Below, in pieces: positions 1 through 32,000 of a stretch of 32,000 nt of DNA (positions within the stretch are counted from its first letter, which is position 1; each line of letters starts with the position of its first letter). The notes under the pieces are model-generated. The model was not told the origin of the DNA. It ran no database searches and saw nothing but the letters and a program-made list of their open reading frames with translations. Position numbers and translations under genes: made by a program. The stretch spans positions 3,289-35,288 of the forward strand of contig JBDRKR010000018.1 in NCBI GenBank assembly GCA_043813805.1, in the 5' to 3' direction. Source of the DNA: Candidatus Nealsonbacteria bacterium (lineage in GTDB: Bacteria; Patescibacteriota; Minisyncoccia; Minisyncoccales; MHMH01).

Positions 1-1091
1 TTATCAATGCCGATTTAGGCAAGCCCGAAGGCGTTAATTTTTCTCTTTTCTGGGAGGCCTGGAAAGCGCTTGAAGAAAACTTCGTCGATCACTCAAAAAT
101 GGATTACCAGAAAATGCTCTTTGGCGCGGTCTCGGGCATGGTAAGCGCCCTGAAAGATCCTTACACAGTTTATCTGCCGCCCGAAGATGCCAAGATTTTT
201 AAAGAAGATGTCTCGGGCGAGTTTCAGGGAGTCGGCATGGAAATCGGCATAAGAAACGGCGAATTAACCGTGATTGCTCCCTTGGAAGGAACGCCGGCGC
301 AACGGGCGGGATTGAGGGCCGGTGATAAAATCGTCAAAGTTGACGACACCTATACCGCGGATTTGGCCGCTGATGAAGCGGTGAAGCTCATCAGGGGAGA
401 GAAGGGCACCAAGGTTACTCTCACAATTTTCCGTGAAGGCTGGTCGCAATCCAAAGATTTTGAAATTACGAGAGATGTGATTGAAGTTCCTTCCTTAAAG
501 TGGGGGATGAAAGAAGAGAACATCGCTTACATTAATCTTTATCAATTTTCCGAAACAGCCACGGGCGCTTTTAACAGGGCGGCTGTAGAAATTTTGGCAA
601 GTCCGGCAGACAGCATAATCTTGGACTTGAGAGATAACCCCGGAGGCTATCTTGAGGTGGCTCAGGATATCGCCGGTTGGTTTTTAAAGAAAGGAGAAAT
701 TGTTACAATTGAAGACTTTGGCGGAAGCGCCGAAAGTCAAGAATACCGGACTTCGGGTTCGGGGCAATTGAGCGCTTATCCTTTAGCTATTCTGATTAAC
801 CAGGGTTCGGCTTCAGCCTCGGAAATTCTTGCCGGCGCCCTAAGAGACAATCGGGGAGTTAAACTTGTAGGCATTCAATCTTTCGGCAAGGGCTCGGTGC
901 AAACCCTCAAAGAACTTGAACTGGGCTCGTTGAAGGTGACGGTAGCTAAATGGCTGACGCCCAATGGCACCTTGATTGATAAGGAGGGGTTGAAGCCGGA
1001 TGTTGAAATCGAGCTGTCAGAAACGGATATTGACGAAAGCAAAGATCCGCAACTCGATAAGGCTATTGAAATAATTAAACAGATACGATAG
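1..1091 (+). CDS. C-terminal processing peptidase, S41 family with PDZ domain (5' end lies off-window)
   Basis: The frame stays open from the window edge: INADLGKPEGVNFSLFWEAWKALEENFVD precedes the first Met at 99. PDZ-like GLRAGDKIVKVDD is present. S41 catalytic contexts NQGSASASEILAGAL (Ser) and FGKGSVQ (Lys) are present. Confidence 0.9.
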   Translation, partial: INADLGKPEGVNFSLFWEAWKALEENFVDHSKMDYQKMLFGAVSGMVSALKDPYTVYLPPEDAKIFKEDVSGEFQGVGMEIGIRNGELTVIAPLEGTPAQRAGLRAGDKIVKVDDTYTADLAADEAVKLIRGEKGTKVTLTIFREGWSQSKDFEITRDVIEVPSLKWGMKEENIAYINLYQFSETATGAFNRAAVEILASPADSIILDLRDNPGGYLEVAQDIAGWFLKKGEIVTIEDFGGSAESQEYRTSGSGQLSAYPLAILINQGSASASEILAGALRDNRGVKLVGIQSFGKGSVQTLKELELGSLKVTVAKWLTPNGTLIDKEGLKPDVEIELSETDIDESKDPQLDKAIEIIKQIR

Positions 1092-1124
1092 TATAGAAAT
1101 CGATAACATCCTTTATAAAAAAAC

Positions 1125-1574
1125 ATGAAAGTTATTCTGTTGCAAGATATCGAAAAACTTGGCAAAAAGTACGACCTTAAAAATGTCGCTGACGGGCACG
1201 CCCGGAATTTTTTATTGCCCAAGAATTTGGTCAAGCCGGCTACCGAAGAAAATATGAAGTGGCTCGAAATTCAAAAAGAATTGTTAAGACAAAAATCCGA
1301 AGAAGAGTTAAAGAAAGTGCAGGGGGTTGCTTCAACGATGGACGGACTTGAAATCGTCCTGTCTGTGAAAGTCGGTGAAAAAGAGCAGTTATTTGAAGCA
1401 GTCACCGCTCAAAAGATCGTTGAAAAGCTCAAGGAGCAGGGGTTTGAAGTTAAAAAGACCCAGATTCTCTTAAAAGAGCCGATCAAGGAAATAGGAGAAT
1501 TTCCGATTAAAATTCAGCTTGGCCATAATTTGGAGGCGGAAATAAAATTAATTATCGTCGAAGAAAAAAATTAA
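1125..1574 (+). CDS. rplI: 50S ribosomal protein L9
   Basis: N-terminus MKVILLQDIEKLGKKYDLKNVADGHARNFLLPKNL is the bacterial L9 signature. Length is 149 aa. Confidence 0.93.
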   Translation: MKVILLQDIEKLGKKYDLKNVADGHARNFLLPKNLVKPATEENMKWLEIQKELLRQKSEEELKKVQGVASTMDGLEIVLSVKVGEKEQLFEAVTAQKIVEKLKEQGFEVKKTQILLKEPIKEIGEFPIKIQLGHNLEAEIKLIIVEEKN

Positions 1575-1652
1575 CATGTAAGCATTTTAGCATTTTAACA
1601 TTTAAGCATTTTTAATTTTGTTTAAATGTTTAGATGTTTAGATGTTTATGTG
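1575..1652 (+). promoter_or_regulatory. Long imperfect AT-rich hairpin in the rplI-pyrG spacer (possible pyrG leader or attenuator structure)
   Basis: Arms 1575-1608 and 1619-1652 pair at 32 of 34 positions (25 Watson-Crick, 7 G-U, 2 mismatches) around a 10-nt loop. Both arms are built from about 8-nt repeats (AGCATTTT / ATGTTTAG). The G-U pairs exist only in the + strand RNA. Confidence 0.5.
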
Positions 1653-1661
1653 AAAGTATTT

Positions 1662-3296
1662 ATGGCGCGCTATATTTTTGTTGCGGGCGGCGTAATGTCG
1701 GGCATCGGCAAGGGGGTGGCGACTGCCAGCATCGGTAAAATCCTGCAAAGCAAGGGTTTCCGGGTGACAGCCATCAAAATAGACCCGTATGTGAATGTTG
1801 ATGCGGGTACTATGAATCCCATTGAGCACGGCGAGGTTTTTGTGACCGCTGACGGCACGGAGTGCGACCAGGACCTGGGCAATTACGAAAGATTCATCGA
1901 CGAGAATTTAAATACATTTAATTACATCACCACGGGCCGCGTTTACGAAGCCGTTATCCGTCGGGAAAGGAACTTGGAATACGGCGGCAAATGCGTAGAA
2001 GTGGTGCCTCATATTCCGGAAGAGGTAATTTTCCGGATCAAAAGATCAGCGAGAGCGACTCGAGCTGATTTTGTTTTAATAGAGATCGGCGGCACGGTCG
2101 GGGAATACCAAAACAGCTTATTTTTGGAAGCGGCGAGAATGATGAGATTAACTTCGCCCAAAGATATCCTTTTTGTTTTGATAAGCTATCTGCCTGTGCC
2201 CAGTATGATCGGCGAAATGAAGACCAAGCCGACCCAGCAGGCGGTCAGGTGGCTCAATATGGCCGGTATTCAGCCGGATATGATTATCGCCAGGTCCGTT
2301 GTTCCGATAGATAATCCCAGGAAAAAGAAAATTTCCATTTTCTGCAACGTTGCCAAAGAAGACGTTATTTCCGCTCCCGACATAAAATCGATTTACGAGG
2401 TTCCTTTGAACTTCGAGAAAGACAGAATGGGGGACAGGATCTTAAAGAAATTCGGTTTGCGGAGCAAGAACAAGGGCGATTTGAGAGATTGGAAAAAATT
2501 GTCCAATACGATCAGGACCGTAAAAACTCCGGTAAAAATCGGGATTGTCGGCAAGTATTTTGAAACGGGCCATTTTACCCTGACCGATTCTTATATTTCG
2601 GTTATTGAGGCGGTAAAACACGCTTGCTGGTTTAACAGAAGAAAGCCCGAGATTCATTGGTTGTCATCGGAGGAATACGAAAAAAATCCCCGTTTATTGA
2701 AAGAATTGAAAGATTACGACGGCATAATTGTGCCGGGCGGTTTTGGCTCGCGGGGCATCGAGGGCAAGATTAAGGCGATTGAATTTTGCCGGAAAAACAA
2801 AATCCCTTATTTGGGATTATGTTTAGGTATGCAATTATTAGTCATTGAATTCGCCCGCCACGTTTGCGGATTAAGGAAGGCGAACTCCGCCGAATTTGCG
2901 CCCAAAGCCAAAGAAAACGTCATTGATGTAATGCCGGACCAGGACGTTCTTTTGAAAGAAAAGAAGTACGGCGGCACTATGAGATTGGGGGAGTACAAGT
3001 GTCGTATAAGGCCAAATACGTTGGCCTACAAGGCTTATAAGGCCGGAAGTATCATGGAGCGCCATCGGCACCGCTACGAGCTGAATAATGCCTTCAGGAG
3101 CACTCTGGAGAAGAGGGGCATGGTGATGTCGGGTTTAAATCCGGAGAGAGATTTGGTTGAAATTGCGGAACTTAAAGGCCATCCCTTCTTTTTGGGCACC
3201 CAGTTTCACCCTGAGTTTAAATCTCGTCCGACTAAGCCTCATCCGCTGTTCCGCGACTTCGTGAAAGCGGCCATAAAACAGAAAAGGCCGAAATGA
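1662..3296 (+). CDS. pyrG: CTP synthase
   Basis: MARYIFVAGGVMSGIGKG N-terminus. Glutamine amidotransferase domain with GLCLGMQ nucleophile and HRHRYE. Homology begins at ATG 1662, so the track start at 1626 is probably too early. Confidence 0.95.
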   Translation: MARYIFVAGGVMSGIGKGVATASIGKILQSKGFRVTAIKIDPYVNVDAGTMNPIEHGEVFVTADGTECDQDLGNYERFIDENLNTFNYITTGRVYEAVIRRERNLEYGGKCVEVVPHIPEEVIFRIKRSARATRADFVLIEIGGTVGEYQNSLFLEAARMMRLTSPKDILFVLISYLPVPSMIGEMKTKPTQQAVRWLNMAGIQPDMIIARSVVPIDNPRKKKISIFCNVAKEDVISAPDIKSIYEVPLNFEKDRMGDRILKKFGLRSKNKGDLRDWKKLSNTIRTVKTPVKIGIVGKYFETGHFTLTDSYISVIEAVKHACWFNRRKPEIHWLSSEEYEKNPRLLKELKDYDGIIVPGGFGSRGIEGKIKAIEFCRKNKIPYLGLCLGMQLLVIEFARHVCGLRKANSAEFAPKAKENVIDVMPDQDVLLKEKKYGGTMRLGEYKCRIRPNTLAYKAYKAGSIMERHRHRYELNNAFRSTLEKRGMVMSGLNPERDLVEIAELKGHPFFLGTQFHPEFKSRPTKPHPLFRDFVKAAIKQKRPK

Positions 3297-3343
3297 AAGA
3301 GGCTAAACCTCTTTTATAACGGTGGAGGTTTAGCCTCTTTCAT
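3293..3343. terminator. Bidirectional intrinsic terminator between convergent pyrG and rpmA
   Basis: Perfect 19-bp inverted repeat ATGAAAGAGGCTAAACCTC (3293-3311) / GAGGTTTAGCCTCTTTCAT (3325-3343) with a 13-nt loop. T-rich sequence follows on both strands. The left arm contains the pyrG TGA stop. Confidence 0.7.
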
Positions 3344-3354
3344 TTTAGTTTCAG

Positions 3355-3639
3355 CTATTCCTTTATAGGTTCCAGAGATACTATTTTGACGAGGCGCCGT
3401 GAGTTATCGAATCTTTGTTTTTTATTCGTGGAAAACTTAACTACGCCTTTAATTGCGGCGTAAAGAGTGTCGTCGCCTCCTTTTCTCACGTTATTGCCTG
3501 CGATGATTTTAGTGCCGCGCTGGCGAACCATAACTTGGCCCGGATTGGCAATTTGCCCATCCTGCAGTTTTATCCCCAGATATTTTGGCTGGGAATCTCG
3601 GCCTAAACGTGTTACGCCAGTCGCCTTAGTTGTTGCCAT
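3355..3639 (-). CDS. rpmA: 50S ribosomal protein L27
   Basis: GVTRLGRDSQPKYLGIK and QRGTK motifs typical of L27. Length is 94 aa. Confidence 0.93.
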   Translation of the reverse strand: MATTKATGVTRLGRDSQPKYLGIKLQDGQIANPGQVMVRQRGTKIIAGNNVRKGGDDTLYAAIKGVVKFSTNKKQRFDNSRRLVKIVSLEPIKE

Positions 3640-3647
3640 ATAAAACT

Positions 3648-3878
3648 ATGCTATCAGAAATTAAAGAATTTGTAAAGTCTCATCAAGCCGATATAATATT
3701 AGTCATCGGTGTTGTCTTGATTTCCCTGCTTTCTTTCGCGATGGGTTATATTTTAGCTAAAAATCAGGAGAAAACGCCTTTAAAATTCGAACAATATGAA
3801 ACCGCAAAATACAGCTATTATCGGAGCGGGGATAACCGGTCTTTATCTTGCCTGGAAGCTTTCGGCGGCGGGGCATAA
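3648..3878 (+). CDS. Small hypothetical membrane protein (one predicted TM helix)
   Basis: ATG at 3648; the track start at 3630 is a TTG that overlaps the rpmA start. Hydrophobic IILVIGVVLISLLSFAMGYILA. The 3' 83 nt overlap the next gene out of frame, so the tail or the whole call is uncertain. Confidence 0.35.
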   Translation: MLSEIKEFVKSHQADIILVIGVVLISLLSFAMGYILAKNQEKTPLKFEQYETAKYSYYRSGDNRSLSCLEAFGGGA

Positions 3879-4734
3879 GGTGACCGTTTTCGAAAAAAGA
3901 CCAAGCATCGGCAAAGAGGCCTGTTCCGGTCTTTTTTCTGAAAGGCTTTTGAGTTTTGTGCCCCAAAGCCAAGCTTTGATCCAAAATCGGATTGAATCAG
4001 TTCTGATACATTTTCCCAAAAAGACCGTTAAGGTTAAGTTTACGAAACCTTTTTTACTGATGAGCCATGCCGAATTGGACAGATTAGTTGCCGGATTGGC
4101 TGAGAAGGCCGGAGCAAAAATTGTTCTGCAAAGTCCGATTGATGTTATGCCTCAAGGATTTGATCAAATTATCGGTTGCGACGGCGCCAGTTCCGCTACC
4201 AGAAAAAGCTTAGGCATGAAAGATCCTGATTTACGATTGGGGATTCGGGGATTTGCCGCTTTGCGAGATACCTCAAACTATGTTGAAACATGGGCTGTGA
4301 AAAACGGCTTTATTTGGAAAATTCCCCGGGGCCAGGAAACGGAATACGGCGTAATTTCAGAGTTAAAGAGCGCTCGTCCGCTTTTTGAAGAATTCCTGAC
4401 AAAAAATAATATCCCGATAGAAAGAACGGCTTCGGCTTTAATTCCGCAAGGATTGATTATTCCCAGAAGCGATTCGGTTACTCTTTGCGGCGATGCCGCG
4501 GGACTTTGCAAGCCCTGGTCGGGCGGGGGAGTGATCTGGGGATTAGTCGCTTCTTCAATACTCTTGAAAGATTTCCCCGATTTAGTAAAATATCGGCATG
4601 ATGTTAAAAGATACTTTTTACCCAAAATCGCTTTGTCTAAAATAGCTACGAAAATGGCTTATTGTCTCGGATTTAATACCCCATACTTATTACCTAAAAA
4701 TCTCGAAATCGAGAGCGATTTTTTACTGCGATAG
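3796..4734 (+). CDS. FAD-dependent oxidoreductase, geranylgeranyl reductase family
   Basis: N-terminal dinucleotide fold IIGAGITGLYLAWKLSAAGHKVTVFEKR. IIGCDGASSATRKSLG (DG..S..R) and CGDAAG motifs are typical of GGR-type flavoproteins. At 312 aa it is short for the family. Confidence 0.75.
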   Translation: MKPQNTAIIGAGITGLYLAWKLSAAGHKVTVFEKRPSIGKEACSGLFSERLLSFVPQSQALIQNRIESVLIHFPKKTVKVKFTKPFLLMSHAELDRLVAGLAEKAGAKIVLQSPIDVMPQGFDQIIGCDGASSATRKSLGMKDPDLRLGIRGFAALRDTSNYVETWAVKNGFIWKIPRGQETEYGVISELKSARPLFEEFLTKNNIPIERTASALIPQGLIIPRSDSVTLCGDAAGLCKPWSGGGVIWGLVASSILLKDFPDLVKYRHDVKRYFLPKIALSKIATKMAYCLGFNTPYLLPKNLEIESDFLLR

Positions 4735-4765
4735 CGAAATTAATTTATTTAATTTCCTTTAAATT

Positions 4766-5464
4766 ATGACGTCTCAAACAAAAAATATTCCGTATCACCT
4801 GGGCATTATTATCGATGGCAATCGGAGATGGGCCAAAGAGAGGGGATTGCCGACTTTAATCGGCCATCGCAAGGGATTGAATAGGGTTAAACAGGTATTG
4901 GGCTGGGCTAAGAATCGAGGGATTAAGATTTTGACCCTTTTTGTGTTTTCAACCGAAAATTGGGAACGTTCAGAATCCGAAGTTAACTATCTGATGAGAT
5001 TGCTCCGGCAGGGGCTCAATGATTTTAAGAGAAATATCAAGAAAATCAATAAAGACGGGATTAGAATAAAAATAATCGGGCAGAAGGAGAAAGTTCCCGC
5101 AGGTTTGCATAAAATCATTCATGAACTTGAAGAGCTCACTCAAAACAACAAAGAAATGACGGTTAATATCGCTTTGAGTTACGGCGGCAGGGCGGAAATC
5201 GCCTCGGCCATTAAAAACATAATTAAGAAAAAGATTTCTCCCGACGAAATCACCGAAAAAACCATCTCCGAAAATCTTTGGACATCCGACGTGGACTTGC
5301 TTATCAGAACAGGCAAAGAACAGCGCATCTCTAATTTTTTAATTTGGCAGTCGGCTTATGCCGAATTGTATTTTTCGGAAAAATACTGGCCCGACTTCAC
5401 CGAAGAAGATTTAGATAAAGCTTTGGACGATTTTGCCGCGCGAAATCGTAGACACGGCAAATGA
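4766..5464 (+). CDS. uppS: Undecaprenyl (isoprenyl) diphosphate synthase, cis-prenyltransferase
   Basis: HLGIIIDGNRRWAKERGLP, TLFVFSTENWERS, LLIRTGKEQRISNFLIWQSAYAELYF and the C-terminal RNRRHG are all UPPS hallmarks. Confidence 0.93.
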   Translation: MTSQTKNIPYHLGIIIDGNRRWAKERGLPTLIGHRKGLNRVKQVLGWAKNRGIKILTLFVFSTENWERSESEVNYLMRLLRQGLNDFKRNIKKINKDGIRIKIIGQKEKVPAGLHKIIHELEELTQNNKEMTVNIALSYGGRAEIASAIKNIIKKKISPDEITEKTISENLWTSDVDLLIRTGKEQRISNFLIWQSAYAELYFSEKYWPDFTEEDLDKALDDFAARNRRHGK

Positions 5465-6162
5465 GAATTAATATGCAAATTCTGCCTACCATCACCACTA
5501 TTACTCCCGGTCAATGGCGCCAGAAACTCAAGGAGATCAAAGAACTTAAATTAAAAGAAGTTGCGGTTTTCCCGACGTGTTTGGATGAAAAAGAAAGAAA
5601 AGAACTTTTTTCATTGCTTGAAGAAACCGACATCAAAAGGATCCCTCTGGTTCACTTAAGGAGCGACATGGCCTTGAGCGAGCTGGATTATCTGGTCAGG
5701 GTTTTTAAGACGGAAGCTTTTAATATACATACCGGGCGCGAATACCCGCCGCTCAAAGATTATGGCTCGTACCGAAAAATTATTTATATCGAGAATACAT
5801 TCGAACCTTTTGACGAAGACGAAATTAAGGAATTCGGGGGAATTTGCCTGGATTTCGCCCATTTGGAAAACGACCGGCTGTTCCGCAAAGAAGTTTACAA
5901 ACACAATATCAAGATTATCGAAAAATATCCCCGTGGCTGTAATCATATCAGCGGATCCAAAGATTTCGTTTTTTTAAATAAGGGATCCCATTACCGCGAT
6001 TCCGCACACCCCCACTTTTTAAAAAGCTTATCCGAGCTTGACTATTTACAGCGATATCCGTTAAACTATTTTAGTACGCTCATTGCTTTAGAACTTGAAA
6101 ATACCATTACAGAGCAGCTAAAAACCAAAGAATATTTAACAGCGATGTTTAATGTACTATGA
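5461..6162 (+). CDS. Uncharacterised protein, endonuclease IV / xylose-isomerase-like TIM-barrel metal-site pattern (paralogue A)
   Basis: Overlaps the uppS stop by 4 nt (ATGA). Clear paralogue of 18091-18765. Shared blocks are W..KLKEI, AVF, KER, VHLR.D, FKT..FNIH, Y[IL]E..F, GG.C.D.AH, CNH, [DH]xH and IALE. Confidence 0.6.
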   Translation: MRINMQILPTITTITPGQWRQKLKEIKELKLKEVAVFPTCLDEKERKELFSLLEETDIKRIPLVHLRSDMALSELDYLVRVFKTEAFNIHTGREYPPLKDYGSYRKIIYIENTFEPFDEDEIKEFGGICLDFAHLENDRLFRKEVYKHNIKIIEKYPRGCNHISGSKDFVFLNKGSHYRDSAHPHFLKSLSELDYLQRYPLNYFSTLIALELENTITEQLKTKEYLTAMFNVL

Positions 6163-6827
6163 AAATTAAATTATTAGTCGTAGCAATCACCGTGATTATC
6201 TTAACCGTTCTGAGCATAATGGGATTTTATGTTTATAAGCAAATAATCAAACCCGAAGCCAAAGAAAACGTTCCCGCGACAACCGGAGAAGCAGAGCCGG
6301 AAAGTCCGTCAAACGGCGGGGAGGAGATTATTGGAGAAACCGTTTTATTAAAAGACGATTTTGAAATAACGCTGCCGCCGGGTTGGCAGGAAGCAACCAC
6401 CCCTCCTGAAGGAATTTTAGCTATGGCTATTGATGGAAAAGAAGATATTTCTGAGGGTGTTTTCCAAAAGCTTGATTTCAGGACCAATTTCTCCGTCAAG
6501 AGAGACGACATGAAAAAATACGCGAATTTTAATAATTTAGGAGACTATATCACCAGCATTAAAACTTCTTTGGTTCAAATGGTGCCCGGCATCAGTTTTG
6601 TCCAGGAAGAGCAAAAAGTGATTGACGGCCGCCGGGCTATTTTGATTGAGTGCTCGAGCCGCCAGGAAGAAGCCGACTTTAAAACACTATTGGTCTTCGT
6701 TGAAGACAGCGACAGCATCGTTTACGCAATTTCCTTCAATACCTTCCAAAGTTCCTGGGCAAGCTACCGAGACACGTTTTATCGGATTGCCGAGAGCTTT
6801 AAATTAAAATACAAAATCGAGCTTTAA
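6159..6827 (+). CDS. Hypothetical membrane-anchored protein
   Basis: 4-nt overlap with the preceding gene. N-terminal TM helix LLVVAITVIILTVLSIMGFYVY is followed by an acidic linker and a soluble domain. No family recognised. Confidence 0.6.
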   Translation: MKIKLLVVAITVIILTVLSIMGFYVYKQIIKPEAKENVPATTGEAEPESPSNGGEEIIGETVLLKDDFEITLPPGWQEATTPPEGILAMAIDGKEDISEGVFQKLDFRTNFSVKRDDMKKYANFNNLGDYITSIKTSLVQMVPGISFVQEEQKVIDGRRAILIECSSRQEEADFKTLLVFVEDSDSIVYAISFNTFQSSWASYRDTFYRIAESFKLKYKIEL

Positions 6828-8119
6828 GATTTTTTAATAGAATGGAAAAAGTCGTAAACGATTTTTCCATTTTTATTAAGAAAGCCCGCTTTCATGTCAT
6901 ACATCGGGAAATTGGTGAAAACGGTGCCCGCCGTAATCGTCTTTTTGTAATTTTCTCCCTCATTGATTTCGTTGTGGAAAAACAGCCCGTTTTTCAGTTT
7001 CAGAAAATCAAGACGGTTTTCCAGCCCGATTCTTTTTATTTTGCCTTTTTTTAATTCGAAAAATCCGCCCGGAATCAATTTCGTTATCGTGTGCTCGGGC
7101 AATTCAATGCACATCTGGGCGCCTTGGAATGAGTTTTCAGGCAAGGAATCAGGTTTCGCCGCCGGATAATTTTTCTGGCAGAAGTGATTTAAAAGCAGGC
7201 GCATGAAATCGGTACGGCCGTGCAATTCTTCCGTGGCGATGATTTGAGGGGTAGCCGCGGTGATTCTCGGGTTGCATTCAAGAAAGAAGATTTGATCGTT
7301 TTCCGACAGAATAAAATCTAAATTAAACATGCCCGTCAATCCTTCCTGTTTTATTTTTTCGGCTATCCTGATTAAGTCCCGGGTTATTTTTTCATAAAGT
7401 TCTTTTGTAAAAAACTGCGAAGGCAGCCACTGGATGCCGATAAAAAGACCTAAGGGCCCGCCGTTCGGATTTTTTAAAAAGCATTGCCGGTTCAGGGCTG
7501 AAAGGCAGACGTTTTCTTGATCAACAAAAAGAGAAGCGCCGCAAGCCATTCCTTTTTGATACTCGCGGGCCAAGAGCGGCAGATTAAGCGTTTTGAGTAT
7601 TTTTTGGAAAGATTTTTCCGAGTCGGCAAAAAACGTTCCTTCGCCTCCGGTGGATTTAGGAATTTGAACAACCGTTTGGAGAAAGGGCAGCAGGGCTTTT
7701 TTAGACCTCAGGATCGCGCTTTTGACCGAGGGGATTTTTATCTTTTTCAGGAAACTATCGAAAAACAGCTTGTCCTCGAATTTTTCGGCAAGCTGATAAG
7801 ACGGAGAGAGAATAGCGATGCCGCTTTCTTTACTCCATTCTTTGAGGAACTTCGTGGAGTTCCTTAAAAAGAGGCAATTTATCTGATATTTTTTGAGTTG
7901 CGGGGAGAGATTGGAGTTTTTAAAAACGTCCTCGCCTTTCAGTTCCGAGAAATTAATGCCCTTTTTTTTGAGCTTAATGGGAATAATGTTAGTCAAACGG
8001 AGCTCAGTTTGGGCTATTCTCATTTCTTCGGAACCTTCGAGGCAAATAGCATAAATTTCATATGTTTTCTCTTGGGAAAACACCAAGTCCAAACTTCTTA
8101 AGAAGTAAGCGACTTTCAT
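6824..8119 (-). CDS. ATP-grasp domain ligase
   Basis: C-terminal ATP-grasp core GMFNLDFILSENDQIFFLECNPRITAATP (E-x-N Mg/ATP motif). A Gly-rich PKSTGGEGTFF loop is present. Length is 431 aa. Confidence 0.75.
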   Translation of the reverse strand: MKVAYFLRSLDLVFSQEKTYEIYAICLEGSEEMRIAQTELRLTNIIPIKLKKKGINFSELKGEDVFKNSNLSPQLKKYQINCLFLRNSTKFLKEWSKESGIAILSPSYQLAEKFEDKLFFDSFLKKIKIPSVKSAILRSKKALLPFLQTVVQIPKSTGGEGTFFADSEKSFQKILKTLNLPLLAREYQKGMACGASLFVDQENVCLSALNRQCFLKNPNGGPLGLFIGIQWLPSQFFTKELYEKITRDLIRIAEKIKQEGLTGMFNLDFILSENDQIFFLECNPRITAATPQIIATEELHGRTDFMRLLLNHFCQKNYPAAKPDSLPENSFQGAQMCIELPEHTITKLIPGGFFELKKGKIKRIGLENRLDFLKLKNGLFFHNEINEGENYKKTITAGTVFTNFPMYDMKAGFLNKNGKIVYDFFHSIKKS

Positions 8120-8125
8120 GGAGGG

Positions 8126-9244
8126 TCAGTTTTTTTGGTACTTAAAGAGGGGAACGGCTTCAAACCAGCGGCTTTTCCAAGTGTAGTTGTTCTGCAGGAA
8201 GTCGATCTTTTTGAAACCCAATTTAATCGCATCGTCGATTTCGATAAGATTGAAGTAGTTGCCGATGCCCGGGAATTCGGCTACGTTGTAGCCGCATTTG
8301 ACGGCGAAATAAGTATTATTGAATAAAGCAATCAAATCCACGCCGGCGATTTTACCGTTGATTTTAATGGTGATCATGCGGTTTTTGTAAGAACTGCCGC
8401 CAAGATTGATGACTTGTCTGAAAGCTTCGATTCTCCTCGGATCTTGCCAGTCGGGCACCTGGTTTTTATCTGTCAGTCTTTTCTTGGATATTTCCACCAA
8501 ACTGTCAAAGTCGGCGGAATTATCGATGATAATCTCGGGATTTTGCCTTTCAATTCTGCGCCGGTCTTTTCTCATACTGTGGCGTTCGTTCTTTTTAAGA
8601 GTGGCCAAATAATCCTCGTGGTTGGAGAATTTTTCGAGATGCAAAACATATTTAGCCGAATCTGGCTCAAAAGCAACAGTTTTACCTAAAAGAAAAGCTG
8701 ATTTGGGCGAGATGGCGTTAAGTAACAGGGGAGAAGGAGCGGCTTCAAGCAAAATAGGGATGTATTGAGGGTCTTTGCTGAAAAAAACAACTTCTTCCTG
8801 CCAATCGCTGCCAAACCACTCGTATCTTTTTTCATCCGGATTGTACCATAAGGGCAGTAAAGCCAGATTTTCTTTGTCGTTTTTTAATAAGATGAAATGG
8901 GGCCTGTAATGATAGCCCAGATAGAAAGCGAACCGGAATTCCCAAGTATCAAACAGGGTTTTGGGGCTGGCTAATTCTTGCCACAATCGATGACAGTGCT
9001 CAATCTCCGAAATAATCTCTACATCCATATCTTCCGGCAAAGCCAGCCTGCCGAAGGACAGTGGGTCAACAAAAAAAGAACCTAAATGTTGCAGAGGTTC
9101 CCTTTGCCCAACCTCGGTTCTATTATCAGGAGGTTCAATCTCGTCCTTATTTATAATATTAGAGAAACCAGAGTTATTCGAAGATTCGAAGTTACTCATA
9201 GTAAGCTTAGTGCTCAATTTTGCACTATGCTGACAGGATAGCAT
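8126..9244 (-). CDS. GNAT-fold acyl/peptidyl transferase, CelD/BioF2/FemAB-like (Acetyltransf_6 type)
   Basis: Central KKNERHSMRKDRRRIERQ block, then the family-typical tail KINGKIAGVDLIALFNNTYFAVKCGYN...YTWKSRW. The true start may be ATG 9199 (MSNFESS). The 9244 ATG sits inside a TTGACA-N17-TATCCT promoter-like sequence. Confidence 0.65.
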   Translation of the reverse strand: MLSCQHSAKLSTKLTMSNFESSNNSGFSNIINKDEIEPPDNRTEVGQREPLQHLGSFFVDPLSFGRLALPEDMDVEIISEIEHCHRLWQELASPKTLFDTWEFRFAFYLGYHYRPHFILLKNDKENLALLPLWYNPDEKRYEWFGSDWQEEVVFFSKDPQYIPILLEAAPSPLLLNAISPKSAFLLGKTVAFEPDSAKYVLHLEKFSNHEDYLATLKKNERHSMRKDRRRIERQNPEIIIDNSADFDSLVEISKKRLTDKNQVPDWQDPRRIEAFRQVINLGGSSYKNRMITIKINGKIAGVDLIALFNNTYFAVKCGYNVAEFPGIGNYFNLIEIDDAIKLGFKKIDFLQNNYTWKSRWFEAVPLFKYQKN

Positions 9245-9285
9245 TTTTAAAAGGCCTTGTCAATACCCTAAATCAAATATCCGCA

Positions 9286-9312
9286 TTTAAAAAACCATCC
9301 GGAAAGGATGGT
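9286..9312 (-). terminator. Intrinsic terminator downstream of the recombinase gene
   Basis: Minus-strand hairpin ACCATCC-TTTCC-GGATGGT (9294-9312) followed by TTTTTT. Confidence 0.65.
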
Positions 9313-9344
9313 ACAAAAGCGCGCTTTTAGTTTTACAATTATAA

Positions 9345-9362
9345 CGGGCGGTAAACCGCCCG
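9345..9362 (-). terminator. GC-rich hairpin, first of two tandem terminator-like structures after the recombinase gene
   Basis: CGGGCGG-TTTA-CCGCCCG (7-bp GC stem) followed on the minus strand by TTATAATT. The U-tract is weak. Confidence 0.4.
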
Positions 9363-9430
9363 ATATATCGAGATCAGCTCGCTATGACGTAAAAAGAGGG
9401 CAAATATTACACTTAATTTGTAGGGGACTG

Positions 9431-10387
9431 TCAATTTTTAATATTTTTACCGCTATGGAATTGGCGGTGGACGTCTCTCAGACGCTTATTGGTTACGTGA
9501 GTATAAATTTGGGTTGTGGCAATGTTGCGATGGCCCAGAAACTCCTGGATGCTTCTTAAATCAACGCCTTGGTTTAAAAGATCTGTGGCGTAAGAATGAC
9601 GTAAAGTATGGGGGCTCGTAAAAATCGGCACGCCGCCCAGTACCGCGTACTTTTTGACGATTCTTTCAATGGACCGGGCGGTGAGGCGGGTGTCGGCATC
9701 GGATCTTGACCGGAAATTGGTGAACAAGGCCTTTTCTTTGTCTTTTCTGGTTTCCAGATACTTCTTTATCCAGCCGAGCGCCCTTTCGGAAAAATAAACG
9801 GTCCGGGGATGGCTGCCTTTGCCGATGATGCCAAGCTCCAGATCTTTCTTATCTTTAACGTTACCGAATTGTTCTTTATTCAAAGCAACTAATTCCGCGA
9901 TTCTTAAGCCCGTAGAGAAAAGAGCTTCTAAAATAGCCCTGTCCCTTAAGCCGTCTTTTTCTGCGGTTTTAGGGGCCATCAGGAGCTTCTCGACCTGGTC
10001 CAGATTAAGGAATTTGACCGTTTTTTCGGCCCTGGCGTCCTTTGGGAGGGCTATTTTGTCCGGAGGCACCGAAACCACGTCTTTAGCCACAAAATAGCCC
10101 AAAAAGGCCCTTAAAGCGATAAGATAGTAGTTCTGGGTAACCTTCTTCAAGGAATGGCCGTTTTGGCTCTGAAAACGGCTTAAATACAGCCTATAAGCCC
10201 AGATATGCTCTGAAGTCAGTTCTTGGGGCTTTAGATCGTCCTTATGGGTGGTTTTGAGCCACAAGACGAACTTGTCCAGATAACGTTTATAGTTTTCCTG
10301 GGTTTTATCGGCCAAACCTTTTTCCACCTCGCAATAATCTAAAAAGTCGGGAATATGTTTAATAATACTTTTATCTGATTCAATCAT
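9431..10387 (-). CDS. Tyrosine site-specific recombinase, XerC/XerD family
   Basis: N-terminal SAM-like core-binding domain. C-terminal catalytic HTLRHSYATDLL, LGHRNIATTQIYTHV (R-H-R-Y set). Confidence 0.9.
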   Translation of the reverse strand: MIESDKSIIKHIPDFLDYCEVEKGLADKTQENYKRYLDKFVLWLKTTHKDDLKPQELTSEHIWAYRLYLSRFQSQNGHSLKKVTQNYYLIALRAFLGYFVAKDVVSVPPDKIALPKDARAEKTVKFLNLDQVEKLLMAPKTAEKDGLRDRAILEALFSTGLRIAELVALNKEQFGNVKDKKDLELGIIGKGSHPRTVYFSERALGWIKKYLETRKDKEKALFTNFRSRSDADTRLTARSIERIVKKYAVLGGVPIFTSPHTLRHSYATDLLNQGVDLRSIQEFLGHRNIATTQIYTHVTNKRLRDVHRQFHSGKNIKN

Positions 10388-10436
10388 AATATATAAAAAA
10401 GTATTTCTATGAAATTTATCTTATATTAAGAAAGGC

Positions 10437-10479
10437 TTGAAAAGAGGGTTCCAGAGAAGGGGGTTCTTCTGGCCCCTCT
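10437..10479 (-). terminator. Stable hairpin with short U-tract (terminator for the ZIP gene and/or attenuator in the recombinase leader)
   Basis: Minus strand AGAGGGGCCAGAAGAACCCCCTTCTCTGGAACCCTCT, with outer stem AGAGGG/CCCTCT plus inner stem, followed by TTTC. Confidence 0.5.
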
Positions 10480-10498
10480 TAATTGTCGCTTTACCTAC

Positions 10499-10528
10499 AT
10501 TGTACGACATTGCCTATATACGTGTCAA
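10499..10528 (-). promoter_or_regulatory. Near-consensus sigma70-type promoter
   Basis: Minus strand TTGACA (10528-10523), 18-nt spacer, TACAAT (10504-10499). It lies 26 nt downstream of the ZIP gene stop and upstream of the hairpin and the recombinase gene. Confidence 0.55.
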
Positions 10529-10553
10529 GCCACTCCCCTGTGGTTATACGGCC

Positions 10554-11288
10554 CTAAACGAGTTTGGCCAAATACATGATGTAAAGACCTATTAAAAAAA
10601 CGCCGAAAGAATAAAAAGATTTTTTAGCGTCTTTTTCTTTCCGTATTTCCGGAATCAAATCAGAAGTGGAAATATATAAGAATCCGCCGGCCGCCAACGG
10701 CAAGAGGTATGCTATGACGTTTTCGGTGTGCAGGGCTATAAAATAGCCGATAATGCCCCCGGCCACCATGGTTAACGATACCATCAGGTTAAGCAACAGG
10801 GCTTTTGTCTTATTGAAACCGGCATAAAGCAGAATAGCGCAATTCCCTATTTCTTGAGGTATTTCGTGTAATCCAATGGCAATCACAGCCGCCATCCCCA
10901 ACCTGATATCAATCATAAATGTGGTGGCGATAATCAGGCCATCGATAAAATGATGGACGCCACTGCCGATCAGGCTCATGTAGCCGAAGGAATGGATTTC
11001 CTGTTCTTCATTGTGGCAGTGCTGCCAATGCAGTATTTTTTCAATGAAGTAAAAAAGGATGAACGAGGCCAGCATCATCAGAAAAAATCTTTCAGCCGGC
11101 TGCTTCTGTATCCCCTCGGGCATTAAATGCAAGAAAGCGCCGCCCATCAAGGTTCCGGCTGACAGCGATACTAAAAATAACAGAATATTTTGGGTTGATT
11201 TCTGGTTTAAAGCAAGAAAAAAAACGCCCAAGAGCGCCAGAAAGCTTAACAAAAACGTGGCGATTAAAATATAGCCAAGGATGATCAT
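10554..11288 (-). CDS. ZIP family divalent metal transporter
   Basis: Multi-TM protein with HHFIDGLIIA and GLHEIPQEIGNCAILL ZIP signature helices. Confidence 0.88.
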   Translation of the reverse strand: MIILGYILIATFLLSFLALLGVFFLALNQKSTQNILLFLVSLSAGTLMGGAFLHLMPEGIQKQPAERFFLMMLASFILFYFIEKILHWQHCHNEEQEIHSFGYMSLIGSGVHHFIDGLIIATTFMIDIRLGMAAVIAIGLHEIPQEIGNCAILLYAGFNKTKALLLNLMVSLTMVAGGIIGYFIALHTENVIAYLLPLAAGGFLYISTSDLIPEIRKEKDAKKSFYSFGVFLIGLYIMYLAKLV

Positions 11289-11650
11289 TAAAATAACCCT
11301 TTAAACCTTTCCCAAAGATCTTGCTGCATTTCCTGTTTTTCTTTCTGAAATTCTTCTTTTACATCCGGCGTTTTTTGGCCAGTCAGCCCCCACAGCTTTC
11401 CCCACAAACTCTCGACTTTTGATCCTAAAGTATTTGCCCAAAAACTTTTCGTCCAAATCCACATATTCCACCAAATAGGCAGGGCTTGGTTGTACCAGAT
11501 GTCTTTAATGGCGTTAGGCAGGCGTTCCAGTATGTTCAGGCCTAAGATTTTGCTATCTTCTACAGTTTGAGGAACTTCAGCTTTGGTCCATGCCGGGAAA
11601 AAGGTTATAAATACGCTAATTAATAAAATGACCGTAATAACTTTTTTCAT
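11288..11650 (-). CDS. Hypothetical secreted or membrane-associated Trp-rich small protein
   Basis: Signal-peptide-like MKKVITVILLISVFITFFPAWTKAEV. Trp-rich core PIWWNMWIWTKSFWANTL. Overlaps gltX (ATGA) and the ZIP start. Confidence 0.6.
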   Translation of the reverse strand: MKKVITVILLISVFITFFPAWTKAEVPQTVEDSKILGLNILERLPNAIKDIWYNQALPIWWNMWIWTKSFWANTLGSKVESLWGKLWGLTGQKTPDVKEEFQKEKQEMQQDLWERFKGLF

Positions 11651-13080
11651 TTTATTAGGGCTCTCGCCTCTTTAAGCCTTCTTAATGTTTTTTCTTTGCC
11701 CAAGATTTCCGCTATTTCAATCGGGCCGGCTGAAGCTTTTTTACCGGTCAAAGCCACTCTTAGGGGCCACAACACGATTCCCCTGTCCCCTGTTTTCTCG
11801 GCTTCCTGTATTAAAACTTTTTCCAAGTTTTCCTTGGCCCAGTTTTTTTCACTTATTTCAGACAATAATTTATCTAATTTGTCAATCGAGGTGGCCATTT
11901 TCTGGTCATCAGCGCCTTTCCATCTTAAAAGCTCTTTATCATAATTTAATTTATCCTGGAAAAAGAAATCAGCCAGCTCTTTTATCTCGGAAAGTTTTTT
12001 GAGGCGCTCTTGATGAAGCCCCACGATTTTTTTGAGAAAGTCTTTTTCCGCTTCGGGCAGATAAGGTTGGCAAAGCTCGGTTAATTCATCCAGCGGTTTT
12101 TGCCTGATGTAAAAACCGTTAAGATAATCCAGCCTTTTAATATTGAAAATAGCTCCGGCCTTCTGGATTTTATCCAATGAAAACTCTTGTCCGAGCGCCT
12201 TTAAAGAGTAGATTTCCTCGTCGGTTCCCGGATTCCAGCCCAAAAATGCCATGAAATTAATGAGCGTTTCCGGCAAATAGCCTTCTTCTCTGTAATTTAA
12301 GACCGAAACTGCCGCGTGCCTCTTAGACAGCTTGCTTTTGTCGGGGCCCAAAATTAAGGGCAGGTGGGCGTATTTGGGCTGCGGGAAACCTAGGGCCTCT
12401 TGGATTAGGATTTGCTTGGGCGTGTTGGGAATATGTTCTTCTCCCCTAATAACGTGAGAGATTTTCATTTCAAAATCATCCACCACTACGGCAAAATTAT
12501 ATAAAGGTGTTACTAGGTCTTTGGCAATCACAAAATCGCCCATTAATGAAACATCAAAAATTATCTTGCCACGAATTAAGTCTTGAAAACAAATTTTTTC
12601 TTCATGAGTTTTAAACCTAACGATGGCGGGTTTACCTTCGGCTAGCCGTTTTTTAACTTCAGCCTCGGGTAAGTCGCGGCATTTGCTGCTGTATTTTGGT
12701 GCTAATCCCCTACTTAATTGGTCTTGTCTCATAGCTTCTAATTCTTCTTCGTTGCAAAAACAATAATACGCTTTATTTTCTTTTAAAAGCTTGTCTAAAT
12801 ACTGAGTATAGGTCGGGGTTCTTTCGGTTTGTCGAAAAGGCCCTTCATCCCATAAAATTCCCAGCCACCTTAGTCCCTCAATTAGGTCTTTTTCAAAACG
12901 CGGTTCCGATCTTTCAAGGTCGGTATTTTCAACGCGTAAGATAAATTTACCACCATTATTTTTGGCGAAAAGATAATTAAAAAGCGCAGTACGGGCGCCT
13001 CCCACATGAAGATTGCCTGTGGGCGAAGGCGCGAATCTTGTTCGTATGTTCTTGGTTATTGTTTTAGTATTATTTAACAT
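11647..13080 (-). CDS. gltX: Glutamate--tRNA ligase
   Basis: RTRFAPSPTGNLHVGGARTALFNYL (HIGH region) and KLSKRH (KMSKS region). Length is 477 aa. Confidence 0.95.
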   Translation of the reverse strand: MLNNTKTITKNIRTRFAPSPTGNLHVGGARTALFNYLFAKNNGGKFILRVENTDLERSEPRFEKDLIEGLRWLGILWDEGPFRQTERTPTYTQYLDKLLKENKAYYCFCNEEELEAMRQDQLSRGLAPKYSSKCRDLPEAEVKKRLAEGKPAIVRFKTHEEKICFQDLIRGKIIFDVSLMGDFVIAKDLVTPLYNFAVVVDDFEMKISHVIRGEEHIPNTPKQILIQEALGFPQPKYAHLPLILGPDKSKLSKRHAAVSVLNYREEGYLPETLINFMAFLGWNPGTDEEIYSLKALGQEFSLDKIQKAGAIFNIKRLDYLNGFYIRQKPLDELTELCQPYLPEAEKDFLKKIVGLHQERLKKLSEIKELADFFFQDKLNYDKELLRWKGADDQKMATSIDKLDKLLSEISEKNWAKENLEKVLIQEAEKTGDRGIVLWPLRVALTGKKASAGPIEIAEILGKEKTLRRLKEARALIK

Positions 13081-13084
13081 ATTT

Positions 13085-14107
13085 TTAGTACTTATCTAAA
13101 GATTTTATTGTGCTGTTGATAACATGCTTCAGAATTTTTACGGGATGACTCGGGGCAAGAGAATGCGCAGTTTCTTCGCATAATTGAATACAATCCGCCC
13201 CATCAATTACAGCATTTGTTATGTCAGATATTTCAGCTGCCCTCGGTATAGCCCTAGTTAATAAGCTAGTAAGAACTCCGGTAGATAAGATCGAAAACTT
13301 ATTTTTTTTATTACATTCTTTTATAATTCTTTTTTGAGCTAAAGCCAATAAACCGTAATCAAAATAGTTTGCTAAATCACCCCTTCCTATCATAATTCCA
13401 TCACTAGCGTCAACGATTTCGACGTAATTTTTAAACCCAATCTCGGTTTCTATTTTAGAAATTATTTTTGTTTTTTTGTTGCCACTTTTTATTAATTTAT
13501 TTTTCAAGATATTAATCTCTTTTTCCCCTTTAACAAAAGATATCGCTATCCAATCAGTTGGATTATGTTTCGCGAACTCAACCACGTTGTCAGTGAGTGG
13601 ATTATTAATATCGGAATCAACAATATTATTTTTACCCGCGATTGCAAGACCTTTTCTAGCATATAAAGTAGATGGGTATTCAGAAATGACCTTAAGCTGT
13701 TTTGAATTATTAGACACTATTTTAAAGACAGCATCTCCATCGCCGCATATTAATTTATCACCAGTTTTACAATAATGTAAAAATTCATTAGAAGCAATGG
13801 GAAGCGTTTGTTCATCGGGAGCTTGATTGTTTTTTGTAATCTTGTATATTTTTCCAGGGACAATATTTATTGGATTAGTATAAAAATCACCAAATCTGGG
13901 TTTATTACCAGGTAAATCAAGTAAAATTTTAATGTTCTCAAAGTTATTTTTTATATAGAAAACGATATTCTTAATCGAGAGAGATATTGACGGTTCCCAA
14001 AAAGGAATTCGAACAATATTAATTCCCGACTGGAGTAACTGTTTAAGTCTAATTTTATCTTCAATAAATGGTTTTATTGTAACGCTAATGAATATTTTTT
14101 TCATCAA
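13085..14107 (-). CDS. Pyruvate kinase homologue, A/B barrel domains only (no C-terminal regulatory domain)
   Basis: LLDLPGNKPRFG (cf. LLDTKGPEIRTG), ISKIETEIGFKNYVEIVDASDGIMIGRGDL, PRAAEISDITNAVIDGADCIQLCEETA. It ends about 130 aa earlier than canonical PK. AT-rich codon usage. Confidence 0.75.
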   Translation of the reverse strand: MMKKIFISVTIKPFIEDKIRLKQLLQSGINIVRIPFWEPSISLSIKNIVFYIKNNFENIKILLDLPGNKPRFGDFYTNPINIVPGKIYKITKNNQAPDEQTLPIASNEFLHYCKTGDKLICGDGDAVFKIVSNNSKQLKVISEYPSTLYARKGLAIAGKNNIVDSDINNPLTDNVVEFAKHNPTDWIAISFVKGEKEINILKNKLIKSGNKKTKIISKIETEIGFKNYVEIVDASDGIMIGRGDLANYFDYGLLALAQKRIIKECNKKNKFSILSTGVLTSLLTRAIPRAAEISDITNAVIDGADCIQLCEETAHSLAPSHPVKILKHVINSTIKSLDKY

Positions 14108-15186
14108 GATGGTGTTATCGACAATCCAAAGTGGCTTTTTCTTTTAAGCGGTTGCATCTTTTTTATACGTTTATAGGAAATATGTTCCGATTCCTTAAAA
14201 ATTTTAATGGCTAATTTTAAGTCTTTCTTAAAACCACTTATTTTGCCGGAGCCAAATGCATTCCAGCGACACGTTGCGATTCTTAAGTCAGGTAATATTT
14301 GAATATCATACAAACCTTCATGACACGGCAAATAGTTACATTTACTACAGATCGTTTTTAAGTTATATCTTGACCCCTGGTGAATGGATTTAAGTGTTAC
14401 AAATATATTATCTATTTTATAAACCAAAACGGGAATTCCATAACTTTTTGCATAATCGTGAAAATATTTTTTATCAGAGATTTGCTCTAACTTTGTCTCT
14501 AGGCTTTTAAATGGGTAATGAAGGGTATCCCAATCATTGCGAGGTAACGGTACGGATGTCACTTCCTGTAGTTTTAAATCAATGTTTCTTTTTTTGCAAA
14601 ATAATATCATGTCTTCAACCTCTCCGCTATTATAATTAGTAACTACCATATTTATTCTCATTAAAAGACCATACTTTAAAAGCAGATTAATATTATCCAT
14701 CACTTTTTTGCGTTGTTTTTTGGTTGAGGAAAGTCTATCAAAAATATCCTCATTTAAGGAGTCTAGACTTACAGCAACATGTAAGTTGTCTAAGTTTTTA
14801 ATTTTAACTAATTTACGGATATGTTTGTCGATTAGCGCACCGTTCGTGTTAATTAATAAATATTTATTCTTATTTAAGATATATTTTATTGATTCGATTA
14901 TGTGTTTATATGCAAATGGTTCGCCTCCAGTTAAACGAAATTTTTCTATCCCGAGGTCTGTTGCTATATCAACTATTTTTTTAAGTTCGTTGAAATTAAA
15001 TTCTTTTTTTCGGCTTATAGTAACTTCTCCACCGTTTCCACAATAAATACACCTAAATGGACATGTCTGAGTTAACGCTAGGGTGGCGTAGGGAATACAC
15101 TTAAGTGTTGGATTAGTTACAATCCCCTTTTTCAAATTATTTCTTTCTACAAGATTTTCTTCTTTTATAATGGGGTGATGGGACAC
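14104..15186 (-). CDS. Radical SAM enzyme, MoaA (GTP 3',8-cyclase) family-like
   Basis: CX3CX2C at C42/C46/C49 (TCPFRCIYCG), FRLTGGEPF, LINTNG, VSLDSL, and a C-terminal Cys cluster CSKCNYLPCHEG...ATC. GTG start at 15186 with TATAAT only 3 nt upstream, so the start is uncertain. Overlaps the next gene by 4 nt. Confidence 0.8.
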   Translation of the reverse strand: MSHHPIIKEENLVERNNLKKGIVTNPTLKCIPYATLALTQTCPFRCIYCGNGGEVTISRKKEFNFNELKKIVDIATDLGIEKFRLTGGEPFAYKHIIESIKYILNKNKYLLINTNGALIDKHIRKLVKIKNLDNLHVAVSLDSLNEDIFDRLSSTKKQRKKVMDNINLLLKYGLLMRINMVVTNYNSGEVEDMILFCKKRNIDLKLQEVTSVPLPRNDWDTLHYPFKSLETKLEQISDKKYFHDYAKSYGIPVLVYKIDNIFVTLKSIHQGSRYNLKTICSKCNYLPCHEGLYDIQILPDLRIATCRWNAFGSGKISGFKKDLKLAIKIFKESEHISYKRIKKMQPLKRKSHFGLSITPS

Positions 15187-15260
15187 AATATTATATTACT
15201 CTATCTAGGTTTTACTTCAGCGCTTGACATAAATCTCTGTTTTCAGCTTAACATAGTTTT

Positions 15261-15299
15261 AAAAAATGAAAAATCCCTCGACCGGCCGTTAAGGGATTT
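15261..15299 (-). terminator. Intrinsic terminator after the methyltransferase gene
   Basis: Minus-strand stem AAATCCCT/AGGGATTT (8 bp) with a 13-nt loop, followed by TTCATTTTTT. Starts 6 nt after the stop codon. Confidence 0.65.
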
Positions 15300-15305
15300 G
15301 CTTCC

Positions 15306-15833
15306 TTACTTTTTATACAAATATACGCCGTCTTCATCCTTAATTTGCGGCCAGGTAGGAAAACAAAAAGTATTAGAAACAACTCTGGCATTATTTTTGA
15401 GTTCTCTTTCTAATTTTTTTTCCAATTTTTTCATAACATAATCAAAGCCATAAACAGCAATAATATCAAACTCGAAAAGATCTTCATTCCAAAAATTCTT
15501 CCAATGAATAAAAGCTTTTCTTTTCAGTCCGGCCTTATTAATGTTTCGTCTGGCTCGCCAGACCAATGCGGGATTTATTTCGTAACCGTGGGCTTCTGCG
15601 CCCTTTTTGGCTAAAGCAATAACCAATCTTCCGTCGCCGGCCCCTAAATCCACTGCTTTTTCTCCCGGTTTAATTTCGGCAAGTTTGATTATCTTTTTTA
15701 TTTTCTCCTCTTTGCTTGAAACATAAATTGCTCCCCAAAATAAGAAAGGGTTTGTAAATATTAAAAATAGAAAAACAAACAAAAACAATAATAAAACAAA
15801 AAGGCAGAAGAAAATTATAATTACTAAATTCAT
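15306..15833 (-). CDS. Membrane-anchored class I SAM-dependent methyltransferase
   Basis: N-terminal hydrophobic segment, then motif I VDLGAGDGRLVIALAKKG and motif II-like AHGYEINP. Confidence 0.8.
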   Translation of the reverse strand: MNLVIIIFFCLFVLLLFLFVFLFLIFTNPFLFWGAIYVSSKEEKIKKIIKLAEIKPGEKAVDLGAGDGRLVIALAKKGAEAHGYEINPALVWRARRNINKAGLKRKAFIHWKNFWNEDLFEFDIIAVYGFDYVMKKLEKKLERELKNNARVVSNTFCFPTWPQIKDEDGVYLYKK

Positions 15834-15842
15834 AGAAGAGGC

Positions 15843-15871
15843 TACGCGAAAGAGCTAAACCTCTTTCATCT
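15843..15871. repeat. Copy of the 29-nt palindromic hairpin element (murG stop codon lies inside it)
   Basis: Minus strand AGATGAAAGAGG-TTTAG-CTCTTTCGCGTA. The first 15 nt are identical to the copies at 19844 and 21394. Confidence 0.6.
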
Positions 15872-16993
15872 CGTCAAATAGTTGATGATATAGCCGGCGA
15901 TGATTTTGGCTGAATCGATTCGCGAAAACTCTTTGGCCCGCTGGGACATTTTTTGAAGCTCATCGGGATTCGCGAACAAGTACTTTATTTTTTCCAAAAA
16001 GAACCGCGGCGTTAAGTTTGCTTCTTCCATCACTACGGCCGTTTTATTCTGGGCGTAAGCGTAAGCGTTTTTCAATTGATGGTCTTGCGCCGAAGACGAC
16101 AAAGGAATTAAAATGCTCGGTTTTTGGCATGCTGCGATTTCAAAAATACTGCCGCCCCCTGCTCGACTGATCACCAGATCGCACGCTTTGAAGGCGTCCC
16201 TCAGTTCAACTTCTTTCAAAAAGCCGATGGGGTGATAACGTCGGGCAAGTTTTTCATCAACAACCATCACCTTGGCTTCGGCTTTCAGCTGCTCTATATT
16301 TTTACTGCCCGTTTGGTGGATGATTTCAAAGTCGGTCAAAAGCTGGGGCAAAATTGCGAGCAGCAAGTCATTGACGGCTTGAGCCCCTTGAGAGCCGCCC
16401 AGTACCAGAATAATGGGTTTTTCTCCGGTTAAATCAAAGTATTCTTTGGCCTTTTCTGCATTGCCGTTCAAAAGTTCAACGCGCATGGGGTTGCCCACGG
16501 CAATCATTTTTTCTTCTGAAAAGTATTCGGTTTGAGCTATGGGGAAGGCGACGAAAATCTGCCGGGTGAATTTACTCATAAACTTATTGGCCAATCCCGG
16601 AGCCACGTCTGATTCGTGAAGGATAATCGGCACCTGTAAGACTTGGCCGGTCAAAACCGTAGCAAGCGAGCCGTAACCCCCCTTGCTGAAAATTAAATCC
16701 GGAGCCAAAGTAAAAACATAAAAGAACGATTGGAAAAATCCCAGAGGCATTTTGAATAAAACATCAATAATATTTTGCAGGATATTTTTCCAGCCCAAAT
16801 ATCTCCTGATTTTGCCGGCTAAAATCCATTTTATTCTGATGCCTTCCTGTGAAAGGATAATTTCTCCGAAATCATCTTTCGGTCCGGCATAAAAGAATTC
16901 GGCGTCAGAGCCCATTTTTCTCAATTCTCTGACGATGGCGATAATCGGGAAGATGTGTCCGGCGGTGCCTCCGCCGGTAAAAAGTATTTTCAT
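15866..16993 (-). CDS. murG: UDP-GlcNAc:lipid I N-acetylglucosaminyltransferase
   Basis: MKILFTGGGTAGHIFPIIAI N-terminus and GGSQGA, typical of MurG. dcw context. Confidence 0.93.
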   Translation of the reverse strand: MKILFTGGGTAGHIFPIIAIVRELRKMGSDAEFFYAGPKDDFGEIILSQEGIRIKWILAGKIRRYLGWKNILQNIIDVLFKMPLGFFQSFFYVFTLAPDLIFSKGGYGSLATVLTGQVLQVPIILHESDVAPGLANKFMSKFTRQIFVAFPIAQTEYFSEEKMIAVGNPMRVELLNGNAEKAKEYFDLTGEKPIILVLGGSQGAQAVNDLLLAILPQLLTDFEIIHQTGSKNIEQLKAEAKVMVVDEKLARRYHPIGFLKEVELRDAFKACDLVISRAGGGSIFEIAACQKPSILIPLSSSAQDHQLKNAYAYAQNKTAVVMEEANLTPRFFLEKIKYLFANPDELQKMSQRAKEFSRIDSAKIIAGYIINYLTR

Positions 16994-18084
16994 GATTTGG
17001 TGTGTTTAGAAATATTAAGCAAAATTCCAACGCCGACCAGCTCTGTCACGAGAGCCGACCCGCCGTAGCTGACAAACGGCAAGGGAACGCCGGTAAGCGG
17101 CAGAATTTTCAGCATGGCGCCGATGTTGATAAAGGCCTGGACGCTCAACCAGCTGATAATACCTAAAGCGGTCAGTTTCTCAAAATTGTTTTTGGCATTT
17201 TTGGCGATTTTAAATCCTAACCAGGTAATAATTAAAAATAGCGAGATGATCACCAGGCAGCCGACAAAGCCCGTTTCTTCGGCAAAGACGGCGAAAATCG
17301 AATCGGCCATCGGTTCGGGCAAATAGCCGAACTTCTGGACGCTCATCCCCAAGCCCGTGCCGAAAATTCCTCCCGATCCCACGGCGATCAGCGCTTGTTT
17401 GGTTTGCAAACCGACACCCATCGGATCTTTATCCAGATTGAAAAGAACCAAAAACCTGTCTAAACGGTAAGAGGCGGTTTTAACAAAAACAACCAAGCCG
17501 GCCATTCCCCCCAAAAGAATGATGGCCGCATGTTTTAAGGGCGTACCGGCCAGAAAATACATTAAAAATCCGGTAGTCATAATTATCCCAAGAGTTCCCA
17601 CGTCCGGCTGAAAGAATAAGAGCAACGTGATTGTTCCGATGATTGCCAAAAAAGCCGCTAAAGTTTTTGTAAATTCTTTTTTAGTTCTTTCCGTCTGCGC
17701 GGACAACAGCGAAGCCAGATAAAGAATAAAGATTAATTTTAATGATTCAGCCGGCTGAAAGGTGGTGAAGCCTAAATTGAGCCAACTTTTGGCATTGCCC
17801 AATTTAATGCCGATCACTGGCACAAAAACCAGCACCATCAGAAAAAGATTGATTAAAAGCAGGAGCGGCACCCATTTTTTTAAGCGCATCAGGGGCGCTT
17901 TGTAAGCGATAAATCCGAAGATTACTCCCGGTATCAGGCCCAAAAAAAGATGGCGGATAAGATAAAAAACTGAAGAACCGAATTTCTGCTGGGCGATAGC
18001 CGCCGTGACGCTCGTAATAATCGAAATGCCCAATAACACTAAACAAGCCACCGCGGCGATTAAAAAATAATCAGACCTTTTCAT
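16990..18084 (-). CDS. ftsW: SEDS family peptidoglycan glycosyltransferase (FtsW by position)
   Basis: Ten-TM-type protein with QPAESLK, GLGMSVQKFGYLPEPMADSIFAV and PLPFVSYGGSAL motifs. Located between murD and murG. Confidence 0.9.
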   Translation of the reverse strand: MKRSDYFLIAAVACLVLLGISIITSVTAAIAQQKFGSSVFYLIRHLFLGLIPGVIFGFIAYKAPLMRLKKWVPLLLLINLFLMVLVFVPVIGIKLGNAKSWLNLGFTTFQPAESLKLIFILYLASLLSAQTERTKKEFTKTLAAFLAIIGTITLLLFFQPDVGTLGIIMTTGFLMYFLAGTPLKHAAIILLGGMAGLVVFVKTASYRLDRFLVLFNLDKDPMGVGLQTKQALIAVGSGGIFGTGLGMSVQKFGYLPEPMADSIFAVFAEETGFVGCLVIISLFLIITWLGFKIAKNAKNNFEKLTALGIISWLSVQAFINIGAMLKILPLTGVPLPFVSYGGSALVTELVGVGILLNISKHTKS

Positions 18085-18090
18085 ACGTTT

Positions 18091-18765
18091 TCATTTTAAC
18101 AGATATTTTTCAAGTAAGCGACTGATGTGCTCTCTGAATCCTATTTGCTCTTTAATGGAGTTATAAACTTCAAGGGCAATTATTTTCCCGAAGGCGTATT
18201 GGGGCAAAGTGGTTAAATAATCAAAAGAACCTAAGTCTTTAACGAGATGAATGTCTTTCATCTCCGAGGGGTCGTAACCGTTAAGATGATTGCACGCGAT
18301 TTCTGCCCGGTTTTTTTTGAAAAAGATGTAAGACGCCTCTTCCGTTCCTCGGCTTATAGCCGCTTTAAAGTGCGCCAGGTCCACGCAAAATCCGCCGATT
18401 CTTCTTACTTTGACGTCTTTGGCGATCTCATCGTTAAAATTCATTTCGAGATAGAGCTTGTCCCAGTAACCTTTCCACTGATTGAGTTTTTTAAAATGGT
18501 CTTCATGGATGTTAAAATACCTGGTTTTGAACCGGTCGATGAAAAACTTCATTTCTTCTTTCCGAACATCGTCCCGTAAATGCACAAAAGGCACGGTTTT
18601 TACCGTTGATTTCAAAAGCAGACGATAAAAATTATCCCTTTCTTTTTTATCAAAAGATTCCAGAAATACGGCTATTTCGCCTATTTTTCTGGCGTTGATT
18701 TCCTTGAGTTTGTTTGCCCAATCAAAACTTTCTTGGCCGGTGATGCTTAAGAGAATTTTAGTCAT
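18091..18765 (-). CDS. Uncharacterised protein, endonuclease IV / xylose-isomerase-like TIM-barrel metal-site pattern (paralogue B)
   Basis: Paralogue of 5461-6162. Overlaps the murD stop by 8 nt (ATGACTAA) and ends 6 nt before ftsW. Conserved VHLRDD, FNIH, YLEMNF, GGFCVDLAH, CNHLNG, DIH, IALE. Confidence 0.6.
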   Translation of the reverse strand: MTKILLSITGQESFDWANKLKEINARKIGEIAVFLESFDKKERDNFYRLLLKSTVKTVPFVHLRDDVRKEEMKFFIDRFKTRYFNIHEDHFKKLNQWKGYWDKLYLEMNFNDEIAKDVKVRRIGGFCVDLAHFKAAISRGTEEASYIFFKKNRAEIACNHLNGYDPSEMKDIHLVKDLGSFDYLTTLPQYAFGKIIALEVYNSIKEQIGFREHISRLLEKYLLK

Positions 18766-19990
18766 GGTATTTTTCCACCATTTTTTTAAATATATTCCCT
18801 CTTTCAGCGTAATCCTTAAAAATGCCGAAGCTCGGCGAGGCCGGCGACATCAGGCATATTTTATCTTTGCCGGTATGTTGGTACGCCAGCTTTACCGCCG
18901 TCGCCATATTTTTTACAAAAAAATATTGGAAATTGGAAATTGGAAATTGGAAATTTTCGATGGCTTTAATGATTCGTGCACCGGTAGTTGGAAATAAAAT
19001 AAGCGTTTTTATATCGCTCTTGAGTAGTCTTTTTGCTAAGCCATCGAACGATAGTCCCCTGTCAAATCCGCCCAAGATTAAGGTTTGAACTTCGTTTCCG
19101 AGAAAGTCCAGAGCTTCGATGGTTGTTTCAGGTATGGTCGATAAAGAATCGTTGTAAAACTCAATTCCTTTGAATTTGCCGACATACTCTAAGCGGTGCG
19201 GCAGGAATTCAAACTTTTTTAACTCGGGCACTTTGAATATCTTGGCCACGGCTTTGGCCGCCGCGATATCGAGTTCGTAATACTTTCCTTTAATGGGGGC
19301 TTTCTTTGCTTTTGATGTTTTGGCTATTTTTCCGACCTCTTTGTCTTGGGAATTATATATCAGATAATCGTTTTTGGTTTGGAATTTCGCGATGTTAGAT
19401 TTGGCTCCTGCGTATTCTTTGAAATTGCGGTAATAGTCCAAGTGCTCCGGGTAGATGTTCAGCAAAATGGCAATTTTAGGACTTTTTTTCAAGTTATAGA
19501 GTTGGTGCGCCGACAATTCGTAGACAAAAATTGATTGAGGTTCAGCCTCGTTTAAAAAGGAAAGGACGGGCTGGCCGATGTTGCCTATCAAATGGGCTTT
19601 GAGGCCCGCTTTTTTCAGCGTTTGGTAAATAAAAGAGGCGGTGGTGCTTTTACCCTTGGTGCCCGTCACCCCGATGATTGTCCCGGGGCAGTTATCAAAA
19701 AAAATATCAGTTTGCGTGATTATCTTGTCGAGGCTCGACTCCGGCAATATTTTAAAAGGAATGCCCGGCGTTTTAATAATTACATCATAATCCTTAATCG
19801 AGCTGAGATAGCTCTTCCCCAAATGCCATTTTATGTTTTTATCAGATGAAAGAGGTTTGACCTCTGTCATATCGGCGATGCCCAGAACTTTTTTTGGGAA
19901 CAATTTACGCAGAAACTTAAAAGTGTCTTGGCCCTCCCGGCCAAAACCAAGTATCAATATCTTTTTATCTTTTAACTCGTTTGATTCCAT
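18758..19990 (-). CDS. murD: UDP-N-acetylmuramoyl-L-alanine--glutamate ligase
   Basis: KILILGFGREG Rossmann start, GVTGTKGKSTT P-loop, C-terminal LMSPASPSFGIFKDYAERG. Confidence 0.92.
   Translation of the reverse strand: MESNELKDKKILILGFGREGQDTFKFLRKLFPKKVLGIADMTEVKPLSSDKNIKWHLGKSYLSSIKDYDVIIKTPGIPFKILPESSLDKIITQTDIFFDNCPGTIIGVTGTKGKSTTASFIYQTLKKAGLKAHLIGNIGQPVLSFLNEAEPQSIFVYELSAHQLYNLKKSPKIAILLNIYPEHLDYYRNFKEYAGAKSNIAKFQTKNDYLIYNSQDKEVGKIAKTSKAKKAPIKGKYYELDIAAAKAVAKIFKVPELKKFEFLPHRLEYVGKFKGIEFYNDSLSTIPETTIEALDFLGNEVQTLILGGFDRGLSFDGLAKRLLKSDIKTLILFPTTGARIIKAIENFQFPISNFQYFFVKNMATAVKLAYQHTGKDKICLMSPASPSFGIFKDYAERGNIFKKMVEKYHD
18925..18955. repeat. Heptanucleotide tandem repeat (ATTGGAA x 4.4) inside murD
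   Basis: Reads attggaaattggaaattggaaattggaaatt. It is translated on the minus strand as ENFQFPISNFQY. Confidence 0.9.
19844..19872. repeat. Copy of the 29-nt palindromic hairpin element inside the murD coding sequence
   Basis: AGATGAAAGAGG-TTTGA-CCTCTGTCATAT. It matches 21394-21422 at 26 of 29 positions, with the first 20 nt identical. Encodes DMTEVKPLSSD of MurD. Confidence 0.8.
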
Positions 19991-21323
19991 CGTATTTCTG
20001 CAAAAGATAGGGGAGGCTTTGGCCTCCTTCTTTTTTCGCCTTAGCCAAACTTAAACGCAAAGCTTCGTTGGTTTCTCGATAAGTGCCAACGCATTCAAAG
20101 GGTTTGTGTTTTCCCTGCCCAAGTAAGCTTTTTAGAGTAGACAGTAAACTTTTTTCTTCAAAGAGGTCTTTACCGAAAATCACCAGAAGTTGTTTTCTGG
20201 TTAAAAAAGGATAAAGCATCAGGTAAACAAAAAGGCACTTAGGGCAATAGCCGCACCATTTTTCCCCGGTTTTCAATCCCTTATTGCAGCTGGAAAAAGC
20301 CGGAAAATACTTCGGGTATTTCGCGAACATTTTGGCGATCTGCAGTTCCGTGTATTTTCTTAGATAACTGAAATAGTTTATGTTTTTCGCCAAATATTTT
20401 TGGCTATAAATCCTAAACATCTTTTCAAACTCGGATGTTTTCGCCCATTGGTGATTGATGGATTTCCCAAAATATATCACATTGCCTTCATTGGCGCTTT
20501 TTTCGTTGGAGAAAGCAATGTTTTTGTAATCAAATAAAACGGCGCAAAAAACCGATAAGAACGAAAGAACGGCGGTAAAAGGAGTGTGGCCGTTAAGATA
20601 TCCCTTGGCGTTTAAAGTCAGAAGTCCTTGGTCGATTTTTCTTTCTACTATTATCGGCGATTTAAGGCCGGCTATTTTGACCGTTTTTTTAGCGGCACGG
20701 GAAGGATTAAGCAAAAAGCAGTTTATTCTCTCATCTTTCTCTTTTAAAAGATTTAAAGTAACAATAGAGTCTTTTCCTCCGCCGACAGGTATCAGATAGC
20801 CTTCTTTCAGCTCAAGATCGGTTGTGCCTAAAGCTGGAGCTGAGATGCTCGGGTTAACGCTGATTTTCAGGAAATCAGGTTCCCGCCAGTCAATTTTATT
20901 CTCGTAGAAAAATTGACCCATGCTCTTGATTATCAGGTTGCGCCACCAGGCCGCCTGATCTTTATCTGGAGCTCCGGCTCTGATAATAATTTCAGGCGAG
21001 CATGTTGTTTTCCAGTAGCTTGGTATTTCCATCAGTCCCAGATGAAAAACGAAGTTGTTTAAGGCTTTTTTATCTAAATGCGAAGCATTCAAGGTTTCTG
21101 TCGAAGACAGGGCTCTTATTTTTCCCAGGCGGCCTTCGGGAATGTTTTTAATGACGATCCTTGGCTTGAAGACAATATCGGGCTCAATTTTAAAGCAGAA
21201 GGAGATTTTCAAATTGCCACTTTTTATACGGTAAGAGTACTTTTGGTAAATGAACGCCGGGTATTTTTTGCGCAAAGTATCCAGTTTCCTATGAAGTGAA
21301 AACGCAGTTTTCATATACCCCAT
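19965..21323 (-). CDS. PP-loop ATP-pyrophosphatase-like protein in the dcw cluster (candidate MurL-type UDP-MurNAc-L-Ala-L-Glu epimerase)
   Basis: IPVGGGKDS PP-loop-like motif and C-terminal CGYCPKC Cys motif. 452 aa. Overlaps the murD start by 26 nt. The start may be the second ATG at 21314, because the first ATG overlaps a TATAAT box. Confidence 0.55.
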   Translation of the reverse strand: MGYMKTAFSLHRKLDTLRKKYPAFIYQKYSYRIKSGNLKISFCFKIEPDIVFKPRIVIKNIPEGRLGKIRALSSTETLNASHLDKKALNNFVFHLGLMEIPSYWKTTCSPEIIIRAGAPDKDQAAWWRNLIIKSMGQFFYENKIDWREPDFLKISVNPSISAPALGTTDLELKEGYLIPVGGGKDSIVTLNLLKEKDERINCFLLNPSRAAKKTVKIAGLKSPIIVERKIDQGLLTLNAKGYLNGHTPFTAVLSFLSVFCAVLFDYKNIAFSNEKSANEGNVIYFGKSINHQWAKTSEFEKMFRIYSQKYLAKNINYFSYLRKYTELQIAKMFAKYPKYFPAFSSCNKGLKTGEKWCGYCPKCLFVYLMLYPFLTRKQLLVIFGKDLFEEKSLLSTLKSLLGQGKHKPFECVGTYRETNEALRLSLAKAKKEGGQSLPYLLQKYDGIKRVKR

Positions 21324-21351
21324 TATACCCCGTCCATCCGTAGCCCCGCAA
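21322..21351 (-). promoter_or_regulatory. Sigma70-type promoter abutting the start of the PP-loop gene
   Basis: Minus strand TTGCGG (21351-21346), 18-nt spacer, TATAAT (21327-21322). The ATG at 21314 lies 7 nt after the -10 box. Confidence 0.45.
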
Positions 21352-21364
21352 GGGGCGAAGGAGG

Positions 21365-21393
21365 AACAAAAACCCGCCTTCGGTCAAAGGCGG
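21365..21393 (-). terminator. Intrinsic terminator after mraY
   Basis: Minus strand CCGCCTT-TGACCG-AAGGCGG followed by GTTTTTGTT. Confidence 0.7.
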
Positions 21394-21422
21394 AGATGAA
21401 AGAGGTTTGACCTTTTTCATCT
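21394..21422. repeat. Copy of the 29-nt palindromic hairpin element (intergenic, just downstream of mraY)
   Basis: AGATGAAAGAGG-TTTGA-CCTTTTTCATCT. The arms are complementary at 11 of 12 positions. Confidence 0.8.
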
Positions 21423-21438
21423 TGGGATTGGAATAGAT

Positions 21439-22512
21439 TTAACCTAAAAGGCGGATGCCTATGCCGATGATGGCGCAAACTACGCCGATGATCCAAAATC
21501 TCATTGTGACTTGGTGGGCGGGCCAGCCCTTGGCCTCGAAGTGATGATGGATGGGTGCGGCTAAAAGTATTTTTTTGTGGCGAAATTTTTTGGAAAGCAA
21601 TTGCAAAATAACCGAGCCCGATTCCAGAACCAGCAAGAACCCGATAATGGGCAATACCAAAACAGAGTCAGTCAAAAAAGCCACGACAGTCAAGGCCGCG
21701 CAAAGACCCATCATGCCGGTTTCCCCCATATAAAAGCGGGCCGGCGGAATATTGAACCACAAAAAAGCCAATAGCGCTCCTAAAATCACGGCGCAGAAAG
21801 CGGCGACATTAATTTGTCCCAGAAATAAAGCGATGCCGGCAAACGCTCCGAAAATGGCGGCGAAAGTTCCGCCGGCGAGGCCGTCCAGGCCGTCAATCAC
21901 TCCGCCCGAATAAACAGCCATCATTACGATAATAAACAAGGGCAGATACAAAATGCCTATTTCGAAATCTCCCATGCCCGGTACGTGCAAACTTGACCAC
22001 CCAAGTTTGTAATAGAACCACCAGGCTCCGACGGCGCCAATGACGCCCATGAGCATAATTCTTTGTCCCAAAGTTAATCCTTTCGCGATGTATTTGCCCC
22101 GGCCCAAGACCTGCAAGAAATCATCTAAAAATCCCACTAAAGCGGCCGAAATTAAAGCAAAAAATGGCAGCCAGGTCTGTCCCCGATTAAGAAAGTTAAG
22201 CTTTTCCAGCCACCAAATGTTGATGCCTGTTTTGTGGATCGCATAAAAAAAGAGAGCCAAAAATAAAGGAACCAGCCAAATTAAGAGGCCCCCGAATCTC
22301 GGAATATGGGTTTCGCCTTCAGAGTGGAACTTTTGGAAGTACGTTAAGTCTTTGCCGTCAATCGCCTGGGTCCTCACAGTCTTTCGCCAAAGCTGGTATT
22401 TATATAAAACTTTGGTCAAAAACGGAGTTAATGCAAAAGCAATTAAAAAACTTAACACTCCCAAGGTGAATATTTTAATGACGTCAAGGGCTGCTTCGGG
22501 TAAGTAGAGCAT
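21439..22512 (-). CDS. mraY: Phospho-N-acetylmuramoyl-pentapeptide transferase
   Basis: Polytopic membrane protein with DDFLQV, GGVIDGLDGLAGG and APIHHHFE motifs. Confidence 0.93.
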   Translation of the reverse strand: MLYLPEAALDVIKIFTLGVLSFLIAFALTPFLTKVLYKYQLWRKTVRTQAIDGKDLTYFQKFHSEGETHIPRFGGLLIWLVPLFLALFFYAIHKTGINIWWLEKLNFLNRGQTWLPFFALISAALVGFLDDFLQVLGRGKYIAKGLTLGQRIMLMGVIGAVGAWWFYYKLGWSSLHVPGMGDFEIGILYLPLFIIVMMAVYSGGVIDGLDGLAGGTFAAIFGAFAGIALFLGQINVAAFCAVILGALLAFLWFNIPPARFYMGETGMMGLCAALTVVAFLTDSVLVLPIIGFLLVLESGSVILQLLSKKFRHKKILLAAPIHHHFEAKGWPAHQVTMRFWIIGVVCAIIGIGIRLLG

Positions 22513-22515
22513 AAA

Positions 22516-23490
22516 TTACCACCGGTAAGCTTCTCTTTCCCAATTAATTAGCTTTTCCATTTCGCTGAAACGGTCAGCCTTAGTCCCTAAAATAACATTG
22601 ATGATCCGCCCCTTGCCATTGGGCGCTTCCACTACCAGGACAAAACAACCAAGGGCCGTGTCGGTATAGCCGGTTTTTCCGCCGATGATTCCGGGAATCA
22701 CTCCCAAAAGCTTATTGGTGCTGATAAGGGTTTCGCCGTAAAGATTGATTTTGGGAGTTGAAAGAATTTCCCAAACCAGAGGGGCTGTAAGCAAATGTTT
22801 CGTCAATTGCGATAAATCGCGGGCGCTGGAAACATTGATCTTTTCTTTTGGTTCCTGAGCTTCCGGGTCAAGGCCGCTTGAATTGACAAAGCGAGTGTTG
22901 CTCAAATTCAGACTTTTAGCGTTTTCATTCATCATTCCGACGAAAACTTTCTCATCTACGCCGTCATAGTCGTTAGCCAGTGCAAATGCGGCGTCGTTGC
23001 TTGATTCCATAAGCAGCGGATAAAGCAGCTGTTGTACGGTTAAAACGTCCCCGATCCTTAATTTTCCAAAATCTTCTTCTTGCGAAACCGCCTCTTTGGT
23101 AATAACAATCTCCTTTGTTAAATCGTAGTTTTTTAAAATAACATCAACTGTCGTCAACTTGCTTAAGCTGGCAATAGGCAGAGCTTCATCAGGGTTTTTT
23201 TCAAAAAGTATTTTTTCTCCGCCCCGATTATTCAATAAAACAGAAATCACGGCTCGGGCCTCAATCTCCGGATTTTCGACGGAATTATTCCGAATGGGTT
23301 TAGCATCTCTTATCAGTTGGATGAATTCCATTTGGTTGGCTTGGGCGGCCAGTATTTTGGGATTTGAAGCGAATTCCCGGCCTAAGAAAAATCCCTCCAA
23401 GTCTTGTTCTAAAAAATTAGCGCCCCACGTTGCGGAAGAAATAAAAACCAAAGCGATCAGGAAAAATTTTAGATTATTGGTAAAAGTCAT
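22516..23490 (-). CDS. Serine-type D-Ala-D-Ala carboxypeptidase (S11, PBP5-like)
   Basis: N-terminal signal/anchor. SxxK (ASLSKLT), SxN (ESSNDAA) and KTG (GKTGYT) motifs in the correct order. Confidence 0.88.
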   Translation of the reverse strand: MTFTNNLKFFLIALVFISSATWGANFLEQDLEGFFLGREFASNPKILAAQANQMEFIQLIRDAKPIRNNSVENPEIEARAVISVLLNNRGGEKILFEKNPDEALPIASLSKLTTVDVILKNYDLTKEIVITKEAVSQEEDFGKLRIGDVLTVQQLLYPLLMESSNDAAFALANDYDGVDEKVFVGMMNENAKSLNLSNTRFVNSSGLDPEAQEPKEKINVSSARDLSQLTKHLLTAPLVWEILSTPKINLYGETLISTNKLLGVIPGIIGGKTGYTDTALGCFVLVVEAPNGKGRIINVILGTKADRFSEMEKLINWEREAYRW

Positions 23491-24791
23491 TTTTTCTTTG
23501 TTTTTAACTTATTATCAATCCTTTCCATGTCTCTGGGGAAAGGCGAAGCCTCTCTGATATTTTTCAAGTTTAAAATCTGTTTGATGATTCTTTCGAGCCC
23601 GAACGCAAACCCGCCTTCGGGCGGCATGCCGTATTTGAAGGCCTGCAGGTAGAAAGAAAAAGTGTCGGTTTTATTGCCCCACTTTTTGATATTTTGCACT
23701 AATTTGTCGTATTCGTTGATTCTCTGTCCGCCCGTGATGATTTCCAGTCCCCTGCATAAAACATCAAAGCTTAAAGTATAATCAGGGTCGGCCGGATCTT
23801 CAAGAGTGTAAAAAGGCCTTTTTAGGGTCGGGTAATGCGTGATGAAAATTACGTCCGAACCGTATTTCTCCTTGGCCCAAAGGCAGATTTCCTGCTCGTC
23901 TTCGGGTGACAGATCGGGTTCTTTAAGATTGTTGCGGTCTGTTCTTTCGAGAATGATTTTTTGGGCCTCCCGCATTTTAATTCTGGGAATTTCGCGGCCA
24001 AGTTCAGGAACATCAACCGTAAGCTGTTTTAAATCAGCGAACATATTTCTGATGATGGTTTCGCAAGTTTCCATCAAATCCTGCCAAGAATCAATAAAGG
24101 CCATTTCCGCGTCCAAGCTCGTAAACTCGGCGATGTGGCGCGTGGTTACCGAGGGTTCTGCTCTGTAAACGTGGGCAACCGTGAAAACTCTTTCAAAGGC
24201 TCCCAGCATGATTTGTTTGTAGATTTGTGGGCTTTGGGCTAAATACGCGTCATATTTGTAGTAATCGAGATGAAAAACATCCGCTCCTCCCTCAGCCACC
24301 ACCGGTACGATGTTGGGAGACTGGAATTCGGTGAAGTCCAGAGATTTCAACGTTTTTCTGAAACTTTCTACAATATTTTCCCCCACTTTGAAAATATTTT
24401 TAATCTCGGGGTTTCTGATCATTAAAGGACGATAATCCAAGAGAGTCGGCAGATTAAGGTTCAGGTCTTTTTCCATGAGGTCAAAAGGCAGCGAAGCGGA
24501 TTTAGCTAAAATTTTGACTTCTTTTGCCTGCAATTCGACTTCTCCTGTCGCCATATCTTTATTGCCGGTTTGGCCCGGACGTTTTTTAACAAGACCCGCT
24601 ATTTCCAGAACATATTCTTCCTTGATCCCCTCGATCAGGGCCGGCGGGCAGACTACCTGTAAAACGCCGGTCCTGTCCCGCAGATCAATAAAAACAATCT
24701 TGCCGTGGTCGCGTCTCGTATTGACCCAACCCGCAATCCGGACCTCTTGGTCTAAATATTGAGGCGTTTCTTTGTTTAAAATTCTTTTCAT
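23487..24791 (-). CDS. aspS: Aspartate--tRNA ligase, short archaeal/type-2 form (possibly non-discriminating)
   Basis: OB-fold N-terminus VRIAGWVNTRRDHGKIVFIDLRDRTG. Class II motifs QSPQIYKQ, YRAEPSVTTRHIAEFTSLDAEMAF, GGFAFGLERI. Length is 434 aa. Confidence 0.88.
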   Translation of the reverse strand: MKRILNKETPQYLDQEVRIAGWVNTRRDHGKIVFIDLRDRTGVLQVVCPPALIEGIKEEYVLEIAGLVKKRPGQTGNKDMATGEVELQAKEVKILAKSASLPFDLMEKDLNLNLPTLLDYRPLMIRNPEIKNIFKVGENIVESFRKTLKSLDFTEFQSPNIVPVVAEGGADVFHLDYYKYDAYLAQSPQIYKQIMLGAFERVFTVAHVYRAEPSVTTRHIAEFTSLDAEMAFIDSWQDLMETCETIIRNMFADLKQLTVDVPELGREIPRIKMREAQKIILERTDRNNLKEPDLSPEDEQEICLWAKEKYGSDVIFITHYPTLKRPFYTLEDPADPDYTLSFDVLCRGLEIITGGQRINEYDKLVQNIKKWGNKTDTFSFYLQAFKYGMPPEGGFAFGLERIIKQILNLKNIREASPFPRDMERIDNKLKTKKK

Positions 24792-25972
24792 TTTATTGCT
24801 TGCCCTGAGCCGCGTCGAAGGGGCAATTCGATATAAAACGTCGATCCTTTATCTTTTCCTTCGCTTTCCACCCGGATGCGCCCTTCGTGCATCTCGACGA
24901 ATTTTTTAGCCACATGCAGGCCGACGCCCGCTCCATTGGTATAGAGTTTCGAGCCGGAAGCTGCTCGGGAGAACATTTGGAAAAGATTTTTCATTTCGTC
25001 TTCGGTGATGCCGACACCCGTGTCGGAAATAATGATCCGTTCCAGGGTTTCGGTTTTTTCCAATCGGATGGTAACGCCGCCGTCTGTGGTATATTTTATA
25101 GCATTATCAATAATATTCAAGATGATTTGCCGGATTTTCGATTGGTCAGCCATGATTTGGGGCAGCGCTTTCTCGGGTTTCATCAGTTTTAAATATAAGC
25201 CATTTTTATCGGCATTGATTTTGAGTTCGCTGATAATTTCGGAAACAATTTTTTCCAAAGAAACGAGGACCGGGCTGAATGCTATTTTACCCGCTTCAAG
25301 TTTCGTCAGGTCTAAAAGATCATTGACCAAGTTTATCAGTTTCTCGTTGCTTTCATAGACATTTTGGAGCGGTTTTTTTAATCTTGGGAACAGTTTTCCG
25401 TAAGCGCCCTCAATCATCATGGAAAGATATCCCTTCACCGCCGTTAAGGGCGTGCGTAATTGGTGAGAAGCTATAGAAATGAATTCAGACTTAGTCTCAT
25501 CCAACTTTTTTAATTTCCCATAAGCATTTTTCAGTTCTTTGGTTCTTTGTTCAACTTTGCTTTCAAGCCCTTTAGTCAATTCTTCCAAGGCTTCTTTAGC
25601 TTTTTTTTGGGCAAAAACAGCCTCAATGATTTTTTCCGTGCTCTTATTAAAAAAGTAGCCATAAACGATGACCAAAGTGAAAGCAGAGATAATTATCAAC
25701 GTTGAAACCTCCCCTTCAATTAAAAAAGAGACGGTAAAGAGAGCAGCTATTAAAACTAAGCTGATTGTTTGATAATGCAAAAACAGGCAATTGCGGAATT
25801 TAAATTCACAATACTGGCAACGCCTATAGGGAGCGTAACTGAGGTTTTTAACCAGCCAGCAATTTCCGTTAATATATTCAGGCTTTCCTATTTCCGAGCG
25901 GAATGAGGAATCAAGGTTCTGCCGAGGAGAGGTAGGCACGGTTCTTATTGTTTTTTCTTTGAAATTATTCAC
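24788..25972 (-). CDS. Sensor histidine kinase with N-terminal Cys-rich segment
   Basis: H-box FISIASHQLRTPLTAVKGY, N-box IIDNAIKYT, G-boxes DTGVGI and GAGVGL. CX13CX2CX6C (C38-C62) precedes two TM helices. Confidence 0.9.
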   Translation of the reverse strand: MNNFKEKTIRTVPTSPRQNLDSSFRSEIGKPEYINGNCWLVKNLSYAPYRRCQYCEFKFRNCLFLHYQTISLVLIAALFTVSFLIEGEVSTLIIISAFTLVIVYGYFFNKSTEKIIEAVFAQKKAKEALEELTKGLESKVEQRTKELKNAYGKLKKLDETKSEFISIASHQLRTPLTAVKGYLSMMIEGAYGKLFPRLKKPLQNVYESNEKLINLVNDLLDLTKLEAGKIAFSPVLVSLEKIVSEIISELKINADKNGLYLKLMKPEKALPQIMADQSKIRQIILNIIDNAIKYTTDGGVTIRLEKTETLERIIISDTGVGITEDEMKNLFQMFSRAASGSKLYTNGAGVGLHVAKKFVEMHEGRIRVESEGKDKGSTFYIELPLRRGSGQAIK

Positions 25973-25985
25973 TTTTTTCCGTCGC

Positions 25986-26411
25986 TTACTTCTTAAAAAT
26001 TTTTTTGAAAAAGACGTACATCAGAGTAGCCACGCAAAAACCGACAAAACAAGCCAAAAATATCAACAAAACCATTATTAAAATAAAAATCCAGGCAAAA
26101 TCAACAAACTTGCCGAAATAAATGAATAAAAAACCTAAAAAGAGTAGTCCCCCTGTCATACCGGAGACAAAGTTTAATTCTCCCGATTCTTTTCGAATCG
26201 GTTTTAATCTTTCTTTCAGCAGCTTTCTTAAAACTAAGGCATGAAATTGATAAGGGATATTAAGCTTCACGGAAAAAATTCCCAAAATCATCAAAAGGCT
26301 AACCGCCAAAACCAGCCAGTGACTATGAATTAAAAAAGCAATCAGAGTTAAGGTTCCGTAAGTGGCTCTGGAAAATCTCAAAGAGCTGTCGTAAATTTGG
26401 CATTGTTGCAT
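25986..26411 (-). CDS. Hypothetical 4-TM membrane protein (possibly DUF4395-like)
   Basis: Four hydrophobic segments. The family assignment is only an impression from the N-terminal SRATYGTLTLIAFLI region. Confidence 0.55.
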   Translation of the reverse strand: MQQCQIYDSSLRFSRATYGTLTLIAFLIHSHWLVLAVSLLMILGIFSVKLNIPYQFHALVLRKLLKERLKPIRKESGELNFVSGMTGGLLFLGFLFIYFGKFVDFAWIFILIMVLLIFLACFVGFCVATLMYVFFKKIFKK

Positions 26412-26415
26412 ATTT

Positions 26416-26850
26416 TTATGTTTTATTTTTATTTATCTTTGTTTCGTACGTGGTAGCGTCTAAATTTATTCGATTTGTAAGTTTCCAAAGACTATTTGCG
26501 CGTGTGGGCGAGAAGATTTCTCTTAAATCGGTTTTATCAATAAAATAGAGGTCAGCGTTTTTGATATCTTCCGGTTTCTGATCGGATACGACCCTTATTA
26601 ATAAAGAGATAATTCCCCTTATCATTAAAGATCCGCTGTCGATATCATAGAAGACCCGTCCGTCTTTAAATGCGGAATGAAACCAGGTTTTTACCTGGCA
26701 TCCCTTGATGAGGTTGTCTTCTGTTTTGTATCCCGGATCAATCGGAGGCATTTTTTTCCCCAACTCAATCAGATAATTGTATTTATCCATCCAATTGTCC
26801 AAAATTTTGAATTCGCTGATAATTTCTTCCTGTGTTTCTTGTATGGTCAT
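26416..26850 (-). CDS. sufE: SufE/CsdE-type cysteine desulfuration (sulfur acceptor) protein
   Basis: WMDKYNYLIELGKKMP and the KGCQVKTWF active-site Cys context. ATG 26850 (MTIQETQEEII) aligns with SufE N-termini. The track start at 26880 overlaps sufS by 23 nt. Confidence 0.85.
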   Translation of the reverse strand: MTIQETQEEIISEFKILDNWMDKYNYLIELGKKMPPIDPGYKTEDNLIKGCQVKTWFHSAFKDGRVFYDIDSGSLMIRGIISLLIRVVSDQKPEDIKNADLYFIDKTDLREIFSPTRANSLWKLTNRINLDATTYETKINKNKT

Positions 26851-26857
26851 GTATTTC

Positions 26858-28081
26858 TTATTCAAACATTTTTTGAACATTTTTCAGCGCTTCACAGAAG
26901 TAATCTATTTCCTCAAAGGTATTGTAAAAAGCCAAAGACGCTCTGATGGTACCTTCAATTTTATAGTGTTCCCAGAGAGGATGAGTGCAATGATGTCCGA
27001 CGCGCACGGCAATGCCCATTCTGTCTAAGATCATTCCGGCATCATATGAATGAACATTGTTTAATAAAAAAGAGAAAATACAAATTTTGTTTTCCGCCGT
27101 GCCGTACAGCTTCAGTCCGTTTAAAGCCGTGAGTCCGGCTGTTGCATGGTCCAGCAGTTCTTTTTCATAATTTTGTATATTATTTAATCCTATACCCGCC
27201 AGGTAATCCAGGGCTACGCCCAATCCGACGGCGCCAATGTAATTAGGAGTGCCAGCTTCAAATTTAAAAGGTAGGTCATTATAGGTGGTATGTTCAAACT
27301 TCACCCGCTCAATCATGTCTCCCCCGCCCTGGTACGGGGGCATTTCAGACAACCAGCGTTCTTTTCCGTATAAAACCCCTATTCCCATCGGTCCATATAC
27401 TTTATGCCCTGAAAAAGCATAAAAGTCGCAATCCATATCCTGAACATCAATATTTCCGTGTTGAATCGCCTGAGCTCCGTCTATCAGGACGGGAATGTTG
27501 TTTTCGTGCGCAATGGTTATGATTTCTTTGACGGGATTTATGGTGCCAAGGGAATTTGAGATGTGATTAACGGCCACAAGTTTTGTTTTGGAATTGATTA
27601 ATTTTTTATATTCATCCAGCAATAATTCACCCCTATCATTAATGGGAATCACTTTCAGTTTTGCGTCTTTCCGTTTGCACATTATCTGCCAGGGAACAAT
27701 ATTGGAATGATGCTCCATCTCAGATACGATAATCTCATCGTTCTCTTTGACATACGCTTCTCCAAAAGAATAGGCCGCCGCATTAATGGAAGCCGTGGCC
27801 CCGTAAGTAAAAATTATTTCTTTATTGGAGCGAGCATTCAAATAATCTTGAACCTTTTTTCTGGCCAATTCATACCTTTCAGTCATTTGTTCGCTTAAAT
27901 AATGAATCCCCCGGTGGACATTGCTATTTTGTTCAGAAAGTAATTTATTCGTGGCATCTATAACAATTTTGGGCTTCTGGGTGGTGGCCGCATTATCGAA
28001 ATACACAAGGGGTTTCCCGTAAATCTTCTGATCAAGTATCGGAAAATCCTTCCTTATTTTTGTTACGTCAAATTTGTACAT
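26858..28081 (-). CDS. sufS: Cysteine desulfurase, SufS type (class V aminotransferase)
   Basis: PLP-Lys context FSGHKVYGPMGIGVLYG, catalytic Cys context RVGHHCTHPL, FDNAATTQKP N-terminus. Confidence 0.93.
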   Translation of the reverse strand: MYKFDVTKIRKDFPILDQKIYGKPLVYFDNAATTQKPKIVIDATNKLLSEQNSNVHRGIHYLSEQMTERYELARKKVQDYLNARSNKEIIFTYGATASINAAAYSFGEAYVKENDEIIVSEMEHHSNIVPWQIMCKRKDAKLKVIPINDRGELLLDEYKKLINSKTKLVAVNHISNSLGTINPVKEIITIAHENNIPVLIDGAQAIQHGNIDVQDMDCDFYAFSGHKVYGPMGIGVLYGKERWLSEMPPYQGGGDMIERVKFEHTTYNDLPFKFEAGTPNYIGAVGLGVALDYLAGIGLNNIQNYEKELLDHATAGLTALNGLKLYGTAENKICIFSFLLNNVHSYDAGMILDRMGIAVRVGHHCTHPLWEHYKIEGTIRASLAFYNTFEEIDYFCEALKNVQKMFE

Positions 28082-28103
28082 TTTATAATTTTTGCCTCCT
28101 CAA

Positions 28104-28127
28104 TTTTAAAAGCTGAATTTCTTCAGC
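28104..28127 (-). terminator. Weak terminator-like hairpin after the receiver gene
   Basis: Minus strand GCTGAA-GAAA-TTCAGC followed by TTTTAAAATT. The stem is only 6 bp. Confidence 0.35.
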
Positions 28128-28142
28128 AGATATTTTATTATT

Positions 28143-28517
28143 TTACACGATGGAAGCTAAGATTTTTTTAACCTCCAGAACCACTTCGCTCGGCGTATAA
28201 TGAGCCTTGATCAGGTATTTCAACGCGCCGAATTTCAAGCCCTTTTCCACCTCGTCTTTTTGATAAAGATTGGAAAGGATAACTACGGGCAAGTTTTTCA
28301 AATCTTCAGATTGCCTGATCGCCCGGAGAATTTCCCAGCCGTTCATTGTCGGCAAAACAATATCTAAAAGCAAAAGGTTGGGTTTTTGACTCCTGGCTTT
28401 TTCTAAGACTTTATCGCCCTCGCTCACCACCTCCACTTCAAAATCGGCCTGTTTAAGTTTGGTGGTATAAATATCGATGATAAACGGATCGTCTTCGGCT
28501 AATAAGATTTTTTTCAT
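28143..28517 (-). CDS. Stand-alone response regulator receiver domain (CheY-like)
   Basis: MKKILLAEDDPFI, LLLLDIVLPTMNGWEIL (phospho-Asp context), and a conserved K in LKYLIKA. No output domain. Confidence 0.9.
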   Translation of the reverse strand: MKKILLAEDDPFIIDIYTTKLKQADFEVEVVSEGDKVLEKARSQKPNLLLLDIVLPTMNGWEILRAIRQSEDLKNLPVVILSNLYQKDEVEKGLKFGALKYLIKAHYTPSEVVLEVKKILASIV

Positions 28518-28553
28518 ATGGTTTTTTTATTATAACCCTAATTTTCAGTCAAG

Positions 28554-29009
28554 TCAAAAAGTTGTAAGTTCTCCCATTACCTGAATTTGAACCTTTCTCG
28601 GTCTTGATTTGTCGAGTTCCGCCAGAAAAATTCTTTGCCACTGTCCCAACTGCATTTTACCATCAATGACGTTTAAAACTAAATTGGAAGGAAAGTGCAG
28701 GGCTTTGCAGTGGGAATGTCCGTTTTGGCATTCGCCGGCGCACATATTAACGGTTCTTTTGGTAAAATCGTCGTGATTATAGTTAGCTCCTTTGGGAGAA
28801 ATTTGAGACAGGTGTTGTTTAAAGTCTTCCAGCAGCAGCGGTTCATTTTCATTTAAAAATAAAAGAGCGGTTGTGTGCATTGTCTGGATGTTCACGAAAC
28901 CATTTTTAATTTCGGTGGTGCGGACAAACTTTTCCACCTCATCGGTAAAATCAATGAAGTCAAATTCGTCTTTAGTTTGGAATGCCAGCGTTTTGTGAGA
29001 AATTTGCAT
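28554..29009 (-). CDS. yjbQ: YjbQ/UPF0047 family protein (secondary thiamine-phosphate synthase-like)
   Basis: FVNIQTMHTTALLFLNENEP, NGHSHCKA, GKMQLGQWQRIFLAELD. MQISHKTLAFQT (ATG 29009) aligns with family N-termini. The upstream ATG 29039 lies in a hairpin loop. Confidence 0.8.
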   Translation of the reverse strand: MQISHKTLAFQTKDEFDFIDFTDEVEKFVRTTEIKNGFVNIQTMHTTALLFLNENEPLLLEDFKQHLSQISPKGANYNHDDFTKRTVNMCAGECQNGHSHCKALHFPSNLVLNVIDGKMQLGQWQRIFLAELDKSRPRKVQIQVMGELTTF

Positions 29010-29018
29010 ACTGTTTCT

Positions 29019-29047
29019 ATTATACAAAAGGGTTGTCATTGTGACAA
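29019..29047 (-). promoter_or_regulatory. Near-consensus promoter for yjbQ, embedded in the plsY terminator
   Basis: Minus strand TTGTCA (29047-29042), 17-nt spacer, TATAAT (29024-29019). ATG 29009 lies 9 nt after the -10 box. Confidence 0.5.
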
Positions 29048-29054
29048 CCCTTTT
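29026..29054 (-). terminator. Intrinsic terminator after plsY
   Basis: 13-bp perfect stem AAAAGGGTTGTCA / TGACAACCCTTTT with a 3-nt loop. On the minus strand it ends in UUUU followed by GUAUAAU. Confidence 0.65.
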
Positions 29055-29059
29055 AATAA

Positions 29060-29746
29060 TTATGGCTTATTTTTTTTGAACATTTCGCCGAGTTTCAGTA
29101 TCGATTTCCATAAATCCGCCCAGCTGTTTTTACTTTCTTTGCCCCGCCGCCATCTTGCGAAGTTTTGCCGATGAGCAAGAGAGGTAAGTCCTATCGCGAA
29201 AACGACAAACCCCAGAAATGGCCAGGAAAAATCAAACAGCAGGCCGGTAAGAAGCAGGGTGCTTACTGCAGCGATATTACAGAGAAACTTGACTCCATGG
29301 CTTAAGTGGAACATTACGAGCCATGCTGCTATGCCAAGAGCATAAGCGAGTCCCGGGACTAAAGACATCAATCCGCCGATTAATATGGCGATGCCGGCTC
29401 CGCCCGTTTTAAATTTAGTTAGAGCGGGAAAAATGTGGCCTAGGAGCACGGCGGCAAAGCATGCATATAAAATCCAAGCATAGGTATGAAAAACCATACC
29501 GAAGATTATCTGCATGGCGAATATCCAGAATGTACCTTTGATTCCGGCGTCTATCAGAAAAACCACTGCGCCGAGCATTCGGTCGCCCGTTGTCCGTATA
29601 ACATTGGTGGTCCCGCCCTTGCCGCTGCCGGTATTTTCGACTTCAACATCGTTGAAGAATTTGGCCATCGAACGGCCAACTGGCCAAGAACCTATGAAAT
29701 AAGAAATAAAGATAAAAATATATCCGAGGGACAACGCTATATTCAT
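29060..29746 (-). CDS. plsY: Glycerol-3-phosphate acyltransferase PlsY family
   Basis: GSGKGGTTNVIRTTG (cf. GSGNxGxTN), FLIDAGIKG, C-terminal HRQNFARWRRGKE. AAGGAGG Shine-Dalgarno motif upstream of the ATG. Confidence 0.8.
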   Translation of the reverse strand: MNIALSLGYIFIFISYFIGSWPVGRSMAKFFNDVEVENTGSGKGGTTNVIRTTGDRMLGAVVFLIDAGIKGTFWIFAMQIIFGMVFHTYAWILYACFAAVLLGHIFPALTKFKTGGAGIAILIGGLMSLVPGLAYALGIAAWLVMFHLSHGVKFLCNIAAVSTLLLTGLLFDFSWPFLGFVVFAIGLTSLAHRQNFARWRRGKESKNSWADLWKSILKLGEMFKKNKP

Positions 29747-29792
29747 ACTTTGCCTCCTTTTGTAATGTGCTAAATCGATGTTAATACAAAAC

Positions 29793-29812
29793 CCGCCCTA
29801 AAGCAAGGGCGG
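29793..29812. terminator. Hairpin terminator after the Pro-rich ORF
   Basis: CCGCCCT-AAAGCA-AGGGCGG. It is followed on the minus strand by GTTTTGTATT and on the plus strand by ATGTTTTTT. Confidence 0.6.
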
Positions 29813-29819
29813 ATGTTTT

Positions 29820-30095
29820 TTAAAATCGAGGCGGTATAGGAGGTATGGGCGGAGGCACGGGAGGAACCGGAGGTTTGGGCGGAATCGGGGGCGGTATAGG
29901 TGGCGTAGGCGGCGCAGCAGGAGGTGCGGACGGTTTGGGAGGCAGAGCGGGCGCTATCGAGGGCGCGGGAGATCGGACGGGCAATCCCGGTTTCTCTATT
30001 TTTTGCGGCAGAAGATTTTTCTTTTTTCTGAAAGCAAAAAGATAGACGGCCACCCCGATTAATACGGTTAAGACGAATAGTAAAAAAAGTGTCAT
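29820..30095 (-). CDS. Membrane-anchored proline-rich small protein
   Basis: N-terminal TM helix LFLLFVLTVLIGVAVYLFAF, then about 60 aa of PPxP repeats. It has its own terminator. The mirror Gly-rich + ORF is less plausible. Confidence 0.55.
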   Translation of the reverse strand: MTLFLLFVLTVLIGVAVYLFAFRKKKNLLPQKIEKPGLPVRSPAPSIAPALPPKPSAPPAAPPTPPIPPPIPPKPPVPPVPPPIPPIPPRF

Positions 30096-30124
30096 ATTAA
30101 TTTTCTATTTTTATTATCCCTTTA

Positions 30125-31336
30125 TCACAATTCTTTGTCAATCAGGTAGATATCGCCCGCTCCCATAATAATAACCACTTCCCCGCTTTTAACCTCTTTC
30201 TTGAGATACGCGACGATTTTATTTTTTGGCAGATAAGACACGCTGTTTTTATTTATCGCTTTTACCAGTTTTTGAGAATCAACTTTTTGCCGGATTTCGC
30301 TACTTTCCCGGCCGGCTACATCAAAAATATCCGTGATGATTAAACGGTCAATCGGAGCTTTTTTGAAGACCTTAACAAAATCATTGAATAAAAAATAAGT
30401 TCTTTCGTATTGATGCGGTTGGTAAACGCACCAGATTTTTTTATTAGGATATTTTTCCCTGCCGGCTTTCAGGGCGGCCAATGCTTTCTGGGGATTGTGG
30501 CCGTAATCGGAAATAAGAATAAAGGGCTTCTGTTTGATAATTTCAAACCGGCGCCAAGCTCCTTTATATCCGGCTAAAGCTGTCAAAGAAATTTTATCGG
30601 GAATTTTCAGAGCACGGGCGGTGGCTAGGGCCACCAAGGCATCATAAACGTTGTGATTGCCCGGCACCCCGAGGATTTTTCTGACCTCAAGGAAGTCTTT
30701 TTTATCGGTTGACTTTCCGGTGATTAAAATTCCGTCTTTGGGTAAGTGTCCGATAAATTTATTGAAAGCCTTTTTGATGTTTTTCAGATTTTTATAAAAG
30801 TCCAAGTGATCGGCCTCGATATTGGTGATGGCCAAAATTTGAGGCCAGTAGTTTAAAAATGAAGCAAAGTGCTCGTCAGCTTCGATTAAAAGATATCGGC
30901 TCTTCCCTATTCTGAAATTGGTATTGTTGAATTCTTTTAATTTTGTGCCGATGATAACCGTGGGGTCAAGCCCCGCCTTGATTAAAATTAAGGCGAGCAT
31001 GGCGGTTGTGGTGGTTTTGCCGTGCGTACCCGAAACGGCGATCGTAAAGTATTCTTTGGTCAGTTGCCCCAAAGCTTCCGGATAACTTAAGGTTGGAATT
31101 TTTGTTTTTGCGATCTTAACCGCCGGGCTGTAAATAATCAGATCGGCATTTTTCGGAATAATATTTTTCCCGATGGATATTTTTGCCCCGTCTTTTTTTA
31201 AGGATTCGGTAATTTCAGAAGATGTAAAATCAGAGCCGGTAACCATGTGCCCCCGGGCCAGATAATATCGGGCAAGAGCGGAAACTCCGATTCCGCCGAT
31301 GCCTATAAAATGAATTATTTTTTTTGTAGCGGGCAT
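30125..31336 (-). CDS. murC: UDP-N-acetylmuramate--L-alanine ligase
   Basis: IHFIGIGGIGVSALARYYLARGHMVTGSD, P-loop VSGTHGKTTTTAML, C-terminal IIMGAGDI. At 403 aa it is short for MurC. Mpl cannot be excluded. Confidence 0.85.
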   Translation of the reverse strand: MPATKKIIHFIGIGGIGVSALARYYLARGHMVTGSDFTSSEITESLKKDGAKISIGKNIIPKNADLIIYSPAVKIAKTKIPTLSYPEALGQLTKEYFTIAVSGTHGKTTTTAMLALILIKAGLDPTVIIGTKLKEFNNTNFRIGKSRYLLIEADEHFASFLNYWPQILAITNIEADHLDFYKNLKNIKKAFNKFIGHLPKDGILITGKSTDKKDFLEVRKILGVPGNHNVYDALVALATARALKIPDKISLTALAGYKGAWRRFEIIKQKPFILISDYGHNPQKALAALKAGREKYPNKKIWCVYQPHQYERTYFLFNDFVKVFKKAPIDRLIITDIFDVAGRESSEIRQKVDSQKLVKAINKNSVSYLPKNKIVAYLKKEVKSGEVVIIMGAGDIYLIDKEL

Positions 31337-31830
31337 GATTCTAAAATAGTATAATTCGGTCCGGCTTTTTTTAACCGGCTTTCCATCACCTCAAGGGAGT
31401 TTATTTCAAATCCCAAACCGATTTCACGTAAGACCTCCGGTCTTTCTTCCGGTTCGATTCCTCGCCACTCCCACATTTTGATTCTGCCCAAAGTGATGTG
31501 CGGAGTTAAATTTAATTCAGGGATTTTTTCGCCGGTAATCCAAATCATGCGAGGCGGTATTTTCTTGGGCGGGCCGTAGCTTATTTTATCAAGAGTGACC
31601 ATGAACGGTTTATGCTTCTTGGCGAATTCCTCGGTATCTTGGCAGACTTTCATAACTTCATCATCCGAAAGGTTTCCCAAAAATTCCAAAGTGATGTGCA
31701 GGCTCTCTTTCTTCGTCCACCTGATCGGCGAAGGCGGCTGAAAAAGCCCCTCAATCTTTTTTTGATAGTTGGCTAATTGATTTTTGACATCTTCCGGCAG
31801 GTTGATGGCGATAAAAATCCGATGCATCAT
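31315..31830 (-). CDS. thpR: RNA 2',3'-cyclic phosphodiesterase (2H phosphoesterase, ThpR/LigT family)
   Basis: Two HxTx motifs (HITLEFLG, HITLGRI). MMHRIFIAINLP aligns with family N-termini. The track start at 31848 overlaps a TGtGATAAT extended -10 box. Confidence 0.85.
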   Translation of the reverse strand: MMHRIFIAINLPEDVKNQLANYQKKIEGLFQPPSPIRWTKKESLHITLEFLGNLSDDEVMKVCQDTEEFAKKHKPFMVTLDKISYGPPKKIPPRMIWITGEKIPELNLTPHITLGRIKMWEWRGIEPEERPEVLREIGLGFEINSLEVMESRLKKAGPNYTILESCPLQKK

Positions 31831-31834
31831 GTTT

Positions 31835-31863
31835 TTGAATATTATCACAAATTAGGTTAAAAT
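31835..31863 (+). promoter_or_regulatory. Promoter for the rightward radical SAM gene (overlaps the divergent thpR promoter)
   Basis: TTGAAT (31835-31840), 17-nt spacer, TAAAAT (31858-31863). The ATG lies 11 nt downstream and there is no Shine-Dalgarno motif. Confidence 0.45.
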
Positions 31864-31874
31864 TAAATAAACTT

Positions 31875-32000
31875 ATGAAGGAAGCGCATCTTTATAAAAA
31901 ATTGAAAAACCAAGTAGTCCAATGTAAAAATTGCGCCCATTATTGTATTGTTTCTCCCGATAAGCGCGGGACTTGCGGCGTCAGGGAGAATATCGCCGGG
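31875..32000 (+). CDS. AmmeMemoRadiSam-system radical SAM enzyme / PFL-activase-like (3' end off-window)
   Basis: Not in the ORF track because it runs off the edge. Translation MKEAHLYKKLKNQVVQCKNCAHYCIVSPDKRGTCGVRENIAG matches the characteristic N-terminal Cys-rich segment of this family. Confidence 0.7.
   Translation, partial: MKEAHLYKKLKNQVVQCKNCAHYCIVSPDKRGTCGVRENIAG

Follow-up and report, generated by a model that had tools for sequence, protein, structure and literature searches.

A MoaA-like radical SAM enzyme and a pyruvate-kinase-fold protein apparently imported into the 5' end of gltX in a Candidatus Nealsonbacteria genome

We analysed a low-GC cassette in a 32-kb window (the whole stretch of DNA under study, 32,000 nucleotides of a Candidatus Nealsonbacteria bacterium; all coordinates refer to it) and propose that it is part of an imported operon segment, which comprises a MoaA-like radical SAM (rSAM) enzyme, a pyruvate-kinase-like (PK-like) protein and the 5' part of the glutamyl-tRNA synthetase (GluRS) gene gltX. 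In the reading that we favour, tentatively and with somewhat less than an even chance of being right, the rSAM enzyme would act on a nucleoside triphosphate (NTP), the PK-like protein would perform phosphotransfer from PEP, and the pair would derive, in minimal form, from a mobile cluster for modified nucleotides. Two families of uncharacterised enzymes, each with a clear sequence signature, are thereby defined, whose substrates are now directly testable: a family with the MoaA fold in which guanine recognition appears to have been lost, and a PK-fold family apparently dedicated to radical SAM pathways.

All three genes lie on the minus strand. The rSAM ORF (14104..15186, 360 aa, GTG start) is followed by the PK-like ORF (13085..14107, 340 aa, TTG start) and by gltX (11647..13080, 477 aa) as the third gene of the predicted operon. 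Recomputation of ORFs, motifs and GC3 showed that the two ORFs, all quoted motifs and the drop in GC reported in the original prediction are real. The 4-nt overlap described for the two ORFs is found with the TTG start, but not with the deposited PK-like protein (ATG at 14104, 339 aa), where it amounts to 1 nt; the 4-nt gap between the PK-like stop and the gltX ATG was measured as claimed. GC content is 30–34% over 13001–15500 against ~42% in the rest of the window, so that the reported low GC was confirmed, while the block turned out to be larger than described, also spanning a methyltransferase gene (15306–15833) and the initial ~600 nt of gltX. The anticipated difference in codon usage was found as well (GC3 of 0.26–0.31 against 0.48 ± 0.04), with values of 0.255 for the PK-like gene, 0.285 for the rSAM gene and 0.312 for the methyltransferase gene, 4–5 SD below the other 32 window genes (0.476 ± 0.043). 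The segment is compositionally foreign. Conserved sequence, murG on one side and gltX on the other, borders the block, so that the step in composition might stem from a MAG assembled as a chimera of two co-occurring Nealsonbacteria. Riboswitches, T-boxes and tRNA integration sites were absent from the window (Rfam at gathering thresholds; tRNA scan), and a repeat search around the cassette and around the PK-like gene revealed neither flanking repeats nor att-like sites.

Within gltX, GC3 is 0.30–0.36 in the initial four 150-nt blocks and 0.42–0.56 thereafter, which divides the gene into a low-GC 5' part (about 12481–13080) and a native-like 3' part. Homologues with 80–84% identity are present in many Nealsonbacteria, and compared with the GluRS of L181, a collinear Nealsonbacteria genome without the cassette, amino-acid identity is lower over the initial ~180 residues; gltX is apparently mosaic. 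Upstream of the rSAM gene, the native promoter and 5' end of gltX persist as a remnant (15201..15255, minus strand), with an ATG at 15230, 9 codons (MSSAEVKPR) and a stop. Positions 15210–15255 are 85% identical to L181 6976–7021, a stretch that lies immediately upstream of gltX and extends into it. By this comparison, the cassette appears to sit inside the gltX 5' end, between the native promoter and the gene body. The same architecture was observed in an independent sample (L172), where the gltX remnant comprises 40 codons. Horizontal acquisition, as originally predicted, is in agreement with both the foreign GC3 and the corresponding site in the collinear relative without the cassette; the position of the cassette in gltX, and gltX as part of the story, had been overlooked. 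A terminator-like hairpin (15261..15298, minus strand; AAAUCCCUU...GAGGGAUUU followed by a U-run), supported by sequence and fold, separates the methyltransferase gene from the rSAM-PK-gltX unit, and L181 displays a hairpin at the equivalent position; it probably acts as a terminator. A promoter/terminator consensus scan of the window was uninformative and missed this hairpin due to its long loop. Integration into an essential tRNA synthetase gene, between its promoter and its body and with import of part of the gene itself, would be an unusual mode, by which expression and retention of the cassette would be tied to gltX.

The rSAM protein contains the N-terminal CX3CX2C motif (C42/C46/C49), KFRLTGGEPF, INTNG and the C-terminal site C280-x2-C283-x4-C288-x17-C306; in an alignment of 41 family members most of these positions are invariant, including C42, C46 and C49. 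It matches PF04055 with 88 bits, while Mob_synth_C (PF06463), which true MoaAs possess, is absent here and in every family member, and its scores against TIGR02666 (126 bits, cutoff 284) and NF001199 (111 bits, cutoff 231) remain below threshold. Among PDB structures, MoaA fits the AF2 model (pLDDT 91) best, matching it along its whole length with TM scores of 0.61–0.68 at 20% identity. The family (P0001–P0080) scores >170 bits throughout and is separated by a gap from the next matches, which are MoaAs at <=94 bits; it is rare, comprising about 80 clusters. The window protein falls in a family clade without a B12 partner and is under purifying selection (dN/dS = 0.13 versus L172). Taken as a whole, profile scores and model assign it to a MoaA-fold family distinct from MoaA. 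A SPASM/twitch peptide maturase was considered and rejected, as PF13186 is missing, scores reach 58–73 bits against cutoffs of 380–850, and the tight operon includes no small ORF.

Likeness to MoaA extends to the CX3CX2C motif, an equivalently placed C-terminal cysteine cluster and the basic residues at the MoaA positions K69/R71/K163/R192, with which K82/R84/R177/K205 align, all four invariant in the family. In the MoaA-GTP structure these are triphosphate-binding positions; their retention renders an NTP substrate plausible and is consistent with the proposed role of the locus as a nucleotide-modifying module. The GTP site of MoaA further features Arg17, Arg266 and Arg268, together with a C-terminal GG motif (PMC12625886). 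In comparison with six true MoaAs, the window protein carries Thr instead of Arg17, an invariant Asp294 instead of Arg266, a variable residue instead of Arg268, and no GG tail. Together with the missing Mob_synth_C domain, this supports the earlier expectation that the enzyme is not the MoaA of molybdenum cofactor (Moco) synthesis; the accompanying picture of a MoaA-family enzyme with GTP at its auxiliary cluster is not upheld, with the guanine-site arginines gone and an invariant Asp in the place of Arg266. The auxiliary cysteines of MoaA (CX2CX13C) have aligned counterparts in C280-x2-C283 and C306, but the spacing here is 22 residues, including a 9-residue YxPCHEGLY insert that bears a fourth cysteine, Cys288. 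The family signature consists of the invariant K82, R84, R177 and K205 plus a C-terminal CxxCxYxPCHEGLYD...CRW, and the window protein fits it. Its partners also differ from those of MoaA, being B12-binding rSAM, NUDIX and PK-like proteins, and neither MoaC nor other Moco genes; moaC, moaB, moaDE and moeA are absent from the 32-kb window, as had been noted, and from every related locus.

The PK-like protein comprises the A and B domains only (PF00224 at 167 bits, PF02887 absent), in line with the description of a homologue that ends after the A domain, and contains the four quoted PK blocks. The emphasis originally placed on this truncation is not warranted, since PKs without a C domain are common in CPR and it is therefore not unusual by itself. 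Like K+-independent PKs, including the C-domain-less CPR forms, it has the barrel, the B domain and the catalytic Lys/Glu/Asp/Thr, and it keeps Leu113/Lys117, the signature of K+-independent PKs (PMC4284704, PMC8835810). In PKM2 numbering, R73, D113, R120, K270, E272, D296 and T328 are retained, whereas N75 is replaced by P, S77 by W, Q329 by G and S362 by C. These four substitutions are common to all subfamily members and are found neither in canonical nor in short CPR PKs; further shifts lead from RxNFSH to RxPFW, GPK to GNK, ATQ to STG, PTRAE to PRPAE and MLSxET to IQ(L/F)CEET. The nucleotide/K+ pocket of the subfamily is remodelled. Unlike ordinary PKs, the protein fails to reach the equivalog cutoff (TIGR01064, 205 bits against 306) and resides beside rSAM genes, not in glycolytic contexts. 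With ~5 clusters in 1.84e9 representatives, the subfamily is linked to two different rSAM clades and, in 7 of 8 contexts, has rSAM neighbours. This almost exclusive association supports a functional link between the two proteins and, together with the subfamily-specific changes, agrees with the earlier view that this is not an ordinary glycolytic PK.

The linkage nevertheless holds for the PK subfamily and rSAM genes in general, not for a conserved two-gene unit as had been envisaged. In the closest relative (70% identity) rSAM and gltX are found without the PK-like gene, so that the latter is dispensable for the rSAM enzyme. Outside the window clade, the MoaA-like enzyme is usually accompanied by a B12-binding rSAM, which lies next to it in 20 of 26 loci and in one case (L176) is fused with it into a single 797-aa protein, predicting an interface between the two; NUDIX ORFs number 11 in 27 neighbourhoods. 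The full module, present for instance at L003 and L178, occurs in DPANN, CPR and a handful of other bacteria and reads (aaRS)-NUDIX-B12 rSAM-MoaA-like rSAM-second B12-type rSAM-PK-like, where aaRS denotes an aminoacyl-tRNA synthetase gene; the PK-like gene here adjoins the second B12-type rSAM and not the MoaA-like one. In comparison, the window version is minimal, without the B12 enzyme and without NUDIX. The L176 cluster additionally carries a PPDK/PEP-synthase gene. The wider cluster of B12-rSAM, NUDIX and PEP-using enzyme may be comparable to nucleoside-tailoring pairs in which a B12-rSAM is joined by a phosphohydrolase, such as oxetanocin OxsB/OxsA, and to the PolH/NikJ logic. This likeness is one of gene types only; the window has neither B12-rSAM nor hydrolase, and an enolpyruvyl transferase is absent. 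Profile and literature searches, and PADLOC on all module proteins, which returned generic matches only, gave no described counterpart of the cluster, as the original prediction had also concluded; a paper on genome mining by tRNA deacylases proved irrelevant.

In the model that we favour, the location of the segment between the native gltX promoter and the gene body would place both enzymes in one operon, co-transcribed with an essential tRNA synthetase. The MoaA-fold enzyme would bind an NTP as the substrate of its radical chemistry. Guanine is probably not the base, given the invariant Asp in place of the guanine-reading Arg266; judging from this replacement, Asp294 might accommodate adenine, cytosine or another base with an amino group, which is a guess. 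With the PEP/Mg2+ catalytic set kept and the acceptor pocket apparently rebuilt, the PK-like enzyme would most likely transfer phosphate from PEP to a nucleotide of the pathway, the acceptor being either the modified product or the substrate in its NDP or NMP form. A PK that served NTP regeneration alone would need no rebuilt pocket, which counts against the model, as do the closest relative without the PK-like gene and the place of that gene in the full module. NTP modification combined with PEP-dependent phosphorylation is the most likely reading, and the window pair would represent a cut-down form of a mobile multi-rSAM cluster making a modified nucleotide. Since B12-rSAM and NUDIX are missing here, the minimal pair may act differently or be decaying, the latter being argued against for the rSAM enzyme by its dN/dS of 0.13. 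Genome-reduced CPR and DPANN organisms would, according to this model, exchange a multi-rSAM nucleotide-tailoring cluster.

The recurrence of tRNA synthetase genes suggests a different reading, unlikely in our estimate, in which the cluster makes an ATP-derived or aminoacyl-adenylate-like antimetabolite against tRNA synthetases, with the aaRS allele as resistant target or as ligase and with S66 (MccF-like) or S51 peptidases for detoxification; the window would then hold the warhead-forming core plus GluRS. Among 149 neighbours, 11 are aaRS ORFs; L001 and L107 contain tandem ProRS pairs (the latter harbouring four aaRS genes within 13 kb), L099 has GluRS and MetRS, and three diverged modules are headed by GlyRS, although part of this enrichment is background, since aaRS genes are dense in tiny genomes, and the adjacency could also stem from integration by homologous recombination. 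S66 peptidases occur in L003, L099 and L107, and two S51 peptidases lie near family loci; both families detoxify microcin-C-type aminoacyl-nucleotides (PMC9239234). In L003 the GC3 of GlyRS and S66 equals that of the island, and the 5' half of the window gltX apparently arrived with the cassette. The ABC exporter of L176 would also fit, as would the NRPS and AsnB-like genes at a Nonomuraea locus, but peptidase, exporter and NUDIX are all missing from the window, no compound is known, and it would be awkward for a toxin pathway to be constitutively co-transcribed with the sole gltX. The combination of recurring aaRS genes and microcin-C-type immunity peptidases hints at nucleotide metabolites directed at translation, possibly a new group. 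Somewhat less probable again is an aaRS-anchored mobile module that would spread by recombination in its own tRNA-synthetase allele and produce such an anti-aaRS compound, the PK-fold protein serving as PEP-dependent nucleotide phosphotransferase; if true, it would constitute a new class of nucleotide natural products or an immunity system in ultra-small CPR/DPANN genomes.

Viperin-like antiviral defence, in which the rSAM enzyme would make a chain-terminating or toxic NTP analogue and the PK-like protein would supply or activate nucleotides as do the kinases associated with prokaryotic viperins (pVips), is improbable. Both MoaA and viperin have the NTP-binding residues, the structural search returned viperins too, and pVips resemble the system in an rSAM predicted to act on an NTP, sometimes beside a phosphotransferase, and in a mobile distribution, patchy across phyla. 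Neighbouring genes point in the same direction, with STAND NTPase/NERD in L176, the HamB-like helicase of L088, and transposase or toxin-antitoxin genes near some family loci. However, the similarity to pVips (55–68 bits) is of the generic radical SAM kind, with 55 bits against viperin NF038283 (cutoff 180) and weak matches to the PADLOC pVip models (58–63 bits) confined to the radical SAM core, which leaves little of the earlier viperin-plus-kinase analogy. Viperins moreover lack the predicted second Fe-S site, and their kinases are P-loop NMP kinases, not PK-fold proteins. The window pair lies in a housekeeping operon, not in a defence island, PADLOC does not recognise it, IMG/VR, INPHARED phages and PLSDB plasmids returned MoaA-level matches but no family member, and the B12-rSAM, NRPS and AsnB contexts look biosynthetic.

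There is a still smaller chance that the rSAM enzyme, with or without its partners, modifies tRNA, 5'-triphosphate RNA or a translation factor, which would explain the recurrent linkage to tRNA synthetases. The NUDIX proteins bear a low-scoring resemblance to RNA pyrophosphohydrolases, the helicase after rSAM in L088 is Ski2-like, and a BPL/LplA-type ligase adjoins rSAM in L173; yet RNA-binding domains are missing, neighbours such as the PK-like, peptidase, exporter and NRPS genes are at odds with this reading, and a family present in 4 of 185,579 species representatives is far too rare for a role in translation. That the pair is simply the genome's moaA and glycolytic pyruvate kinase is largely refuted and very improbable, for although relatives are automatically annotated 'MoaA' and 'pyruvate kinase' and short PKs are normal in CPR, both proteins score below equivalog cutoffs, the defining residues and domain of MoaA and all Moco genes within the window are absent, collinear relatives lack the cassette, its GC3 is foreign, and the PK changes are unseen in canonical or CPR PKs and tied to rSAM clusters.

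The gene upstream of the hairpin (15306..15833, minus strand) encodes a small class I SAM methyltransferase with an N-terminal TM helix, matching Pfam Methyltransf_31/12/25, an NCBIfam model of archaeal protein-lysine methyltransferases (70 against a cutoff of 200) and PADLOC mad2 (71 bits). It occupies a variable slot between murG and gltX, which in the collinear relative holds an unrelated 183-aa ORF. Since the hairpin intervenes and the gene is missing from L172 and other rSAM loci, it probably belongs neither to the rSAM operon nor to the partners of the enzyme. A XerC/D-like integrase 3 kb away was excluded from the island, as it keeps the same position in relatives without the cassette, and a second aaRS gene is located in the window at a distance of 10 kb.

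The cassette beside gltX is foreign and lies outside both molybdenum cofactor (Moco) biosynthesis and glycolysis; modification of a nucleotide is its most plausible activity. To this extent the original prediction of a horizontally acquired nucleotide-modifying module stands, while its radical SAM enzyme (rSAM) proves distinct from MoaA, the cassette represents a pared-down version of a larger, uncharacterised cluster centred on a B12-binding radical SAM enzyme (B12-rSAM), and the connection to gltX is of central importance. Both predicted ORFs are present on the minus strand with all motifs attributed to them, rSAM at 14104..15186 (360 aa, GTG start) and the pyruvate kinase (PK) homologue at 13085..14107 (340 aa counted from TTG), the stop of the latter lying, as expected, 4 nt from the gltX ATG. 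The anticipated 4-nt overlap between the ORFs holds if the TTG start is used, but the deposited PK homologue begins at ATG 14104 (339 aa), so that the overlap shrinks to 1 nt. The window comes from a Candidatus Nealsonbacteria MAG, and its remaining genes (dcw cluster, ribosomal proteins, PyrG, SufSE, AsnRS/AspRS) are ordinary CPR housekeeping; in agreement with the prediction, the 32-kb window holds no Moco genes. The proposed drop in GC is real upon computation, with 30–34% over 13001–15500 vs ~42% elsewhere in the window. The other 32 genes show a GC3 of 0.476 ± 0.043, whereas the PK homologue has 0.255, rSAM 0.285 and the neighbouring methyltransferase 0.312. Low GC3, taken together with the lack of the cassette at the same site in a collinear relative, marks it as horizontally acquired. 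A second, milder low-GC stretch (25986–26880; GC 0.35, GC3 0.39–0.42) comprises a DUF4395 gene and sufE, beside sufS.

Homologues of the window GluRS are 80–84% identical throughout Nealsonbacteria. The collinear relative, represented by GCA_001819295.1 and three metagenome contigs, displays the order murD, 224 aa, ftsW, murG, a 183-aa ORF, gltX, 121 aa, 240 aa and integrase, with neither rSAM nor PK at the site. Window and relative share 79% nucleotide identity through murG to 15861 and 75% from 13038 onward, and between these positions lies a 46-nt island of 85% identity (15210–15255). Its counterpart in the relative is the gltX promoter together with the first few codons; in the window the island reads as ATG, eight codons and a stop, 15 nt ahead of where rSAM starts. 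GC3 of the window gltX (11647..13080) is 0.30–0.36 in the first 600 nt and 0.42–0.56 thereafter, and GluRS identity to the relative is lower over the first ~180 residues. In an independent sample, the locus L172 carries a 40-codon gltX 5' fragment (353–475) upstream of rSAM and a second, diverged full gltX after it, which is the same cassette-inside-gltX architecture. In the simplest reading, a relative of lower GC content donated an rSAM(-PK)-gltX unit that recombined into gltX; the cassette would thus have come to lie between the native gltX promoter and a gltX that is now mosaic. A terminator-like hairpin, visible from sequence and fold, divides the upstream methyltransferase from the cassette. 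The low-GC block is bounded by conserved sequence, and a composition step of this kind could also arise from chimeric assembly of the MAG; even so, this would leave the location of the cassette unchanged. A XerC/D-type tyrosine recombinase 3 kb away (9431–10387) was rejected as the cassette integrase, since it occupies the same place in cassette-less relatives. The murG–gltX interval is a variable slot in Nealsonbacteria (15306–15865 in the window; 6254–7000 in L181, the relative's locus), containing a low-GC TM-anchored methyltransferase in the window, the 183-aa ORF in the relative, which is unrelated to this methyltransferase and has no Pfam match, and only the gltX remnant in L172.

The label of a MoaA-family enzyme could not be upheld. 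Pfam searches of rSAM returned the Radical_SAM core only, without Mob_synth_C, and MoaA equivalogs match only residues 35–250 at 111–126 bits, below cutoffs of 231–325. In a database search the family is discrete, with its members P0001–P0080 above 170 bits, followed by a gap to true MoaAs at ≤94 bits, all with PF06463. It is rare, occurring in 4 of 185,579 species representatives (Bacteroidia, an Actinomycetota MAG, Bryobacteraceae and Nonomuraea) and 20 metagenome loci, and in none of the viral, phage and plasmid collections. The confident AF2 model (pLDDT 91) has MoaA as top full-length PDB match (TM 0.61–0.68, 20% identity); SuiB, viperins, BlsE and DesII come next. In alignment with true MoaAs, K82, R84, R177 and K205 are kept and invariant at the positions of MoaA K69, R71, K163 and R192, which we take to be the triphosphate-binding residues of the MoaA–GTP structure. 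Behind CX2C, rSAM additionally has a conserved insert, YxPCHEGLY, that brings in a fourth Cys. The elements described as defining the GTP site of MoaA and as triggering cleavage of SAM (PMC12625886) are lost: Thr replaces Arg17, an invariant Asp (Asp294) replaces Arg266, the Arg268 position varies and the C-terminal GG motif is absent. rSAM is therefore MoaA-like in its modelled fold and probably in NTP binding, yet is not MoaA and is probably not guanine-specific. Its dN/dS of 0.13 against the 70%-identical L172 homologue indicates purifying selection.

The PK homologue is truncated as predicted: a PK barrel (167 bits) is found without a C domain in the domain search, and the PKM2 residues R73, D113, R120, K207, K270, E272, D296 and T328 are kept. 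However, C-domain-less PKs are common in CPR, which renders truncation alone unremarkable. The PK equivalog score of 205 stays below the cutoff of 306, and the protein carries Leu113/Lys117, the signature of K+-independent PKs (PMC4284704, PMC8835810). Its subfamily (PK-like) shows systematic motif changes unseen in canonical and short CPR PKs, namely TIGP to TIKP, RxNFSH to RxPFW, GPK to GNK, KGxNxP to KG(L/I)(A/S)I, RGDLGxE to RGDLxxY.DY, ATQ to STG, PTRAE to PRPAE and MLSxET to IQ(L/F)CEET. When 1.84 billion representatives were searched exhaustively with a profile, only four clusters scored above 530 bits and one with the same signature reached 292 bits, below which scores drop to ordinary PKs.

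Of the 8 contexts with a PK-like gene, 7 have rSAM genes beside it, and its pairing with two distinct rSAM clades speaks for a functional tie. The predicted pairing is nevertheless not obligate, since L172 (70% identity) reads murG ... rSAM–gltX without PK, and L088 and L173 have other genes next to rSAM. The loci L003/L004, L092, L005, L175 and L178 share the module order NUDIX, B12-binding rSAM, MoaA-like rSAM, second B12-type rSAM and PK-like, with GlyRS upstream in three diverged instances. B12-rSAM adjoins the MoaA-like gene in 20 of 26 non-redundant loci outside the window clade; in L176 both are naturally fused into one 797-aa protein (14253–16646), the second rSAM overlaps the PK-like gene (6661–9020), and the cluster also holds an ABC exporter, PhoU and a PPDK/PEP-synthase gene. 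Upstream in L176 lie an nSTAND1-WD40 NTPase and a NERD/UvrD protein. The window rSAM falls into a separate clade with L172, L088 and L173, in which no B12 partner is found; a HamB/Ski2-like helicase follows rSAM in L088, and a biotin/lipoate-protein-ligase-family gene (BPL_LplA_LipB, 266 aa; 260–1060) overlaps its start in L173. In one clade (L100, L104–L107; e.g. L107 9851–10264), a conserved 112–137-aa protein without Pfam or PADLOC match sits between MoaA-like rSAM and B12-rSAM.

A Pfam census of 149 ORFs within 5 kb at 27 loci comprised Radical_SAM (22 ORFs), NUDIX (11), tRNA synthetases (11), B12-binding (10), PK (5), methyltransferases (5), AsnB-like (2–3), Peptidase_S66 (2, a third just beyond the 5-kb range), Peptidase_S51 (2) and the NRPS domains AMP-binding and Condensation (2 each). 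L107 holds four aaRS genes (two ProRS and two class IIb enzymes, one without anticodon domain), S66, APH and PHP within 13 kb (57–13010), L099 shows HAD-S66-GluRS-MetRS (13669–18987) and L001 a tandem ProRS pair (10532–13455); these unusual aaRS concentrations adjoin the rSAM pair. In L003 (4737–12385), GlyRS, NUDIX, three rSAM, PK-like and S66 share a GC3 of 0.31–0.40 vs 0.20–0.24 in most flanking genes, so GlyRS and the S66 peptidase appear to travel with the module. The association of family loci with aaRS and S66/S51 genes is robust.

We tentatively favour generic nucleotide tailoring with PEP-dependent phosphorylation. An antimetabolite directed at aaRS ranks second and is doubtful. S66 (MccF) and S51 peptidases are known to confer immunity to aminoacyl-nucleotide antibiotics (PMC9239234). 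The aaRS association may be functional, as resistant target or ligase, or may alternatively reflect an integration strategy with the aaRS gene as homology anchor. Viperin-like defence, with viperins behind MoaA among the structural matches, is unlikely, RNA modification more so, and housekeeping is highly improbable for this foreign cassette. The one PK-like member that lacks an adjacent MoaA-like rSAM, the exception among the 8 contexts, is that of L006 (7456–13246). Its direct neighbours are two NUDIX genes, a HAD hydrolase and a dCMP deaminase, and an rSAM/SPASM protein plus a TehB-like methyltransferase lie 2.6 kb from it.

Follow-up and report, generated by a model that had tools for sequence, protein, structure and literature searches.

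A new family of minimal endonuclease IV-like barrels in Patescibacteria and its possible place in envelope synthesis

The closest known family to the proteins described here is endonuclease IV (Nfo; AP_endonuc_2, PF01261; structures 1QTW, 1QUM, 2X7V and 4HNO), a TIM barrel with which they share the order of nine metal ligands, the motifs G-x-C-x-D-x-x-H and H-L-N...D-x-H, and the same predicted catalytic apparatus. A further likeness, at the level of description, is to EboE from the ebo operon. This divergent TIM barrel of the xylose-isomerase-like kind gives only marginal PF01261 matches, has endonuclease IV as its nearest SUPERFAMILY family and shares its operon with a prenyltransferase and a phosphoester hydrolase (PMC5133447). 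EboE occurs in other phyla and accompanies a UbiA-type, not an UppS-type, prenyltransferase; it is nevertheless a precedent for a divergent xylose-isomerase-like barrel that leans towards endonuclease IV and lies in an isoprenoid operon (PMC5133447). From the side of the reaction, the enzymes to be compared are BacA/UppP and the PAP2 phosphatases, which catalyse the conversion of C55-PP to C55-P, the reaction that we propose below for one of the two proteins. Those phosphatases are embedded in the membrane as integral proteins, their active sites face outwards and their folds are unrelated to that of X, and the dephosphorylation of new C55-PP at the inner face of the membrane was still called unidentified in a 2025 study of E. 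coli (PMC12401180).

The stretch of DNA that we analysed, referred to as the window, comprises 32,000 nucleotides from a Candidatus Nealsonbacteria genome and carries two genes of a family that we call X. X1 (18091..18765, minus strand; protein P0001, 224 aa) encodes a predicted compact endonuclease IV-like TIM-barrel metalloprotein, and X2 (5461..6162, plus strand; P0002, 233 aa) is its paralogue. BLASTP aligns the two proteins with 32% identity over 226 columns (E 3e-35), and about 35% can be counted from that alignment in the N-terminal half, at the lower end of the 35-40% that a first reading of the sequence alone had estimated by eye. They are the only two copies of the family in this genome.

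On the minus strand X1 is preceded by mraY (21439..22512; Pfam Glycos_transf_4), by a MurL-like epimerase gene between mraY and murD (19965..21323) and by a murD-type Mur ligase (18758..19990; Mur_ligase_M and Mur_ligase_C), and is followed by ftsW (16990..18084; FTSW_RODA_SPOVE, 4.8e-95) and murG (15866..16993; Glyco_transf_28 and Glyco_tran_28_C). The MurL-like gene has no match in the local Pfam copy and was assigned through its relatives: the orthologues at this position in close relatives carry PF26299 MurL_N and PF26298 MurL_epimerase_C in precomputed annotation, and tblastn matches the window's gene to a MurL-MurD fusion at another locus of our survey (L060). On the plus strand X2 comes after an FAD-dependent reductase (3796..4734; NAD_binding_8, DAO, FAD_binding_3) and the cis-prenyltransferase gene uppS (4766..5464; Prenyltransf, 2.4e-80), and before a PsbP-like ORF (6159..6827; PsbP, 9e-06). 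The reductase gene precedes UppS and/or X2 at three other loci as well (L038, L040, L043), and homologues of the PsbP-like ORF lie downstream of X2 at two (L045 and L047).

The gene junctions proposed by the sequence-only reading can all be read in the DNA: the X1 ATG at 18765 and the murD stop share the 8 nt ATGACTAA, the X1 TGA ends at 18091 and the ftsW ATG at 18084 follows 6 nt on, and the uppS TGA and the X2 ATG overlap by 4 nt as ATGA. The stop of X2 and the start of the PsbP-like ORF also overlap by 4 nt. An alternative start of X2 is possible at Met5 (ATG 5473). The same reading called the two genes translationally coupled to their neighbours; the overlaps behind this claim are real but carry little information. 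Genes that overlap tightly are usual in this 686-kb genome, unrelated ones included (S11 peptidase / aspS / histidine kinase overlap or abut, as do gltX / a pyruvate-kinase-like gene). Therefore, a gene overlap is weak evidence of common function here, since unrelated genes overlap too.

Neither protein has a Pfam match even at E <= 10 and none was found in NCBIfam or among PDB sequences; searches of these three collections gave nothing usable, whether a single protein or either family profile was the query. The homologues are all annotated as 'hypothetical proteins', and their named hosts are Nealsonbacteria, Portnoybacteria or an unclassified bacterium. An exhaustive profile search gathered 471 clusters at 50% identity, nearly all of them single-domain proteins of 215-250 aa. 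In 141 homologues with a mean identity of 30%, five residues (H62, H87, E107, H132, E199) do not vary, and seven more (D129, H160, H173, C127, N202, Q207, R43) are conserved in at least 90%. The ordered ladder of likely metal ligands noticed in the two window proteins is thus real and far beyond chance. Taken together, our data strongly support that X1 and X2 are genuine genes of an uncharacterised family. Its tree has two clades, a long-branched one with X1 and a larger one with X2, and 128 of the top 150 family representatives are nearer to P0002 than to P0001. The median pI is 8.8 in the basic X1 clade and 5.9 in the mostly acidic X2 clade; for the whole family it is 6.3, compared with 8.0 for the Nfo proteins of CPR bacteria. 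Two fusions were considered as functional hints, X2 with GrpB (P0138) and X2 with a PrmC-like methyltransferase (L029), and were set aside as uninformative single cases.

So far the family is restricted to Patescibacteria (CPR), and its distribution there is patchy. Of 201 genomes from the window's order 47 have it, mostly as a single copy; they represent 37 of 151 genera. Among 400 genomes sampled elsewhere in the phylum 9 have it. A mobile-element origin of this pattern was rejected, as tblastn gave no match in phage or plasmid collections. The family is accessory and no core enzyme; in particular it is not a core enzyme of the lipid II pathway, because it is missing from about three quarters of the sampled genomes of the order. 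Likewise, whatever step it carries out is not generally required, given that the remaining 154 genomes of the order lack it, as do 391 of the 400 elsewhere.

The AlphaFold2 models of both proteins are eight-stranded beta/alpha TIM barrels (X1: pLDDT 91.5, pTM 0.90; X2: pLDDT 94.4, pTM 0.91), in both of which strands 3-8 carry the conserved residues at or beside their C-terminal ends, with further ones in the hairpin that follows strand 7. The best Foldseek matches of X1 are endonuclease IV (4hno, 1qum, 2x7v), MbnB (7tcr), UlaE (3cqj), xylose isomerase (2gyi) and UVDE (3tc3) with TM-scores of 0.5-0.57, and a sugar isomerase (3kws) is listed as well. Endonuclease IV is the top match of P0001, its three structures being found with E-values from 2e-4 to 6e-3 and TM-scores of 0.47-0.56. 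X2 retrieves more generic TIM barrels, among them a sugar isomerase, MbnB, an AP-endonuclease-2 protein and endonuclease IV. The TM-scores of X1 are low, and no close relative has been solved.

By TM-score the iron enzymes of the MbnB/DUF692 type (7TCR, 7FC0, 7DZ9) equal or slightly exceed endonuclease IV, the highest scores of all being those of MbnB structures (7tcr 0.57, 7fc0 0.54-0.56), and MbnB-type enzymes use a similar set of ligands. One would argue that X could be a multinuclear non-haem iron oxidase of this kind, which modifies a peptide or a small molecule. However, no recurrent partner protein, small ORF or precursor-peptide gene was found beside X at the 58 loci surveyed, DUF692 is missing from the 25 Pfam families that the members match most often, and the direct profile match, given below, is to Nfo. 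Additionally, the hosts have small genomes of the fermentative, symbiont type, in which an O2-dependent enzyme would be unexpected. An oxidase is thus a very improbable explanation.

Profile comparisons point to endonuclease IV more specifically. PF01261 is the commonest weak Pfam match within the family (9 of 141 members, best E 1.7e-4), although the X proteins stay below its gathering threshold, and a search of the whole window genome with PF01261 detects neither X1 nor X2. When the family profile of 141 sequences was compared by hhalign with an alignment of 10 canonical Nfo proteins of 278-281 aa, all from CPR genomes of the same order, the match reached 87.8% probability (E 3.3e-6), the best profile-profile match of X; the deeper Nfo alignment was required for this, shallower alignments giving only 9.5% and 36.6%. 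The 14 other PF01261 subgroups from the same genomes reached at most 22.8%. The models, the structure searches, the weak PF01261 matches and the profile alignment therefore agree with the sequence-only reading in placing X among the endonuclease IV / xylose-isomerase-like TIM barrels.

In the same alignment the H, H, E, DxxH, H, DxH, E order seen in the two window proteins maps on the metal ligands of endonuclease IV. Numbered for P0001 and for the E. coli enzyme, respectively, H62 corresponds to H69, H87 to H109, E107 to E145, D129 to D179, H132 to H182, H160 to H216, D171 to D229 and H173 to H231, while E199 falls within one residue of E261 in a stretch of low confidence. Eight of the nine ligands are thus placed exactly and the ninth is off by at most one residue. 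Across 61 sequences eight ligands are conserved in 58-61, and D171, which lies in a variable loop, in 46. The core Glu/Asp/His/Glu site would be formed by E107, D129, H160 and E199, located at or beside the ends of strands 5, 6, 7 and 8. What is missing are two loops: the profile alignment shows a deletion of the eight-residue Arg37 loop ('TLSRTWRV' in CPR Nfo) and of the six-residue Tyr72 loop ('PYLVNL' in CPR Nfo), and X is about 55 residues shorter than endonuclease IV. As judged from these alignments, it is strongly supported that X keeps the complete predicted three-metal ligand set of endonuclease IV and has lost the loops by which that enzyme inserts Arg37 and Tyr72 into DNA. X is therefore not a member of endonuclease IV proper, as it falls below the Pfam threshold and is devoid of the DNA-recognition loops, and represents a new family of minimal endonuclease IV-like barrels.

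The ancestry of the fold raises the alternative that X is a stripped-down repair phosphodiesterase for DNA (or RNA), an AP endonuclease or a 3'-end-cleaning diesterase, which does the job of endonuclease IV where Nfo and Xth are lacking; its position in envelope operons would then be due to chance in genomes that are very compact. Genuine Nfo is, after all, the nearest homologue that can be detected, with all nine of its metal ligands kept, and the basic charge of the X1 clade would suit an enzyme of this kind. The loops that have been deleted are, however, those needed by endonuclease IV for lesion flipping, and the X2 clade is acidic. The gene content of the window's genome, which is 94% complete, is compatible with this alternative: it has no PF01261 (Nfo-type) match and no Xth (PF03372) match, and it encodes one HhH-GPD glycosylase; for UDG there is a marginal match only. 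Over the 201 genomes of the order the picture is different. An Nfo-like protein or Xth is present in 15 of the 47 X carriers and in 63 of the 154 non-carriers, which shows no anti-correlation, and canonical Nfo proteins coexist with X in the order, sometimes in the same genome. A replacement of Nfo or Xth by X was set aside for this lack of complementarity. Moreover, the lack of an AP endonuclease need not be compensated at all, because 91 of the 154 non-carriers have neither X nor Nfo nor Xth.

Some neighbourhoods do point to repair. Among the 58 loci, which were surveyed by tblastn, clustering of neighbours and Pfam, one X1 gene shares 4 nt with an AlkD-like gene of DNA-alkylation repair (L072), one X2 gene lies between MgsA and a DnaQ-like exonuclease (L068), two X2 genes are divergent from UvrD-like helicases (L067, L071), and YbaB is the upstream neighbour at 6 loci. 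A pseudogenised X1 (L060, genome G168) also co-occurs with canonical Nfo. At positions +-1, on the other hand, repair genes are fewer than those from envelope, NDP-sugar and polyprenyl pathways. The sequence-only reading considered DNA repair the less likely function; this is not established, since a repair enzyme is the nearest homologue and repair genes do lie near X at some loci. We regard a repair nuclease as a serious rival to a role in the envelope, albeit one that we ourselves consider somewhat unlikely.

The linkage of X1 to murD and ftsW proved to be young. Relatives of 70-83% identity preserve the order murD-X1-ftsW, again with MurL upstream, but strict conservation had to be rejected: the arrangement is absent at 58-64% identity and from 15 of the 16 X1 loci of the order, and on the tree the insertion is limited to a small terminal subclade. 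The sole independent case of an X1 next to murD, located behind the MurL-MurD fusion (L060), is a pseudogene: a TGA replaces the codon of the invariant Trp16, and the reading frame is shifted. In other surroundings, X1 follows CofD/YvcK and a GlmU-like nucleotidyl/acetyltransferase at three loci from three taxonomic families, and a PAP2 gene lies two to three genes away from X1 at two loci.

The neighbourhoods of X2 are more varied. X2 comes immediately after UppS in three genomes of the window's own taxonomic family, and 2.6 kb away from it in one other; the pair UppS-X2 is seen in the window, at L045 and at L047. One operon has the order FAD reductase, trans-polyprenyl synthetase (polyprenyl_synt), UppS, X2 (L043), and at another locus the reductase is followed directly by X2 (L040). 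A block shared by 12 loci runs SerRS - alpha/beta hydrolase - membrane-anchored Mur ligase - DegT - (pilin) - YbaB - X2 - (beta-propeller) - FemAB - FtsQ-type POTRA, and amounts to few independent events. Three further X2 genes are linked to rml genes: one lies between rmlB and rmlD (L066), one upstream of rmlD (L069), and one follows a DedA/VTT gene and is convergent with rmlD (L073); their hosts belong to three distant families, and the proteins cluster together on the tree. The 106 proteins at positions +-1 include DegT (6), RmlB/D-type (4), FemAB (4), UppS (3) and nucleotidyltransferases (3), none of which is among the families with at least two members in the 148 proteins at positions +-5/6. 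These counts are to be read with care, as kin share contexts and the independent events are nearer eight or nine than the raw numbers.

The rml loci suggest another function, namely that X is an isomerase or epimerase of sugars or nucleotide sugars, which tailors an envelope-glycan precursor by metal-stabilised enediolate chemistry as in xylose isomerase, the ketose 3-epimerases and UlaE. A sugar-nucleotide conversion was also raised by the sequence-only reading, and DegT aminotransferases and sugar nucleotidyltransferases, being among the commonest neighbours of X, would fit with it. Nevertheless, the family profile favours Nfo over every non-Nfo subgroup of PF01261 that was compared, and the invariant H62 and H87 together with H132, D171 and H173 match the metal sites 1 and 3 of endonuclease IV, whereas the known sugar epimerases of TIM-barrel fold need the E-D-H-E site only. 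A replacement of RmlC was rejected too, as the locus with rmlB and rmlD on either side of X2 has an RmlC cupin of its own. Thus it is quite unlikely that X is a sugar isomerase.

Our data imply that the exact linkages are young or narrow, murD-X1-ftsW being confined to close relatives and uppS-X2 mainly to one taxonomic family. At the same time, genes for the envelope, NDP-sugars and polyprenyls accompany X repeatedly, in several lineages and in excess of the local background, and the contexts of X are mostly those of the envelope and not of repair. The sequence-only reading deduced an envelope step from two genes wired into lipid II operons; in that form the argument is only partly supported, as the linkages are limited to clades and the family occurs in about one quarter of the sampled genomes of the order. 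The general idea of an envelope function survives as the leading, unproven reading, because varied envelope contexts recur and are enriched.

We tentatively favour a phosphoesterase function for X, with a substrate that is not DNA and that belongs to polyprenyl-phosphate or envelope-glycan metabolism. Water activated by the three predicted metals would hydrolyse a phosphate or pyrophosphate ester and not duplex DNA, and the substrate would most likely be an intermediate of the polyprenyl-phosphate-dependent synthesis of envelope glycans. The deletion of both loops, the lower isoelectric point of the family relative to CPR Nfo and the missing complementarity with Nfo and Xth are counted in favour of a substrate other than DNA. 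X1 would represent an older, more basic sister clade, possibly with a different anionic substrate, and its insertion between murD and ftsW would be a recent event in this genus-level lineage. Several observations are counted against a role in the envelope: the restricted exact linkages, the pseudogene behind the MurL-MurD fusion and the overlap of unrelated genes; the repair neighbours, the DNA enzyme as closest relative and the basic X1 clade; and the distribution of the known C55-PP phosphatases.

The most specific candidate for a reaction follows from the position of X2 at the end of a reductase / (prenyl synthase) / UppS operon, where X2 might, on the cytoplasmic side, remove one phosphate from a newly made undecaprenyl-type diphosphate and so yield the monophosphate. 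X2, and perhaps X1, would then be a soluble, endonuclease IV-derived polyprenyl-diphosphate phosphatase of the cytoplasmic face with three metals, which takes C55-PP straight from UppS and yields C55-P with no crossing of the membrane. This fits the operon, because a phosphatase is the obvious missing activity there, and it fits the gap named in the E. coli study (PMC12401180). Neither X1 nor X2 has a hydrophobic segment (the maximum 19-residue hydropathy is about 0.7), as is the case for UppS itself. Unlike BacA and PAP2, the X proteins are soluble and bear no Pfam signature, and PAP2 and DedA genes are found near some X genes. The window's genome has no BacA match and one PAP2, and BacA is found in none of the 6 sampled genomes of the window's own taxonomic family. 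In the order as a whole, however, 27 of 47 X carriers have BacA and it is less common among the non-carriers, of which 52 of 154 have it, so that a replacement of BacA by X was rejected. The genome further has no match for IspH or for a trans-prenyl synthase and one GHMP kinase. UppS and the nucleotidyltransferases release PPi, and X was also considered as the missing inorganic pyrophosphatase; this was rejected as the genome, which has no family I PPase, encodes one membrane H+-PPase. As a definite assignment, the conversion of C55-PP by X is unlikely, and our literature search found no paper on the X family or on a soluble TIM-barrel C55-PP phosphatase.

If X does act in envelope synthesis, the three-metal phosphoesterase machinery of endonuclease IV would have been re-used on a non-DNA substrate, and a concrete, clonable candidate for the cytoplasmic dephosphorylation of C55-PP would be at hand. 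Should C55-PP indeed be its substrate, X would be a phosphatase of a new, soluble type compared with BacA and PAP2, and a new enzyme class for an essential envelope step, first found in CPR bacteria. If instead X is a repair enzyme, it would be a minimal AP-endonuclease-like protein working without the canonical DNA-flipping loops, and would help to explain how abasic sites are handled in the many CPR genomes that have no recognisable AP endonuclease. On either reading, about 470 clusters of 'hypothetical proteins' gain a fold, a catalytic-site hypothesis and a family worthy of a name.

A search of the genome that contains the window found no recognisable AP endonuclease, neither Nfo (endonuclease IV) nor Xth, although an HhH-GPD glycosylase is present. 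Nfo-like and Xth genes are also both missing from 91 of the 154 genomes without family X, the compact Endo IV-like proteins studied here, in our sample of the window's order. A canonical Nfo was found in G168, the same genome in which X1, the family member next to murD, is a pseudogene: this copy (800-1480 of locus L060, minus strand, from G168:C25) carries a TGA in place of the codon for the invariant Trp16 and a frameshift at the C-terminal end.

The L060 pseudogene lies downstream of a single 831-aa ORF in which MurL and MurD are joined. In the window, a MurL-like ORF of 452 aa (19965-21323, minus strand) is located between mraY and murD; it gave zero matches in the local Pfam copy, and the MurL_N and MurL_epimerase_C domains are present in its orthologues at the equivalent place in close relatives. 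Because of these domains in the orthologues of its neighbor, the adjoining MurD is probably a MurD2-type L-Glu ligase, the partner of a MurL epimerase.

X2, the paralogue that follows uppS, was found fused to other domains in two single cases: to a C-terminal GrpB domain in P0138 (407 aa), and to a PrmC/HemK-like methyltransferase with an NPPY motif in L029 (6001-7320, plus strand). Among other neighbors of X2, an acylphosphatase gene (PF00708) lies immediately downstream in L045 (2715-2993, plus strand), and L028 has a member of the same BLAST cluster (932-1219, plus strand) two genes upstream of X2. Additionally, the rmlA-rmlC-...-rmlB-X2-rmlD cluster of L066 includes a gene for a PF05635 "23S rRNA intervening sequence protein" (4422-4835, plus strand). 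Just downstream of uppS-X2 in the window, on the opposite strand (6824-9244, minus strand), an ATP-grasp ligase and a FemAB-like/Acetyltransf_6 protein are possibly another peptidoglycan-peptide tailoring pair.

The genome of the window gave no match to PF00348 (trans-prenyl synthase) or to IspH. An FAD-dependent, geranylgeranyl-reductase-like reductase is encoded upstream of uppS, an observation that covers the window (3796-6827, plus strand) and loci L043, L040 and L047; in L043 a trans-polyprenyl synthetase is placed between the reductase and uppS. This arrangement points to a carrier-lipid operon, the product of which may be a partly saturated polyprenyl phosphate.
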